Shown here: positions 1 through 64,000 of the stretch, one piece after another
Layout of the letters: every line of letters begins with the position of its first letter
Numbering within the stretch: position 1 is the first letter of the stretch
NCBI GenBank assembly: GCA_050010755.1
Contig: JBEKKK010000001.1
Coordinates: 1,373,237-1,437,236, forward strand
From: Candidatus Bathyarchaeia archaeon
GTDB lineage: Archaea > Thermoproteota > Bathyarchaeia > Bathyarchaeales > Bathycorpusculaceae
Length of the DNA stretch: 64,000 bases
Direction: 5' to 3'
The notes under the pieces: generated by a model
Told to the model about the DNA's origin: nothing
The model's input: only the letters and a program-made list of their open reading frames with translations
Database searches by the model: none
Position numbers and translations under genes: made by a program

Positions 1-88
1 CCTGGGATGCGTGCAAGAGAGCGCTCTCCCTTTCACTGCGCGTGTGTGGAAATCGATATGAGCCCAAATTTACGTTATCCACGGCTGT

Positions 89-790
89 TCATACGGTTTC
101 AGAAAGTATCCTCTTTAGAATCGTCAATCCATGTCTCAGCTTTAGCTTTTTCTCGCCCAATCTTTTTCTATATCGGATTGGAACTTCAACGATGTCGTAA
201 CCCTTCTTCTCGACGTAATGGTTCAGCTCGGCTTCAACATCGAAGCCTTTTGATCTCGGCTTCCAATCTTTCATGATATCCCACCTCACAAGGCGCAGAC
301 CAGTTAGCGGATCTTCCAGGTGGACCCCGTTCAACAGGTTGTGAGCGAAGGCCAACAATCTGTTTCCAACATAAAACATGTTATGCATTGATTCGAAATC
401 GAGACTTCCAGCGAACCTGTTCCCACAGACCATGCCCGTCTGCGGATTCTCCTCAAGTATTCTAACCATCTTGAGCAAATGTTCCGCTGGGTAAGTATAG
501 TCCGCGTCGATGAACACCACATATCTAGCATCAATTAGCTGCGCATGAGCTATTGCGGTTGCGATCGCATCGCCTTTACCTGAACCTTTCTGTGTTAAAA
601 CTACAGCTCCCATGCTCTCGGCGATCTTCGTCGTACAATCCGTACTCCGTCCATCGACAACCAAGCAAAAGGGCTTATCCAAACAAGTCTTGATCTCGGC
701 AAGCGTCGGGCCCACTCCTCTCTCTTCGTTCAGAGCGGCGACTATCACCAATATTGACGGTAAACCACGTGTTTTCTGAATCATGAACAA
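89..790 (-). CDS. GT2 family glycosyltransferase (dolichol-phosphate mannose synthase-like)
   Basis: ALNEE, VVDGRSTD, GKGDA, DxD (IDADYTY) and GFDVE motifs. Confidence 0.9.
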   Translation of the reverse strand: MFMIQKTRGLPSILVIVAALNEERGVGPTLAEIKTCLDKPFCLVVDGRSTDCTTKIAESMGAVVLTQKGSGKGDAIATAIAHAQLIDARYVVFIDADYTYPAEHLLKMVRILEENPQTGMVCGNRFAGSLDFESMHNMFYVGNRLLAFAHNLLNGVHLEDPLTGLRLVRWDIMKDWKPRSKGFDVEAELNHYVEKKGYDIVEVPIRYRKRLGEKKLKLRHGLTILKRILSETV

Positions 791-1044
791 GACATCTCAG
801 GCGCGCGAGGTGCCTCATCATCATCGCGCTTTGCTGTGTTCTTATTGAAGCTACCGCAGCGCTTGCCCTTAGATTCTAGATCAGGGCACTGCGATCTTCA
901 ATCATTCTCCGCTATTTGCTCTCCATCCCTTCTGATTTAAAGCAGCAAGAACCATCAGGTTAGAACCTGCTCGTTCTTAACACTTTAAATAGGCATGAGG
1001 GCAGCAAAGATTTTTGCACGTTCCGATGTTAGTGCCGACGCCTG

Positions 1045-1365
1045 CTAGAATCGTGATATCAACGATCCAGCCTCTTTCTTGCGGCGGATCTTTCCCATGT
1101 TCACGAAGTTTGCCAGAAAATCCCTCCCCTGATCTGTCGTCGTGTAAACAATCCTCATCTCGTTCACGTTTCCTCCCCCGTACACGACGCTCAGGGAGAT
1201 GTACCGCATGCCGAGAAGCATGCTCACATACTTGCTCAGCCGCGTGAAATTCAAATTCGCTCTGTAGACGACGCTAGTCTTCGCTGCCCCGTCCAGACAA
1301 GTTTCTAGGATATCGCAGATGATTTCGACCTGACTTCTTCGATGGGCAACCAACATTAACACCAT
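1045..1365 (-). CDS. archaeal winged-helix transcriptional regulator (DUF4364/HTH_45-like)
   Basis: RRSQVEIICDILE..AKTSVVYRANLNF..YTTTDQGRDFL pattern; start uncertain (1356-1404). Confidence 0.8.
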   Translation of the reverse strand: MVLMLVAHRRSQVEIICDILETCLDGAAKTSVVYRANLNFTRLSKYVSMLLGMRYISLSVVYGGGNVNEMRIVYTTTDQGRDFLANFVNMGKIRRKKEAGSLISRF

Positions 1366-1470
1366 TAAATCTGCCAAAAGTACATTAAACAAGAAGTGAA
1401 GCAAGAGCTATTAACAGTTTCGAAATGTTTAAATAAAAAAGAAACAGGCCCCCAGCAACGCAATTGATTG

Positions 1471-2154
1471 CTAGATCCATTTGATGATGGGTTCATTCTT
1501 CTTCGGCCGCATCGCGCGAGCCTCAGGGACGTCCTTTGGATAGCCGAGCACGATGGGTCCGTATACTCGTTCACTATCCTTCAACTCGAGGGCTTGCACG
1601 ACACCCGCATCGCCTGTGACCATTGAACCGAACCCCACATAGCAGCTTCCAAGACCAAGAGAGCAAGCGGCAAGCATGATGTTCTCGCAGGCTAACGCAC
1701 AACTTAGAGCGTGTTCAGCCGGGCCAATCACAAAGAGAATGACAGGTGCAGAATAGTAAACCATGTCTTTAGGTTCGTCCATTACCCCGCGGAGCCTCGT
1801 CACCTTCTCGTAATAGTCGGGGTGAGTCTCTTTGATTTCTTCATACATTCCATTCCATATAGGGAGCGTGGCCCGAACCAGTTTCTGTATAAACTCCGGG
1901 TCCTCGACAACGACAAACCGCCAAGGCTGAAAAAGAGCCTCCACACTTCCTTTTTCCTCCCTTCCCTGCGACGGCGCCAGATTGCCAGCCTCGATTATCG
2001 CATTAATGATACCCCTCGGAACTGGCTTTGGCATATAGGCCCTAACAGACTGCCTGTTCTTTATGACTTCAATTACCGGATTCGTCACTACCTTATTGAG
2101 GTCTTCTGGCTCCAACTTTCTGTTCTTTCTTTCATCATCAACCATGTTTCTCAT
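1471..2154 (-). CDS. nitroreductase family protein
   Basis: RQSVRAY, AGNLAPS, QPWRFVVV, ENIMLAACSLGLGSC, LGYP. Confidence 0.9.
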   Translation of the reverse strand: MRNMVDDERKNRKLEPEDLNKVVTNPVIEVIKNRQSVRAYMPKPVPRGIINAIIEAGNLAPSQGREEKGSVEALFQPWRFVVVEDPEFIQKLVRATLPIWNGMYEEIKETHPDYYEKVTRLRGVMDEPKDMVYYSAPVILFVIGPAEHALSCALACENIMLAACSLGLGSCYVGFGSMVTGDAGVVQALELKDSERVYGPIVLGYPKDVPEARAMRPKKNEPIIKWI

Positions 2155-2576
2155 CTCCCAAATCTCTTCACAGCAGATTCAGATGAACTCTGTTCGAAAC
2201 AGCCCACGTCGAACCCGAATCCGCACTGATCAGTTCGGTCAACCGACGACGAGTGGCTACCTTCTTTATTCTGGGAGAACTTGAACTTTGCCTCTGCCAC
2301 AGAGACAGACATAATATTCTTCTCTTGAGCGACTTGCAAGTATCCAAACTTCACTCATTTCCACCTTAAACCACTAGAGCAGTGGTCACGAGAGTTAAGG
2401 TGTTCTGTGCAATAGTGACCAGTCTAGCAGTCGGCCTGTCGACCAGCTCGTAGGTAGGGACGCGTCCGCAAGTCTACATTATTTCACTTTAACCTTGGTC
2501 TCTCCCCCCTTCAAGAATGCCGCATTGACAAACAACTTATACGGCTCAAAACTCGCCTTTCTCATCGTGGCGCATC

Positions 2577-2891
2577 ATGCTTTCAACCCGCCTAACCCTG
2601 AAGAAACATTCGCCATCGACGCTTGAGGATACACTGTGCTCAAGGGTTCGGCTCAGAATACTGAAGCTGCTCATCAGCTCTCAGAAACTTACCCCAGCCC
2701 AGATCGCGGCCAAAGTAGGAGTTAACTATGTTGTGGTGCGCGCGCATCTCGAAGCTCTCGAAAACGGCGACGTTCTCACGCATTCCAACTTCGGAAAGAG
2801 GATACGCTATTACAAGTTCAAAGAATCTGAGAGGGCAAAAGCCGTCAGGAACGTCATAGAAGCTTGGTGTCGCCCCGAGAACCCAGCCTAG
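2577..2891 (+). CDS. ArsR-like winged-helix protein
   Basis: SRVRLRILKLL..IAAKVGVNY..HLEALE..GKRIRYY. Confidence 0.8.
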   Translation: MLSTRLTLKKHSPSTLEDTLCSRVRLRILKLLISSQKLTPAQIAAKVGVNYVVVRAHLEALENGDVLTHSNFGKRIRYYKFKESERAKAVRNVIEAWCRPENPA

Positions 2892-3152
2892 TTGCCAGCA
2901 AAGCCTTTTCTGAGACTCGTTCACTTGGCCGGCTCAACAAAACCTAATCGCACCTTTCGGACATGCTGGAAAAAGAAAAAAAGAGGAATGTTAGCGAGTG
3001 GAACGTTACAATGCAACATTATAATTATCCTCACAAACAAACGGGAAAAGTCAGCCGTAAGCCTCGGTCAAGCCTGTTTTCAAAATGGTTTTTCACAAAA
3101 CAACATTATGACTAACCTCACAACCGTAGAGCCGAGAGGCTTCGAAACGCAA

Positions 3153-3222
3153 CATGGAAACCTTACATTGCAACATTACAAAGCAACATTACATCTGATG
3201 TAAAGAAAAAAAAGGGAGGGGG
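3153..3222 (+). repeat. dispersed ~70 bp repeat, copy 1
   Basis: catggaaa-ccttacattgcaa-cattacaaagcaa-cattacatctgatgtaa-agaaaaaaaagggaggggg. Confidence 0.9.
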
Positions 3223-3342
3223 TCAACCGTTCACTGGCGAAATAATTCAGCACGAACTGAAGCCTAAACAAGCACAGATGGGCCGACATTAACGCGCATA
3301 ATCTCGATTTTTAACCCGTTTTCTGGAACACTCTGCACGATA

Positions 3343-3411
3343 CATGGAAATTTACGCTTACACATTACAAAGCAACATTACAACAGACGTAAAGAAAAAA
3401 AGGGGAGGGGG
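3343..3411 (+). repeat. dispersed ~70 bp repeat, copy 2
   Basis: catggaaatttacgcttacacattacaaagcaacattacaacagacgtaaagaaaaaaaggggaggggg, similar to copy 1. Confidence 0.85.
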
Positions 3412-3822
3412 CGACTGCACAACTCACGCTTCTCCCCAATCGCTCGTCGCGACCCACAGCCTCAAAACCTTCAGAACTGTGCAGAACATCTTTGCCCGAT
3501 TCATGAAACGGTCAATGCCTTCATGCATGATTCGTCACGTAGCTCGTCGCTGAGCAAAGCCTCGTAAACTCGTCATCATGGATAGGTCAGGAAAGGGTTC
3601 TGTTAGGCTTCGGGACTCCAGATCTGTTGGTCAACGGCGGTTTTTGAAAATGTAACAATGTTACACAATTCTTAAATAATATCAAATGATAAAAACCAAT
3701 TTTGAAGGGAGAAGGGTAACTAGCAGACTCGCAGCGGCCTAACAACAGGCTTCTCACCCTTCAAGAGAGTTCATAAACGAACAGCAAACGAAAACCCCAC
3801 GGAGGACAGAGGAGGTGACAAA

Positions 3823-4455
3823 ATGAAATTGAAGCTCAGTCGCAAATTATTGATCACACTCGTTCTTATCGGCACGTTAGGCGTACTGTTCGGATTGACA
3901 ATGAACGCGTACGCACCCGCACCCCAACCGCTCTGCGCAATGAAAACTCTCATAGACGGAAACTTCTACGTACCCTACAGCCTGCAGCCAACAGGACTCA
4001 ACATCGACCTAATATTCACGACGCCTCACCTCATCGGAGACCAAAGCGGAGGAGTATCCCCATACAGCACAATACCGTACTGGCCTGACGGAACCATAAA
4101 CCTGAAGGACATTGCAATCATCGCCAAAGCATTCGGCTCCACCCCAGGCTCACCGAACTGGAACTACATGGCAGACATTGTGCCAGACGTAAACGCTTCC
4201 ACGGGCCTCCCAACAGTAAACATGAACGACCTCGCCATAGCCGCCAGAGACTTCGGCAACATAGGCGTGTACACACCTTACTCGGCCCTGTACCCCCTCG
4301 TCAGAGTCGAGTTCAACAACACACTCCCCTACTACACACCCAACGCCACTGGATTCCTACCCATCCCAACCATCTACCAATACCCAAACTACGCGAACTT
4401 CACAGTCAACTACCTCACAACCCGCCTAGGCGCACTCGTAACCTTCTGGCAATAA
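3823..4455 (+). CDS. secreted protein with dockerin-like/EF-hand repeats
   Basis: SD ggaggtg, signal peptide, DGTINLKDIAIIAKAFGS..WNYMADI..VNMNDLAIAARDFG. Confidence 0.75.
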   Translation: MKLKLSRKLLITLVLIGTLGVLFGLTMNAYAPAPQPLCAMKTLIDGNFYVPYSLQPTGLNIDLIFTTPHLIGDQSGGVSPYSTIPYWPDGTINLKDIAIIAKAFGSTPGSPNWNYMADIVPDVNASTGLPTVNMNDLAIAARDFGNIGVYTPYSALYPLVRVEFNNTLPYYTPNATGFLPIPTIYQYPNYANFTVNYLTTRLGALVTFWQ

Positions 4456-4719
4456 CCACACCCCCATCACAACCCTCTTTTTTTGTTCCGAAACACAAAC
4501 CACACGCCACGGCCAGCAAGTCCTCACTTCCTCAAACTCAAGAACAACATGAACCAAACCACAACACCCTCAAAACTACCAATACTATTGATCCGAAACA
4601 AAGTTCAGTGCACAAAAAATGGGAGGGGGCTACCGACTCTTCCGTCGCGCCCCAAACATCTCTACAGCATTTTCAACGTAGCCAAGGACGAAGTTGATAG
4701 ACAAATGATCGATTGTATG

Positions 4720-6021
4720 CTACGTCGGTGAGGGTCGAGTTCCAAGCTTCACCGGGACGTTTATTGTCTGGTTGCTTCGGACAACCGTGACGTTTATCGT
4801 TTGGCCTGGTTGAGTGAACTCTTCCATGTAGCTTGAGAGAGCATCCCCGTTCGCTATTTTCGTACCGTTGAACGCTATTATTACGTCGCCTCCGATAGTA
4901 TACGTGTTCCCGAGAACGTCGGTAAACTGCGTCGTGCCAGCTCTCAAGCCGGCCGTTGCCGCAGGTCCTCCACTCGTTACTTGTGAGACTAGCCAGCCGT
5001 AGGTCACACTTGTGCTCATCGCCTGCCCGAGCTCATAATCCATGTCGACTCCGCTTGCCCCCAGATAGGGATGCTTGTTGTACGAACCCGTTGTGATGAG
5101 TGACGGAACCTCCCGCAGTATCGAGCTGGACGGAATCGCCAGACCGAGCCCCTGAGCCGCCACGCCCTCATAGGTGGCAGTGTAGGAGGTTATTCCAACA
5201 ACCTCGCCCGCATAATTCAACAGCGGCCCCCCAGAGTTGCCAGGGTTTATCGGTGCCGAAGTCTGTATGCAATCAGAGATGGCGTAGGTGGTCCAGTCAA
5301 CCGTAACCGATCTGTGCAAAGCACTGACTATGCCCGAAGTCATCGATCCAGTCAACCCAAGAGGATTACCCACCGCGAAAACGGGATCGCCCACTTCCAG
5401 CGTAGACGAGCTCACGATCGTGAGAGGATGATACTCGCTCATGGGCGCGGTCGTTGACAGCGTGGCCAGATCCGAATAGAGATCCGTGCCCGTCACGTTG
5501 GCAGGATACGTGTTTCCATCTGTGAAGGTTACGGTAACGTTGACTGCATCTTGCACAACGTGGAAGTTTGTTACGATTGCAAACTGTCCCGTCAGGTTAG
5601 TGACGAACCCTGAGCCCTCCACTCCCTCGTAGATAGGGGTTCCGAAGAAACTGGATCCCAGCACTATTCCTTGAACCATGACTATCGAATCATTGACCTG
5701 ATAGTACAGCTGAGAAAGCGAAACATTTTCTCCCGAAAAGATAGTGACGTTACCGGCGGATGAGTTCTGGTTCGATTGAAGCTCCTGCTCCAGATCTGAA
5801 ACTTGAGTCTGGAGACTGCTGATTTGGCTCGAATTTGACTGGAGGTCCTGTTTCAAGCCTGAAACTTGACTCTGAAGGTTGTTGATTTGATCTGAAGTTG
5901 TAAAGTTGTTTATCGCGTAGCCGAGTACTCCGCCCAACAGCAAACACATGAGCGCTATCCCTATCAGAATCGCCGTCAAACTACGCGTTTTTGGTTTTTC
6001 AGGTGGTGGTTGCATCATCAT
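4720..6021 (-). CDS. htrA: membrane-anchored HtrA/DegP serine protease with coiled coil and PDZ domain
   Basis: TM helix, TNFHVV, DLA, GNSGGPL triad motifs, C-terminal PDZ (GDVIIAFNG). Confidence 0.92.
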   Translation of the reverse strand: MMMQPPPEKPKTRSLTAILIGIALMCLLLGGVLGYAINNFTTSDQINNLQSQVSGLKQDLQSNSSQISSLQTQVSDLEQELQSNQNSSAGNVTIFSGENVSLSQLYYQVNDSIVMVQGIVLGSSFFGTPIYEGVEGSGFVTNLTGQFAIVTNFHVVQDAVNVTVTFTDGNTYPANVTGTDLYSDLATLSTTAPMSEYHPLTIVSSSTLEVGDPVFAVGNPLGLTGSMTSGIVSALHRSVTVDWTTYAISDCIQTSAPINPGNSGGPLLNYAGEVVGITSYTATYEGVAAQGLGLAIPSSSILREVPSLITTGSYNKHPYLGASGVDMDYELGQAMSTSVTYGWLVSQVTSGGPAATAGLRAGTTQFTDVLGNTYTIGGDVIIAFNGTKIANGDALSSYMEEFTQPGQTINVTVVRSNQTINVPVKLGTRPSPT

Positions 6022-6129
6022 CAACTCCTGAGGCTTGTCCGCTTGGCGCGTGGGGAATTTTCGACTCCGCACTTAATCTCGTTTTCCATGCATGCCGTTG
6101 TTTCTTTCATTTTTTCACCTTTCAGTGGT

Positions 6130-6222
6130 TACTATGTGCTATAGTAGCGAACTTTATAAACGTTACGACCGCCGATAGTAGCGTGTCTGCGAAACATTAA
6201 ATAGCTACTACTGGCAATAGTA
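6130..6222. promoter_or_regulatory. three BlaI-type operators TAC(T/G)A(C/T)-N5-ATAGTA in the divergent promoter
   Basis: 6130-6146 TACTATgtgctATAGTA, 6164-6180 TACGACcgccgATAGTA, 6206-6222 TACTACtggcaATAGTA; TATA-like tttataaa at 6153-6160 and attaaata near 6196. Confidence 0.8.
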
Positions 6223-6227
6223 GTGAA

Positions 6228-6689
6228 TTGACGACCATGCCTGACAACGATAAATCGAGGATTTCTCAATACAACCTCAGAGGGAAAGAAATAGAGGCTT
6301 TCCTGGGCCCATTAGAATCAAGCATAATTGGCGTCATATGGAACTCAGAAAGAAAACCTGTAAGAGTAAGAGAAGTCTACGAGAAACTCAAGAAGAAGAA
6401 GAACATCGCTTACACTACAGTCATGTCCACCATGGACAGACTCTACGACAAGAGTCTGCTTGACAGGCGATTAGAAAAAGGAAAGGGCGGCCTCTTCTAC
6501 GTTTATTGGCCCAGACTTGAGGAACAAAACTTCAAGAAATCCGCGGTGCGGGAAGTCATTAACAGCCTCGTCGAAAACTTTGGGGAAATCGTCACCAGCT
6601 ACTTGATTGAAGAGGCGACTTCGGATGAGCAAGAGCTGAAAGCTCTAAAGGAGCAAGTCGAAAACATCGCTAAAGAAAAACAGAAGTGA
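6228..6689 (+). CDS. BlaI/MecI/CopY family repressor
   Basis: LGPLESSII..W..VREVYEKL..IAYTTVMSTMDRLYDK.LL.R. Confidence 0.9.
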   Translation: MTTMPDNDKSRISQYNLRGKEIEAFLGPLESSIIGVIWNSERKPVRVREVYEKLKKKKNIAYTTVMSTMDRLYDKSLLDRRLEKGKGGLFYVYWPRLEEQNFKKSAVREVINSLVENFGEIVTSYLIEEATSDEQELKALKEQVENIAKEKQK

Positions 6690-8581
6690 ACGTAATGCTC
6701 CCAACGGGTCTGGACAACGTTCTGGCGCAGGTTTTTCAACCATACTTTTACTATTCCGTGATTCTTTTGGCAATATCGTTCATCTGCGTCAAAGCGTTCC
6801 TCCGGTACGATCACTCAGTTGGCAGAAGGACAAGAAGCGTCGCATACATTCTTCCGTTAGTGATTCCCATTCTGGTATTCGCGGTCTTTCATCCAGCAAC
6901 AACGGCAAGCATGGTGAACGGAAGCGGCGCTGCAGGAATTTTCATAATGTCATCAAACCTAGGCTCTGCAAACGCCTCGCCATTTCAGTCTCTCTTCGGC
7001 CAGCTGCAGAGCTTTCCGAGCGTTTCTCCTCCGCCGTCTATCGTGCTAGCATTTCTTCCGGGAGAAACTGAGATGCTCTCAGTGACGGGGATATTGTGTT
7101 TGATCGGGCTCGTCGTAGCTTCATGTTATTTCGTTCTGATGACAGTCTTTGATGACAAAATAGTTGCCAAGGTTTTCCACATTATCCCACTTAAGCAAGA
7201 AGAGTACGCTCAATTGCAAAGGAACGTTGATGAGTTATCACAAAAACTGACCATAAGACCTCCAACAATAGGCATTATGGAAGACTTGAGACCGAACGCC
7301 TTCGTCGCAGGATATGGAAACAAAACGATGCTCGTCTTCTCAGTTGGAATGTTGAACGTCCTAGATGAAAAGGAGTTGACGGCAGTAGCGGCACATGAAC
7401 TTTCACACATTAAGAAACATGATTTCTTCTTCAAGACTTTTTCATACGCTTTGACGATGGTTTCGTTTTTCAACCCCATCGCGTTTTTTGCAGCGTCAGC
7501 TGCGCAAAGAGAAAGGGAGATGCTTGCAGACGAGGATGGCGCAAAACTGTTGGGCCAACCGGGAATGCTGGCTAGGGCATTATCAAAAACATATAAAGCG
7601 CTACAAAGCTTTCCCAAGGAAGACCTCACGGTCCGTCTGACCTCGGGCCTGTTCTTGGTATCCCCGATTGCTCGAAGACCTGAAATACTCGCCACACACC
7701 CGAGAGTGAACCAAAGAATAGATAACATCGCAAGACTGACGACAAAAACCGCGAAAACAAGGCGAAACATGACAATCACAGTTGCCCTGTCTTTCCTGAT
7801 ACTTCTAGGAGGGTTGATGGCAGGTTATCCGATAGTAAAGATTCAAACGTCATTTGTGCAGGGTCAGCCGAGTTTAATTTCAGTAATGTCGAGTGAAGGC
7901 TCAAAACTCGAACTCATTCCCTGGGCAGAAACGATAAGGCTTCAATCTAACAAACTCGTTTCACCCGTTGAATTTGTCGGCACGCGGCTTCCAGATTTTG
8001 TCGTTGGAGGAAAACAGCCAAACATGACAACTCTCCTCCTAAACGAATCGTACATCGCTGGTTCAGTGAGGGACTACATCAGCGTCAATGCATTAGGAAC
8101 AGCTACCGAACTCGCAGAAAAGTATCTGCCTCGCACCGTTGAACAAGCAACCCCTAAAAAAGCTGACGCGAGTGAAAATGGGCTTACAGCCGTATATATA
8201 GTATCTTGGCAAGCAAGTGCAAAGCCAGACTACTCGGTGAATTCTGCTGAACCAAGTTTGGGCAATTCAGAATCATACGGGTGCATCTTCTTTCAATCTC
8301 AAATATCGGCAACGTACACCTCTTTGTGGCTGTCCAAATCTCTGCCTAGGCCAGTGCAGAGAACCGACTTTGCGGTCGGACCGATCAGCAATGAACCGAC
8401 GGCATTTGGCAACGCCATAATCCTCATGCTCTATCTTCCTTCTTCACATTCGACGATGCAACACGAACCCACGAACTTTTACATGGTCCTTTTGAGCTTC
8501 GCCGAACATAATAATCAACATGTTGCAGGCGCTGTTGTTTTGGCGGTGTTGCCAACTCCTGCCCAAGAAATGAATTCGTAA
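6686..8581 (+). CDS. BlaR1-like membrane zinc peptidase (M56/M48) with unknown C-terminal region
   Basis: GTGA overlap with the blaI-like gene, several TM helices, PNAF, HELSH, EMLADE, THP. Confidence 0.85.
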   Translation: MNVMLPTGLDNVLAQVFQPYFYYSVILLAISFICVKAFLRYDHSVGRRTRSVAYILPLVIPILVFAVFHPATTASMVNGSGAAGIFIMSSNLGSANASPFQSLFGQLQSFPSVSPPPSIVLAFLPGETEMLSVTGILCLIGLVVASCYFVLMTVFDDKIVAKVFHIIPLKQEEYAQLQRNVDELSQKLTIRPPTIGIMEDLRPNAFVAGYGNKTMLVFSVGMLNVLDEKELTAVAAHELSHIKKHDFFFKTFSYALTMVSFFNPIAFFAASAAQREREMLADEDGAKLLGQPGMLARALSKTYKALQSFPKEDLTVRLTSGLFLVSPIARRPEILATHPRVNQRIDNIARLTTKTAKTRRNMTITVALSFLILLGGLMAGYPIVKIQTSFVQGQPSLISVMSSEGSKLELIPWAETIRLQSNKLVSPVEFVGTRLPDFVVGGKQPNMTTLLLNESYIAGSVRDYISVNALGTATELAEKYLPRTVEQATPKKADASENGLTAVYIVSWQASAKPDYSVNSAEPSLGNSESYGCIFFQSQISATYTSLWLSKSLPRPVQRTDFAVGPISNEPTAFGNAIILMLYLPSSHSTMQHEPTNFYMVLLSFAEHNNQHVAGAVVLAVLPTPAQEMNS

Positions 8582-8758
8582 ACGCTGCGCATCGCTGCAA
8601 ACTTTTTGCTTTCGCAGACGAGTTCCTATATTCCTTTGGATAGTGCTTTTTTTTCAACAACATAACCAGGCGGGACAGAAAAGAAACAATTGACTAGTTT
8701 TGGGTATTGCGGAAAAGTTATAGCCAAATCATCTCTCAACCTGTCGTGGTGACGATGA

Positions 8759-9289
8759 TTGCTTGAAGGAAAGACGTTGAACTTGAGGATCATGGAGAAA
8801 GATGATTTGGGACTCCTTGTGAACTGGTCGAATAATCCAGATTTCATGGGTGAGTTTTGGGACTATTTTCCACTGCAGAGGTCTAGGTTGGAGATAGAGG
8901 GAGTTATTGAATCCAATTTGTTTGAGGCCGAATATTTTATGATTGAGAAGAAGGATGGAACAATAATCGGTTATGTGAATCACTTTAGCATGCTGCATCC
9001 GCTTGGGAAACTTTTGGAAATAGGTTACGTGGTAGCTCCGAATGAGAGGGGTAAAGGCTATTGCACAGAGGCAGTCCGCCTCATACTTGATTATCTGTTT
9101 CTCTCAAGAAGTGTGCAGAGAATTCAAGCAAGCACGCACATAGATAACAGAGCTTCCCAAAGAGTCTTAGAAAAGGTTGGTTTCCAAAGAGAAGGCGTCA
9201 TGAGAAAAGCTTTGTTCAACAAGGGAGCTTGGAAAGACGGAGTCCTCTATAGCATCCTCAGAGAAGAGTGGACAGAACCAAAAAACTGA
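8759..9289 (+). CDS. RimJ/RimL-type GNAT acetyltransferase
   Basis: EIGY..ERGKGYCTEA..NRASQRVLEKVGF.REG..R. Confidence 0.9.
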   Translation: MLEGKTLNLRIMEKDDLGLLVNWSNNPDFMGEFWDYFPLQRSRLEIEGVIESNLFEAEYFMIEKKDGTIIGYVNHFSMLHPLGKLLEIGYVVAPNERGKGYCTEAVRLILDYLFLSRSVQRIQASTHIDNRASQRVLEKVGFQREGVMRKALFNKGAWKDGVLYSILREEWTEPKN

Positions 9290-9729
9290 CAAAAGCACTT
9301 TCTGGAAGCTAGTGGAAAGTGCACTGTTTTGTTTTCACGTCCGCGACATAGGTCGACGCTAGGTTGAGCGGGAAGTTGCACAAACTAAAGTCTAAGAGTA
9401 TAATTGGATCATATTTGGATCATATCGTGGACCGGGGGGAGGGGCCGTTGGCGCACACATATCGGTCTCATCCTGCCCATGAGCGAAATTTGAAATCATG
9501 AATTCGCGCTCTATTACGGTCAGAAACGGAATTATGAACACCCATGCGCGTTAGGCATATATTTAATAGATGGTTTAAAAAGGCGGAGGAAGTCTTGTGC
9601 CGTTTATGAAAGCAGTCCAAGTCCGTGCTCCTGGAGCAGATTTTGAGTGCCGCCAGTGTCACAATCATTAATAGGGATAGAAATAGGAATGGCGCGCGTT
9701 TCTTATTTGGATTTGACATTTTTGCTGGG

Positions 9730-10671
9730 TTATGGTCTGTATCCGTCGAGGACGCACAGTGCCAAGGCCGCTGCGATTATATCTGCTGTCGTCCCTGGGT
9801 TCAGGAGGTTGCTATATTTTCTGAGTTCTTGGTCAAAATCGTTCATGCTTTTTTTGCCCAGAGGGGTTTCGGTTCCGCCGAGGTTCAAGATCAGTTTGGC
9901 TTTTGTTGAGATTTCTCTTGATTTTTCGATGCCTGCCTTTCTGGTTATGAAGGTGTCGGGAACCTTTGCCAGGACTTCCAGGAAGGTTTGGACTGTGGCG
10001 GTATTGGAGTCGTTCTTGTTTTGCAGTTTTTTGGTGAGGCTTGGGTAGGCAAGATCGAAGGTTATTGGGTAGTTGTTTATCCATTCTGAGCAGATGCTGT
10101 CATATTTTTCTGCTATCTCGAAAACTTTGTACAATGATATTTGGTCGTGAAGTATTCTGTTTACCGAGTTTGGGTCGTTGATGTCTAAGTTTGGAGCCTT
10201 TCCGAGTCCACCAGGGTTCGCCAGATTTATCGCTGCATACATGTTGACAGCGTCTCTCGGTGTGGTTGATTCTACGATGAGTTTCAGGTCTTTTCTCAAT
10301 ATTTCAAGGTTATCGGTTGTCGACGCCATTCCAGAAGCCACCGCAATGGGGAAGAGCAGGATGATAGTGCCTAGAAGGGTGTTGCCACCGTGTTGCCAAG
10401 CGTTGATGTCAGTTATGCACTTTCGTATTAAACGTCCCACTCCCACATCAGCCAATTCTATCTCGCCTTGCGAGACCGAGATTCCTCGTTGAGCGGCAGT
10501 TTCGAAGGAGGGCGCGACAGCCACTGCCGAAGCGAGAAAGTGAGTATAAAAGGTCTTCTCGAAATTAGCCGCTATGCTCACGTTACCAGGTTTAGGAGCG
10601 CTGACTTCTAGCAGGATGGCCAGCTCCAGACATCGCGCGATGTCCTTGGCTCGGTTGGTTACTCTCGGCAT
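9730..10671 (-). CDS. citG: CitG-like triphosphoribosyl-dephospho-CoA synthase family protein
   Basis: LEVSAPKPGNV, NTLLG, DTFITRKAG, NPGTTADI. Confidence 0.85.
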   Translation of the reverse strand: MPRVTNRAKDIARCLELAILLEVSAPKPGNVSIAANFEKTFYTHFLASAVAVAPSFETAAQRGISVSQGEIELADVGVGRLIRKCITDINAWQHGGNTLLGTIILLFPIAVASGMASTTDNLEILRKDLKLIVESTTPRDAVNMYAAINLANPGGLGKAPNLDINDPNSVNRILHDQISLYKVFEIAEKYDSICSEWINNYPITFDLAYPSLTKKLQNKNDSNTATVQTFLEVLAKVPDTFITRKAGIEKSREISTKAKLILNLGGTETPLGKKSMNDFDQELRKYSNLLNPGTTADIIAAALALCVLDGYRP

Positions 10672-10847
10672 CCTTGTTTCCCCAATAAATTGGACGTTAA
10701 GACGAGAAGTTTTATTAACATTGTGTAAAAGCGTACAATCCAGTGAAGTATTTTACATCGACGCACGATCGTAATGCCCTTCCTAACTCGAAGCTGCGGA
10801 AGTTTAAAGAGAAGTAAATATCGTTGTCGATTCTTGGGAGTGAGGTC

Positions 10848-11255
10848 ATGCCCAACTATCCAAAATGTGGTTCAGAAGTGAGAAGATGGTTTTTTGCCCG
10901 AAGTGTGGTGCTTCTTTGAGGGCAAAATCTGGACTGATTGGAGAGACGAACTGAAGGGGAGGCGAAGAAAATGGAGGGAAGAGAGATGGAGGCTCAGGAA
11001 TCATAGGCGCAGGCTACAAGAAGTGAGAAAGAAGAGAAATGGGAAAAAACTGAAAAGCATAAGTACATCTTCCTGGGGCCGCTCATCGGCGGATTAGTGT
11101 TGATAGTATTCGGTGCTTTTCTCTACTTGATAACAGCGGGAGGTTACAGGTCGCAGATATTGTAAGCGTTGTTCTTTTTCTTTGTTGGCGTGATAATCAT
11201 CGCTACCGCTGCCTACGGCGCTATCATGGCGAGAAGAAGGCACCCCAAACCTTAG
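10848..11255 (+). pseudogene. disrupted zinc-ribbon membrane protein
   Basis: pieces MPNYPKCG, FCPKCGASL, an EK-rich linker and two TM helices ending RRRHPKP* lie in different frames, with an internal TAA near 11163. Confidence 0.65.
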
Positions 11256-11372
11256 GAGAAATCTATTCGAGATGGAAGTGCCGGGATCTGATTTTCTCTT
11301 CCGCAGTTTCAGTTCTGAGCGTAGTTTGCCAATGAACGTTTCCTCAGGGTCTCCAAATTATGGAGCGAGTTT

Positions 11373-12011
11373 CTACCTGAGGCTTAGCTTTTCTCCGGTG
11401 GCTATGTAGACTATTGATTCGCCGATGTAGATCGCGTGATCTGCTATTCTTTCAAGGTATCTTACGACGAGAAGGTTGCAGACCAGGCATTTTGTTTTTG
11501 GGGGGGCTTTCGAGAGTAGGTCCAAGTAAGCTGCGTATATTTCGTCCACTTCGTTCTCGGTTTTGGCCAAGGTCCTTGCCATGTCTGCATCGTTGTCACT
11601 GAGCGCTTTGATACTTGTGCCGACCATTTGCAGGGTTTTCTCTGTAATCTTGTTCATGAGCTCGCTTGATTGCACGCACTCTTTGCAGCTGGCAAGTTTT
11701 CTATGGGTGAAAGAAATGTCCCAGGCATATCGGCCGTATCTTTCCATGTCGTAAGCAATTTTCATGTAAGAATTGATTATTCTCAAATCAGAAGCAACCG
11801 GTTGGTACTTGACTATCAGCTCAAAAGCTTTGTCTTCGGCCGTCACAGTCATCGCGACCAGAAGCTCTGAAAGCTCATGAACTTCATCGCCCACATCTTC
11901 GCCTTCAAGGAAACCTTGCACTGCGACGTTGATGGCTCTGTTTGCAACCTCTCCCATTTTGAACAAACCAGCTGTGAGCTGCTCCAAACCCGTGTCCAAT
12001 AACCTGCTCAT
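11373..12011 (-). CDS. phoU: phosphate uptake regulator PhoU
   Basis: QPVASDLR, ERYG, YLERIADHA. Confidence 0.92.
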   Translation of the reverse strand: MSRLLDTGLEQLTAGLFKMGEVANRAINVAVQGFLEGEDVGDEVHELSELLVAMTVTAEDKAFELIVKYQPVASDLRIINSYMKIAYDMERYGRYAWDISFTHRKLASCKECVQSSELMNKITEKTLQMVGTSIKALSDNDADMARTLAKTENEVDEIYAAYLDLLSKAPPKTKCLVCNLLVVRYLERIADHAIYIGESIVYIATGEKLSLR

Positions 12012-12021
12012 GTTTTCACTC

Positions 12022-12834
12022 TTAACCGAACCTTCCTGTTATATACTTCTCGGTAAGTTCACTTTTCGGATTCTCGAAAATGCTCCAGGTGGAGCCGTAT
12101 TCTATGAGTTCTCCCACGTAGAGGAAAGCTGTGAAATCTGAAACCCTGGCCGCCTGTTGCATGTTGTGCGTGACGACCACCACCGTGTAGTCTTCCTTGA
12201 GTGTAACTATCAGCTCCTCAATCTTGGCTGTAGCGGCAGGATCAAGGGCTGAGCACGGCTCATCCATGAGTATGACTTCAGGCTGCAGCGCAATGGCACG
12301 CGCGATGCACAGTCGTTGCTGCTGTCCTCCTGAAATGCTCGTACCAGGCTTCTTCATGTCATCCTTCACTTCATCCCACAGGGTCGCCTGTTCGAGACTA
12401 TGCCTTACCACCTCGTCAAGGTTTTTGCCTTTCTTCAGTCCTGTAAGTCTCAAGCCTGCGGCAACGTTATCGTGTATGGACATTGTCGGAAACGGGTTCG
12501 GTTTCTGGAAAACCATCCCCACTCTCCTGCGGATTAAGACAGGGTCAACTTCCTTCGAGTAAATGTTCTGTCCGTCTAAAAGCACTTTTCCCGACGATCT
12601 GGAGCCGGGAACCAGCTCATGCATCCTGTTGAGACATCGAACAAACGTTGATTTTCCGCAGCCGGATGGCCCTATTATGGCAGTGACTGCGTTAGCTTTG
12701 ATGGAGAGATTAATGTCTTTCAAGGCTTGCTTGGCACCGAACCATGCGTTTAGGTTGATGGTTTGTATCTTTATTCCGGTTGGCACTGAATTTTGCATGT
12801 TCGAAGTCTTCACATCATCCATGTTTTCGTTCAT
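12022..12834 (-). CDS. pstB: phosphate ABC transporter ATPase
   Basis: [35 protein letters not shown]; start approximate. Confidence 0.97.
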
Positions 12835-12844
12835 TCCGGCATTC

Positions 12845-13699
12845 TCACTTTCGAAGCCAGCCACTGCTAGCTGCTCTGACGCCAATGTTAAGGCTTAGGA
12901 CTATTAAAATCAAGAACAAAGCCGCTCCCCAAGCTTGCGCCTGAAAGTTCGAATAAGGCAGGAAAGCATCCCTATAGATTCTCAGCGGAAGAGCATCCAT
13001 AGGCTGACCAAAGCCTTGGGAGAAATACTGCCCTCCGAGAATCGTCATAAGTAGGGGCGCAGTTTCACCAGCGATCCTTGCCGTGGCGAGAAGAGCACCA
13101 GTCACCAAACCTTTTCTGGCATCAGGCAACACAACGCTGACTGTGGTTCTCCAATTGCGCACACCGAGGGCAAGCGACGCTTCACGAACGGAGTTTGGAA
13201 CCAACTTCAACGATTCCTCCGTGGTTCTGGCAACTATGGGAATCGCGATGAAAGAAAGGGCAACAGCGCCTGCTAGAGGCGAATAGTGACCCAGAGTGAG
13301 AACCACAACGGCGAAGACTGTGATACCAACGACTATGGAGGGAACTCCTGTCAGCGCGTTGTTGAAAATTCTCATCCAAGCAGCATACGCGCTTGTATAC
13401 TTGTTGTTGCCGTGTTCGGCCAAGAATATTCCCGACATCACGCCGAAAGGCATGCTGATTAGGCAAGTAAGTCCTATCAGGATTAAGGTTCCCTGAATTG
13501 CGGGGCCTATGCCGCCTGCGTCCGAGGATCCAATGACTCCCCCAGTTTGTGTCAGGAACTTGATGCTGAGTTCCGGTGCTCCCTTCAAGATAACCTCGAT
13601 TAGGATGCTCAGCAAGGGGACGGCGGCGATGATGACGCATCCTAGGCTGAGCGCTAAGAAGAGTTTATTCTTGAACTTCCTGTAGGTGTAGCTCGTCAT
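12845..13699 (-). CDS. pstA: phosphate ABC transporter permease PstA
   Basis: [26 protein letters not shown]. Confidence 0.95.
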
Positions 13700-14653
13700 C
13701 TATTCCACGGCACCTCCTTTGACTTTGAGGACGCGGGTCACCATGACTTGGGCAATCACGTTTATCGAAAGACTGAGCAAGAGCAAGAACAACCCGATGC
13801 CTATGTATGCTGATAACTCCAGGGTTCCAGGCGTTGCTTCCAGGAAGTTGTTGGCTATGAGTGATGCCATCGTTTGGCTGGGTTTGAAAAGCGAAGTGGG
13901 GATTGCTGAAGGGCCAATGGTATTTCCAATTACCATGGTGACTGCCATTGTTTCCCCCACTGCTCTGCCGAGGCCCAGGATTACCGCCCCAAAGATTCCT
14001 GAACGGCCATAGCTTAGCACCCAATTTCTGATTACTTCCCACTTAGTTGCTCCGATGCTGTATGCTCCTTCTCGGATCGAGTTGGGAACTGCTTGAATGA
14101 CTTCTCTGGAGATTGATGACACTGTTGGTATTATCATAATCGCTAGGATTACTCCGCCGTTGAGCACGTCTAGACCCTGAGGAGTTCCGCCGAATATCGG
14201 GATCCAACCTAAGTAACGAGACAGAGGGATCTCGACGTAGTCTAGAAGCCAGAACCTAAGAACAAAGTACCCCCATAGTCCGTATATTACGCTTGGGACC
14301 GCAGCGAGCATATCCACGAGGTACGAAACTGATACTCTCAACGTTCTGGGAGCCATCTCTACGAGAAAAATCGCTATTCCAATACTAAGTGGCACGCCAA
14401 TGAGGAGTGCAATGGCTGAAGTGACGAGCGTTCCAAGAAGGTAAGGAAGGGCTCCGTATATCTCCGGGTTGACCATTGTTTGAACAGGGTTCCATTTCGT
14501 GCCCGTGAAGAAGTATATGCCGAATTTCTGCAACACCGGCAAAGAGCCAACAAAGAGTTCGTATGCAGTAATCATGAGGATGGCGGCAGCTGAAACTGCG
14601 AGTAGAGCCGTCAATGTCTTGAACAGATTGTCCCCAGACAATCTTGGACTCAT
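13700..14653 (-). CDS. pstC: phosphate ABC transporter permease PstC
   Basis: LAAVPSVIYGLWG, GLGRAVGETMAV. Confidence 0.95.
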   Translation of the reverse strand: MSPRLSGDNLFKTLTALLAVSAAAILMITAYELFVGSLPVLQKFGIYFFTGTKWNPVQTMVNPEIYGALPYLLGTLVTSAIALLIGVPLSIGIAIFLVEMAPRTLRVSVSYLVDMLAAVPSVIYGLWGYFVLRFWLLDYVEIPLSRYLGWIPIFGGTPQGLDVLNGGVILAIMIIPTVSSISREVIQAVPNSIREGAYSIGATKWEVIRNWVLSYGRSGIFGAVILGLGRAVGETMAVTMVIGNTIGPSAIPTSLFKPSQTMASLIANNFLEATPGTLELSAYIGIGLFLLLLSLSINVIAQVMVTRVLKVKGGAVE

Positions 14654-14731
14654 GTCAACCGGTCCTCACCCTTACTGAAATCAGGATCAAAAAAAGGATT
14701 TTGGGGAGCGTGTCCAATTCTTGACACTCTG

Positions 14732-15856
14732 TTAGCTCGTGGGCAGATGTTGTCCGTTGAAGGTTATCGATTGGATGGTGGCTTCGTCTATTTGTACTAC
14801 GTTTGTTGGAAGTGGAACATACTCTAGACCGGAAGAATATTGTTGGCCGCCGTTTGGTTGCACAACCCACCAGAGGAACTGAACAAGAGCTGTTGCCTTA
14901 GACTGCGACATTCCAGGGACCACGTTGAGTTCTTGGTACACTAGTAGGTACGTGAAGCTTACTATGGGATAGGCTTGCGGGTCATTGGCGTTTACAAGGC
15001 TTACGTTCGTCCAACTCTGATTCCCCGCCGGCAAACCGCTTGAAGCACCTACCTGTACGGCTAATTGAATGGTGCTGAGGGAAGGTAGAATCCAGTTGCC
15101 CGTCGGGTTCTGAACTGCTGCCACTGTCATAGCATTCTGTAGCGCGTAGGCCAATTCGACGTATCCGATGGTGTATTGAGTGTTGTTGACGTCCTCGGCC
15201 ACTCCCGTATTGCCACTTGCGCCAAGACCTACAGGCCAGGAAACCGTTTTGCCCTGTCCGATTGTCTCGTTCCATGCAGGACTGGACACGCTTAGGTAAC
15301 CAGTGAAGATGAAAGTAGTACCGGAACCGTCGGACCGGTGAATTGTAGTTATGCTTTTGGCGGGTAACGTTGTGTTCGTATTTAGGTTTTGTATCTCCGG
15401 GTCGTTCCACATTGTAACGGTGCCAGCGAAGATGTCGGCGATGACCTTGCCAGTCAGGTGAAGACCTGTTGAGATTCCTGGCAGATTGTACGCTATTGTG
15501 ACGGCGCCTATTGTTTCTGGGATGTGAAGTGCGCCTGGTGCTTTAGCCATGTCAGCTGGCCCTAGCGGTGCGTCTGAGGCAGCGAAGTCTACTAATTTGC
15601 TTTCGAGATCTGAGATACCTCCTCCGCTACCTATCGATTGATAGCTAACTTGGACACTGGAGTTTTGGTCGTGATAGTGTGAAATCATCACGGACAGCAA
15701 CGGATAAGGGAATGTTGCCCCCGCACCGGTCAGTGTTATCGTTGTTGGGGTTGGCGATGATGACGACTTGCCAGACGATGACAGATATGCATATCCGGCT
15801 ACGCCTGCCACGATGACTACGATTGCGGCTATTGCAATAACAATCTTGTAATTCAT
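14732..15856 (-). CDS. pstS: phosphate-binding protein PstS
   Basis: GAGATFPYP, GSGGG, DFAASD, RSDGSGTT, N-terminal anchor helix. Confidence 0.96.
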   Translation of the reverse strand: MNYKIVIAIAAIVVIVAGVAGYAYLSSSGKSSSSPTPTTITLTGAGATFPYPLLSVMISHYHDQNSSVQVSYQSIGSGGGISDLESKLVDFAASDAPLGPADMAKAPGALHIPETIGAVTIAYNLPGISTGLHLTGKVIADIFAGTVTMWNDPEIQNLNTNTTLPAKSITTIHRSDGSGTTFIFTGYLSVSSPAWNETIGQGKTVSWPVGLGASGNTGVAEDVNNTQYTIGYVELAYALQNAMTVAAVQNPTGNWILPSLSTIQLAVQVGASSGLPAGNQSWTNVSLVNANDPQAYPIVSFTYLLVYQELNVVPGMSQSKATALVQFLWWVVQPNGGQQYSSGLEYVPLPTNVVQIDEATIQSITFNGQHLPTS

Positions 15857-15977
15857 TTTGGCATCTCTTCTTTTTGCATTCAATTTTCGAGCCTAGAATG
15901 GTTAAGCGGAATTATATAGGTTGCTTATGTATTCTTTATATACTATATAGAAAAAGATTTAATAAATAGATGGCAGT

Positions 15978-17051
15978 GTGACTATAAAGATGACTAAATT
16001 GTCTCCCCTTTCCAAAAAACAAGAAGGAGAAATGAGAAGACTTCAAGTGACTGGCGGATCCACCTACATAGTCTCTTTGCCCAAGAAATGGGTCACAAAA
16101 AACCAGCTTAAGAAAGGTAGCTTACTGCTAATCTCCGAAGAAGAAAACGGCTCCCTCGCAGTCTCATCACAGAACGCTTTGACGACGGAGAAGAGCGCTG
16201 GCGACGCACTTATCAAGGTGTCTTCAAACGATAACCCAAATACCATAGTTAGAAAAACTGTTTCAGCCTACTTGGTAGGCTATAATATGATTCGCATGAA
16301 GACCCAAGAGCATCAACAAATGACCTCCAAACAGAGAAACACGATAAAGGACTTCGCACGTCGCTTACTCGTTGGAACAGAAATCGTCACAGACACTCCG
16401 ACGGAACTCATATTACAGGTTCTGCTAAGCTATCCCGAACTCTCAATCCAAAGTGCCTTGAGAAGAATGTGCATCATAACTTCTTCTATGCACAAAGACG
16501 CCTTGACCGCGCTGAAAGAACTTGACTCGCAGCTGGCAAAGGGCGTTGTGGCAACAGACGATGAAGTTGACCGATTCAATCTATACGTGGTACGACAGCT
16601 CAAAGTGGCGATACAGAATCCACGGATCATAAGAGAAATAGGCCTAAAAAACGCGAGGGACTGCCTTGGCTATCGCCAGGTAACAAAGTCTGTAGAAAGA
16701 GTAGCAGATCACGCAGCCAGCATCGCGGAGAACGTTCTGTTACTAAAGAAGCCCATAGACGAAGAGATTCTCAAAAACGTCGAGGAAATGAGCAACATTG
16801 CCGTTTCGTTGTTTGAAACTGCAATAGACTCCCTGTTCCGACTGGACTTCAATCTCGCAGAAAGCGTAATCCAAAAAACAAAAGATGTCAGCTTCCCGAT
16901 GAAAGAGGCATTGCTTTCCTCAAAGAAGGTTGGAACAGAAGAAGTGGCTAACCTGAGGCTGGTTATTGAAAGTCTGAGAAGAACAGCAGAGTATGCCAGC
17001 GACATCGCAGAAATTGTCCTCAACATGACCGTGGAAACAATTGTAGAGTGA
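15978..17051 (+). CDS. archaeal AbrB/SpoVT-PhoU phosphate regulator
   Basis: RRLQVTGGSTYIVSLPKKW N-terminal domain plus PhoU repeats (DDEVDR, ERVADHA). Confidence 0.92.
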   Translation: MTIKMTKLSPLSKKQEGEMRRLQVTGGSTYIVSLPKKWVTKNQLKKGSLLLISEEENGSLAVSSQNALTTEKSAGDALIKVSSNDNPNTIVRKTVSAYLVGYNMIRMKTQEHQQMTSKQRNTIKDFARRLLVGTEIVTDTPTELILQVLLSYPELSIQSALRRMCIITSSMHKDALTALKELDSQLAKGVVATDDEVDRFNLYVVRQLKVAIQNPRIIREIGLKNARDCLGYRQVTKSVERVADHAASIAENVLLLKKPIDEEILKNVEEMSNIAVSLFETAIDSLFRLDFNLAESVIQKTKDVSFPMKEALLSSKKVGTEEVANLRLVIESLRRTAEYASDIAEIVLNMTVETIVE

Positions 17052-17965
17052 GCGGCCGAGAGTTAAACAAACTAACCAACGCGCGACCTATGTTAACCCG
17101 CGCGCTCAAACGGACTCAAGTAGCAACATACAAACTTCGATCTTTAAACAAGTCGGCTCGCTTTTCGGGAACAAGCAATGGCTAAAGCGCACTAGCTAAT
17201 TCTTCAGAAGGACACTTCCGTTCTGAGAGTCGGGTATCACTCTTCAATTATCACAGATCCATGTATCTCAGGCGCATCGAGAATCAGCTTTAAAATCGAC
17301 CACCTGCAGTGCATCGAGAATAACAAGGACAAGATGCTCACATTTTCCCTTTTTATTCTTCCTTATTTTGCCCATTTTGCTCATCTAAGACATAAGGATT
17401 TTTTTCCAATCAAACGGTGAAGAGCACGGGGCTTTCCTGATCGGTTTGATATTCTTATCTATTTCCTTGTCTTTCACCATGATTGCTTATGATATTACAT
17501 ATCAGGGCGGCTAATTTGTGATTTGCAAATAGACTATTGAGGACATGTTTTCTTACATAGAATGGAGATTTGCGATTCCTACTATAACTCTTGAACTCAA
17601 GAGCATTGGATCCAACATTGTGAATTCCGCCGAATTATTTACTCATACGCATTGCCCTGCTGCTAAATGAAACATTTGGAAAGAAAGAGTTAGGCTCTCA
17701 AGATTTCGAAACATCTTTTCTCATTTTCTTCGTCTCTGATTACTCTCGTGGCCAATGTCTCCTCAAATGCAATGCTTCACAATTGGGAAGCGACGACTAA
17801 GTCTCATTAAAGCAAAAGCGAGGCATGACTAAAGCCTAAAGAATGCCAACACTTTGATAAATCGTGCAGAAGGCATCAAAGACCATAGTGGAAAAGCAGC
17901 CACATACGCGTATATAGTTTATTTTGGCAACGAATAAATCCATTGCCTCGATGTAAAAACCCATT

Positions 17966-18343
17966 ATGCTGAAGCAGATTTCGCTTGCCCAAGCAAAAAG
18001 AACCAAGAGAGACAGGTTTTTCATTATCTCGGCCATGCTGTCTCACGCGGGCAGGGGTGCCTGCAAGACCCACCTTATGAACAGGGTTGGATTAAGTTCT
18101 TCCCAGGTCGAGGCATATCTACAAGTACTTTTACAGTCAGAACTGCTGGAAGTTTCAAATTGCAGGAGGAAGTCTTTGTACAGAACGACCGAGAAAGGAA
18201 AAAACTTTCTTTGCGTATTCGATGCTCTTATCAGTTTGCTGGATGACGCGCACAACGTTCTGCCTAGTGCAGAATCCGAACGACTCTTGCTCTGTGTTGA
18301 TAATAAATTGAAAGTCTCAATTTCAGGCATGGCTTCAGTATAG
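17966..18343 (+). CDS. archaeal winged-helix regulator (DUF4364-like)
   Basis: KRDRFFII..KTHLMNRVGLS..YRTTEKGKNFL. Confidence 0.75.
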   Translation: MLKQISLAQAKRTKRDRFFIISAMLSHAGRGACKTHLMNRVGLSSSQVEAYLQVLLQSELLEVSNCRRKSLYRTTEKGKNFLCVFDALISLLDDAHNVLPSAESERLLLCVDNKLKVSISGMASV

Positions 18344-18394
18344 CAGCTAATATTAGGATCGTCAAAGTAATTAGCACATGAGGTGTTCTTCAAA

Positions 18395-19303
18395 ATGTCT
18401 ATCGGGGCCGTTGAAAATTTCAAAGTGCCTGCAGGGAAAGAGATAGACTTGAAAGCTTATGATCCACGTTGGGTCCCAAAATGGGCCAAATCCATGGAAG
18501 ACAAAGAAGGGAAAAAAGCAGTGAAGAGGCAAGCGTTAGATATCCTTGAGAAGAACAAGCAAAAGCTTGCAAACATGCAGGAATTGCTTTGGGCAAGCGA
18601 CACCTATTCAATGCTTATTATCCTCCAGGGAATGGACGCAGCGGGCAAGGACGGAGTGATCAGTCACGTGATGGCGGGCGTCAATCCCCAAGGATGCCAA
18701 GTCTTTGGGTTCAAAGCACCGTCTGAGGAAGAATTGAATCACGATTTCCTGTGGCGACACGTGAAAGTGCTTCCTGAGAGAGGGCGAATAGGTATTTTCA
18801 ATCGCTCATACTATGAGGATGTTCTCATAGTCAAAGTCCGCCCAGAAGTTTTGAAAACACAGAAGTTGCCGCCAGGGCCCAGAGACGAATCTTTCTGGCG
18901 TCAGCGATATGACGACATAAACGCGTTCGAACACCATCTACTACGGAACGGGACGATAGTTCTGAAATTCTTTCTGAACGTCTCAAGGGAGCAACAGAGA
19001 CAACGTTTACTCAAACGACTCGAAGATCCAAACAAGTATTGGAAATTCTCTTTCACTGATCTTTCAGAAAGAGAAAAATGGGATAAATACATGGAAACGT
19101 ATCAGGAGGTTCTCAGAGAGACAAGCACCAAATGGGCTCCGTGGTACGTCATTCCCGCAGACAAAAAATGGGTCACGTGGGCATCAGCCTCCGAGATCCT
19201 GACATCACAAATTGAGAATCTAGGCCTGAGGTATCCAGTTCTGAACGACGAGCAAACTATTGCTTTCAAAAAGGCAAAAGCAAAACTTGAAAAAGACCGC
19301 TAA
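18395..19303 (+). CDS. ppk2: polyphosphate kinase 2, probably class III
   Basis: QGMDAAGKDG, FKAPSEEEL.HDFLWR, FNRSYYEDVL, APWYVIPADKKW. Confidence 0.95.
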   Translation: MSIGAVENFKVPAGKEIDLKAYDPRWVPKWAKSMEDKEGKKAVKRQALDILEKNKQKLANMQELLWASDTYSMLIILQGMDAAGKDGVISHVMAGVNPQGCQVFGFKAPSEEELNHDFLWRHVKVLPERGRIGIFNRSYYEDVLIVKVRPEVLKTQKLPPGPRDESFWRQRYDDINAFEHHLLRNGTIVLKFFLNVSREQQRQRLLKRLEDPNKYWKFSFTDLSEREKWDKYMETYQEVLRETSTKWAPWYVIPADKKWVTWASASEILTSQIENLGLRYPVLNDEQTIAFKKAKAKLEKDR

Positions 19304-19332
19304 GACGAATCGAAAACCTTGGAAGAAAGAAA

Positions 19333-20157
19333 ATGGCAAGACTTGAGCTACTCCAATTAGAGACGAAACAAAAGAATCGCTCCGGAAAAGAGCGGGAAGA
19401 AATCATCTCCAGACATCAACCGCCTTGGAAAAGGGACTTCGCCAACTCTAAGCGCGAATGGCGTCGGTTGTTCGCGGAGACTCTGGGAACATTCTTTCTA
19501 TTGCTCGTGGCCGTAGGAGGCAGCATTGTTAGCGTATTGAACAAGGCAGTCATCAGTCCAGCAGGAGTGGCTGTAGTACCGGGTTTGATGGTGATGGTAA
19601 TTATCTTGTTCATGGGGAAAGTCTCTGGAGCACACCTGAATCCAGCTGTCAGCATCTCTTTTGCCGCACGCGGTGATTTTCCTTGGCGGCGTGTTCCAGG
19701 CTATATCGTTGCGCAATTGGTAGGATCCATTCTGGCATGTCTGTTTCTGAGGTCCATATTGGGAAACGTACCCGGATTCGGCGCCACCGAACCTGGAACC
19801 GGCATCAGCGATCTGCAAGCGATGCTAATAGAGCTCGTGCTTACGCTGGGTTTGGTAAGCACGATTCTCGGCACGGCATCCCAAGCGCAGAACGTTGGAC
19901 CTCTCTCCGCCATCGGCGTAGGCGGGTACATCGCCCTCACAGGACTATGGGCGAATCCGATAAGCGGCGCTTCGATGAACCCCGCGCGATCGTTTGGCCC
20001 AGACCTCATACTCTTCAACTTCACCCATTACTGGGTTTACGCCGTCGGACCAATCGTCGGCGGACTGATCGCTGTAGCATTTGCTTACATCCTCCGAGGG
20101 CCAGGTGGCGACACAGCAGCAATCCAGGCTGCCCAAGGAACTCTTGATCGTATGTGA
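19333..20157 (+). CDS. aquaporin / MIP channel
   Basis: SGAHLNPA and GASMNPARSFGP. Confidence 0.95.
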   Translation: MARLELLQLETKQKNRSGKEREEIISRHQPPWKRDFANSKREWRRLFAETLGTFFLLLVAVGGSIVSVLNKAVISPAGVAVVPGLMVMVIILFMGKVSGAHLNPAVSISFAARGDFPWRRVPGYIVAQLVGSILACLFLRSILGNVPGFGATEPGTGISDLQAMLIELVLTLGLVSTILGTASQAQNVGPLSAIGVGGYIALTGLWANPISGASMNPARSFGPDLILFNFTHYWVYAVGPIVGGLIAVAFAYILRGPGGDTAAIQAAQGTLDRM

Positions 20158-20334
20158 TTTTGCAAAGCTGATAAGTCCGTCGAAAGCGTCGGCATTAAAT
20201 TAAACGCTCACTCTTTCAAGAGCGCTTCAACGGGCATTACGCAGCCGGAAACAAGCTGTAAGTTTAGTAAATGCTTTCCTTTATTCGAAGGCGTTTGTCG
20301 AATCCGATTTCTAGTTCCAACAGTCCTTTGAAAC

Positions 20335-21927
20335 CTATCTGGCAACGGTCTCACAGGTGCACTTTACCTTGGAAACATCGAGTTTCTTCGCGAAGGCCGC
20401 GTGAAAAGCCTGTGCGTTCTGGGCCACGCTCCACTCTTCTAGGCTGCAGTCTTCATCTCCAAAGAGTGAAAGAAGAATTCTGTCTTTTTCAGCTTCTTTA
20501 AACTCCACTTTCTTCACTAGGCCACGATGGCTTCTGTCAAGTTTCTCTGCAAGCCTGAGGAAAACTGAGAGAATGATGATGATCTCCTTTGTGCGGTCGT
20601 CCAACCCGGTGCCTTTAAGAGCTTTCATTGTGGGAAATTTTTTCCTGTGAAACCGTGCTAGATTTGCCATTATCGCTATCTCTCTTTGGTCGAAGCCAAG
20701 AAGCTCGGCGTTGCCAATAATATAATGGGCGTGAAGGTGATGGTCGTTGAAAGAAAGAAAGTCGCCTATGTCGTGCAACATCGCACCGTATTTCAGAAGT
20801 TCTCTCTCTTCATCTCCAAGATCGTGTAATCCTGCTTTTCTGCCACTGTCAAAGAGTTGTAACGCTAGGGACGCGACAACTTCCGAGTGCCTTTCATCGA
20901 AATCGAAAGACCTCCCGAGTTGTAACACGGTTCTGTTCCGCATTGGAGTTTTCTGAAAGTCCTGAAAACCTTCAAATCTGGATAGGTAATCGACAAGTAG
21001 TCCGTCTCGCAGACCTTTGTAGCTCACAGTGATTTCGTCGAGGTCGAATTCTTCCATGATAGTTTCGATAATGGCGGCTCCAGCTATTATAATGTCAGCT
21101 CTTTCTGGGTTGATACCATGAATCTTTCTTCTCTCTTTGAGCGGTGAGGAGCAAAGAATCGGAACCAGCTTTTTCAAATTCTTTTTTGACAACACTAGAT
21201 TGCGGCCGTTTTCAGCATTCCTGAACATTCTGTTTGTGATTTCAGCTAGGTTGATGATTGTACCCGAGCTTCCGAACGCAAGCTTGGCTTGGACTTGCTT
21301 GACTCGAGATGCGGTTCTCAACATGTTGCCCCTCACGTACCGTTTAATGTGTTCGTAGACATGCCTAGGTACGGATTCAGTCCATCCTTCGCCAATAAAA
21401 TTCGCGGTAAGTCTTACGGATCCAAATTTAAGGCTATCCAGATAACACCATTTATATTGATTTCCTATGGCAATCTCCGTGCTGCCGCCGCCTAGGTCAA
21501 TGAAAATCGCTTTTTCCTCCCCAATGTCCACTCCATTTGACACACCTAGATATATCAAGCGGGCTTCTTCTCTGCCTGAAATAACATGAACGTTGAGTCC
21601 TGCTTCAGTCAGTAGTTGCTGAAGAAATCCTCTCTGATTTCGCGCTTCGCGAATCGCAGATGTTCCGACAGCAATAATCTCAGTAGCACCGTAGGTCTTT
21701 GCAAGTTCAGCGAACTTCCTGCATACGAGGATTGTGCGTCTCATGGCTTCCGGTTTTAGAATGTCGTCCTTAAACTCTTGTTCGCCCAGTCTGACAACTT
21801 CTTTCTCTTGGCTGATCACCGTTGAGGAAAGATTCGGGTTAATCCTCACAACTAGAAGGCGAACCGAGTTGGTTCCTATATCGACAAACCCAACAACTTG
21901 ACCCGTCGTATTCAAGGCTTTTCCCAT
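20335..21927 (-). CDS. ppx: Ppx/GppA exopolyphosphatase with HD domain
   Basis: DIGTNSVRL, EEARLIYLG, DLGGGSTE, LHDIG. Confidence 0.95.
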   Translation of the reverse strand: MGKALNTTGQVVGFVDIGTNSVRLLVVRINPNLSSTVISQEKEVVRLGEQEFKDDILKPEAMRRTILVCRKFAELAKTYGATEIIAVGTSAIREARNQRGFLQQLLTEAGLNVHVISGREEARLIYLGVSNGVDIGEEKAIFIDLGGGSTEIAIGNQYKWCYLDSLKFGSVRLTANFIGEGWTESVPRHVYEHIKRYVRGNMLRTASRVKQVQAKLAFGSSGTIINLAEITNRMFRNAENGRNLVLSKKNLKKLVPILCSSPLKERRKIHGINPERADIIIAGAAIIETIMEEFDLDEITVSYKGLRDGLLVDYLSRFEGFQDFQKTPMRNRTVLQLGRSFDFDERHSEVVASLALQLFDSGRKAGLHDLGDEERELLKYGAMLHDIGDFLSFNDHHLHAHYIIGNAELLGFDQREIAIMANLARFHRKKFPTMKALKGTGLDDRTKEIIIILSVFLRLAEKLDRSHRGLVKKVEFKEAEKDRILLSLFGDEDCSLEEWSVAQNAQAFHAAFAKKLDVSKVKCTCETVAR

Positions 21928-24251
21928 TCCACAATCAGATTTCTTTTGAAGACCGCTTCAAACAAATCCTTCTTCTTATTAAGTGCCTGCTCTTCCAGGG
22001 CTGGGTCCAACCGCACTAGGCATGATAATTTGACTCTCTTTGGGCCTACGCTGGCTTTCATTCTCTCGACGACAGACTGATGCGTGAAGTCTAGAGCATC
22101 AGCTACTCGCAGAATGGAAGAAAGCAAAGTAATTCTTCGCTTTGTGGCTGCGGTTAACGAGGCAAGGTTATACTGGTTTTCCTTGGGCTGGCCCTTCCGG
22201 TGATACCTTGCGATGCTTCCAACTACGCGTCTTTCCAAAGACGTAAACGACAACTTAGCGTCATTCAATATCAGTCTGAGCGAGGCCTTATGGTGCCCTC
22301 GCGTGCCTTGGGACAGACCGACATCGTGAAGGATTGCGGCGCATTCGAGCCACCACTGCTCTTGTGCTTTCATCTTGTGCAATTGACCTAGACTACCAAA
22401 TAGTGTCAAAGCCAATTTTCTGACCTGCTCCGGATGATCAGTGTCCCGCCAGTACTTCTTGGCGATCTCTCTGGTGATTTTCACGATTTCCCCGCATTGG
22501 AGTTCACTGCGATGGCTTTTCGCCCGGTCTTCCCGCACAACGGCATCAATCGATACCCCGCGAAGCAACATTTGTGCAAAGCTTTCGGGCAGTCTTTTTT
22601 TCCTGAGAGTCTCTGCTGCGGACTCTACGTCATAGTTTAGTCTGACAAGCTGCACAGAAAAAGGGTTAGAGTTGACCACTGCATACGCCGTCTGGGGGTT
22701 CCCATCGTCTGGTCTTCCAACGCTTCCAGGATTGATGAATGAGACGCAGTCGACTTCCCTTGCAAACTGCAGGTGCGAATGACCCATGATGACCACATCG
22801 GCGTTCACGGTTCTGGCGAGCTCTTTCAGTCGCTTTTCAGGGGTATCGGGGTAGATGTGCTCGTCGATAGAATCAGGGCTTCCATGGACCATAAGCAGCC
22901 TTTTACCGGCCATTTCAAACGTGATGCTGCGGGGCAGGGAGCGAAGGTAGGTTTCGCATGATTTCGCGAGCTCTTTTTTGGCAACCCGCAAAGCAAGCTT
23001 CTTTTCGCCTTTCTTCTTGTCGTCCTTCTTCATCACCTCAGAGTCGAAATTGCCAAGAACGCTGACAGCATTCTTGGCACGAAGGAGCTCAACGACTTCG
23101 TTGGGGAACGCACCGTAACCGAGGACATCGCCAGCGTTCAGGAATGCGTCTACACCTCTTCTTTCGGCATCTTGAATGACCGCTTCCAGCGCGTGAAGGT
23201 TGCCGTGAACGTCGGCTAAAACTGCAATCTTCGCACTAGGGCTTGCCAGAGTCTCCCTAATCTTTTTTGCAGCAGTCACGAATCCAGGGTTCATTTCTTG
23301 CATCAGTTTTTCAAAGAAATTCTTTTCTTTCGTCGCTTCCCAAAGCCGAACAAAACTTCTATAGTGGGTTTTTCTTCTGTCTCTTATGTGTTCCACAAAC
23401 TTCGAGAGCGCTTGCTCTGCCTTGTTGATGTCCTCTCTGTCTTCGCCTTTTGACAGGAGTTCGTTCTTCACTTCGGCAATAAATCTTGGAATGTACTCAA
23501 TCCAGACGTCGCAGTCGTGCATTTCGCCTAGCGTGTCTTGGAATTTCTTGATGATGCCTATCTGTTCTGAAAGCTCATCCTTATACAAGGGAGAGAAGAC
23601 TTCCATAGTGTAACGTAGCCACTTCGCGCAAATCCTCATCTCATGATGCCTGAGGATGTCGTTTTCTCGATAAACGCAGTCTTCCATTGCTAGGAAGTCG
23701 TCTACTTTTGCCGAAACGTGCAAGTATGCTTTTTCCTGTACAGAAGACGAATCCAAATGTGCGGTCGAAGTTTCTTTGAGTACCTGATCGCAGAGTTCTG
23801 TGATGCTCTGTAGAACGCCTGAATCCTTTAGCTTTTGAAGTCCACTGATGACTTTCGCTTGCGCGTCGAGTCTGCGGTCTCTTTGGCGAGTGAGCAAGAG
23901 ATCTAGCCCTTTGCTTGCGTTGCCGACTCCGATTTTCTTTGAATAATTCTCGATGAAGATAATCTGCACGTCGAGATCCCGTGCTGCTCCCAAGAACCTC
24001 GTCACTTTCTTTATTTCTTTAATCCATTCTCTGTAACGTTTCTTTCGAAAGCATTTTCGGAAAAGAGGGAGCGCAGCTCTTATTCTGCGTGACGTGACTC
24101 GCATCTTATGTACGTACTCTTTGTCCTCACTGTTTTGTACTCCGTCAATCTGACTTTGGAAAGTCCCAATGAGTTTGAGGAGGGTCTCTGCTCCAAATCG
24201 GCAATAGCCGGAGCCTTTCTCACAATCGTATGGCTCAACGCGCGTATCCAT
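21912..24251 (-). CDS. CHAD + calcineurin-like metallophosphoesterase + HD fusion protein
   Basis: VHKMRVTSRRIR and LGEMHDCD (CHAD); ADVHGN, GD, GNFD, HGSP, GHSH, NPGSVG (phosphoesterase); LHDVG..RVADALD (HD). Confidence 0.88.
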   Translation of the reverse strand: MDTRVEPYDCEKGSGYCRFGAETLLKLIGTFQSQIDGVQNSEDKEYVHKMRVTSRRIRAALPLFRKCFRKKRYREWIKEIKKVTRFLGAARDLDVQIIFIENYSKKIGVGNASKGLDLLLTRQRDRRLDAQAKVISGLQKLKDSGVLQSITELCDQVLKETSTAHLDSSSVQEKAYLHVSAKVDDFLAMEDCVYRENDILRHHEMRICAKWLRYTMEVFSPLYKDELSEQIGIIKKFQDTLGEMHDCDVWIEYIPRFIAEVKNELLSKGEDREDINKAEQALSKFVEHIRDRRKTHYRSFVRLWEATKEKNFFEKLMQEMNPGFVTAAKKIRETLASPSAKIAVLADVHGNLHALEAVIQDAERRGVDAFLNAGDVLGYGAFPNEVVELLRAKNAVSVLGNFDSEVMKKDDKKKGEKKLALRVAKKELAKSCETYLRSLPRSITFEMAGKRLLMVHGSPDSIDEHIYPDTPEKRLKELARTVNADVVIMGHSHLQFAREVDCVSFINPGSVGRPDDGNPQTAYAVVNSNPFSVQLVRLNYDVESAAETLRKKRLPESFAQMLLRGVSIDAVVREDRAKSHRSELQCGEIVKITREIAKKYWRDTDHPEQVRKLALTLFGSLGQLHKMKAQEQWWLECAAILHDVGLSQGTRGHHKASLRLILNDAKLSFTSLERRVVGSIARYHRKGQPKENQYNLASLTAATKRRITLLSSILRVADALDFTHQSVVERMKASVGPKRVKLSCLVRLDPALEEQALNKKKDLFEAVFKRNLIVEWEKP

Positions 24252-26379
24252 GCCATATGCCTCTGTTCTCGATAAGCCAAGATTGAGAGTTGATTCTTCT
24301 CTCACCTTCCTCAGGTTTTACTCTAACGTATGTTCCGTCAGACAGGAGTTTTCTGGCTTTCACGTTGTCGCTGAGGTGAATTTTCAGGATGTTTTCCAGA
24401 ATTGCATGCTTTATCAGCGGATCAGGAACTGAGAAGAGCACCTCCACTCTTTCGTTAAGGTTTCTGAACATCATGTCCGAACTTCCGATTAGAACCTCAT
24501 CTGCTCCTCCGTTTTTGAAATAGTAGATCCGGGCATGCTCTAGAAAACGTCCGACTATGGATATTACGGAAATATTATCGCTTATTCCTTCCACACCCGG
24601 CCTCAGACAGCATAGGGCTCTAACGTTGAGGTCAATCTTCACACCTGCCATCGATGCTTTGTACAAGGCTTTGATTACGTCAGTTTCTTCTAGGTTGTTG
24701 AGTTTGAATGCCAAGTAGCCGCCCCCTGATTTCCGCTGAGAGGCTATTTCTCGGTCGATGCGTCTTAGGATCTCAGTTTTCAAAGTCCTCGGCGCCACGA
24801 GCAAGTACTTGAAGTCTTCTTTCTGGAATCCACGCATCAAGACACCGAAAAGGTCCGAAAGCTCCGCGCCTATCTCGGGTCTGGCCGTCAAATAACCAAT
24901 GTCGCCGTATATCTTGGTTGTTACCGCGTTGTAGTTTCCTGAACCGATGTGCGAGTATCTTTTGATGCCTGTTTTTTCTCGTCTCACGATGAGACAAAGT
25001 TTCGCGTGAACCTTGAAGTTCGGGAAGTTGTAAACTGTGTGCACGCCAGCAGCTGCCAGTCTCCAAGTAAGCCCTATGTTGTTCTCCTCATCGAACTTGG
25101 CCTTAAGCTCGATGATGGCTGTCACTATTTTTCCTTTTTTTGCCGCCTCTATCAGAGCATCAACAATCGGCGATTTTGAATCCATTCTGTAGAGTGTGAT
25201 GTATATTTCCAAAACGTTTTGGTCTTTGGCGGCTTCCCTCAGCAGGTTGATTATGACTTCAAAACTGTCATAGGGGTGATAGAGAATGATGTCTCTCTTC
25301 GCGATGGTTTCAAAGAGGCTTGTGCCATGCGTCAGCAAGGGTGAAATGCTGGGGAGGAATGTTTTGTCTTTTAGGTCGGGTCTTTTTGTTTCTAACAGTT
25401 GCCAAAGGTCCACAAGTCCGAGCGGGCCGTCAGACTCATAAAGCAGATAGCTTGGTAACGCGGCAATGTTGGCCAAGGTTTCACTCAGCTCCTCGGGCAA
25501 ACTCTTATCGAATTCAAGCCTGCTGGCGAATCCTGTTTTCCTGTTTTGCAGACTATTCTTCACTGAAACTAGGAAATCTGAAGATTCATCCATGACGATG
25601 TCTATTTCGGCGTTGCGCGTTATCCTGAATGGGTACGACACGATTTCTAGGTTCGAAAACATCAGGTCAATGTTGTTTTCTATCAAGTCTTCTAAGAAAA
25701 CAAGCTCGACCTCGTGTGATTCAGTTTCGTTGAAAGATGTAGCCTTGTACCCATGTTTTGGGATTTTTATCAGTCTTCTAAATTGTTCCGTCGGGATTTC
25801 CAGTACGTGATAAGAGCGATGAGCGGTCGCGTCTTTTGCAACAACGAGGAGGTTGATGCGGAGATTTTCAATAAAAGTTTGAGCTATGTCGGGGACGAGC
25901 GTTTTCAAGGTTGGAAGAACCCTGTCTTTGAAGAACTCCCGCAGCGTGTGCTTCTGTTCATTCGTTAACTCCTCAACTTTTCGAATGTGAATATCCTCTT
26001 TAGATAGGGCAGGAACCAATTCCTGCTTCCAACAATCAGCATGTTTTTTGATTAGTGGAATTATCTCTCTTCTGGTGACTTCAATTTGATCGTACGGTGT
26101 CATCCCGTCTGTGGATTTTTCAACCGAGCCTTTGTTGACCTTTTTGAGGAGCCTAGGAACCCTTGTCATAAAGAATTCGTCAAGGTTGCTTCCGCATATG
26201 GCGAGAAACTTGACCCTTTCAAGTAGAGGGTGCCAGGGGTCCTGTGCTTCCTCCAGTATGCGCGCGTTGAATCTTATCCAACTGAGTTCTCTATTCAAGA
26301 ACATAGTTGGGCTATCAAATGATGTTTTCTGAGTTGAGTCTTTTGTTGTATTTCCGCCCTTGCCTGAAGCTGTCAACAA
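24235..26379 (-). CDS. ppk1: polyphosphate kinase 1
   Basis: NRELSW, SNLDEFFM, HPYDSF, KVHAK, GRFLEHARIY. Confidence 0.96.
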   Translation of the reverse strand: MLTASGKGGNTTKDSTQKTSFDSPTMFLNRELSWIRFNARILEEAQDPWHPLLERVKFLAICGSNLDEFFMTRVPRLLKKVNKGSVEKSTDGMTPYDQIEVTRREIIPLIKKHADCWKQELVPALSKEDIHIRKVEELTNEQKHTLREFFKDRVLPTLKTLVPDIAQTFIENLRINLLVVAKDATAHRSYHVLEIPTEQFRRLIKIPKHGYKATSFNETESHEVELVFLEDLIENNIDLMFSNLEIVSYPFRITRNAEIDIVMDESSDFLVSVKNSLQNRKTGFASRLEFDKSLPEELSETLANIAALPSYLLYESDGPLGLVDLWQLLETKRPDLKDKTFLPSISPLLTHGTSLFETIAKRDIILYHPYDSFEVIINLLREAAKDQNVLEIYITLYRMDSKSPIVDALIEAAKKGKIVTAIIELKAKFDEENNIGLTWRLAAAGVHTVYNFPNFKVHAKLCLIVRREKTGIKRYSHIGSGNYNAVTTKIYGDIGYLTARPEIGAELSDLFGVLMRGFQKEDFKYLLVAPRTLKTEILRRIDREIASQRKSGGGYLAFKLNNLEETDVIKALYKASMAGVKIDLNVRALCCLRPGVEGISDNISVISIVGRFLEHARIYYFKNGGADEVLIGSSDMMFRNLNERVEVLFSVPDPLIKHAILENILKIHLSDNVKARKLLSDGTYVRVKPEEGERRINSQSWLIENRGIWHGYAR

Positions 26380-26746
26380 TTGTTCTTCATCTTGATGGGA
26401 TTTTCAGCCATTCGGCAGATAAACTGTTTGTCCTTTGGGAGTTCCATAACAAGCATTTATCGTTAATCCTATAGACTGAAAAGAACGTATAACCGTTATG
26501 AGGCTTTTTGTTCAGCGTTGTTGCTTCCTTTGGATATCTATCATTGGTTTTGTTACGTGAACACGAAATACCTCGTATTCGAAGAGGGGTCGCTTCTTGT
26601 TCATCGCAGACTTCCATCTCACTATAGAGGACGAGAACATGCTTAAGGGCTCCCGAAGTAGAAGCTATAGTCGCACGTAAGCTATATAGATACAGCGTTG
26701 AGACAGCATAGCAAGGGTTTTATTTGACGGAAAGAATGAATTACCT

Positions 26747-27193
26747 ATGAATTCTACAACTATGAAGGAAATGGGCTTCACTGAGTGGTACCCGTTGAAG
26801 AGTCTCTCGTTCTCTAACCTACCGTACAACAAGGGCAGCGTTTTTGTGATAATAGACAAGACTCTGTCTGGAAAAACAGTCTCTGACGTAATGTACATCG
26901 GACGTTCGAAGAAACCGACAAGAAAAATCTTGGGTGGCTACTTTTCAGGCTATGGAGGAAAAAGCAGCAAAAAGATTAACAGCAAATTGTTCGATGAAGG
27001 ATACATGGATAAAACCGCAATTAGCTGGGTCATAAGCGATAATCCCAAGACGATGCAGAAAGAATTGTTGAGCAAATTCAGCGAAGAACATGGCGAATTT
27101 CCAAACTGGAATGTCAAGAACAAACCGCAAGAAAAAACCACACGCGTGCGCGCCAAACCAGCAGCTCGCCAACCTCACAAAACCCCCTCTTAA
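26747..27193 (+). CDS. basic protein with degenerate GIY-YIG-like fold
   Basis: GSVFVI..MYIGRS..HGEFPNWN; Lys/Arg-rich tail. Confidence 0.55.
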   Translation: MNSTTMKEMGFTEWYPLKSLSFSNLPYNKGSVFVIIDKTLSGKTVSDVMYIGRSKKPTRKILGGYFSGYGGKSSKKINSKLFDEGYMDKTAISWVISDNPKTMQKELLSKFSEEHGEFPNWNVKNKPQEKTTRVRAKPAARQPHKTPS

Positions 27194-27221
27194 CAACAGA
27201 CAAAAAACTCGGTTCGACTAC

Positions 27222-27755
27222 TCATTTCGACGTTTTTCTAGAATAATAGCTGACTAACTCTTCTGTGGACCAAGGCAAGCAATCCTTAATGCTGAAGCCT
27301 AACAGCTTGGCATACTTGTGAATAGTATCTGCGTCTTCAGCTTCTATTTCTAGGAACTCAGGAATGTAAGCATGCTCCCCCTTGTACTTGTCTATGTCAA
27401 AGTGCACTTGGCCGAGACTATAACTCAATCTGTCCTTCTTCGTGCTTGAAGTCGTGGACAAGCCCAGAAACTCTAGAATCTTTTTCGCCTTTGCCATGTC
27501 CGAAACAACGACTCCGATCTCCTCAACGTCTTTGACAGCTTTATTGCTCAGGAATTTCTTGAATGTTAGAATGGTCTTGTTATCCTCTCTTCTTAATCTA
27601 ACAACGTTCTTCGCTTTTGACATCGCACTGTCCTCGAAGTCGAAAAACAACGATTCAATCTCACCATCAAACACTTTCTTAGCGCCCAGACGAATCAGCT
27701 TTTCTTCGACCTGACGTCCATCAACGTTCAAAATTTTGACTTCTATCTCTTCCAT
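27222..27755 (-). CDS. CYTH / class IV adenylate cyclase family triphosphate-tunnel enzyme
   Basis: EIEVK, VRLRRE, LTFK, FLEIE. Confidence 0.9.
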   Translation of the reverse strand: MEEIEVKILNVDGRQVEEKLIRLGAKKVFDGEIESLFFDFEDSAMSKAKNVVRLRREDNKTILTFKKFLSNKAVKDVEEIGVVVSDMAKAKKILEFLGLSTTSSTKKDRLSYSLGQVHFDIDKYKGEHAYIPEFLEIEAEDADTIHKYAKLLGFSIKDCLPWSTEELVSYYSRKTSK

Positions 27756-28280
27756 AGACTCGAAAGAAAACAGTCTTTGACTTAAATGAATTATGTTGGA
27801 ATTGGAAATAAATAGAGCTAAAAAGACTTTTTATCCATCGCTAACATCTGAGGTCCCGCAACGTCCTAATTTGGTCAAAAGGCATTTTCTCAAGCATCAG
27901 ATTCCGACGGCCAGAAAATTTTCTCTATATAGATTAGATGCTTGTTCGTAAATTATTTGGAGATCCTACATATGTTCGATTTCCATAGTTCTGTGTAGTG
28001 GTTTGAAAATGAAAAACAAATCCAAGAAGAAAAGGCAAGCAACGACACCTGAAGAGCCGTGGTATATCATCCACATTTAACCGAGTTTCAACAGTCCTCA
28101 ATGCTTGGAGAAATTTGCAATGGGAAAAACAAAAAGAAAAGACAAGCCACCGAATCGAAGTCTAGATCGTGGCCCCGATAATGAGACAATAGATTGGTTC
28201 TTGGCTATCGATGCAGCTTAGAACAACATTCTTCCGGCATTTTCTCGTTCTTCATTTTTCACCGACTAAACTCTAGCCCG

Positions 28281-28982
28281 CTATATTATATTGGTTTTGC
28301 AGATTATTTCGATTATTTCTTGGAAATCTGTGATGATTCTGCAATGTATGCCTTGTTTTGCACACAACTTTGCTAGCTTAGATCCTTCGATTGCGAACGA
28401 GTAGTCGGCAACCTTGGCCGCAGTGCAGTCTGCTAACCCATCCCCAATGTAGATGACGGTCTTGTTGCGGCTCTTGTAGCGTCTGACTGCGTCGTCTTTG
28501 ATGTTTTCCGATGCCGTGTCTAGGAGCGTTGGAAAAACGAGTTTAATCCCGTTGTCTGTGAACGTAGTCTTCGCAGCGCAGACTTCGACCAGGTCTAGGC
28601 AATCGTTGAGTTCGAGGAAGTGTTCAATGACGAAATCGAGTCCTGCGCTCACCACGATTAGAGGAACATGGTTTTTCTTGCAATACTCGGCTAACTCTTT
28701 GAAGTTCGAACGAAACACGACGAGGTCATTCAGCTCTTGAAGAATCTGTTTCTTCGATGCGCTCACGAGGGAAAACTGTCTGTTCAAGCATTCTTCAAGC
28801 GTTATTTCGTTCTTCTTGAACTTTTTGTCGAACTGTCGCCAGTTTCCTTGAGCAAACTTGGACAGAACCCATTCTGCCGTATCGATTGTAGTGATTGTTC
28901 CATCGAAGTCGCAGAGTACGACAAGGTTTTTGGGTTTGGCCAAATTCTTTTGCCTGAGCAGAGGATGGTTCGAGTCAAGCAT
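28281..28982 (-). CDS. HAD-IB phosphatase, MtnX-like
   Basis: CDFDGTIT, VSAG, K, GDGLAD. Confidence 0.88.
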   Translation of the reverse strand: MLDSNHPLLRQKNLAKPKNLVVLCDFDGTITTIDTAEWVLSKFAQGNWRQFDKKFKKNEITLEECLNRQFSLVSASKKQILQELNDLVVFRSNFKELAEYCKKNHVPLIVVSAGLDFVIEHFLELNDCLDLVEVCAAKTTFTDNGIKLVFPTLLDTASENIKDDAVRRYKSRNKTVIYIGDGLADCTAAKVADYSFAIEGSKLAKLCAKQGIHCRIITDFQEIIEIICKTNII

Positions 28983-29145
28983 ACTTTTTCGTTTCGGGTT
29001 ATGAGCTTTGCGCCTAAGATAATCCGATTCTGGGAACCATTCAAGAGACCGCTTCTGCCGACCAGTTCACGTTTTGCCCGAATCTGCAAACAGGATTGTT
29101 TTTATGCTGGGTTTCAGAGTCACAGAAAGTGTGTGCTGATTTGAA

Positions 29146-29690
29146 TTGGTTCTTTCAATTGAAGAGCTCTCCACCAACCTAAAATCGGTGTCCGACGAAC
29201 AAGACGCGAATGCGGCGGTGGCGTTGCTTCTGAAGCTTGAAGATAGAAGACCATACGTTCTGTTCGTGAGACGCATCCAAGATTCCAGCGATCCATGGTC
29301 TGGGCAGATAGCGTTGCCTGGAGGAAAACGAGAGCTAGAAGATAAAGACCTGAAAGAAACGGTGATCAGAGAAACAATGGAAGAGACGAAGATAGACCTT
29401 CTTGACAATTGCCGGTTCCTAAGAGTGATGTCAACATTTCAAACGAAACCGCGACCTGAAATCAAGGTTCTCCCTTTCGTCATTCTCGTCAGAGGCAAAC
29501 CATCGATAAGATTGAACGAAAAAGAACTTAAAGAGTATTTTTGGGTTCCTCTTGACGAGCTTATCAAAAACAGGATAGTGGCAAAATTCAGTTTCGGAAA
29601 AGTTCCTGCCTTCGTCGTGGGAAACAGGATAATTTGGGACTCACATACAGAATCATTGAATGTTTCGTAATTTATCGGAACGGAAAGTAA
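29146..29690 (+). CDS. Nudix CoA pyrophosphatase with a frameshifted C-terminus
   Basis: WSGQIALPGG..RETMEE; the family motif WGLT..I continues in another frame to TAA at 29690. Confidence 0.8.
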
Positions 29691-30002
29691 CTCTGCAACG
29701 ACAATTAATGCGGAATGTGCACTTGCAACATTTGGGCCTTAATATGCTGCTCCAAGAGGGAATTCCTCCCGATTCCTTGCGAATATCTTTTCCTCAGTTG
29801 CTCTGAAGTCAGCCGATTTTCAGGCGTCTTTAATATCGACGAGCCCGCGCAGGACGTTTTGGAACGAAGGTGAACTATCATCTTCGTCTCTCTGTTGCAC
29901 TATGGAAGCTTAGTATCCAATTTTGAACAAGATCGGGTTCAATTTTGGAAAACAGTTAATAATCCAGAGGTTCTCTCACTTGAGGCTATAGACATTAGAG
30001 GA

Positions 30003-30737
30003 ATGGCATTGCAGTTCCAGGGCATTTTCACTTGGATGTATAATCTCTGCGTGCAGTACGGCTATTTGGGAATATTCGCCATCAGCTTAGCCGGTGCCAT
30101 GTCCATCATTGTCCCAGTTCCAGATACGATTATGATTTTCACTCTTGCCGGGCTTCAGACGGGAGGCAACTGGGTTTTCGCGCCTCTATTTATCGCATTA
30201 GCCGCTACACTCGGCGGAGCGATAGGAGAAGTTTCCGGATATTTGCTTGGTCTTAGCAGCAAGAAAGTCATAAGCGGAAAGTACAAGAAGAACGTAGATT
30301 TCCTCTCCAAGGTTTTCAACAAGTTTGGTGCAATTGCAATATTTGCCTTTGCCCTGACACCATTGCCCGATGACATGGTTTTCATCCCCCTCGGCTCCTC
30401 TCGATACAATCCAGTCAAAGCCTTCGCACCAGCCCTAACTGGGAAATTACTCTTGAGCCTAGCAGTAGCTTACGGGGGTAGATTTTCAATAGGCATTATC
30501 AGGAACTTATTTGGAGTGGGAGGCGACCTGACATCGATGGCAATAAGCACAAGTATAGGGATAGCCTTTGCAATTGCATTGTTTAAAGTGGATTGGGCAA
30601 AACGCTTCGATAAGTACCTGTTTAACGAAAGTTCTGACAGATGTTCGCAAACGGGAGCGACTTTGGGCGGTGAAAACGCGAAGACCTTTCCATTCTCCAG
30701 TTGGATCAACTTTCCAAACCCCAACAATCTGGTCTAG
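30003..30737 (+). CDS. DedA/VTT-domain membrane protein
   Basis: GYLGIF..GGAIGEVSGYLLG..FALTPLPDD. Confidence 0.85.
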   Translation: MALQFQGIFTWMYNLCVQYGYLGIFAISLAGAMSIIVPVPDTIMIFTLAGLQTGGNWVFAPLFIALAATLGGAIGEVSGYLLGLSSKKVISGKYKKNVDFLSKVFNKFGAIAIFAFALTPLPDDMVFIPLGSSRYNPVKAFAPALTGKLLLSLAVAYGGRFSIGIIRNLFGVGGDLTSMAISTSIGIAFAIALFKVDWAKRFDKYLFNESSDRCSQTGATLGGENAKTFPFSSWINFPNPNNLV

Positions 30738-31090
30738 ATCAAAACAAAAGAATCCTTATCGCGTTTGATGGGACCTTATCAGGCTGGAATCGCAACAGCT
30801 TCAGAAGAAACTTTATTCCAGGATACGGACGCAGTGTTTTTCCAAAACAGCATCTCTGACATCCTCGCAAAAAGTGCAAGAATGAATAAGTCTTCGAATT
30901 AACGCTTCCAGTTTCTTCAAGTCCGCAACCCTTTGAACGAATGAAAGTCGAAAACACGAGGTCGCCTCGCTGACGATTTTGGCAACATGAAAATGCGACA
31001 GTGTTCATAGTCGAATCGACTTTGGCTTACATCAAAAATCATAAATACAGGCCGATGCGAGCTAAGGTTTCGTTCAAGGTGCTTTCGTAC

Positions 31091-32017
31091 ATGTCTGTCG
31101 CGTTTCATGGTGCAGAATTCTGTTGGATGAACGGTGATATCATCGAAACTGGAAAGGCGCTCGTCTCCGCTATGGAACCCATTCATCTGGGAATTTTCGA
31201 AGGAATAAAAGCCTACGTGGAGAATGATGTTCAAAGCAGAGGAAATTTGAACATTTTTCGATGGAGGCCTCACGTCGAACGTCTCAGGCGTTCCGCGGCA
31301 GTTTGCGGAATGAAGATAACCTACACCGACGATGAGCTTCTTGAGGCCACAAGAAAAACTATTAGAGCTAATCGTTTCGACACGAACGTTTACATACAAC
31401 CCAGAATCTGGCCAAAGGCAGGAGCCCCACAGGACGTCCATGTCGTCATTCCAGTCTGGGCCTTCGAAACCGTGCTAGGTAGAGACAATCCGCAGTTTTC
31501 TAAGAATCGCAGGTTCATGATTAGCAGTTGGCGACGAATCGCCTCAGACGCGCTACCTCCACAGGCGAAATCCTGGGCAAACTACGGCAATTCCGCACTG
31601 GCCCTGCGTGAGGCTCAGAGGCTGGGTTTTGATGGCGCGATATTCTTGGATAATAGGGGTTTTGTCAGCGAAGGCACAGGCGCCTGCGTAATGGCGGTTA
31701 GAAACGGGAAGGTGACAACTCCCCCCATAACTGCTTCGATACTGGAAAGTGTAACCCGAGAAACGCTTCTCAAAGTAATAGCAGAGGATCTGAACATTCC
31801 AGTGGACGTGAGTGACATTGCGCGTGTTGAGCTTTACGCTTCCGATGAAGTCTTCCTCTGCGGAACTGGCGGGGAGATCACACCCCTAACCAGCGTTGAT
31901 GACTTATCCTTAGGAAAAGAGTATCCCGGCCCTGTGACGAAACGAATAGCAGAGTACTACGCGAACATTTTGGCAGGAAAAACAGAGAAATACAAAGAAT
32001 GGTTAACTCCTATCTGA
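31091..32017 (+). CDS. ilvE: branched-chain amino acid aminotransferase (class IV PLP)
   Basis: FEGIKAY, AKSWANY, EGTG, ILESVTR, FLCGTGGEI. Confidence 0.88.
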   Translation: MSVAFHGAEFCWMNGDIIETGKALVSAMEPIHLGIFEGIKAYVENDVQSRGNLNIFRWRPHVERLRRSAAVCGMKITYTDDELLEATRKTIRANRFDTNVYIQPRIWPKAGAPQDVHVVIPVWAFETVLGRDNPQFSKNRRFMISSWRRIASDALPPQAKSWANYGNSALALREAQRLGFDGAIFLDNRGFVSEGTGACVMAVRNGKVTTPPITASILESVTRETLLKVIAEDLNIPVDVSDIARVELYASDEVFLCGTGGEITPLTSVDDLSLGKEYPGPVTKRIAEYYANILAGKTEKYKEWLTPI

Positions 32018-32189
32018 GGCTTGGAATGAATTCTACTCTTTCTTAGAGTGATGTACACGTATTGTCTGATTGGTTTCCTTCAAGATATGGCAGAAGACTG
32101 TGGCTAGATTCGTCGTGAATGTTTTGTTGCTGTAGCCCTGCAGCAACATCGATTTAATTAGCTGGAAGGCATTGCTGAAAAGAATAGAG

Positions 32190-32594
32190 ATGGAGAAAAT
32201 GGATCACACGGTTGTTCATTTCGAAATTCCGGCAAACGACACTGAGAAATTGAAGAAATTCTATTCGGGAGTCTTCGGATGGAAGATCGAGAAAGGCAGC
32301 GAAGACATGAGCGGGCCAATGGAATATTGGATGCTGGGCACAGTACCAATGGACAAGCAGATGAGACCCATGCGACCTGGTGTCAACGGAGGTTTGTACA
32401 AGAAGACCAATAAGGAGATGAAGCCCGTCGTCTACATTTCAGTCGAGTCTGCTGACGAATACATCGCAAAAATAAAGAAGCTCGGCGGAAAAATCATTGT
32501 TCCGAAACAAGAAGTCCCACATGTAGGCTGGACAGCCATAGCTGCTGATCCCGAGGGCAACCAATTCGCCATACTGCAGCCAATGAACCCATAA
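32190..32594 (+). CDS. VOC/glyoxalase family protein
   Basis: VVHFEIPA..FY..FGW..DPEGN. Confidence 0.9.
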   Translation: MEKMDHTVVHFEIPANDTEKLKKFYSGVFGWKIEKGSEDMSGPMEYWMLGTVPMDKQMRPMRPGVNGGLYKKTNKEMKPVVYISVESADEYIAKIKKLGGKIIVPKQEVPHVGWTAIAADPEGNQFAILQPMNP

Positions 32595-32856
32595 CCCAAC
32601 CCTTTTTCTCTTTCTTTACTATTGCGAACACTCAAGCCAAAGAGGCCGAATTAGAGTGCGCATTATATTTCAATCGTCGTTTGCGAGATTGCTTGTGCTT
32701 CAGAATATTGTTATGTCTGTAAAAGACGTGTGCAGTTGGTGCGAAATGGGCGTCTGGAAGAGGCAAACAAATTCAGGGTTGGAAAAAAGAAATTCAAGAA
32801 CAGGCTGGCACGTTTGAAGGTGTTCCAAAAGACTTTAATCTCGTGCGAACTCATCA

Positions 32857-33239
32857 ATGATTGAGGTTGAGGAGCAACGGAAGAAGCCCCGAAAAGATAC
32901 CTGCAGAGATTCAACCGACTTCTTGTTTGGCCAACGTTGGTCCTGTTCATACTTTTGGCAATTTCAGGATATGGAATCTTAAACCCTGGGTTGGAAAGTG
33001 AGCTGACCGGAGGGCTCTTCAGTGCGAGCGCGCTTCATCCGTTTTCATTGGAGTTACACACGGATTTGATAGTGCCTACTTTGACGTTGCTCATGGTTCA
33101 CATCTTGATTGCGCTGAGGTCAACTCTGACTCGTTGGGGCATAAGACAGGGCAAACTTTTGGATGCTTTTCTGGTTCTTCTGGGAGTCTTCGCGTTTACT
33201 CTGATGGTGTTGATGCAGTATCTAATGATAGGGAGTTGA
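32857..33239 (+). CDS. small membrane protein with His-bearing helices (cytochrome b/DUF4405-like); apparent frameshift near 32893
   Basis: ATG 32857 gives MIEVEEQRKKPRK; YLQRFNRLLVWPTL..LHTDL..VHILI continues in another frame that has a stop at 32868. Confidence 0.55.
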
Positions 33240-33244
33240 GAAGC

Positions 33245-34624
33245 ATGCACAGAATCCTGAGGATGGCTTCTTTGGCTCTGGTGTTAGTCCTTGCTTTGGT
33301 TACGTTTATGCCTCCGCCGAAGATGGCAAGTGCGCAGGCACCGGGCATGTTGGAGATAGATGGGGACGTTAACATGCCTATGAATTTGACTTATGCTGAG
33401 CTGTCTTCTTTACCGATGGTTTCAGAGGTGGCCAAGCTGCAGTGCATAGAGGGCTGGTATGTCACTTACAACTGGACTGGAGTGCCGCTGTTTTATCTTT
33501 TGACCTTGGCTGAAATGAAGCCTGATGCCTATAAGGTTGTAACGAGTTGTTCAGACGGCTATACTTCGGATCTTCTTGTGCAGGACGCTTTGAACCCTAT
33601 GATAATTTTGGCTCTTGGAGCAAACGGGACAAGCCTGCCGCAGCTGACTTATGGCCCGGAAGGTCCTTACAGACTTGTCGTCCCAGGCAAGTATGGTTAC
33701 AAATGGTCCAGCGGCGTTCAAGAAATAACAGTTGTCACGACTGATTACAAGGGATATTGGGAGAGTAATGGATTCAGCGACGTTGCCGACGTGCCAAACT
33801 ATGGACCGATGCCGACGCCGACCCCTCCGGTGCAGTCGTTAAACGTAGCCTATGGAAATAGAACGTTTCAGGTCGGGGCCTTCACAGACGCTTCAATAAC
33901 GGTCTCTTCTTTCGATGCGTCCCTGAAAACATTGAACATGGATGTTACTGTTCCTCTTGGAACATTGGGTTTCGCAGACTTGATCCTGCAGCAAAACTTT
34001 CTGAGCAGACCGTACAACGTCACACTTGACGGAAAGGCGGTCAGCCCGATTGAAGCTGACACCAACACAAGCTCGTACCTGTACTTGGCCCTTCAGGAAG
34101 GCTCTCACACAATGAGCATATCAGCCGCAGAATTTCAAAACATTCCAGAAGCCATCGTGTACTATCCGGCATCGATTGGTGTTGGACAGAACGCGACGTT
34201 TGACGCAAGTAAATCCGTTGACGTTGGAAGAATAGTCTCATATCAATGGAGTTTCGGCGACGGCATAAACGGAACAGGACCGATAGTGACACACTCCTAC
34301 AGCAAGGCAGGAACGTACCAGGTGACGGTCAACGTCACCAACAATCAAGACGTAAGTGATTTGCAAACGTTCACCATAACAGTTGGAAGCGGAATAAACA
34401 TCGTTCTGCTCTCCAAGGTCCTCTTGGCAGCAATGCTGGCCGCGCTTATTTTGATTTTTGCCCTTCTTTTAACAAAAAGGAGAAAACCGAATCAGCCAGA
34501 CAAAGAAAACTCAACAGTGACGCTCTATACGGAAAGAAACCAATTCTTCAATGCACGACTTACGATGGGGCGTGTAGGTCGTTGCCAGCCTCGAAAAACC
34601 AGGTTAGCGCAAAGGTGGTTCTGA
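33245..34624 (+). CDS. sulfite-oxidase/MsrP family molybdopterin oxidoreductase with PKD domain and C-terminal anchor
   Basis: LQCIEGW..WTGVPL, PYRLVVPGKYGYKW, GYWE; PKD WSFGDG..HSYSKAGTY. Confidence 0.85.
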   Translation: MHRILRMASLALVLVLALVTFMPPPKMASAQAPGMLEIDGDVNMPMNLTYAELSSLPMVSEVAKLQCIEGWYVTYNWTGVPLFYLLTLAEMKPDAYKVVTSCSDGYTSDLLVQDALNPMIILALGANGTSLPQLTYGPEGPYRLVVPGKYGYKWSSGVQEITVVTTDYKGYWESNGFSDVADVPNYGPMPTPTPPVQSLNVAYGNRTFQVGAFTDASITVSSFDASLKTLNMDVTVPLGTLGFADLILQQNFLSRPYNVTLDGKAVSPIEADTNTSSYLYLALQEGSHTMSISAAEFQNIPEAIVYYPASIGVGQNATFDASKSVDVGRIVSYQWSFGDGINGTGPIVTHSYSKAGTYQVTVNVTNNQDVSDLQTFTITVGSGINIVLLSKVLLAAMLAALILIFALLLTKRRKPNQPDKENSTVTLYTERNQFFNARLTMGRVGRCQPRKTRLAQRWF

Positions 34625-34651
34625 AAAGACTCTGAACCTGCGCCGGATCAG

Positions 34652-34721
34652 CCCCCCTCCCTTTTTTTCTTTACATCAGATGTAATGTTGCAATGTAATG
34701 TTGGATTGTAAGGTTTCCATG
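34652..34721 (-). repeat. dispersed ~70 bp repeat, copy 3 (inverted)
   Basis: reverse complement catggaaaccttacaatccaacattacattgcaacattacatctgatgtaaagaaaaaaagggagggggg differs from copy 1 at only a few positions. Confidence 0.9.
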
Positions 34722-34962
34722 TTTAACGCTGATGCGCGTTTCAAAAACGGCTAAGAATGGCCTCGATTCGTCTCTTGGGATTTGGTGGGACGTTTTCTTG
34801 GGCGCATACCTTTTGGGGGCTCAACGTTGGGCGGAGAGCCTGTTTTTTCCATACTTCAGCAGGAAGTTCAGTCTTTCAAACATGCCCCTATTTGTCTCAG
34901 ACTGTTGAAAGGAGAATAGGAACCATTTTTGACTAAATTCGGAACAGACGTGCGTTCAATTT

Positions 34963-35514
34963 CTAGGCCTCTGCGCGCGTCATATCTTCTGTTGGCTGCT
35001 TTTTACAGTAAGTCCTGAAAAGATTGTATCTTTGCAGGCGTGGCCAACCAGTCTTTGCGTAAATTAGTTTTTCTGGATTGTTTCTGAGCCAGTTCATCAT
35101 GTGGAAGAAGCTTTTTGCCTTTTTCTCGTCTCTCTCTTTCACGGGTTCATATCCCAAGTTTCTGATTTCGTCAAGGTATGCTATTTCTGTTAGTCTCTGT
35201 GGTTCTCCCGTGACTTTGATTCTCTCAATTTGATTGTCGCTATACGCCTCTTTCAAACCGTTAACTGCTTCGTCGAATATGTAGCCTCTGCAGATTTGTA
35301 TTCGTTCATCCTTGTTGACTCCGAGTTTGCCCAACAGCCGAAACACGATGGTTGAAGCCTCCGTTAGATATTCTTTTGATCGAAATCGGGGATACCTGAA
35401 ATACTTGACATCTAACACGTCGTATCTAAATTCTTGAGTCTCGCAGCGAAAGGCAGCAATGACCACGCCGAAAAGCAGATCCCCTGTGCCAGCGTCATCA
35501 ACAACTATCGTCAG
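34963..35514 (-). CDS. hypothetical protein with RNase HII-like N-terminal motif; probable CTG start
   Basis: frame extends upstream to CTG 35514 as TIVVDDAGTGDLLFGVVIA; in-frame TAA directly before; gaggag about 11 nt upstream. Confidence 0.65.
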   Translation of the reverse strand: MTIVVDDAGTGDLLFGVVIAAFRCETQEFRYDVLDVKYFRYPRFRSKEYLTEASTIVFRLLGKLGVNKDERIQICRGYIFDEAVNGLKEAYSDNQIERIKVTGEPQRLTEIAYLDEIRNLGYEPVKERDEKKAKSFFHMMNWLRNNPEKLIYAKTGWPRLQRYNLFRTYCKKQPTEDMTRAEA

Positions 35515-35894
35515 TTAACGTCAACTCCTCTTGAAACAGGCAAACGAACCACATGTGTGTTCAGAGAGAAACGCTTCAAACGAGTCTTATAATGTTTGTT
35601 TCCCTTATTCCCTGCCAAACATGCATCTGCGCAATCTGAATCACAGGCATTCCAAAGCGTCACCCTTTTGCTCGCGCTTTCAGAATGCGTGCAAACCCTG
35701 GCTCATGCTGATGGGCTGTTCCACCGAATGATTGAAGATGATTCGAGAAAACTTGGAAAGGGTGAGCGTTCGTCTAATCGTTCAGTCGCTCAATTAAATC
35801 GAGGAGAGAGGCTCGAGCAACCAAAAATGATAAACAGTTTTGCAGTTAACCTCTGTTGACTTGCCAACATAGGACAACGTTGAGGAAAAGGCGG

Positions 35895-37475
35895 ATGACC
35901 AAAGCCAATAAGATGGCCCAGGTTTCAGTGAAGGGGGGATTTAATGTACTGTGGGGTTTGGTACTTTCCACAGTCATTTCGTCGGTGGGCTCGATATTTG
36001 CCATTAGGCTCTTGGGCAATTCTAACTATGGCCTGTACTACATTGCCCTGAATGCTATCAACTTGATTTCCACGTTCAGAGATTGGGGCGTAGCTACCGC
36101 CATGATAAAATATACTGCCCAATACAGGGCCGAAGATAAACCCGCCAGAATTCGGAGCATATTCGCCGGGGGTATACTTTTCGAAACCGTCCTTGGCCTC
36201 GTCCTCGCAGCAGTGGCCTTTCTGTTCTCGGGATTACTGGCCCGCCTCTATTCGCTTCCAAGCATTACGCCTCTAATAGAGGTGGCCTCCTTTGTAATCT
36301 TAACCGGTGCACTGTTCAGCACAGCCCAAGCAACCTTCACAGGGTTTGAAAAAATGGAACTGAGCAGCGTCACCCTTATTGTCCAATCCAGCATCAAAGC
36401 CATAGTGGTTCCTTCACTCGTCATTTTGGGTTTCGGCCCTCTTGGCGCCATCACCGGATTCACCGTTGCCTCTCTGATCGCGGGGGTCATTGCGTTTCTC
36501 TTCGTATGGTCATTATACAAAGTATTGCCGAAGCCGACCAGTGGGCCGCTTGAAATAGAGGCCGCCATAAGAACCATGTTTAACTATGGTTTTCCCTTGT
36601 CAATCGCGTCCATCATAAGCACGTTCCAAGCCCAATTCTACATTTTTATACTGCCCATATTCGTATCCACTAGCTTGATAGGCGACTACGGCGCGGCCAC
36701 CCTATTCATCGTGATAATAAGCTTCCTCGCCACACCAGTGAGCACCATGCTTTTTCCAGCCTTCAGCAAGCTTGACCCGCAGAAAGACCATGAAACGCTC
36801 AAAAGCGTTTTCCAGTTCTCGATAAAGTATGCTTCGCTCCTGGTCGTGCCCGTCGCGGCTATGGTGATGGTTCTGGCGAGACCCGGCATTTCCATTTTGT
36901 TCCCGAGCTATACGGCGGCGCCGCTGTTTCTTTCTTTGCTAGCCATAAACTACCTCTACGTGGCTTTCGGAAGCCTAAGCGTCAGCAATCTGATAAACAG
37001 TCAAGGCCAAACCAGATTTAGCCTGAGACTGTCTCTTCTCACGTTTGCCGTCGGCTTTCCTCTGAGCATCGTCCTTATTTCCAGATTCGGCATCCTTGGC
37101 TTAATCGTCACGAGTCTGACGGCGGGCCTTCCCAGCCTCGCAATCGCGCTGAACTGGCTCAAGAAACGATACGACGTAACGATAGATGGGAAGTCCTCCG
37201 CCAAGATACTCCTGTCCGGGGGCGCGGCCTCATTAATCACTTATTTACTCATCACCCTTTTGATCTCTAGGAACTTGATCGCACTCGTCGTGGGGGCAAT
37301 CGTGTTTCTTTTCGTCTTCCTGATTGCCATCATCCTCACTGGAGCGATCACCAGAAGTGACATAGGCAGCCTTCGAGAAATTATGACCGTTCTCGGCCCG
37401 CTTGGGGGATTGGCGAACCGTTTCCTGACAATTATCGAAAAATTAATGAACGCCCTTAAACCCCAACGAAACTGA
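35895..37475 (+). CDS. MOP-superfamily oligosaccharide flippase (Wzx-like)
   Basis: about 14 TM helices, RLLG..YG, DWGV..A.IKY, LFPAFSK. Confidence 0.88.
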   Translation: MTKANKMAQVSVKGGFNVLWGLVLSTVISSVGSIFAIRLLGNSNYGLYYIALNAINLISTFRDWGVATAMIKYTAQYRAEDKPARIRSIFAGGILFETVLGLVLAAVAFLFSGLLARLYSLPSITPLIEVASFVILTGALFSTAQATFTGFEKMELSSVTLIVQSSIKAIVVPSLVILGFGPLGAITGFTVASLIAGVIAFLFVWSLYKVLPKPTSGPLEIEAAIRTMFNYGFPLSIASIISTFQAQFYIFILPIFVSTSLIGDYGAATLFIVIISFLATPVSTMLFPAFSKLDPQKDHETLKSVFQFSIKYASLLVVPVAAMVMVLARPGISILFPSYTAAPLFLSLLAINYLYVAFGSLSVSNLINSQGQTRFSLRLSLLTFAVGFPLSIVLISRFGILGLIVTSLTAGLPSLAIALNWLKKRYDVTIDGKSSAKILLSGGAASLITYLLITLLISRNLIALVVGAIVFLFVFLIAIILTGAITRSDIGSLREIMTVLGPLGGLANRFLTIIEKLMNALKPQRN

Positions 37476-37662
37476 GCGCGTCGGCAACATATGCGATATG
37501 TTGGTGCACACCCTCGTAATGACACGTTAGTCCTTGGGTCAAAGGAATTGTGACTCATCCAATGCCTTTCTTATTTCTTCAAGTCTGTTCCAATGTTGAG
37601 AATGTAATGCCGTACTGCAAGCTGCAATGTTGCATAATGTGGAACTCGCAACATTTGTTTGT

Positions 37663-38199
37663 TTATTGTTCGTTCGTTCTGGCGCTTTCGTTGGTGATTT
37701 CTTTCGCTAGAGTTGAAAGGGTGAGTGGCCGGAAGAACTTGTCGCGCATCTTGTCTTGAAGATCTATAAGATAGGTTTGGATTGAATCCACGTTCATGAA
37801 GCTGTGCTCGTTTCTCGACTTCACGAACTCAACGTAGTCAGAGTACGTTCTGTGGTACGATATTGCGACTGTGCTTCCTGCAGTGGGAAGTCTTTCGTAC
37901 ATGACAATTTGAGGAAGTTTGTTCCCGACGAAGTCGGTCGCCGTTTGGCGGGCCTCAGAGATTTGCTCCGGCGTTAGGTCCATTTTTGTGCTGGCCAGCG
38001 TTATTGCAAGCAGACCATATCCTAACTTTGAAAAGTCTGGGATCATCGTGTACTCTTTGATTACCCCTTGATTTTCGAGCTTCTTGATCAACCTGCTGAT
38101 CGTGGGCTGCGAGACACCGATTGACTTTGCCAGTTCTCTGTCGCTCCTGCGGCTATTTTTCATGAGTTCAGAAATCAGCCTCAACTCGACATCCTTCAT
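37663..38199 (-). CDS. Lrp/AsnC family regulator
   Basis: ELMKNSRRSDRELAKSIGVSQPT..GVIKEYT.IPDFSKLG. Confidence 0.9.
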   Translation of the reverse strand: MKDVELRLISELMKNSRRSDRELAKSIGVSQPTISRLIKKLENQGVIKEYTMIPDFSKLGYGLLAITLASTKMDLTPEQISEARQTATDFVGNKLPQIVMYERLPTAGSTVAISYHRTYSDYVEFVKSRNEHSFMNVDSIQTYLIDLQDKMRDKFFRPLTLSTLAKEITNESARTNEQ

Positions 38200-38420
38200 C
38201 CCTGCAATTTCCTCCGGACTTTCCTTTGCCGTCAGAACTAAACTATGTTATAAGGCTTCTGATTCGTTGTCTTACCCCTAAATCTCGGTTTCCTAACAAT
38301 AAAGATTGATTAACGCGCGCATCTCGCGAGTCAATCCCAACATTTCGAGGGTCGAAAGCTGTATATGCTCTCAATCTTTTCTCTCATTCGGTTCAATCAA
38401 AGATGCTTGAGGGTGTGAAG

Positions 38421-38810
38421 ATGATTAAGAAAATTGGGCACATAACGATTCTTGTTAAAGATCAGGACGAGGCAATGAGATTTTACGCGGAGAAGCTCGG
38501 GTTCAAGAAATGCCAAGACACGATGTTTGGTGAAGACATGCGCTGGGTCACTGCGGCGCCGAAGAATCAACCGGACTTAGAGATAACGTTCGTTAAAGCG
38601 GACTCCAAGGAGAAGCTGAAATCATTGGGAAAACAGGCTGGCGACCACGTTTTTCTAACTTTGGAAACCGACGATTGTCTCAGGGACTACGAATCAATGA
38701 AAGTAAAGGGTGTGAAGTTCGCTGGAATACCCACGAAGCAACCCTACGGGACGGAAGTCGTTTTTGAAGATCTCTACGGCAACTTGTTCGATCTCATACA
38801 ACGCTCGTGA
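38421..38810 (+). CDS. VOC/glyoxalase family protein
   Basis: HITILVKDQDEA..FY..LGF..FEDLYGN. Confidence 0.9.
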   Translation: MIKKIGHITILVKDQDEAMRFYAEKLGFKKCQDTMFGEDMRWVTAAPKNQPDLEITFVKADSKEKLKSLGKQAGDHVFLTLETDDCLRDYESMKVKGVKFAGIPTKQPYGTEVVFEDLYGNLFDLIQRS

Positions 38811-38902
38811 ATGGGCATACGGGTTCAATGGTCCTCTGGCCACACGAGCAACGAAACAAGTTTCGACCTTCGCTAAGAAATACCCAAGAGACTGATTAAC
38901 GA

Positions 38903-41011
38903 ATGCAGTCAGGATCGACCAGAAAGCCTAACAGGCTGATATCCGAGAAGAGTCCCTACCTGCTTCAACACGCTTACAATCCTGTGGACTGGTACCCATG
39001 GAGCCCAGAAGCCTTCAAAAAGGCGGCGGATGAGGACAAGCCCGTCTTCCTCTCCATCGGCTATTCAACGTGCCACTGGTGCCACGTCATGGAGAATGAA
39101 TCCTTCGAAGATGCTGAAGTTGCAAGATTGCTGAACGACGCCTTCGTCTGCATCAAGGTTGACCGCGAAGAGAGGCCAGACCTGGACAGCATCTATATGA
39201 AAGTCTGTCAACAATTAATCGGCAGTGGCGGATGGCCCCTTCACATAATCATGACTCCTGACAAGAAACCCTTTTTCGCAGCTACTTACATACCTCGCGA
39301 AAGTAGGTTCGGCCAGACCGGCATGAAAGAGCTCATCCCGAAAGTGAAAGAACTGTGGACATCACGGAGGAACATTCTGCTCGAATCTGCCGTCGAGGTC
39401 ACCGAGTCTCTCCGGCAAATCGAAAAGTCCTCGAACGGAGCATCAGCCGAAGAACTTGGAGCCTCGACCTTGGACGAGGCATATATTCAACTCTCGCAGA
39501 GTTTCGATGAGAACAACGGGGGCTTCGGAAATGCGCCCAAGTTTCCTTCTCCTCACAACCTTACCTTCCTTCTTCGTTACTGGAAAAGAACGTCAGATCC
39601 AAAAGCACTCGAGATGGTAAGAAGAACGTTGGAAGCAATGGAACAGGGCGGAATATACGACCAGTTGGGCTTCGGGTTTCACAGATATTCCACCGACGCA
39701 AAATGGCTGGTACCGCATTTTGAAAAGATGCTCTACGATCAAGCGATGCTTGCTATGGCTTACACAGAAGCTTACGAAGCTACAAGAGACGAAAATCTCA
39801 AGCAGATTGCCAGAGAAATAATCACGTATGTCCTGAGAGATATGACCGACTCGGGGGGCGGATTCTATTCGGCGGAAGACGCCGACACCGAGGGGGAAGA
39901 AGGAAAGTTCTACACTTGGACTGAAGAAGAAATCAGGCTGCAACTATCCGCAGATGAGGCTGATTTGGCTATAGAGATTTTTGGCGTTGAAAAAGAAGGC
40001 AACTTTAGCGATCCGATGAGCGGGAAAAGAACCGGAAAGAACATACTCTGCCTGAACAAATCGCCTGCCCAGATTGCCCTCGAAATGCGCATTTTTCTGC
40101 CGGATATTCAGAATCGGCTGGACCAGGTTCGAAACAAGCTCTTTGGCGTCAGGCAGAAACGTGTCCATCCCCGCAGGGACGACAAAATCTTGGTGGACTG
40201 GAACGGGCTGATGATCGCGGCGTTATCGAAGGCATCTCAAGTCTTCGACGAACCGGAATACGCAATTGCTGCGAAAAAAGCTGTAGATTTTATACTCAAG
40301 AACATGGGAGATTCCCAAAACCGTCTGTACCATCGCTATCGTGATGGAGAAGCCAAGGTGACAGGGTTTCTGACCGACTATGCCTTCTTTATCTGGGGTC
40401 TCGTGGAACTCTACGAAACTGTCTTCGACGCTGAATACCTCGAGCAAGCAGGGGAGCTTACGGAGATATTGATGAAACATTTCTGGGACGAACAGCGAGG
40501 CGGCTTTTATCTGACGCCAGACGATGCAGAATTCACTCTTGTGAGAGATAGAGAAATATATGATGGCGCTTTGCCCTCAGGCAACTCAGTGGCATGTCTG
40601 AACCTCATTCGCCTTGCCCACATGGCAGGCGATATTCAGTATGAACAGAAGGCGGCGCAGTTGATTCGTTCGTTCGCCAATGATGTTTCAAGAGCCCCTT
40701 CCGGCTGCACCCAACTGATGAGCGCACTCGACTTCGCTGTCGGCCCCTCCTGCGAAGTTATCCTTGTCGGCGACCCAGATAAGGCAGACACAAAAAGGAT
40801 GATGGAGGTTCTGAGAAGCAGGTTTGTGCCCAGAAAAGTGGTGCTTCTCCACTCGTCACTCGCTCAGCGACGAGGAACACGATTCTTAGACGCGTTCGCT
40901 CAGGGCTTGACAAGCGAAGGAGGAAAAGCCACAGCGTACGTTTGCTGCAACCGGGTCTGCAATCCGCCAACCACAGATCCCGACAAGATGATGGAGCTAA
41001 TTGGCCAATGA
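38903..41011 (+). CDS. thioredoxin-domain protein YyaL/SPATA20 family
   Basis: [37 protein letters not shown]. Confidence 0.95.
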
Positions 41012-41603
41012 GAGACATGAAAGTCTCAGCGCGCGCAGGCGAATTAAATAATTCGGGGAAGTGTTGAATGAACTTTCTTGTTGAAACTGAGACGCGAAGT
41101 GAAAAGAGTGTCAAAGTGATCTGCCGCATGTTTAGGGCAACCGTCTTCTCGGCTCCCAAGCGCTGTCTAATGGTTTGAGCAGGCTGGAGCACAACCTAGA
41201 CAAGGCTATTATTTCACGCCTTCAGCATCGTAGAACGGAATTATCCTCTCCGGTCTGGACGGGGTAATCTGTGCAGTGAGTTTACATGTCGTTATGAGTG
41301 AGTTTCGATTCTGAACAGAGCCTGTTGGGAGCTTTATTCGCAAAACACAGTCTCCGTCCAGCTTAATTCTGGAAAAATTTTTTCTCGGATCAAAACCTCG
41401 CGTTCAAACTCAACGCTGCCATTCTTCGGGTCCAAAACAACAGGCTCGCAAATTATTTAACTAGTCTGCGCATCAAATCCGGCAGCAATGTTCAAGTCGT
41501 CTTGCGGAAAAAAATATCTTAATATGTGCATTGAAAGGGCGCGTGCTAAAAAATCTTATATCTAAGTAATTGTTCCTTTCTGGAGTAGAAGTTGGGATTA
41601 TTT

Positions 41604-42584
41604 ATGGCTGTCAAAACAACACCAGGATATATAGACTTGCTAAACAAGGCCGTCGAACGTGAAATTGCTGTTTCACTCCAGTACATGCTTCAACATGCAA
41701 AAATGGAAAAGCTCGTGCGCAGAACAATCCCTGAAAACATCCTTCTGGACAAAACAACCTATGACGCAGTTGGGAAATTTCTGAGAGAGATTGCCATCCA
41801 AGAAATGAAGCATGCCGCAAGCGTGATAGAGCGCATTTACTATCTTGGAGGGGAAGCAACCACTAAATCCGGCAAACCTAACATTGGCGACAGCATAAGC
41901 GAATTTGCCAAACTGGGCGTAAAAGCTGAAGAAGAAGCGTTGACCCTTTACCGTCAAATCATCGAGACTTCTGGGAAAATGGGCGATTGGGAAACACGTG
42001 AACTCTTCGAGAAAATCTATGGTGAAGAAGAAGGGCATTTATTCAAATTCCAAGAATACACAAAGTTCCACGACGAGAAAGAAGAGCCTAGCAAAGTGCC
42101 TTTGCCTAAATGGCGCAAGATATACACAAACGATTACTTTGCCCTCTTGAACAAGGCTGTTGCAGCGGAAATCACAGGAATAGTCCAATACACAAATCAG
42201 CATGAAAAAGCAGCTTTTCTTGCACTTCGAATGAAGGACACGCCGCTGGAAACCATAACTGAATCCAACATAGCCAGCGTAGTAAGCAAGATACTGAAAG
42301 AGATCTTCATGCAAGAAATGGACCACTTTGAAAAGATCACCGAAAGGATATACTTGCTTGACGGGGAAGCGACGTTCAATCCAGATCCGCTTCCGGTTGT
42401 CGGCAAGACGGCGATGGATTTCCTGACATTGGATCATGCATTGGAAAGTAGCGCAATATCGCTGTACCGACAAATCATCGCTGAAGCACTCAAACGCGCC
42501 GACACAACAACAAGACGCATGTTTGAAGAAATAATAATTCAAGAAGAAAATCACTTCTGGATATTCGACGACTTCGTCAGATAA
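41604..42584 (+). CDS. tandem two-domain ferritin-like (bacterioferritin-like) protein
   Basis: two repeats of LLNKAV..EI....QY..QH, QEMxH, ERIY.L.G, ExxH. Confidence 0.85.
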   Translation: MAVKTTPGYIDLLNKAVEREIAVSLQYMLQHAKMEKLVRRTIPENILLDKTTYDAVGKFLREIAIQEMKHAASVIERIYYLGGEATTKSGKPNIGDSISEFAKLGVKAEEEALTLYRQIIETSGKMGDWETRELFEKIYGEEEGHLFKFQEYTKFHDEKEEPSKVPLPKWRKIYTNDYFALLNKAVAAEITGIVQYTNQHEKAAFLALRMKDTPLETITESNIASVVSKILKEIFMQEMDHFEKITERIYLLDGEATFNPDPLPVVGKTAMDFLTLDHALESSAISLYRQIIAEALKRADTTTRRMFEEIIIQEENHFWIFDDFVR

Positions 42585-42762
42585 AACCAATCATTCCTTT
42601 TTTTATTTCGAGAATTTCTGGGCAGATGTTTTTCCCGAAAACTTGATTTCTAAGCTCTGCGCGAGCTAAAAACACTAGATGTTGCATTCGAGAACGTCTA
42701 GAAAGAGAATTTTGTAAGCCACCAAGGACGGACGGGCAAAAAAAGGCCAGTCCAGCCCTTCT

Positions 42763-43266
42763 CTAGGCCACTTTGAAGAACTTTGATTTCGGGTTTCCGC
42801 AGACTGGGCATTTTTCGGGGGCTTCGTTTTCGACGGTGTTTCCGCAGACGCTGCATACGTAATAGTCAACTTTTGGGAGTTCTTTTCCAGCCTTCAGGGC
42901 CTTTGCAGCTTTTGTGAAAAGGTTCGCATGCACCTGTTCAACTTGATTTGCCACGTTGAAGCTCCAAGTCGCCTGCGTGTTTTCTTCCTTCTTGGCGGTT
43001 TTCAGGTATTCTGGATACATCTTCTTGAACTCGAACGTCTCGCCGGTTATGGCGGTTTCCAAGTTATCGGCCGTGGCTTTCACTTCTCCCATTATTCTAG
43101 CGTGATTCAACGCGTGAACGGTCTCTGCCTCTGAGGCTGCCCTAAAAAGTTTCGCAACCTGTGCAAAGCCTTCCTCCTCAGCCTTCTGGGCAAAGGCCAG
43201 GTAGCGACGGTTCGCCTGTGACTCGCCGGCGAAAGCGCTCTTCAAGTTTTCAAGCGTTTTCTCCAT
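42763..43266 (-). CDS. rbr: rubrerythrin
   Basis: AFAGESQA, AETVHA, EQVH, CSVCG..CPVCG. Confidence 0.95.
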   Translation of the reverse strand: MEKTLENLKSAFAGESQANRRYLAFAQKAEEEGFAQVAKLFRAASEAETVHALNHARIMGEVKATADNLETAITGETFEFKKMYPEYLKTAKKEENTQATWSFNVANQVEQVHANLFTKAAKALKAGKELPKVDYYVCSVCGNTVENEAPEKCPVCGNPKSKFFKVA

Positions 43267-43497
43267 TTCACATTCACCTTCTTTCTTCAAAATGTCTCAA
43301 TCAGCAATTATAAGCTTATTGTTAACCCTAGAAAGCATCAGAAACTTCGAACTATTTCGGAACAGTCATGCGCGCTCATATGATTCACAATACAAGATTA
43401 TCGTCATAGAATGGACAGGCGAATGGGGACACACAGCCGCACTATCACCGGCGCCATCGTGAGGCATGTAAAAGAGTGGATATGCTCTGTGCTGATG

Positions 43498-44043
43498 TCA
43501 TCTTGTTTTCAGTCCTTCGGATTTGAGCGGTCCTATGATTCCTGGTCTGCTGAGCACTAGGAGCAGGGAGTAGCCGATTCCTGCGATTGCGATGATGCTG
43601 CTGATTGTGAGACTGAGAATCATTGCTGCTGTTGCTGGTAGAGCGTTGAGAACTGGGGGTGGTGTGAGAAAGGGAAAGAATATTGAGAGATAAGCGCCAA
43701 CTATGAGTCCTATGGGTAATGCTCCTGCGACGCAGGCTGGGAATCTGTGTTTGCGAAGCAAGAGGACCACGGTCGCGGCAATGAGGTTGGCGATAGGTCC
43801 GAATATGACGTCTTGGGCTCCGAGGAAATAGTAGGCGTTTGTGATCAGGCATCCGAAGGTGACTCCGCCGACGACTGGCCAGCCGAATAGCACGGTTAGA
43901 GCGATCAGGGAGTCGGCAACGCGTAACTGGATTGGTCCGTAGATAGTTGGATTGCCGATTAGAGTCATCTGAATAATGTTGATTACAGGGTAGAGCGCTG
44001 CAAATACAGCGGTCAAGGTTATGTCTTTACTGTCGAATTTCAT
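43498..44043 (-). CDS. queT: QueT family transporter (7-deazaguanine precursor S component)
   Basis: FAALY, YGPIQLRVAD.L, GVTFGCLITN, DVIFG. Confidence 0.85.
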   Translation of the reverse strand: MKFDSKDITLTAVFAALYPVINIIQMTLIGNPTIYGPIQLRVADSLIALTVLFGWPVVGGVTFGCLITNAYYFLGAQDVIFGPIANLIAATVVLLLRKHRFPACVAGALPIGLIVGAYLSIFFPFLTPPPVLNALPATAAMILSLTISSIIAIAGIGYSLLLVLSRPGIIGPLKSEGLKTR

Positions 44044-44049
44044 TTATTC

Positions 44050-44110
44050 GTCCTCCGACACCGGGGTTTATTATGGCGGAACGGGTGGAGGTCCACTTAC
44101 CCGCCATTCG
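44050..44110 (-). promoter_or_regulatory. structured 5' leader of queT (candidate cis-regulatory RNA)
   Basis: AUGGCGG/CCGCCAU stem with inner GUGGA/UCCAC repeat, A-rich tail, then GGAGG; TATA-like tttaaa near 44136-44141. Confidence 0.45.
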
Positions 44111-44456
44111 ATGAATTGTGATTGCTCGATGAACGTTTAAAGGTTTTGAGGAATCACACGTGAAGCGAACATGGGATATGAAGGCCGGCGAAAGAACCAT
44201 TGATATGTAAAAGAGATAATCGCGTTGGTTCAGAAAGAGACCTATGTGACACAGCGGCTTTTCTGTTCATGGAGATACTGAAAGAAGAAGACCATCACGA
44301 CACTTTCACGACTCTCTTGGAGCAGACACAAAATCCAGGGCACCAGCGAATTGGGGTTTTCAGTAATCCATTTTCTTGATTTGTTCTTTTGCGAGTTTTC
44401 AACTTCCGAAAGGTTAATTCCACAGCGATCGTTAGAAATGAAAGAGGATGATAGGA

Positions 44457-44594
44457 ATGAAGTCTGAAGAGAAATTGCCTCTTTGTGAAAAGTGCGGTTG
44501 GCCAATCGACGAGTGCAAGTGTGTTTGTCCTTACTGTGGTGAATCTTCTGGTTGCGAGTGCTGCGTTGGTGCGGACGCGGTTACTGGCGGCTGA
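44457..44594 (+). CDS. 45-aa Cys-rich micro-protein ending in Gly-Gly
   Basis: manual translation MKSEEKLPLCEKCGWPIDECKCVCPYCGESSGCECCVGADAVTGG*; gagg upstream. Confidence 0.75.
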   Translation: MKSEEKLPLCEKCGWPIDECKCVCPYCGESSGCECCVGADAVTGG

Positions 44595-44635
44595 AAAACA
44601 CCGTGGCCGGTTCCTGACAGTTTTCATGAAGTTCA

Positions 44636-47525
<2,890 letters not shown>

Positions 47526-47605
47526 CAAATTAAATAGACAAGAAAACCCATAGACCTCATAATGGTGTACGCTTGGCAATAGCGGTTGTGAGGAGACACT
47601 GAGAA

Positions 47606-48043
47606 TTGAGCCTCAAAAAGCGTGAGGACAGCAAAATCATCAAGACCAGTGAAGCGAAAAATGAATCTGGTGAGAATGAAGGAGCCATCTACGTTATTCA
47701 GAAGCATGCTGCCACGCATTTACATTACGATTTGCGGTTGGAAATGGACGGCGTGTTGAAGAGCTGGGCAATTCCCAAAGAACCGCCGATAGAATCTGGG
47801 GTCAGACGACTCGCTGTTCAGGTGGAAGACCACCCAATGGCATATGCAACTTTTGAAGGAACCATTTCAGAAGGCGAATACGGAGCTGGCACCGTGGAAA
47901 TCTGGGACAAGGGGAGTTACAAAATGTTGGATAGAAAAGAGGACAAGTTCATTCTTGAAATTAAAGGTGAGAAACTGAAAGGTCCATATGTTCTCGTAAG
48001 GTTCAAGAACAAAAAGAACTGGCTCTTCTTCAAGAAGAAATGA
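47606..48043 (+). CDS. stand-alone LigD 3'-phosphoesterase (PE) domain
   Basis: [36 protein letters not shown]. Confidence 0.92.
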
Positions 48044-48189
48044 AATCAATCTGAGCAAAAGACGTTCAAAGATTTGATTCGGCAACTATTAAGGTTGACC
48101 AAATAGCTCATGTGCTATCTTTCTTCTTCCCGTCTCCGTCCGACGGTTCTGCCCGCGAAAATTGCTGGTGATTAATTCTTTCCTGTTTA

Positions 48190-48486
48190 TTATTCAACCG
48201 TTAAAGTTCCATATCGTCCGCTGTTTAGCTGTATCTCGCCTCTGAAGCTTGTGATGTAGCCGTTCTCTATCTTAACCGTGTCATTGACGTTGACTTGATT
48301 TATCTGCTCGTTCCAAAGTGTCAGTTTTATTGTGCCTGTCTCGTCAGCTATTGTTGCGCTTGCAACTTTGAGAGTTTGGTCTTTGAATCGTGATGTGACC
48401 TCTCGTGTTTCAGACTTTTCAGTTACCTTTGCGATCAAGTTTATGCGTTTCATCCCATCTCGTAACTCGTTTATTTTCAACTTCAT
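48190..48486 (-). CDS. single OB-fold ssDNA-binding protein (SSB/RPA-like)
   Basis: KINELRDG..ADETGTIKLTLWN..IENGY. Confidence 0.9.
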   Translation of the reverse strand: MKLKINELRDGMKRINLIAKVTEKSETREVTSRFKDQTLKVASATIADETGTIKLTLWNEQINQVNVNDTVKIENGYITSFRGEIQLNSGRYGTLTVE

Positions 48487-48613
48487 CCCTTCTGTCGAAT
48501 GCTCTATATGCGAGTCTCATTTTTGGCTGGTTAGATGCTGAAAAGTTCTTGGCGAATATAAATTTTGCTAGCTTTTCAATAGTTTGCGTTGTGTGTTTCC
48601 GCGGATGCCATGG

Positions 48614-49768
48614 TCAAGCAATGAAGAATGTGATAATGAGTGTTATCAAATAGGCTATTAATGCCACTGCAACGCTTTTGGCCCATGAGAACTCGCTTGT
48701 TGTTCGAACGACAATCATAGCCAACACTGCAGTCCACGCCCATACCAGAAATTCGACGATTGTGTCGATTTGGGTGACGAGCGAGATTTGGCTTGCAATC
48801 AGGTTAGCGGCAGCGGTGCCTTCCCCCTGTACGCCGCCGATGATTTCAAACGGGTAGCGAATCGTTGGCAAGGTTGAATATGATATCGCGTTTATCAATC
48901 CACCAATGAACATTGTAATGAGAATGAACCCGACTGCAATCAACGCGGGTTTCCAGACGATTTTGCCCTTGAAAGCTTTGACCAGCATGTAGATCAGGCC
49001 AGTGAGCAGAATCCACATTATTACAAATTGAAAGACGTCTCCAATCGCATATTCGAATAGGTAAGATGCACCTGCCGTTTCGATAAGAGACTTGTAGGGG
49101 CCGTGGAAAAACAAACCGTCAACCAGTAGCGACACGTTGGAACTGGTTGACCAGGTAAAGTTCAGCTGCAAGCCTGTAACGCTGCCCCAGTCCGCGTTGC
49201 TGTTCGAAGAAGTCCAATTTGAGGAAGCCAGTTGTATAGTGATGTTATTCCAAATGTTATTGTAGGCCGCGTTTTGGAATTCTTGTGTGAGGTCACTGTA
49301 GAAGTAGTCTGATGAGGAGTTGAGTGAAAAAACTTGAATTGTCACGTTTTCAGGTGATCCCGGGCTGATTAGCTTTGTTCTGAAAGACAACCGATAGAAG
49401 TTGTCTGGATAGGTGCAGTTCACTGTTCCTATGCCTGTTAACTGCGTCGAAACTTGTGAAGTGTTTTGGGCTGAGAAGGCTATGCTTACGCTCCCGTAGA
49501 TTGAGCCGTTGATGGCATCGCTGCTTTCGGTGATGTTTGCGTTTGATGTCCAAAAAGTGCTGCTTTCCGTCCATACGTCCAGGTTTGTCCCGTTGGGTAA
49601 AATCTGTTCGTAGTATTGTTTGGAGAAGACAACGTATGTAGATGCGATGTTAACTGCTACGAAAAGAATCATGATGAGAAGGGGCCCGATGTACTTTGGG
49701 TTCTGAATCACTTCTTTCAACGTTTTTAGTGGCGAGTACAGGACTTTCAGCACGTTTGAGGCGTACAA
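48614..49768 (-). CDS. Yip1-like membrane protein with inserted extracellular domain
   Basis: VLYSP.K N-terminus, long Asn/Ser/Thr-rich loop, several C-terminal TM helices. Confidence 0.65.
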   Translation of the reverse strand: MYASNVLKVLYSPLKTLKEVIQNPKYIGPLLIMILFVAVNIASTYVVFSKQYYEQILPNGTNLDVWTESSTFWTSNANITESSDAINGSIYGSVSIAFSAQNTSQVSTQLTGIGTVNCTYPDNFYRLSFRTKLISPGSPENVTIQVFSLNSSSDYFYSDLTQEFQNAAYNNIWNNITIQLASSNWTSSNSNADWGSVTGLQLNFTWSTSSNVSLLVDGLFFHGPYKSLIETAGASYLFEYAIGDVFQFVIMWILLTGLIYMLVKAFKGKIVWKPALIAVGFILITMFIGGLINAISYSTLPTIRYPFEIIGGVQGEGTAAANLIASQISLVTQIDTIVEFLVWAWTAVLAMIVVRTTSEFSWAKSVAVALIAYLITLIITFFIA

Positions 49769-49815
49769 TGATTCAGGCTCCGCTGTTAAGTTGTTGCTGG
49801 ATTATTAATTGCTTT

Positions 49816-51330
49816 CTACATTCCCAGCTTCAAGCGTCTGTAGGTTGTGTAGTCCACGTGTTCGAGGAACGGGCTTTGCGCTTGATAGGCGATTGTCATT
49901 TTCTGGTTTTGCCTTTTGTCCAGTATCTGGTTCGTCGTGATTAGCGAGTAGGCATCGCTTCCAGCCCCTGAGCCGTAGCTGGCTATCAGTATCCTGTCGT
50001 CCGGTTTGGCTATGTCTAATACTGCTGCCAGACCTATTGGGGAAGCGCCTGAGTACGTGTTGCCGAATTTTGCCACTTGGAGCATGGGGCCGTACTGTTC
50101 CTCTTTGAACCCGAGCTCCTTAGCGATTCGGACTGGAAACTGAAGGTTGGGTTGATGAGCGACGAAATAGTCAACATCTCCGACTTGGAGGTTGAGCCTT
50201 TCCATGAGTTTCTTAGATGATGTTCTGACGTGTTTGAAGTATGCCGGGTCGCCGGTGAAGCGTCCGCCGTGCATTGGGTGCGGCTCACCGTCTCTCCTCC
50301 AGAAGTCAGGCGTGTCAGAGGTGCATGAGTACCATCCCTCGATTTCTGCAATTACGTCCTGTTTTCCGAAGATGAAGGCCGCGGCACCGTAGCCGACGAA
50401 CAGGTCCAGTTCTCCGCCGGGGCAGTCTCTCGGGGCGGCTTGCGAGTTGTCGGTTCCGATGACCATGGCGTGTTTGATGTTTGATTTTGGATAGTTGACG
50501 AGTGATGCGGCGTCCTTGAACATGCTGGTGGCCGCTTTGCACGCGAATTCCATGTCGATGGCGTCGACTCCTTGGACATCTTCGTTTTCTTCTCCGAGTT
50601 TCAGAACTTGCGCGACTTTCGATGCTATGGGTTTGACTGCGTAGGGGTTCGATTCTGAGCCGACGTAAATCTTTCCTATGCTGACGTTGTCCACTCCGGA
50701 GTGTATTAGGGCTAGTTTTCCAGCTTCGACTGCGGCGGTTATGGCGTCTTCGTCGATGAAAGGGACGGAGCGTTCGATGTTTCCTTCTCTGATTCTGAAC
50801 CGTGAGGTGTAGACTCCGTAGCCGACGATGCCCGGCAAGTCGTACTCTTTCTTTGGCTTCATGATTTTGTATTCTTGGTAAGGGTAATATTCGTCCGCGA
50901 ACGTGAAGGCTAGGGAGATTGTTGGGATGACTTCGCTTTTGTCCACGGAGTAGCGTCTTCGGAATCTGGGAACGACCTCTCTTCCTTCGAGGGTTGAGAA
51001 GTCAACGTCTTCGTTGCACATTGCCGTTCTGTCCGTGAGTCTGCATGGGACGCGTATTTTGCAGTCGTGGAAGGATGCCGTGCCGTATATGAAGCTGCCG
51101 AGTTTCGTGAACTTGTTCGTCGGTTCGTTGACGAGGGTGCACAGTTCCAGTTTCCCCTTTTCGTAGAACAGGTCTGTGTTAACCATTTTTCCGAAGCTTT
51201 TTCTTCCGCAGTTGCCACAATAGTCTCTTATTTCAAAGTACTCTTTTCCGCAGATTAGGCAGCGGTTGCAGCGAAGCCTGTCGCCGAGGTAGGAGACTCT
51301 TCTCTCTATTGGTTCGCTGCTCATCTTCAT
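49816..51330 (-). CDS. DUF35 (Zn-ribbon + OB)-HMG-CoA synthase fusion
   Basis: CLICG..CGNCG N-terminus; GSES, FACKAA, HQPN, GNTYSG, SYGSGAG; ATGA overlap with the thiolase-like gene. Confidence 0.9.
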   Translation of the reverse strand: MKMSSEPIERRVSYLGDRLRCNRCLICGKEYFEIRDYCGNCGRKSFGKMVNTDLFYEKGKLELCTLVNEPTNKFTKLGSFIYGTASFHDCKIRVPCRLTDRTAMCNEDVDFSTLEGREVVPRFRRRYSVDKSEVIPTISLAFTFADEYYPYQEYKIMKPKKEYDLPGIVGYGVYTSRFRIREGNIERSVPFIDEDAITAAVEAGKLALIHSGVDNVSIGKIYVGSESNPYAVKPIASKVAQVLKLGEENEDVQGVDAIDMEFACKAATSMFKDAASLVNYPKSNIKHAMVIGTDNSQAAPRDCPGGELDLFVGYGAAAFIFGKQDVIAEIEGWYSCTSDTPDFWRRDGEPHPMHGGRFTGDPAYFKHVRTSSKKLMERLNLQVGDVDYFVAHQPNLQFPVRIAKELGFKEEQYGPMLQVAKFGNTYSGASPIGLAAVLDIAKPDDRILIASYGSGAGSDAYSLITTNQILDKRQNQKMTIAYQAQSPFLEHVDYTTYRRLKLGM

Positions 51331-52523
51331 TTCCTCCCCAGGATGTATACGTAGCCTTTGGTTCCGAAGCCTTCGAGTTCGAGTACGCATCCGCAGTCAA
51401 GCTCTCCGTCTGGGTTGACTTGGCGGTCGCAGGCTTCTTTCCTCAGCTGTTTGACGATTTCGAAAATCTGCGCGCCACCTGTTGCTCCCAGTGGGTTTCC
51501 GTCTGCTTTTAGTCCGCCGCTCATGTTTACGAAGAGTTTGTTCCCGTCTATCTCGTAGTAGCCTTTGTAGTCTTGGCAGTTCTCGTGTATGGTGCTCCAT
51601 GCTGTTCCTGGTTTGCAGAAGCCCATGTCTTCGAGCGAGATCATTTCCATTACGGTGGACTGGTCGTAGAGTTCGACGAGTTGAATGTCCCAGATTTTTT
51701 TTCCGGCCATTTTCAGGGCGTTTTTCATGGCGATTTGGGTTACTAGGAAGTGGGTCATGTCTTCTCTTGCCGGGTAGGTTAGGTAGTCTGTTGCTGAGGA
51801 TACTCCTAGGACGTATACGGGTTTGGTGGGGAGTTTTTTGGCGGTTTCTTCGCTGGTTAGGATTAGGATTGCTGCGCCGTCGGATATTGGGGCGTAGTCG
51901 TAGAGGCCGAGGGGGCGGTGTGCTTCTTTTCTTGCGTTTAGGACTTGTTCGACGGTTATTTTTCTTTGGTATTGTGCGTACTCGTTTTTTGTTCCATGTA
52001 GGTGGTTTTTGACGGATATTTGTGCCAATGCCGTGTTGAGTGTTTCTTGGTCTTGTCCGGTCATGCCGTGTTTTTTGATGTAGGCTCGGAGCATGAGTTC
52101 GTGGTTTGCTTCGGGTGTGCAGCCGGCGTAGTAGCTCCATGGGTCTTCGAGGAGCATGAGGTCGTCTCGTATTTTGTCCCATCTGTCGGTCATTTTTTCT
52201 ATTCCGCCGACGAGAACCGTGTTGTATCTTCCGGCTTGGATGGCGTTGCACGCGTTTGACAGGGCTGAGCTGAACGACCGTGTCACTTCCATGGGGACGT
52301 GGAGTTCCGTTAGTTCTGAGAGAAAACCCTCTTCCAGTCCAAGCTTGTTCGTGATGGGGAGAAAATAGTCTGAGAGGTAGCAGGCTTCCAGGTCTCTGCG
52401 TTCCAGATTTGCTTCTATCGATGCTTTGAGCCAGGCCTCTTCAATGAGTGTTTCAGGCTCTTTTTCGTAGTGTTCTCCGAATCTTGTTCGTCCAACGGCA
52501 ACTATCGCCGGCCGTGTTGGCAT
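51327..52523 (-). CDS. thiolase-fold protein lacking canonical catalytic residues
   Basis: GRTRFGE, GGIEKM, VKNH, PISDGAA, SGGLK..GNPLGATG. Confidence 0.85.
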   Translation of the reverse strand: MPTRPAIVAVGRTRFGEHYEKEPETLIEEAWLKASIEANLERRDLEACYLSDYFLPITNKLGLEEGFLSELTELHVPMEVTRSFSSALSNACNAIQAGRYNTVLVGGIEKMTDRWDKIRDDLMLLEDPWSYYAGCTPEANHELMLRAYIKKHGMTGQDQETLNTALAQISVKNHLHGTKNEYAQYQRKITVEQVLNARKEAHRPLGLYDYAPISDGAAILILTSEETAKKLPTKPVYVLGVSSATDYLTYPAREDMTHFLVTQIAMKNALKMAGKKIWDIQLVELYDQSTVMEMISLEDMGFCKPGTAWSTIHENCQDYKGYYEIDGNKLFVNMSGGLKADGNPLGATGGAQIFEIVKQLRKEACDRQVNPDGELDCGCVLELEGFGTKGYVYILGRK

Positions 52524-52755
52524 CAGGTTACACCTATTAATATGCAAATATCCCTCCAGCATGAGCCTTTTAAGGGTTTTCCATTTCCGTGTTCAGCATG
52601 TTCAGCGTTTGAGAGAAGTTGGGGCTATTCAAAGCGGTTTTTGAGAGGCTGGTGAGTTTTTGGGCCCCTGGCCCACGTTGGTAACAACGGTTGTAATGTT
52701 GTGCGTTAACAAGTGCATGGTGAAGTGCTGTGAATTTTCGTCTGTTTGGGAGCCA

Positions 52756-53904
52756 TTAGGCCGTTGTTTTTTCTTCTTTGATGTTTATTTCGTGGTTCTT
52801 CAGGCCTTCTGAAAACAGTTTGAAAAGTTTGTTGTCCATGCCTATTTTTTCAGGCGGGACCACGCCTTTTTCTTTTAGATGTTTGTTGAGGATCATTTGT
52901 GCAACGATTGATGCTGGGTAGGCTGTTGTTCTGGCCATGGCGGTTATGCCTCGTGTTTTGTCGCAGAAGTCTAACAGGGTGTAGACCTGTTTTGTTCTCT
53001 TCTTGTCTCTTATGCCGTGGGTCTCTGTTCTCAGAGCGACGATGTCTTTTGGTCTTTTTTCCGACAATTTCTGTTCAAGGATTTTGGCAGTAAGCTTTCT
53101 GGGTTGAACTTGGACTCCTTGTACGTTGATGTTTGATTGGCTGAAGAAGCCGAGGGTTCTGAGCAGTTTGACTTTCTCTGCGTGTCCAGGGAATCTTAGC
53201 GTCTTCTCCCACATGTCATCGACGTGTTTCACCGTTTGGGGCAAGGTTCTGAGACCATCTGTGTAAAAGGCCTCAAGCTTTCCAACGCCTGGAAATTCGA
53301 CGTCTTGCACTCCGCTGAGCGCTTCAACCGCGACCGTTCGGCCTCTTCTAACTATCCAAGCCTTCCGTGTGTACTCGTCGATGAGGCTCTCGGGAGACCA
53401 CGTTACGACGTAGCCCAAGGGAGGAACGGGCTTTTCTGGGAGTCCGCCGACCATTATGTGAACCGATTTGATCTTGTCAAGCGTTGAAACAGAATTCCCG
53501 ACTAGCACGTTGCTGATTCCTGGGGCCAGCCCACAGTCGGGGACGATGATTGAACCCGCACGCACAGCGGCCTCGTTAAGTCGAATAGGATTTTCAGACA
53601 TGTAAGAAACATCAACCAGATTCCTGTGTGCGCCGACGCATGTTTCCGCCAAACGGTATGCGAGGTTTCCCGGCAGAAAACCCATGACTAGATCGAACTC
53701 TTTTAGAGTGTCCAGAAGTTCATCATGTTTTGCCACGTCTGATCGGATCCATGAAACGTTGCTCTTTCCTATTTTCTTGGTGACAAGTTTCGCTCTTGCT
53801 TCGTCAACGTCGGCGACAACGACCTCAGTCGAACTCATGCTGATAGCCAAATCTTCCGCGGCAACGGAGCCTATGTTTCCGCAGCCCATCACTAATGTTC
53901 TCAT
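52756..53904 (-). CDS. saccharopine dehydrogenase / lysine 6-dehydrogenase family
   Basis: GCGNIG, DCGLAPG, VGGLP, TDGLRTL, TAMARTT. Confidence 0.9.
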   Translation of the reverse strand: MRTLVMGCGNIGSVAAEDLAISMSSTEVVVADVDEARAKLVTKKIGKSNVSWIRSDVAKHDELLDTLKEFDLVMGFLPGNLAYRLAETCVGAHRNLVDVSYMSENPIRLNEAAVRAGSIIVPDCGLAPGISNVLVGNSVSTLDKIKSVHIMVGGLPEKPVPPLGYVVTWSPESLIDEYTRKAWIVRRGRTVAVEALSGVQDVEFPGVGKLEAFYTDGLRTLPQTVKHVDDMWEKTLRFPGHAEKVKLLRTLGFFSQSNINVQGVQVQPRKLTAKILEQKLSEKRPKDIVALRTETHGIRDKKRTKQVYTLLDFCDKTRGITAMARTTAYPASIVAQMILNKHLKEKGVVPPEKIGMDNKLFKLFSEGLKNHEINIKEEKTTA

Positions 53905-54090
53905 GTTCCATGATTCAGAGAGGATTTCAATTAAAGGTTTTTCCATGATTCGGCTGGCAAGACTAGGTTGAGGAACCGTGTAGCTCGGTGAATCTGCCAA
54001 GAAGAGAAATCGCAGGAACGTGGAGTTTGGCTACGGATGATCGATTTGAAAGTCTTATATACCTCGATTGGCGATGTACAGTTGAGTATC

Positions 54091-54399
54091 ATGGCTGAGA
54101 TCTGTCCAACATGCGGACTTCCCAAGGACTTATGTGCTTGTGGCGAGATAGAGAAAGAGCAACAACGGATTCGCATACGGCTTGAGACGCGGAAATTTGG
54201 CAAACCTACTACAATAGTGGATGGTATTGATGAGAAGAATACGAATCTGGCGGGTATCGCTCAAAAACTGAAGGGGTTCTGCGCTTGTGGTGGAACGGCG
54301 AAGAACGGTCAGATAATGCTTCAGGGAGACCATCGTGAGAGAGTGCGCCAGTTTTTGGTGAAGCTTGGTTACCCGGATGAGAACATAGAGCTTCAGTAG
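54091..54399 (+). CDS. sui1: translation initiation factor SUI1 / aIF1
   Basis: CPTCGLPKDLCAC..LK..CACGGT.K...LQGDH. Confidence 0.95.
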   Translation: MAEICPTCGLPKDLCACGEIEKEQQRIRIRLETRKFGKPTTIVDGIDEKNTNLAGIAQKLKGFCACGGTAKNGQIMLQGDHRERVRQFLVKLGYPDENIELQ

Positions 54400-54434
54400 T
54401 TGCCTCGCGGAACATTTACGGCGTAGGAATTAAA

Positions 54435-54632
54435 GTGCTGCAAGACATGCGTGATGTATTGAAGATGCTCACGCGTCGGAAATCTCGAATGAAATGCTGT
54501 CCGAAGTGTGGAAGCCCTGAGATTCGTTTGTCGAGCGGCTCGGGCTTTGGGCTTTTGCCTTTGAAGTACGTGTGTAAAAAATGTGGATACTCTGGCCCTG
54601 TCGTTATGGAGCTTGAAAAAGAGGAAGGTTAG
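54435..54632 (+). CDS. small zinc-ribbon protein
   Basis: CPKCGS..YVCKKCGYSGP. Confidence 0.75.
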   Translation: MLQDMRDVLKMLTRRKSRMKCCPKCGSPEIRLSSGSGFGLLPLKYVCKKCGYSGPVVMELEKEEG

Positions 54633-54649
54633 CGGCGGTTGATTTCTGG

Positions 54650-55588
54650 TCAATCGGGAAGTTCTAGTTTCAGTTGTTTCTTGAGGGTTTTGTAACGGTT
54701 TCTCACGGTGACTTCGGTGACGCCTGCTGCTTCAGCTATGTCTTTTTGTGTTTTCTTCTCGTTGTTCTGCAAGCATGCGATGTACAATGCTGCGGCTGCG
54801 AGTCCCATTGGGTCTTTCCCGGCGGCTGCTCTCTTGGCTCTGGCTTCTCTCAGGATTTGTATGGCGAGTCCTTGGGTCTTGCCTGAGATTCCTGTTCTTT
54901 CAGCGATTTTTGAAACGTACGTGAGCGGATCCGCGATGGGCATGTGCACTTCAAGTTCGCGTAGCAGTAGTCTGTAGCAGCGGGCAACGTCTTTCTTGTC
55001 GACTAGGCTTGCTTCTGCGATTTCGCGTAGGGTTCTGGCTGTTCCGCTTCCACGGCAGGCTGCGTAAAGCGCCGCGGCTGCGATGGCGGCGATGGATCTG
55101 CCTCGGACTAAGCCTTTGTCTAGGGCTTTGCGGTATGTTACAGCGGCTTTTTCTTTGATTGGGGGTGGGATGTAGACTTTGTCTGACAGCCGGTCGAGTT
55201 CAGCCATTGCTTGGGCTAGGTTTCTGTCGATTGAGGAGTGAACTCTTGAGCGTATCTGCCATTTTCTCAGGCGCCACATCTGTAATCGTGTTGAGAGTGG
55301 GAGTTTTCTTCCGAAAGCATCACGGTCAACCTGGCTTATGGCGGTTGACAAGCCTTTATCGTGAACGGAATAAGACGTTGGTACTCCAACGCGGCTTCTT
55401 GACGCTTTCTCTTCCTGGGTGAAAGCGCGCCATTCTGGGCCTTTATCCATCATCTGCTCGTACAAAACGAGTCCACAGTCGCCGCAAACGGTTTCGCCGG
55501 TGTCATAATCATGGACAAGGTTTGAACTGCCGCATTCTGGGCACTTGTCGACTAGACGTTGGCGAACGCCGGCTTCTTTTTTGCTCAA
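54650..55588 (-). CDS. tfb: transcription initiation factor IIB
   Basis: CPECGS Zn ribbon, GPEWRAF, cyclin repeats, VTEVTVRNRYK. Confidence 0.98.
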   Translation of the reverse strand: MSKKEAGVRQRLVDKCPECGSSNLVHDYDTGETVCGDCGLVLYEQMMDKGPEWRAFTQEEKASRSRVGVPTSYSVHDKGLSTAISQVDRDAFGRKLPLSTRLQMWRLRKWQIRSRVHSSIDRNLAQAMAELDRLSDKVYIPPPIKEKAAVTYRKALDKGLVRGRSIAAIAAAALYAACRGSGTARTLREIAEASLVDKKDVARCYRLLLRELEVHMPIADPLTYVSKIAERTGISGKTQGLAIQILREARAKRAAAGKDPMGLAAAALYIACLQNNEKKTQKDIAEAAGVTEVTVRNRYKTLKKQLKLELPD

Positions 55589-55833
55589 TTCTTTTCGCCT
55601 CGACTGATTTTTTCGTAGAACCGTCGTGATACTTCATCATTTATCAGAAAGCAGTACGTTCGGTCCTGCGTAACTATGCACGTGCGATGTTTTAATATAT
55701 AAGGTTTACGGTTCTCTTGTATTGATTGAAATGGCTTTCGCCCTCGCAACCTTCCACTAGTCGGCCAGATTGGACATGCGTTGTTCGCAAGTCTTGAATA
55801 GTTCGCATGTGCTATTGATGTCCTAGTGTAAAG

Positions 55834-56949
55834 TTGATTCAATTGATGATGCTCCCTGAGAAGCTGCGAAAAGTGTTGGAGAGAACTGTCAAAGAGCTGG
55901 CCGCCAAGGAGAATGTTTATGGGGTGGGGCTTTTCGGGAGTTGGAGCCGAGGGGACGCCGAACCTTCAAGCGATGTTGACTTGCTCATACTTGACAGTAA
56001 CGACTTTGCGTACGAGTTCGTTGAGAGGGTAGATAGGGGCGGTTTTCTAATCGATCTAGACCATGTTACGAGACGGTGGATTCGAGGCCAGATTCCTCCG
56101 GAGATAGATCAGAAACTCTACGAATCTCAGATACTCTACGACAGAGACTGGACCCTGACGAACACCAAACTCTTGATGGCGAAGTCTTACGGGTCACCCG
56201 AGAGGGTTGACATTCGAACAGATGCTCACGTCGTGGAATCTGACATATACTTGAGCAGGGCGACCTCGGCACTTTCGAGGCATGACTTCAGAAGCTCACA
56301 TCTCTTTGCCACAGTCGCCTTTGAGAACGCTCTGAAGGTTCTGATTGAGATAGCCCTGCAGCCGCTTTCGAACAGTCGATTCATGGAGAAAGCTGAAGGC
56401 GCAGCGGCGAAACTGGAAATGCAAAACCTTTTTGATCAGTACAAAGAGATGACAGGCTTCGGCACGGTTGACCAGACACAGGCCAAAGACAGATTGAGTC
56501 TCTTCAAAAACGTTTGGGACGACGTCTATGCCGTTGCAAACAAGAATCCTCAAACACTCGAATCTGCCCATTTCAAGGTCAGGAAGCGGCTCAGCTACTA
56601 TTTGAACCCAGTTTTCATTCAAGGCGTCGTGAAACGCGCAAGCGCCATGATCGAGGCCGAAAAAAACGTCGAAGTTGCGCACTACCTCGGGGATATAGTT
56701 CTAGACCTTGTCGAAAACTATGCATGGTTAAAATCTCTCATTCTAAAGGTAAAGATAAACTACACGACACTGATGGGGACGTTGGAAGGTTTGGAAGGAA
56801 GAGAGTCCGCAAACTACAGAAACATAACAGCAATTCTGGATCTGAGCGACATCGATAAAACCGTTGCAGCAAATGAAAACAAAGCGACTCGAGATGCAAT
56901 GCTCAAGATACGACGAGACAGGAAACTCTTAATCAAAAGCGCGCGCTAA
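55834..56949 (+). CDS. minimal nucleotidyltransferase-domain protein with helical (HEPN-like) C-terminus
   Basis: LFGSWSRGD..SDVDLL. Confidence 0.8.
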   Translation: MIQLMMLPEKLRKVLERTVKELAAKENVYGVGLFGSWSRGDAEPSSDVDLLILDSNDFAYEFVERVDRGGFLIDLDHVTRRWIRGQIPPEIDQKLYESQILYDRDWTLTNTKLLMAKSYGSPERVDIRTDAHVVESDIYLSRATSALSRHDFRSSHLFATVAFENALKVLIEIALQPLSNSRFMEKAEGAAAKLEMQNLFDQYKEMTGFGTVDQTQAKDRLSLFKNVWDDVYAVANKNPQTLESAHFKVRKRLSYYLNPVFIQGVVKRASAMIEAEKNVEVAHYLGDIVLDLVENYAWLKSLILKVKINYTTLMGTLEGLEGRESANYRNITAILDLSDIDKTVAANENKATRDAMLKIRRDRKLLIKSAR

Positions 56950-57077
56950 CATGTCGAACCCTCCAAAGGGTGGGTTCACTTTTTCACGTTTACTGTCAAT
57001 CCTTATTGTAGATTCATAAACGGCTTAACCACCAACGCCCAAACTCTGAATCCAGCAGAAAACTTAGAGGTATAGCA

Positions 57078-57224
57078 ATGTGTAATGATATGAGACGTTT
57101 CGAAAGAATTGCGGAAGAAAAGAAGCGCAACAAGAAAGAAAAGGAAGTTGAATTCGTCGTCAAAGAAATTGAAGAAATCACCTTGACTTCCAAAACAGGA
57201 ATCAAAACGCGTCCCCAAACATAG
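57078..57224 (+). CDS. 48-aa charged hypothetical protein
   Basis: gaggt SD; MCNDMRRFERIAEEKKRNKKEKEVEFVVKEIEEITLTSKTGIKTRPQT*. Confidence 0.5.
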   Translation: MCNDMRRFERIAEEKKRNKKEKEVEFVVKEIEEITLTSKTGIKTRPQT

Positions 57225-57571
57225 CCAACCAGCTTTCAGTCCGCATGCCTGTTGCCAAATCCTGAAGTTCTGCCCAGTCTGTCATCTTTTTTCACCAAAC
57301 CATGCGCACGCGATCTGAGTTTGCAGCCAGAGCATTATTGGCTGTTGCTGTAGGTCAGCTATTATTGGAGTTGGACAGCGTCAAACGCATTATTTCTGTT
57401 CCTTCTGTAGGTAAACGTGTCCTTCTTCTGTTTTGAAGAACCGTGAATCTCGTTTAGGAAGCTTAAGCCTAATATAAAACAACTTATTAGACCTAGCTCA
57501 GGAAAAAAAGTGCGCAAATGCCGACGGTAATGTCGCATGCGCACAGTGCTTTGTAGAAGTGGCCCGGAAAA

Positions 57572-57671
57572 AGCCCGGTGGAGGGAAGGTCACCTTTCCG
57601 CCGACTGTAGTGGACAAGCATAGCGGGCTTTGGACCCGCCGACGAGAGTTCGAATCTCTCCCGGGCTACCA
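57572..57671 (+). tRNA. tRNA-Gln(UUG) with a 24-nt intron (57582-57605) between positions 10 and 11; CCA encoded
   Basis: spliced form AGCCCGG TG GTGT AGTGGACAA GCAT A GCGGG CTTTGGA CCCGC CGAC GAGAG TTCGAAT CTCTC CCGGGCT A CCA folds into a full cloverleaf. Confidence 0.92.
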
Positions 57672-57699
57672 TTCTCTAGAGTTAAATTCATACTTTCTA

Positions 57700-57745
57700 A
57701 AATGGCGAACAGGGGACTCGCCATTTCCCTCCTTTCTTTTTCTGT
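57700..57745 (+). terminator. 9-bp hairpin followed by a pyrimidine/T tract after the tRNA
   Basis: aaatggcga-N9-tcgccattt then ccctcctttctttttct. Confidence 0.45.
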
Positions 57746-57775
57746 GCTCTGGAAAGTAAAAATTTTGGCGGTCGG

Positions 57776-58627
57776 ATGTCAAAAGTCAAATTTGACTTCA
57801 GTACTGTTCGCACTCGTGTCATTCCGATTTTGAAGAGGGTTGAGGTTGAGGATTATCCTACTAAGATTGGACGGATATATGGTTGGAGTCGTCAACATGT
57901 TTGCTATTATCTTGGGAAGCTGGAGAAATGCGGTCTTGTCAAGCGGAAAGTTCGCAGCCGTGCCGTTTTCTATGAGTTGACGGGTCGAGGTAAAACTTTT
58001 CTCGCATCATGTGAGGACGTCGTCTTCGGTAGTGGTGTGTACCGGCTGGACCGGTGCCAGGTGCGGTTTGTGATTGTGAGTGAGGGTTGTTTGCCCGTGG
58101 ATTTTAGGCGTGTGGAGATGGTGAATTGGACGGCTTTGTTGGGTTTGGAGCAGGGCGTTATGGTTAGGCATACGAGTCGCAGTTGGATTGTGCACGTGGA
58201 GACAGTGTACGGAAAGCATCCTGGCGAATTGTTTGTGTTAGCAAAGAATTTGGCAGATCGTGTGGCCAAGAGTTTGATGATGAAGTACGGTTGCAGGTTG
58301 AGTGAGGGTGAGGTTTGCCGGGGTTATGAGCTGAAGGTTGATGATCCTGTGGCTAGGCTGCTTGCGAGGTACTTCTGTGTTAGCACGCCAGAGAGGAAGA
58401 TAGATCATAGTCCAGGCGTCGGGGAAGGTGAGCTGGAGCATTTCGGCAGGGACGCTGCGGTTGAGTATTTGCTTATGCCGGAGCGTGTGAAGAAGCTCGA
58501 GGGCCAAGTGCAAGCGTTGCATGTGGATCTGGAAGAGCTAACTGGGACTCTCCGAAAACTGTTGAATATTGAAGGCGCTGGGGGGCCGAGTCCTGATCAG
58601 GGCAATCTGGATAGGTATGTGAGTTAG
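57776..58627 (+). CDS. N-terminal wHTH plus unknown domain; probable element backbone protein
   Basis: YPTKIGRIYGWSRQHVCYYLGKLEKCGLV..YELTGRG; G/T-rich coding strand; C-terminal coiled coil. Confidence 0.75.
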   Translation: MSKVKFDFSTVRTRVIPILKRVEVEDYPTKIGRIYGWSRQHVCYYLGKLEKCGLVKRKVRSRAVFYELTGRGKTFLASCEDVVFGSGVYRLDRCQVRFVIVSEGCLPVDFRRVEMVNWTALLGLEQGVMVRHTSRSWIVHVETVYGKHPGELFVLAKNLADRVAKSLMMKYGCRLSEGEVCRGYELKVDDPVARLLARYFCVSTPERKIDHSPGVGEGELEHFGRDAAVEYLLMPERVKKLEGQVQALHVDLEELTGTLRKLLNIEGAGGPSPDQGNLDRYVS

Positions 58628-58846
58628 GGGTGTTTCTGGAAGTGGTATTGCGTTCAAAGTCTGCTTTGGAGCTGGCGTTGAGGCATGGTAAAAGTCCATG
58701 CTTTTTGGGTTGTGCCTTTCTTGTCTCTATTGATGTAGGTTGGCCATGCTCAGGTTTCTCTTTCCTCAACATTGTCACTATACTATGGTGAGCTTTTCGG
58801 TATGGAAATGAACGCTGAGCCTGTTCCAACACCGTGAAAAAAGCGT

Positions 58847-59272
58847 TTGCAAGAGGTGAAAATTGGCCGGGTCAAGTACACTCTACAGTTGGTTAAAGGG
58901 ATTCAGCGCGACATCGAAGAGATCAAATTGACGCAGCGCACTATTCTTGCGGGTCTCAAAGGGCTCTTTCATTTCGAAAAGCCCATGATTCAGAAGATCG
59001 CCTGCGTCGACGAGGTTGACACTGAGTTGTTGGAACTGCTCTTTAAAGCAGGCAACGCCGGGCTGTTGCCGAAGGATCTTGCAGTTCGCTTGAACCGGTT
59101 TGGGGTTGAGCGGCATCAAGTCAGCCGCAGAATTCTCCATATGAACAAGCGTTTGAAGAGGGAACTAGGTGAGCAATTGGCTGAGAAACGAGGTTGGCAT
59201 TGGGCCTTAACAAGTTTTGCGTTTGATGTTTGGGGAGAAAGTGAAGAAACGAAGCAGACGAAAACAGAGTAA
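58847..59272 (+). CDS. coiled-coil plus wHTH-like hypothetical protein
   Basis: DEVDTELLELL..GLLPKDLA..RHQVSRRI..KRGWHWALT. Confidence 0.7.
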   Translation: MQEVKIGRVKYTLQLVKGIQRDIEEIKLTQRTILAGLKGLFHFEKPMIQKIACVDEVDTELLELLFKAGNAGLLPKDLAVRLNRFGVERHQVSRRILHMNKRLKRELGEQLAEKRGWHWALTSFAFDVWGESEETKQTKTE

Positions 59273-59359
59273 GGCCGCGTGTCAAAGCGCGCGCGAAGCA
59301 ATATCTTGACCAGCGCGCGGGTCTAAGCTTTATATATCAAACATCGAAAAACACAAGCT

Positions 59360-59887
59360 ATGTCAGACACGTCAGTTTTTGCTCTTCTCGGCGGATTGGC
59401 TGCCTTTGTCGGCATTTCGCTATTAATATCTTTGATAATCATCAAAGCAATTTCGAATGCAGCAGAACGATCGCAGCTTCCTAAGGGCAGTATTCGAGAC
59501 GTACAGGAGGGCATATTCATAGTATGGTTGGCGTTGACGGTTGTATGGATACTTCAGAGTCTAGGCTTTACTTCACTTTTATCTTCCCTCACTCTCTCGG
59601 GAATAATAGGCTTGGGCATAACACTGGCGTTACAATCGACGTTCTCAAACCTTTTGGCGGGAATCTGGCTTTTGCGCGAGAACGTGCTACGTTTAGGCGA
59701 TAACATAAAAATCCTAGGAGTGGAGGGAACCGTCATCAAACTGAGTTTTCGAACCACCTGGCTCAAGACCAGCGAAGGCAACATCGTCATAATGAGCAAT
59801 TCGACACTCTACAATGGTCCATTCACAAACCTCACTGCAACAAAGCGTCTATCTGAAAAATTCGAAAAGAAAAACGAATCTCTTTAA
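59360..59887 (+). CDS. short MscS-family mechanosensitive channel
   Basis: GLGITLALQSTFSNLLAG..LGDNIKI.GVEGTV..FRTT. Confidence 0.88.
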   Translation: MSDTSVFALLGGLAAFVGISLLISLIIIKAISNAAERSQLPKGSIRDVQEGIFIVWLALTVVWILQSLGFTSLLSSLTLSGIIGLGITLALQSTFSNLLAGIWLLRENVLRLGDNIKILGVEGTVIKLSFRTTWLKTSEGNIVIMSNSTLYNGPFTNLTATKRLSEKFEKKNESL

Positions 59888-59933
59888 ACTAGCGCGCGCT
59901 AAGCACGCATTACATCAAGAAGGTGTGCGCTGT

Positions 59934-60491
59934 TTACTTTTCTGTGCTTTTCGATGGGGGCATATGGAAACTGACAAATAGCATATCATGAGCGATTTCT
60001 GTCTTAGGCACAAGTCCAAGGGTAGTTTTGACGAATTGGCCTATGGCATTCTTCAAGTATATCGAGTATTTCCTTCCAAGATCATGATGGAAAGTAATTA
60101 TGCACTGCGCTCCGTCAACTTTGATTTCGCTAGTACCGAGTCCGCTGTACTTGCAATAGTTTGAGATGGTCTTCAGAAGTGTCTCCGCTTTCAACTCCTT
60201 GAACCAGAAGAGCGTTACTGCCTTGAGGGTTGGGCTTGCAGTGTTGGTGGCGATTTGTTCAATCTTGCACTCGTCAACCTCTTCGAGGATAGATTTGAAG
60301 GTCTGCCTTGCAAAGGAGATAAATCCAAATCTCTCAGTGTGTCTGTCCCACTCTACATATTTCGTCATGATTCTGTTGATTAGTCCATTGACAGTCAAGT
60401 CGCTTTTCTCAGCGTCGTCTCGCAATATGGAATCCAATTCCTGATTGAGACGAACTGTTCTCAAAACGGTTTTCTTCCTCTTGACACTCAT
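59934..60491 (-). CDS. ribbon-helix-helix regulator with C-terminal ligand-binding-like domain
   Basis: RTVRLNQELDSILRDDAEKSDLTVNGLINRIMTKY; divergent from the cargo operon. Confidence 0.7.
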   Translation of the reverse strand: MSVKRKKTVLRTVRLNQELDSILRDDAEKSDLTVNGLINRIMTKYVEWDRHTERFGFISFARQTFKSILEEVDECKIEQIATNTASPTLKAVTLFWFKELKAETLLKTISNYCKYSGLGTSEIKVDGAQCIITFHHDLGRKYSIYLKNAIGQFVKTTLGLVPKTEIAHDMLFVSFHMPPSKSTEK

Positions 60492-60602
60492 GATCATGCA
60501 CTCTTTGTTACACAGAGTAGTACAAACGCACTTTCTGTAAACTTCCTAATTAAATATCCTTTCGCACCTACGTATGGTAGGTTAAAAGAACAATCAAGAA
60601 AG

Positions 60603-61403
60603 GTGAACTTGATGGAAAGAATGTTGGTGGTAGTTTTTGAAAATGAGTTAAAAGCGTACGACGGATTTAAAGCTCTGACTGAACTCGATTCCGAAGGAAG
60701 TATTTCTATCCACGCCCAAGCTGTCATGAAGAAGAATGACGATGGAACAGTTATCGTAAAGCATAAGGGAGAGGATTTTCCGATTCGCACAGTTGGCGGA
60801 ACAGCAATCGGTGCTCTGATCGGACTTCTAGGGGGACCCATCGGCCTTGGCATCGGTGCGGTTGCTGGAACTCTTACTGGGAACATCTTGGACATGAACC
60901 GAGCTGGAGTCAACGCAGGGTTCCTTGATGACGTATCCAAGAAACTCACACCCGGCAAATGGGCGATAGTTTCAGACATCAACGAAGAGTGGATAACTCC
61001 TGTTGATACCCGAATGGCAGTGCTGGGCGGCACTGTATTTCGCATCACACGCCAAGATGTCGAGAGTGAACAAGACGCAAGAAGCGTGGCAGCTCTGAAA
61101 GCGGACATTGCTAAGTTGAAGACAGAGCAAGCTAAGTCGCGGGCAGAACAAAAGGCCAAAATCCAGTTAAAAATTGATGACTTGAATAAAAAGTTGCATG
61201 TCAAACGAGAACAGGCGAAACAGAGGTTCCAGCAAGAACAAGAAGAAGCCAAAGCTAAGATGGAGGCATTGGAAAAGAAAGCAGCGAAGGCGAAGGGTGA
61301 AGCCAAAGCGAAAATTGAAGCACGGATCGCCGACATAAAAGAGAAATCGAAAGAGTCAAGAGAAAGATATCAGGTGCTATGGGAGGACGATGTGTTTCTT
61401 TGA
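60603..61403 (+). CDS. DUF1269 glycine-zipper protein with long charged coiled-coil tail
   Basis: LVVVFENE..GTAIGALIGLLGGPIG..FLDDVSKKLTPGK. Confidence 0.82.
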   Translation: MNLMERMLVVVFENELKAYDGFKALTELDSEGSISIHAQAVMKKNDDGTVIVKHKGEDFPIRTVGGTAIGALIGLLGGPIGLGIGAVAGTLTGNILDMNRAGVNAGFLDDVSKKLTPGKWAIVSDINEEWITPVDTRMAVLGGTVFRITRQDVESEQDARSVAALKADIAKLKTEQAKSRAEQKAKIQLKIDDLNKKLHVKREQAKQRFQQEQEEAKAKMEALEKKAAKAKGEAKAKIEARIADIKEKSKESRERYQVLWEDDVFL

Positions 61404-61984
61404 ACCTATTGGAGCAGCCGGGTTGGCTCCGGGGTTTAGAAGTAGTAACTGGCTTGTTGGCCATGGTGTTCGGAGTTCTAGTGTTCGTCTTTCCAGGCTG
61501 GGGCATCGGGACTCTTATTGTCATGCTATCAATCGGTCTTTTCTTTAGTGGGATAAGGTCGATCTCTCTCATAGGTTACAGGAGCCTCTCCAGCAGCCTG
61601 CGGGCAATGAGTGCGATATCAGGAATCATATCCTTGATTCTTGCATTGTTGGTCGCGTTATTTCCGGGGTATGGCGAGCTGACACTGTTGATACTCGTGT
61701 CATTTGGACTGATTGTGTATGGATTCGGAAGGATATTCATCGCCTCCACGCTCAAGACAACAGCGGGTTGGATTAGAGGCATGATGGTTGCCGTGGGTGT
61801 GCTCGACGTCATTCTATCGGTGGTCGTGCTCGTTCTTCCTAGTCTCGCGTTGCTGACCTTCGCAGTTGTCCTCTCGGTAGTGCTGCTCGTAAGTGGAGCT
61901 GAGATGATCGTCTCCGGAGCGATTGGTCGCACATGGCTTGGAGATCTTGTGAAAGCTGCAAAGGACGAAATGGATGGAAAATAA
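61400..61984 (+). CDS. HdeD/DUF308 family membrane protein
   Basis: six TM helices in repeated G..P units; TTGA overlap with the upstream gene. Confidence 0.78.
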   Translation: MNLLEQPGWLRGLEVVTGLLAMVFGVLVFVFPGWGIGTLIVMLSIGLFFSGIRSISLIGYRSLSSSLRAMSAISGIISLILALLVALFPGYGELTLLILVSFGLIVYGFGRIFIASTLKTTAGWIRGMMVAVGVLDVILSVVVLVLPSLALLTFAVVLSVVLLVSGAEMIVSGAIGRTWLGDLVKAAKDEMDGK

Positions 61985-62063
61985 GTGTTGTCACTTGTCC
62001 CTGTTGGTTTGGAAGCAGTCCTGCGTACACGTGCACAAACAATGAATAGGAGGTGAAAAAAGT

Positions 62064-62555
62064 TTGACTGATATGGTCGTACTAGCGTTTGACAGCGAAA
62101 GTGGGGCAGATCAGGGAAGAAAAATACTGGTGGAACTGAACAATGAATACGTGCTTAACCTTGTTGATGCCGTTGAGGTTGTTCGGCACGCCGATGGAAA
62201 AGTCAAGGTGAAGAACATTCGCAACCTAACAGGCATCGGAGCAATGGGTGGAAGTTTCTGGGGACTACTCTTCGGTATTCTGTTTTTCGCGCCAGCTCTC
62301 GGAGTTGCCGTCGGAGCAGTATCAGGCGCCATCGCAGGCCACTTTGCACAGTTCGGTGTTAGCAAAGGTTTCCTAAAGCAGGTCGAAGACTCAGTGAATT
62401 CGGGAACCTCAGCTCTCGCAATCATGGCCTCAAACGTTGCCGTCGACAAGACCGTTCAAGCGCTGAGCCCACTTCATCCGAAAGTCATTCGCAGTTCTCT
62501 TTCCACCGAGCAAGAAGCAAAACTCAACGAAGCCTTCGGCACACTCACGAAGTAA
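62064..62555 (+). CDS. DUF1269 family protein
   Basis: DAVEV..DGKVKV..GGSFWGLLFGILFFAP..GTSAL..SSLSTEQE; SD ggaggtg. Confidence 0.88.
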   Translation: MTDMVVLAFDSESGADQGRKILVELNNEYVLNLVDAVEVVRHADGKVKVKNIRNLTGIGAMGGSFWGLLFGILFFAPALGVAVGAVSGAIAGHFAQFGVSKGFLKQVEDSVNSGTSALAIMASNVAVDKTVQALSPLHPKVIRSSLSTEQEAKLNEAFGTLTK

Positions 62556-62650
62556 CCCAGCCAGGAAATACTCATGCCCCAAGAAAGCAAGGCTCCACAG
62601 TGCCACTTTTTTTTGGCCAAACAAACAAAGTGTCTAAATAGGAATGATCC

Positions 62651-63340
62651 ATGTTGCCCAACTCACGCTTTTCAAACCAAACTAGAATAATCAATACGTA
62701 TGTTCAGAAAGTATATTTCTGGATGTTCATAGGCTTAATAATAACAAGCATTACTGCTTACTTTGTTTCGCAGGATCCAAATCTCTACAACGTGATACTG
62801 GGCAATGATATTGTTTTTTATGGGTTATTAATCGCACAGTTTTTAGCCATAGTCACTGTGTCTGCTTTTATAAGACGAATACCTGATAACCTTGCAGAAA
62901 TCACATTCGTGTTATACTGCTTCCTCACAGGGCTGACCCTTTCAGCAATCTTTTTGGAGTTTACAATAAGCTCTATAGCTTATGTAGTTTTGATTACGGC
63001 CGCTATGTTCGGTTTCATGAGTCTTTACGGATACGTAACAAAAACAGATCTTACATCGCTAGGCAACATTGCAACGATGGCCTTATTCGGGATTATTCTG
63101 GCATTAATCGTTAATCTATTCCTTATGAATTCGGCTCTCGACACGATACTCAGTATCATTGGTGTATTGGTTTTTTCAGCCTTCACGGCCCATGACACTC
63201 AGAAGATCAAAAGTACTCTGATGGATAAGGATGAAGATCTTATAAAGAAAGAAATACTGGGTGCTCTTAACCTCTATCTGGATTTCGTCAACCTTTTCTT
63301 GGACCTACTCGACTTATTTGGAAAAAGGAGGTCAGACTAA
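62651..63340 (+). CDS. Bax inhibitor-1/YccA family membrane protein
   Basis: KVYFWM.GL, YGYVTKTDL, DTQKIK, GALNLYLDFVNLF. Confidence 0.93.
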   Translation: MLPNSRFSNQTRIINTYVQKVYFWMFIGLIITSITAYFVSQDPNLYNVILGNDIVFYGLLIAQFLAIVTVSAFIRRIPDNLAEITFVLYCFLTGLTLSAIFLEFTISSIAYVVLITAAMFGFMSLYGYVTKTDLTSLGNIATMALFGIILALIVNLFLMNSALDTILSIIGVLVFSAFTAHDTQKIKSTLMDKDEDLIKKEILGALNLYLDFVNLFLDLLDLFGKRRSD

Positions 63341-63398
63341 TCCGTTATCGGGCCTCATTTCCAAGTTTGATTAAAGTGTCAGTAGGAGGTGAAAACTA

Positions 63399-63557
63399 GT
63401 GTCAAGTGAAATGGAGAAAATCAAGAAAAGATTCGAAGAATTTGAAGAAGGTATGAAGAAACATATGTCTGAGGCGAGACAGGCGGACAAGAAAAGGATT
63501 GATGAGCTAGATGCTCGTGTGAAAGCTCTGGAAGAGAAACTGAAGAAGAAGACGTAG
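63399..63557 (+). CDS. 52-aa charged coiled-coil protein
   Basis: SD ggaggtg, GTG start; MSSEMEKIKKRFEEFEEGMKK..IDELDARVKALEEKLKKKT*. Confidence 0.7.
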   Translation: MSSEMEKIKKRFEEFEEGMKKHMSEARQADKKRIDELDARVKALEEKLKKKT

Positions 63558-63884
63558 CTTCAGCACAGAAACGTAGTTGTTTGTTTCAACACTGCGCATA
63601 AGGATAATCTATCTTCCTTATTTTCTTTGTTTGGATTCTAGCGCGGTAACAGATGCACTTCTTCCAGTCTTTTGTATTTTTTCACAGGCGCGCGCGCTAG
63701 AAGTCCGAGAGGAACAACATGCAGCAGCGAAACAATAAAAAGTATAAAATTAACGCTAGAGAGTGGTATCTCCCGGGCTACCAACAAACTCTAGCCAGGA
63801 CGATATTCAGGTTCTCGTCTTTGCGAAATCATTTGAACCAAAAGACTGAAATTGGTTATCGGTCAAACTGTTATTGGATTAAAC

Positions 63885-64000
63885 TTGTCGTTCTCGTACA
63901 CGTTTAAGCGGCTGGTTCGTTCGTGGCCACTGTTTATAGCCCTGTTGCTGGGCATCATTTTGGCATCCACTTTTTTCGCGGGCATCAACGTCGGCGCGGA
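63885..64000 (+). CDS. N-terminus of a probable FtsX-like ABC permease (runs off the window)
   Basis: MSFSYTFKRLVRSWPLFIALLLGIILASTFFAGINVGA. Confidence 0.55.
   Translation, partial: MSFSYTFKRLVRSWPLFIALLLGIILASTFFAGINVGA

Follow-up and report, generated by a model that had tools for sequence, protein, structure and literature searches.

Introns of archaeal tRNA genes are thought to persist only where a bulge-helix-bulge (BHB) can form. The systems closest to the one described here are the relaxed-BHB introns (hBH, HBh' and bulge-helix-loop) of Thermoproteales, Thaumarchaeota and Asgard archaea, which, in the accessible parts of their descriptions, are short, lie away from position 37/38 and escape gene finders, as does the intron reported below; they also have the same 4-bp central helix between exon and intron, the same 3-nt bulges containing the cut sites, and one outer helix. 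Non-canonical introns are described, in the accessible sections of two papers (PMC5829648, PMC4033280), as needing EndA of broad specificity, either (alpha-beta)2 or epsilon2, in agreement with what the initial annotation of this locus had given as established; an alpha2 enzyme with the specific loop also counts as broad in specificity. In Asgard archaea, according to the available portions of that literature, tRNAscan-SE overlooks introns of the D-arm more often than any others. As stated in the accessible part of its paper, tRNAscan-SE 2.0 includes a further 60 nt of flanking sequence so that introns close to the gene ends are caught, and the accessible part of the supplement to that paper contains no occurrence of Bathyarchaeota or of intron positions. 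The insertion point found here, 10/11, had been called unusual, which stands insofar as it is absent from the positions named in the accessible part of a review (3/4, 20/21, 22/23, 25/26, 29/30, 30/31, 45/46, 53/54, 56/57, 59/60, 'etc.'), but D-stem and D-arm introns, as far as the same partial sources go, were already known as a class. Unlike the relaxed-BHB introns in the accessible descriptions, the present intron lies at 10/11, would build its central helix from acceptor-stem bases and, in every listed carrier, occurs together with a leader that repeats the 5' acceptor strand. Its host belongs to Bathyarchaeia, for which no treatment of tRNA introns was found in the accessible text of the literature searched.

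Pairing by sequences outside the mature tRNA is also known from split tRNA genes (Nanoarchaeum equitans) and permuted ones (Thermofilum pendens, Cyanidioschyzon merolae), where such sequences likewise pair to build the EndA structure. In those genes, as described in the portions of the literature at hand, the flanks pair together and form part of the BHB, whereas in the present gene the predicted partner of the leader is the mature 3' acceptor strand, and the leader would contribute indirectly, by setting free the strand that forms the BHB; the gene itself is neither split nor permuted. A further parallel is offered by engineered RNase P riboswitches (PMC7897497, PMC8925977), in which a 5' leader hides or uncovers parts of the tRNA; as proposed for the present gene, the leader alters the fold of the tRNA precursor and thereby controls its processing. 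In the available excerpts of those studies, the riboswitches are synthetic, either bacterial or eukaryotic, and act on the access of RNase P, whereas the present leader occurs in nature and is proposed to act on the excision of an intron. A leader that repeats the acceptor strand was not found described in the accessible text of the literature searched. As an intron, the insert is of a known type; what is new is the proposed stand-in strand in the leader.

The locus lies in a 64-kb window (the whole stretch of DNA that was analysed), and the coordinates of its features are collected in Table 1. Read in order, the gene consists of AGCCCGGTGG, the 24-nt insert, TGTAGTGGACAAGCATA, the anticodon arm with TTG, the T-arm, CCGGGCT and ACCA. 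That it is an interrupted tRNA-Gln with the insert at 10/11 is almost certain. Once 57582-57605 is deleted from the window, ARAGORN returns a 76-nt tRNA-Gln(ttg), whereas the unspliced gene receives no call, which is the outcome that the proposed comparison with and without the insert had anticipated. A deletion series in ARAGORN proved uninformative as a test of the junction: calls were obtained in 651 of 1943 artificial deletions, so that ARAGORN alone cannot place it. The junction is instead fixed as GGTGG|TGTAG by comparison with intronless genes, since the predicted spliced product is identical over positions 1-73 to five of the 82 complete intronless Bathyarchaeia tRNA-Gln(UUG) genes among the listed loci (L046, L061, L070, L089 and L120). 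Three of these five (L061, L070 and L120) were scanned with Rfam RF00005, and each matches at 61.9 bits over the full length, model positions 1-71. Sequence reading further reveals A1-U72 and A73, which we take to be identity elements. Self-splicing by a group I or group II intron was rejected, as the catalytic core of such introns needs hundreds of nucleotides and the insert has only 24 nt (20-30 nt in relatives); no match to Rfam intron families occurs within the window.

Table 1. Features of the interrupted tRNA-Gln(UUG) locus, with positions counted from the first nucleotide of the 64-kb window
Feature	Position	Strand	Basis or remark
Leader copy of the 5' acceptor strand, GTGGCCCGG	57559-57567	+	Core GCCCGG at 57562-57567
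Spacer AAAA between leader copy and tRNA position 1	57568-57571	+	Sequence
tRNA-Gln(UUG) gene with 24-nt insert between G10 and U11	57572-57671	+	
Exon 1, tRNA positions 1-10, AGCCCGGTGG	57572-57581	+	Columns invariant in 14/14 listed genes
Exon strand of the central 4-bp helix, C5-U8	57576-57579	+	Sequence
5' bulge G9 G10|A	57580-57582	+	Predicted cut after 57581; first intron base A in 14/14 listed genes
Intron, 24 nt, AGGGAAGGTCACCTTTCCGCCGAC	57582-57605	+	Sequence; comparison with intronless genes
Intron hairpin GGGAAGG/CCTTTCC	Arms 57583-57589 and 57593-57599; loop 57590-57592	+	
3' bulge A C|T	57604-57606	+	Predicted cut after 57605; penultimate intron A invariant in listed genes
Exon 2, tRNA positions 11-76	57606-57671	+	Identical to intronless genes
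Anticodon TTG	57630-57632	+	Sequence
3' acceptor strand; A73; encoded CCA	57661-57667; 57668; 57669-57671	+	Sequence
Predicted partner of the leader copy (3' acceptor strand, A73, C74)	57661-57669	+	Folding
Direct repeat of the tRNA 3' end, 15 nt exact (57657-57671)	63769-63783	+	BLAST E 0.01; candidate att copy only

Gene finders perform poorly on this gene. ARAGORN reports zero tRNAs on the whole 64-kb window, and its intron options (-i, -i116, -ps) applied to the unspliced gene give either nothing or, at -ps90, a false tRNA-Ser. The Rfam tRNA model yields a partial match at 57604-57660 (model positions 9-63) with 31.9 bits against a cut-off of 29. The expectation that standard scanners would miss the gene was therefore correct for ARAGORN, which is blind to it in the window, and only half correct for Rfam, which sees part of it. 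When 13 related insert loci among the listed matches were submitted to ARAGORN, 10 were left uncalled and the remaining three received a wrong or misplaced gene.

The relatives were collected by a scan of species-representative genomes with a 21-nt stretch of the anticodon arm as query, which returned at least 120 loci, and those listed are nearly all labelled Bathyarchaeia or Bathyarchaeota. The matches listed comprise 92 loci with intronless tRNA-Gln(UUG), six with other length variants or inserts, nine with no visible 5' part (a contig end, or a 5' half missing upstream) and 13 with an insert exactly between G10 and U11 (L009, L015, L030, L040, L042, L067, L069, L077, L078, L088, L090, L101 and L111). 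The insert thus occurs at the identical point in 13 of the 111 listed loci with a visible 5' part, representing 13 further species; the window and these 13 loci are referred to below as the 14 genes. Both the boundaries of the insert and the identity of the gene, as first annotated, are upheld by these additional listed species and by the intronless genes that match the product. The introns are 20-30 nt long and fall into 13 distinct sequences in the 14 listed genes. An encoded CCA is present in 14/14 interrupted genes and in 53 of the 82 intronless genes with complete ends among the listed loci. An upstream TFB gene is common to the window and six of the listed carriers, two of which also share a nucleotidyltransferase gene at 87% DNA identity, and these shared neighbours indicate that the locus is orthologous. 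The 14 genes probably descend from one ancestor.

These comparisons bear directly on the view that the locus is a disrupted pseudogene, in which the 24 nt are never removed and another gene supplies tRNA-Gln(UUG). The absence of any ARAGORN tRNA in the window and the partial Rfam match could be read in this way, and the search of the source genome covered the 64-kb window. However, the exons are those of working intronless genes, and the insert is found at the same point in 13 other listed species, where its hairpin shows compensatory changes and its pairing segment is invariant. Moreover, no second match was present, among the matches listed, in the 13 carrier assemblies, and one of these (L009) is a complete 2.35-Mb chromosome. 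A pseudogene is accordingly the least probable of the alternatives considered, and very improbable in itself. The favoured reading is that the locus represents a functional tRNA-Gln(UUG) gene carrying an EndA-type, protein-spliced 24-nt intron at the first step of the D-stem, and for this reading as a whole, including the helper role of the leader discussed below, a probability of about 0.6 seems appropriate.

The structure through which the intron would be excised has been examined across the same set. The motif originally drawn (C5-U8 paired with GCCG, bulges GG^A and AC^T, hairpin GGGAAGG/CCTTTCC) is present, and the pairing of exon C5 G6 G7 U8 with an invariant intron GCCG (57600-57603) is possible in 14/14 listed genes, so the earlier proposal of a central helix made of acceptor-stem bases 5-7 and U8 holds throughout. 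The last intron base varies freely (C, T, G or A among the 14 listed genes). In the same alignment, 94% of the hairpin cells are paired, with changes on both sides at two of the pairs, and the whole structure is 92.8% paired, compared with 42-54% in slid controls. The intron-side helix h' contains 3-7 consecutive pairs across the 14 listed genes, whereas the exon-side helix h is missing, its sole possible pair being C4-G12. The absence of h places the motif in the relaxed HBh' class, as anticipated from the weak outer helix noted at first. Under a rule of four central pairs plus an intron-side helix of at least 2 bp at the exact boundary, a BHB can be drawn in 14/14 listed genes, compared with 536 of 100000 shuffled introns and one of 71 other insertion sites. 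In a recent Asgard preprint, chance rates of 1-3% are given in the accessible part for a comparable rule, likewise applied at exact boundaries; a looser rule in the accessible part of that preprint (four central pairs plus one outer helix) would class the present motif as 'canonical'. A strict hBHBh', as defined in the accessible part of PMC7714728, needs outer helices h and h' of at least 2 bp each, and h is absent here. The geometry was also checked against the accessible portion of the review, in which the first two anticodon bases sit in the central helix of a 37/38 intron; it matches the canonical arrangement, where the central helix joins exon bases immediately 5' of the cut to intron bases immediately preceding the 3' cut. 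It is probable that the intron is removed through this BHB-like motif. A second BHB cutting at -1/+1 was considered and discarded, as sequence inspection revealed no consistent pairing. None of the 60 ORFs of the window contains a tRNA_int_endo (EndA) domain.

The energy models complicate the strict form of this motif. Because the hairpin begins with the same GG as G9 G10, the helix can slip into a bulge-less form, in which G9 G10 pair with the CC needed by the hairpin. The slipped register is better than the strict bulged fold by 1.2-7.8 kcal/mol in 14/14 listed genes, and it is the register that appears in the MFE folds. Since the bulged register is never the predicted optimum, the enzyme would have to capture a minority fold. 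According to these models, confidence in a strict BHB would be lowered, and confidence in a protein-captured BHB would not. It could also be proposed that the insert is removed via another structure, either a bulge-helix-loop, in which acceptor pairs 1-4:69-72 are kept and stacked under C5-U8:GCCG, or cuts at 9/10. Such a view draws on the absence of the exon-side helix, so that the 3' cut would fall in an open junction under any model, and on the ability of some archaeal enzymes to cut bulge-helix-loop substrates, as reported in the accessible part of PMC12397907. Furthermore, the last intron base is G in four of the 14 listed genes (L042, L015, L030 and L101), so that in these cuts at 9/10 would give an identical product. 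In the remaining ten listed genes, however, only cuts at 10/11 yield the product of the intronless relatives, and the folds that include the leader predict displacement of the whole true 5' strand, beyond bases 5-7. Removal through either of these structures is therefore very improbable, though slightly less so than a pseudogene. For excision through the BHB-like motif at 10/11, the initial expectation that cutting after the second base of each bulge restores the cloverleaf is in line with the ARAGORN call on the spliced form and with the five identical intronless genes.

An intron at 10/11 places a particular constraint on the precursor. At this position, the central helix has to draw on the acceptor stem, and because three of its four bases belong to that stem, the splice motif and the cloverleaf are mutually exclusive. 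The initial annotation had recognised that the precursor borrows acceptor-stem bases, and bases 5-7 would indeed be used; the point is answered by a feature outside that first reading, a leader copy of the 5' acceptor strand. The core of this copy, GCCCGG, occurs within 40 nt upstream of the gene in 14/14 interrupted genes, 0/92 intronless genes and 0/6 other variants among the listed loci. The co-occurrence of leader copy and intron gives a Fisher p of 9e-18, a value to be read with the knowledge that the lineages are not independent; given the probable common ancestor, the 14-to-0 association counts lineages, not events. The spacer between the copy and position +1 measures 3 nt in ten of the listed carriers, 4 nt in two (the window and L101), 9 nt in L030 and 19 nt in L015, and the leader outside the copy is unconserved among the 14 listed genes. 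In the listed genes, the base preceding the copy is G or A and pairs with U72, the next leader base is a U opposite A73 in 10/14, and the next a G opposite C74 in 8/14. Both the leader helix and the central helix are invariant and show no co-variation, so that their support comes from conservation and energy models. The possibility that the leader copy is the true exon 1 was rejected, since exon 2 would then lose U8, G9 and G10, which are present in all listed intronless relatives.

Folding of the 14 listed genes, either with a 30-nt leader included or with the leader cut off, changed the predicted structures markedly. With the leader, the MFE structure pairs the copy with the 3' acceptor strand and the bases from C5 onward with the intron in 13/14 listed genes; in these 13, the probability of the leader helix is 0.93-1.00 and that of the true acceptor stem at most 0.03. 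The exception is L101, with its additional D-loop insert: here the MFE structure retains the usual acceptor stem, and the leader helix reaches a probability of 0.25. For the central helix, the 14 listed genes give probabilities of 0.17-0.99 when the leader is included and 0.00-0.05 when it is not. When the leader is absent, the BHB fold is 7.6-14.4 kcal/mol worse than a cloverleaf-type fold in 14/14 listed genes, whereas with the leader it beats the cloverleaf-type fold in 10/14. RNAalifold on a plain MAFFT alignment predicted the usual acceptor stem without a leader helix, which is explained by three of the 14 leaders being out of register; on a motif-anchored alignment of all 14 it returned the leader helix together with the helix from C5 onward.

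Based on these observations, a plausible sequence of events can be outlined. The leader copy would first capture the 3' acceptor strand, and the true 5' acceptor strand, thereby left free, would form the splice helix with the intron GCCG. EndA would cut at both bulges and a ligase would join the exons. As the splice helix would be gone after ligation, the true acceptor stem could then displace the leader copy, and RNase P would trim the 5' leader. From sequence comparison and folding models we infer EndA cleavage, splicing before 5' maturation and a helper role of the leader copy. The odds lean slightly towards the copy acting as a helper in the manner described. The stronger proposal, that the copy is a selected, dedicated cis-acting 'stand-in strand' which holds the 3' acceptor strand and forces splicing before RNase P cleavage, stands at about even odds.

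A different account accepts that the intron is spliced and regards the leader copy as a neutral relic, left by the event that created the intron or by a short duplication, or assigns it another role, for instance in setting the transcription start or in the timing of RNase P; in that case EndA would simply capture the splice helix, or the helix would form during transcription, ahead of the synthesis of the 3' acceptor strand. Several observations are compatible with such an account. Both the splice helix and the hairpin fall inside the first 35 nt of the tRNA, so that transcription passes them about 55 nt ahead of the 3' acceptor strand, and a kinetic window would exist even if there were no helper. 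In addition, the synteny described above allows that the carriers share one ancestor, in which case the co-occurrence could be inheritance, and the lack of co-variation in the leader helix and its non-use by RNAalifold on the plain alignment point the same way. On the other hand, the copy has remained intact while the rest of the leader has diverged and the spacer has come to range from 3 to 19 nt, and it is missing from all 92 intronless and all six otherwise variant listed genes. It is also an exact competitor for the 3' strand, extended opposite A73 in ten and opposite C74 in eight of the 14 listed genes, and its removal changes the predicted folds sharply. A relic, or a role of another kind, is thus unlikely, although it carries far more weight than the pseudogene or other-structure alternatives, and the leader copy as a helper of splicing is the reading retained here.

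The position of promoter-like motifs may be relevant to the extent of the transcribed leader. In the window, a promoter-like CTTATTA is located at 57483-57489, at -89 from tRNA +1. The corresponding motif lies at -85 to -106 in L067, L069 and L077, and at -41 to -49 in L009, L078 and L042 (-41 in L009 and L078), and its median position in the 54 listed intronless genes that have it is -53.5. This wide difference in distance among the carriers implies that leader length is not uniform. Given the usual archaeal TATA-to-start spacing, we estimate that the transcripts of L009 and L078 might begin close to the leader copy.

The 3' end of the gene is repeated exactly some distance downstream (Table 1), and this one 15-nt repeat is what supports the att site named in the initial annotation, as a candidate. 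Between the repeats (57776-63557), no integrase was identified by Pfam, PHROGs or NCBIfam. The 6.1-kb segment enclosed by the repeats (57672-63768) encodes wHTH and Arc-like regulators, a truncated MscS-like ORF, DUF1269, DUF308 and Bax1-I, and may represent a decayed integrated element, or the repeat may have arisen by chance. In the listed carriers, similarity to the window ends about 25 nt past the tRNA, and none is seen from 63784 onward. Separately, extra tRNA-Gln 3' halves were observed in L113 and L114 (on the same contig, 4.2 kb apart), in L104 and L116 (on the same chromosome) and in L005. These extra halves extend from the anticodon arm to the 3' end and are preceded by no 5' half or by an unrelated one, a pattern left by elements integrating into this tRNA; L113 is called by ARAGORN as a tRNA-Gln with a divergent 5' half.

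Several further features were noted in the window and in the collected loci. The genes near the tRNA are archaeal and encode TFB, SUI1, a saccharopine dehydrogenase and a nucleotidyltransferase. Immediately upstream of the tRNA, the gene at 55834-56949 encodes a 371-aa product with an N-terminal nucleotidyltransferase domain only and weak MntA-like and HalB-like matches, and it is kept beside the tRNA in L067 and L069. Elsewhere in the window, positions 11373-27755 contain a dense phosphate/polyphosphate cluster, encompassing PhoU, a Pst-type ABC transporter, a second PhoU-MazE-like protein, PPK2, an aquaporin-type channel, Ppx/GppA, a CHAD-metallophosphatase-HD fusion, PPK1 and CYTH. Other inserts also occur in tRNA-Gln(UUG) genes of the collection. 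L008 and L079 (regions some 60 nt upstream and some 30 nt downstream of the anticodon arm) contain one insert in the 3' part of the D-arm and another in the T-loop; L017 contains an insert near 25/26, upstream of the anticodon arm; and L101 (273-415) has, besides its 10/11 intron, a further D-loop insert of about 17 nt. L008, L079 and L017 have no leader GCCCGG, and ARAGORN is blind to L008, L017, L079 and L101. Finally, the contigs of L016, L041, L078 and L079 carry a Bathyarchaeia-type tRNA-Gln and are filed as Limnocylindrales, Acidoferrum and Acidiferrales (bacterial bins), and L078 also has TFB and SUI1 neighbours; these bacterial labels are probably binning errors in public records.

A central helix that competes with the acceptor stem offers a direct test of the dependence of archaeal tRNA intron persistence on the BHB. 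Within the accessible text of the literature searched, the leader copy would be the first natural spare-strand precursor found that makes such a site spliceable, and the proposal leads to a clear prediction: if the six leader bases are removed or mutated, splicing should fail. Because ARAGORN overlooks the gene in the window and Rfam scarcely detects it, Bathyarchaeia genomes may be wrongly scored as lacking tRNA-Gln(UUG), and integration sites at this tRNA may likewise be overlooked. If the arrangement is general, introns near the ends of archaeal tRNAs would be tolerated only where a stand-in exists in the leader or trailer, which would provide both a new rule for the persistence of tRNA introns and a new signal for finding hidden ones.

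Follow-up and report, generated by a model that had tools for sequence, protein, structure and literature searches.

A 6.1 kb island at tRNA-Gln in a Bathyarchaeia archaeon is probably a deletion derivative of a tRNA-integrating element

Judging from sequence comparisons, the 6.1 kb island at tRNA-Gln is probably a deletion derivative (a grounded provirus or island) of a tRNA-integrating Bathyarchaeia element, most likely a temperate head-tailed virus. The island lies in what we call the window, the whole 64-kb stretch of DNA that was analysed. Its left end carries a viral, att-proximal DNA-binding module of two genes, encoding proteins of 283 and 141 amino acids, and its right end consists of the last 12 codons of an integrase gene, an arm and an att core. 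An earlier, sequence-only reading of the window had proposed either a minimal element mobilised in trans or a decayed island; of the two, the decayed island is favoured by the integrase remnant and by the presence of the full gene in relatives. The island is not a new, integrase-free kind of element. In itself it is ordinary, a grounded provirus with cargo, and its value lies in what it points to.

Results

The tRNA-Gln gene and the att sites

The left border of the island and the two sets of repeats comprise the following features:

57572 to 57671, + strand: tRNA-Gln(UUG) gene with a non-canonical intron (roughly 57580-57605) and an encoded CCA, representing attB/attL (Rfam; ARAGORN after in-silico intron removal)
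57657 to 57671, + strand: attL core, left copy of the 15-nt direct repeat (exact match)
63769 to 63783, + strand: attR core, right copy of the 15-nt repeat (exact match)
57667 to 57698, + strand: left 32-nt arm, an inverted repeat of the right arm (27/32 positions)
63737 to 63768, + strand: right 32-nt arm, an inverted repeat of the left arm (arm comparison)
57704 to 57767, + strand: putative hairpin (57704-57722), polypyrimidine run and A/T-rich promoter-like box upstream of the 283-aa gene (sequence reading)

Because of the intron in tRNA-Gln, ARAGORN called no tRNA in the unspliced 64-kb window. Rfam scored a tRNA at 57604-57660 with 31.9 bits (gathering score, 29), and when 18 to 33 nt near 57579-57612 were cut in silico, ARAGORN called tRNA-Gln(ttg) spanning 57572-57671 in 183 of 288 trial splicings. 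The restored call therefore indicates a tRNA-Gln(UUG) gene with a non-canonical intron. The gene is intact in four congeners.

We found that the last 15 nt of tRNA-Gln recur exactly at 63769-63783, as had been reported: this 15-mer has exactly two copies in the window, identical at 15/15 nt. With up to two mismatches allowed, shuffled sequences gave a mean of 0.05 matches and reached two matches in 1 of 100 shuffles. The interpretation of the duplicated tRNA 3' end as attL/attR likewise holds, given an exact repeat at both borders, a displaced trailer and an integrase-type right end. The 32-nt arms pair in inverted orientation at 27 of 32 positions (chance, 2.8e-12), and an arm of the left type also lies 3' of tRNA-Gln in a provirus of a related genome, G061. 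From sequence reading, the region with the hairpin, polypyrimidine run and promoter-like box appears to be kept at the same end of related elements.

Insertion at tRNA-Gln and the host flanks

Beyond the right repeat, the window holds two further features:

63784 to 63820, + strand: displaced 3' trailer of tRNA-Gln (the same trailer type abuts tRNA-Gln in other Bathyarchaeia)
63852 to 64000, + strand: start of an FtsX-like ABC permease gene, the host flank, cut by the contig end (sequence search)

The sequence evidence argues that the interval 57657-63783 is a real insertion. Among 61 genomes, the cargo DNA was whole only in the source genome (G000) and in 0 of the 60 related ones, with three short partial matches elsewhere. 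The sequence 3' of tRNA-Gln differs between the genus's five genomes. Visual inspection of 56 other Bathyarchaeia loci showed a trailer like 63784-63820 directly 3' of tRNA-Gln in about 6, and the genes further downstream in these loci are not those of the window.

The genomes of the genus yielded no empty site with the FtsX flank. In G004, tRNA-Gln is on contig C11 and an att remnant with the FtsX flank is on contig C1, so no empty site is demonstrable there. The permease, previously placed at 63885, is present and FtsX-like, but starts at about 63852. The contig, and with it the window, ends 217 nt past the right repeat. Contigs C1 and C8 of G000 both end in the same permease sequence of at least 99 nt, and a metagenome contig (L232) extends the right flank by 1.7 kb. 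Up to 2 kb from tRNA-Gln, 56 other genomes had no homologues of the 283-aa, 141-aa or cargo proteins at E<=1e-3, and Pfam searches of 107 ORFs near tRNA-Gln in those genomes returned no integrase. The attR-type junction pattern had 0 matches in IMG/VR. Similarly, the contigs of four public runs contained no junctions, no circle contig and no empty-site contig, a check that covered assembled contigs only and is uninformative on rare excision; the loose ends after the tRNA in these contigs represented other tRNA-Gln contexts.

An integrase remnant at the right end

Two features mark the inner side of the right border:

63700 to 63738, + strand: tyrosine integrase gene remnant, the last 12 codons (EVREEQHAAAKQ) plus stop (nucleotide identity to integrase 3' ends)
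63688 to 63698, no strand: alternating GC tract at the deletion breakpoint (integrase homology begins right after)

The sequence-only reading had seen no recombinase ORF inside the element, and PF00589 indeed has no match in 57657-63783. However, the degenerate integrase that would mark an ordinary decayed island is present in miniature: a 12-codon 3' remnant at 63700-63738, just inside attR, of a gene that is full in relatives. The stretch 63699-63783 shows 85-89% nucleotide identity, over 81-86 nt, to the integrase 3' end, arm and core of 10 metagenome loci, and in these 10 loci homology to the intact integrase genes begins abruptly, at 63699-63704. The matched intact tyrosine integrases, identified by tblastn, are ~470-500 aa long. 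An integrase lies directly upstream in 15 of 17 metagenome loci with the same right-end type (8 full length, 4 cut by a contig end and 3 5'-truncated); the remaining two, which lack an integrase, are identical to the window sequence. In G000, PF00589 gave three matches, the best relative being 25% identical and without the tail of this integrase family. One further integrase tail remnant lies elsewhere in that genome, and no close cognate integrase for the element was found in it.

The statement that there are no split-integrase fragments was borne out: the border ORFs have no family match, and there is no N-terminal half. An SSV-type split integrase was accordingly rejected, as the ORFs across the two cores are 62-67 aa long and without family match, and the reverse-strand reading at attL contains arm sequence only.

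A viral two-gene module followed by cargo

Between the repeats lie nine ORFs:

57776 to 58627, + strand: 283-aa protein with an N-terminal wHTH, a predicted TBP-like alpha/beta domain and a C-terminal coiled coil; gene 1 of the att-proximal virus module
58847 to 59272, + strand: 141-aa protein, module gene 2 (follows the 283 homologue in viral loci; no family match)
59360 to 59887, + strand: short MscS-like channel protein, cargo (MS_channel_2nd, 1.1e-15)
59934 to 60497, - strand: 187-aa RHH (Arc-like) regulator, cargo (Arc-like repressor PHROG matches)
60603 to 61403, + strand: DUF1269 membrane protein with a coiled-coil tail, cargo (DUF1269 match)
61379 to 61984, + strand: DUF308/HdeD-like membrane protein, cargo (DUF308, 8.5e-12)
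62064 to 62555, + strand: DUF1269 protein, cargo (DUF1269 match)
62651 to 63340, + strand: Bax-inhibitor-1/YccA family membrane protein, cargo (Bax1-I, 1.4e-49)
63399 to 63557, + strand: 52-aa coiled-coil ORF, cargo (ORF list, PHROG scan)

The first two genes had both been read as wHTH-type. For the 283-aa protein this is supported by weak HTH_27 and ArsR-type matches and by MarR/ArsR structure matches, but the 141-aa protein, a wHTH only by reading, matched no family in Pfam, PHROG and further searches. Relatives of the 283-aa protein form 1136 representative clusters at E<=0.001, and 10 of 61 related genomes contain homologues, in several cases more than one copy. Among 52 IMG/VR loci with a 283 homologue, 50 have a 141 homologue directly after it, and 31 have a portal or major capsid homologue no more than 10 kb away. 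The five records with the closest 283-aa proteins (87-90% at the amino acid level) all encode a large terminase, and three of them encode PF00589 integrases. As far as these comparisons go, the 283/141 pair is a conserved module of temperate head-tailed Bathyarchaeia viruses. The two genes had been taken for the backbone of a minimal element; instead, they form the att-proximal module in ~21-38 kb integrase-bearing elements and tailed proviruses. Purifying selection acts on both genes, which are intact (dN/dS of 0.06 and 0.10 against the G004 copy).

In viral loci, the first structural gene lies 0.3 to 8.2 kb beyond the 141 gene, and the cargo therefore occupies a known variable slot. The view of the cargo as exchangeable is upheld by the conserved two-gene module with variable content downstream in the IMG/VR loci and in G004. 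Pfam and PHROG also agree with the cargo genes first read from the sequence (MscS, RHH, two DUF1269, DUF308/HdeD, BI-1/YccA and a small coiled coil); the two DUF1269 proteins match in Pfam at 2.8e-09 and 4.7e-32. Together, the 4.4 kb of cargo plausibly serves membrane or envelope stress tolerance. Pfam identified no terminase, portal or HK97-type capsid genes in the interval, and no packaging or capsid-remodelling gene was recognised by Pfam on the interval or by PHROG and Pfam on the four unassigned proteins.

Related elements and the proposed origin of the island

Three related genomes carry informative elements. The G061 provirus, which occupies the same tRNA-Gln site as the 6.1 kb island, reads TFB, tRNA-Gln, the same left arm, 283 (68%) and 141, followed by terminase and capsid genes; it extends over more than 26 kb, and its contig contains no second att. 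A 21 kb element in G052 consists of tRNA-Gly, a 283 homologue and a 499-aa integrase, followed by an attR matching at 15/16. In G004, we found a second integrase-less element, of 5.2 kb, at tRNA-Leu with 24-nt repeats; its module is 89% identical to that of the window and its cargo is different.

We propose that a tyrosine integrase of ~470-500 aa recombined the 3' end of tRNA-Gln(UUG) with an attP made of two 32-nt arms in inverted orientation and a 10-nt spacer between them. Integration would have created the second copy of the 15-nt core and restored the end of the tRNA, with the tRNA's own trailer moved to the far side. A later internal deletion, reaching from the variable slot behind the 141-aa gene to 63699, would have taken the integrase and everything else in between, after which the element would have been unable to move by itself. 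Two factors may account for its retention: the two intact regulators may confer immunity against related viruses, and the cargo, with its own RHH regulator, may provide membrane or envelope stress tolerance. Only one side of the deletion is defined, since the searches recovered no full-size relative that combines this right end with this cargo. Instead of a virus, the ancestor might have been an integrated element lacking a capsid, as in G052. As a counterpoint to decay, both att sites and the arms are undamaged, which would not be needed in a long-dead island.

Alternative explanations

It is unlikely that the island is a non-autonomous, satellite-like mini-element that a related superinfecting virus excises and spreads in trans with its integrase and perhaps also its packaging machinery. 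The exact 15-nt cores and the inverted arms (27/32 positions), which are 85-89% like those beside intact integrases, are consistent with such an element, as is the purifying selection on the module genes. In addition, the 141-to-cargo block occurs at 92-98% identity in a soil metagenome of another study, and so appears to have persisted or spread. The two integrase-less elements of the window and G004, with the same module and different cargo, could also hint at a recurring functional form. However, these two share only the 1.5 kb module, at different tRNAs and in opposite orientation, with a dS of 0.40, which fits independent decay better than a spreading lineage. Further evidence against a satellite is that G000 yielded no close cognate integrase, that 15 of the 17 loci with the same right end keep the integrase, the other two being the window's own sequence, and that no packaging or capsid-remodelling gene was recognised.

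With the att core and 32-nt inverted arms intact, mobilisation in trans is conceivable, but G000 yielded no close cognate integrase and the assembled contigs no excision junction. We consider it quite unlikely that the element is not dead, that is, that repeated 5' truncation of the integrase yields mini-elements which retain perfect att cores, both inverted arms and the DNA-binding pair, and which are spread by a superinfecting relative's integrase and possibly its terminase. If true, the island would be an integrase-less archaeal virus hitch-hiker with host-beneficial membrane cargo.

Casposons are bounded by TIRs, generate duplications of 14-15 bp and target tRNAs. The 32-nt inverted ends and the 15-nt flanking duplication at the tRNA 3' end would fit a non-autonomous transposon, casposon-like or other, with TIRs and a target-site duplication generated by a Cas1-type or other transposase; the TIRs and TSDs of casposons are described in the accessible part of PMC6563490. 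We nonetheless rejected this origin as very improbable: in 15 related loci, the right arm forms the end of a tyrosine integrase gene, the single Cas1 match in the genome is about 770 kb away, and the interval contains no polymerase or transposase family match. Finally, native chromosomal genes beside a chance repeat are a scarcely credible account, for although the GC of the interval (0.46) is near that of the window (0.474), it is contradicted by the exact repeat, cargo that is whole in G000 only, the displaced trailer, the integrase-type right end and the module shared with G004.

Discussion

Comparison with known elements

Read as a deletion derivative, the island resembles the defective or cryptic 'grounded' prophages and tRNA-linked genomic islands of bacteria and archaea, in which the tRNA 3' end is likewise duplicated, viral genes are mostly lost, the integrase gene is destroyed by deletion, and regulators and accessory cargo are kept. 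Unlike typical defective prophages, it has an uncultured Bathyarchaeia host, a parent virus family from metagenomes only, and intact att sites and long arms. Phage satellites (PICI/SaPI, P4) and tycheposons come with an integrase of their own and with genes for helper interference or packaging. In contrast, the island has no integrase, and no helper-interference or packaging gene was recognised in it; what it shares with them is being a small tRNA-site cargo element tied to larger viruses (available part of bioRxiv 10.1101/2020.12.28.424599).

According to the accessible part of PMC6563490, the integrated elements of Thaumarchaeota lie mostly in tRNA genes and have short direct repeats, tyrosine integrases, small wHTH proteins and tandem re-use of sites, with the integrase by definition their most conserved protein. 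In the island, by contrast, the integrase is deleted, and the 283/141 module is absent from the description in that part of the paper. The head-tailed viruses and proviruses of Bathyarchaeia are tailed and integrase-encoding (PMC10848311, PMC11705971 and PMC13573593, each in part). They share the host class, and relatives of the module adjoin terminase, portal and HK97-type capsid genes; however, the available text of PMC10848311 describes no tRNA-Gln att site or wHTH/TBP-like protein, and the module-bearing contigs are not placed in the proposed Bathyarchaeia virus families. SSV-type 'suicidal' integrases are likewise archaeal and tRNA-targeting, with the integrase coding sequence over att (PMC7253208, in part). 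The SSV integrase, however, is split into two recoverable halves, whereas the att of the island lies at the gene's very 3' end; only 12 codons of the gene remain, and the other end holds no N-terminal half.

Bathyarchaeia are an abundant, hardly cultured class, and the island brings to light a large family of their tRNA-integrating elements and tailed viruses. The family has a distinctive integrase of ~490 aa, with the att arm at the end of its gene, and the decay of the integrase is visible as a series. The att sites, integrases and regulators are testable for genetic tools or virus-host regulation in Bathyarchaeia.

Predicted fold of the 283-aa protein

The whole-protein model of the 283-aa protein was mediocre (pLDDT 68.8) and matched wHTH structures only. 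The C-terminal domain was confidently modelled, and the best matches in two structure searches were all TBP, though weak (Foldseek, E 4e-3 and TM 0.35-0.40; VIA-align, Z 6.9 and rmsd 3.6 over 125 residues). Pfam TBP (PF00352) had no match in the protein, hhalign against host TBPs gave a probability of 0.5, and an ESM Atlas search returned no usable match. We also considered and rejected a rolling-circle Rep (Rep_trans), for which RepDE scored a Z of just 4.8 and the domain has no conserved tyrosine across 78 sequences. The modelling suggests that, in the 283-aa protein, a wHTH is joined to a domain of predicted TBP-like fold, and the island would thereby reveal a widespread att-proximal protein that combines the two.

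An insertion at tRNA-Gln

We found that the repeat occurs exactly twice in the window (57657-57671 and 63769-63783), as the sequence-only reading had stated; that reading's list of the genes between the copies also agreed with ours. Shuffled sequences gave a mean of 0.05 matches to the 15-mer with two mismatches permitted. ARAGORN called no tRNA on the window as it stands, and Rfam scored 57604-57660 as tRNA. Upon in-silico removal of 18-33 nt near 57579-57612, ARAGORN returned tRNA-Gln(ttg) at 57572-57671 in 183 of 288 trials, which identifies the gene as a tRNA-Gln(UUG) with a non-canonical intron; the repeat is its final 15 nt, CCA included. The window is the terminal 64 kb of contig C1 in the source genome, G000 (2.19 Mb in 8 contigs, 93% complete), and holds an archaeal marker, given which the source organism is an archaeon:

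54650-55588, TFB gene

Upstream of tRNA-Gln, after the NTase gene, some 530 nt (56939-57470) are missing from the otherwise collinear loci of the congeners G002 and G004, and in G003 about 23 kb lies between the two genes.

Several comparisons argue that the interval between the repeats is an insertion. Among 61 genomes, the 4.5 kb of cargo DNA (the membrane-protein genes, with an RHH regulator) is whole in G000 only, the remaining three matches being fragments of 27-594 nt. tRNA-Gln is intact in all four congeners, and the sequence after it varies: G002 and G004 share one type, and G001, G003 and G000 are each distinct. When we compared 56 other Bathyarchaeia loci sharing the 3' half of tRNA-Gln, about six (L075, L076, L092, L094, L096 and L107, judged by eye) carried a trailer of ~35 nt immediately 3' of CCA; the window has this type of trailer after the second repeat copy (63784-63820), and it recurs at many metagenomic attR junctions. 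The genes past the trailer vary from genome to genome, and thus the trailer belongs to the tRNA locus, not to syntenic chromosome. No strict empty site, with the FtsX permease after tRNA-Gln, was found, the two halves lying on separate contigs in G004, where the permease side holds a degenerate 29-nt tRNA remnant. The window ends 217 nt past attR, at an assembly break caused by a second copy of the permease 5' end in contig C8; one metagenome contig, which matches the window exactly across attR, runs on into an FtsX-like permease.

The trailer is conserved after tRNA-Gln(UUG) in many Bathyarchaeia, including many of the metagenome loci L182-L241. Its sequence is vaguely like that of a tRNA T-arm; it may have been left by an old att site, or it may serve as a processing signal or a terminator.

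Recombination sites and an integrase remnant

Just inside each core lies one of two inverted arms, which match at 27 of 32 positions by manual count (chance probability 2.8e-12):

57667-57698, left 32-nt arm
63737-63768, right 32-nt arm

An excised circle would carry the arm, a 10-nt spacer and the inverted arm. Such a symmetric layout is typical of tyrosine-recombinase core sites; arms of 32 nt are longer than usual for such a site. Between the left arm and the gene for the 283-aa wHTH protein come, in order, a hairpin, a pyrimidine run and an A/T-rich box, and the matching end of related elements has the same arrangement. At the metagenome loci L199, L204 and L228 the arm flanks the core on both sides; these may be attP sites of elements in free or circular form, or integrations in tandem, head-to-tail or head-to-head. 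In another related genome (G026:C91, locus L022) the 283-side end adjoins the flank, which places this element type at tRNA-Gln in reverse orientation.

Our search for the arm-core junction in metagenome contigs yielded 60 loci, 17 of which share the window's right-end type. In 15 of the 17, a large tyrosine integrase lies directly upstream and stops a few tens of bases short of the core. Eight of these integrases are full length, four are cut by contig ends and three are 5'-truncated (L198 and L213 start at residue 266; L241 retains residues 395-451). The other two loci, L182 and L232, are identical to the window, with BI-1 and a 52-aa ORF in the integrase position. The window aligned with 10 loci of this type at 85-89% identity over 81-86 nt, through the core; homology begins abruptly at 63699-63704, with none upstream of 63699, and an alternating GC tract marks the break (63688-63698). 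In intact integrase genes the aligned stretch is the C-terminus, ending ...KEIREEQHAATKQ and a stop, and its counterpart at 63700-63738 reads EVREEQHAAAKQ and a stop. This alignment to intact 3' ends indicates that an integrase gene was once present and was then deleted, leaving 12 codons. L221 and L233, of another arm type, show further 5' truncation, and decay of the gene from this side recurs. The description of the element as integrase-less therefore holds in that no intact integrase is present, but a remnant of 12 codons and a stop persists at 63700-63738.

The 8-mer GCGCGCGC has 253 copies in the genome (about 23 expected), mostly in a tA...Ta context. Its copies in the window lie at 56939, 59287, 59892 and 63688, and also at 2738, 41029 and 45830. 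In and around the element they fall on gene or module junctions: the NTase stop, with the indel boundary relative to G002 and G004; 3' of the 141 stop; 3' of the MscS stop; and the integrase deletion breakpoint.

Relatives of the two-gene module

Next to the left end lie the 283 gene and the gene for a 141-aa protein. Homologues of 283 occur in 10 of 61 related genomes, at up to 3 places per genome, and the family is large: one search returned 597 proteins, and at E<=0.001 there are 1136 representative clusters. Of 15 such loci in relatives, 11 have the 141 gene alongside and none has the window's cargo, save for one 26% MscS match. Among 52 IMG/VR loci with 283, the 141 homologue is next in 50, and a portal or HK97-type capsid homologue, identified by Pfam, lies within 10 kb in 31; at L153 the 283 homologue has a family integrase immediately upstream. 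A large terminase is encoded by each of the five records holding the closest 283 proteins (87-90% aa), and integrases by three of them, which measure 33.8-38.7 kb with a CheckV completeness of 89-100%.

The IMG/VR provirus G061 is a full-size relative at the same tRNA-Gln site and in the same orientation: TFB (91% to the window's) and tRNA-Gln come first, followed by the same left arm, 283 (68%) and 141. A series of ParB-like, terminase, capsid-like and very long tail-type genes comes next, the whole spanning more than 26 kb, and no second att lies within the contig. In the one-contig genome G052, a capsid-less element of 21 kb at tRNA-Gly(CCC) begins with a similar left arm and a 283 homologue, carries an AbiE pair and further cargo, and closes with a 499-aa integrase and an attR matching at 15 of 16 positions. 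The circular form of these two and of the viral relatives would read integrase, attP, 283, 141. Because viral loci have anywhere from 0.3 to 8.2 kb between the 141 gene and the first structural gene, the window's cargo occupies a recognised variable slot. In run X9, a public soil metagenome from a different study, contigs span the 141 gene to the 52-aa ORF (58801-63559) at ~92-98% identity; nothing in that run matched the 283 gene or the right end at 90% or above.

Remnant or mobile satellite

The element is most likely an integrase-deleted provirus or island remnant, of an already-known kind, with its recombination sites intact. The sequence-only reading had offered a satellite or minimal element mobilised in trans, or a decayed island; its observation is real and its interpretation correct in part, with the decayed island favoured. 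The best argument for a satellite-like mini-element comes from G004, which has a 5.2 kb element whose 24-nt flanking repeats copy the 3' end of a tRNA-Leu(UAA) gene with an intron. The element encodes 283 (96% aa), 141 (84% aa, codon alignment), a PQQ beta-propeller protein, a serpin and a small wHTH protein, and neither it nor the rest of its contig has a PF00589 match. DNA similarity to the window is confined to 57754-59238 (89%), the orientation relative to the tRNA is opposite, and the two 283 genes differ by a dS of 0.40, with a dN/dS of 0.06. From these sequences we favour independent decay of related elements, or module exchange, over one spreading mini-element. Copies of GCGCGCGC are found close to each end of the G004 element as well.

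Mobilisation in trans may be possible but is unsupported, since none of the three PF00589 matches in G000 is a close member of the large integrase family and no joint was found in contigs of four public runs, where the element is full length or partial. The nearest G000 integrase (432 aa, 81 kb upstream of the element) is 24-26% identical and without the characteristic tail. Two other G000 integrase genes adjoin ARAGORN-called tRNA-Leu(gag) and tRNA-Gly(acc), and further integrated elements in this genome are likely:

G000:C2:59492-60445, tRNA-adjacent integrase locus
G000:C1 near 1116884-1117183, tRNA-adjacent integrase locus

Fold and possible role of the 283-aa protein

The whole-protein model of 283 (gene at 57776-58627) was mediocre and matched MarR/ArsR-type wHTH proteins only. 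Residues 85-283, modelled from a 78-sequence alignment, gave a confident model (pLDDT 92.2) whose best solved-structure matches were all TBP, weakly (Foldseek E 4e-3, TM 0.35-0.40; VIA-align Z 6.9, 6.8 and 6.3, rmsd 3.6 over 125-134 residues). Against viral models (BFVD), the top match (E 5e-6) was to an uncharacterised protein from an uncultured archaeal virus; giant-virus proteins ranked next, putative TBPs among them. Profile comparison of the domain with host TBPs was negative. The protein is probably a DNA-binding regulator or one that binds the origin or att region. A rolling-circle initiator is unlikely, as no tyrosine is conserved in the domain across the alignment. That 283 persists in two remnants hints at a benefit to the host, for instance immunity.

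The genus has extra copies of TBP genes themselves: counted from repeat matches, they number 2 in G000, about 6 in G002 and 8 in G004. Several lie a few kb from tyrosine integrases, and mobile elements in the genus may carry basal transcription factor paralogues. A second TFB gene adjoins the tRNA-Gln site itself. One G000 copy of TBP, about 27 kb upstream of where the window begins, is 3 kb away from the 432-aa integrase:

G000:C1:1345615-1346130, TBP gene
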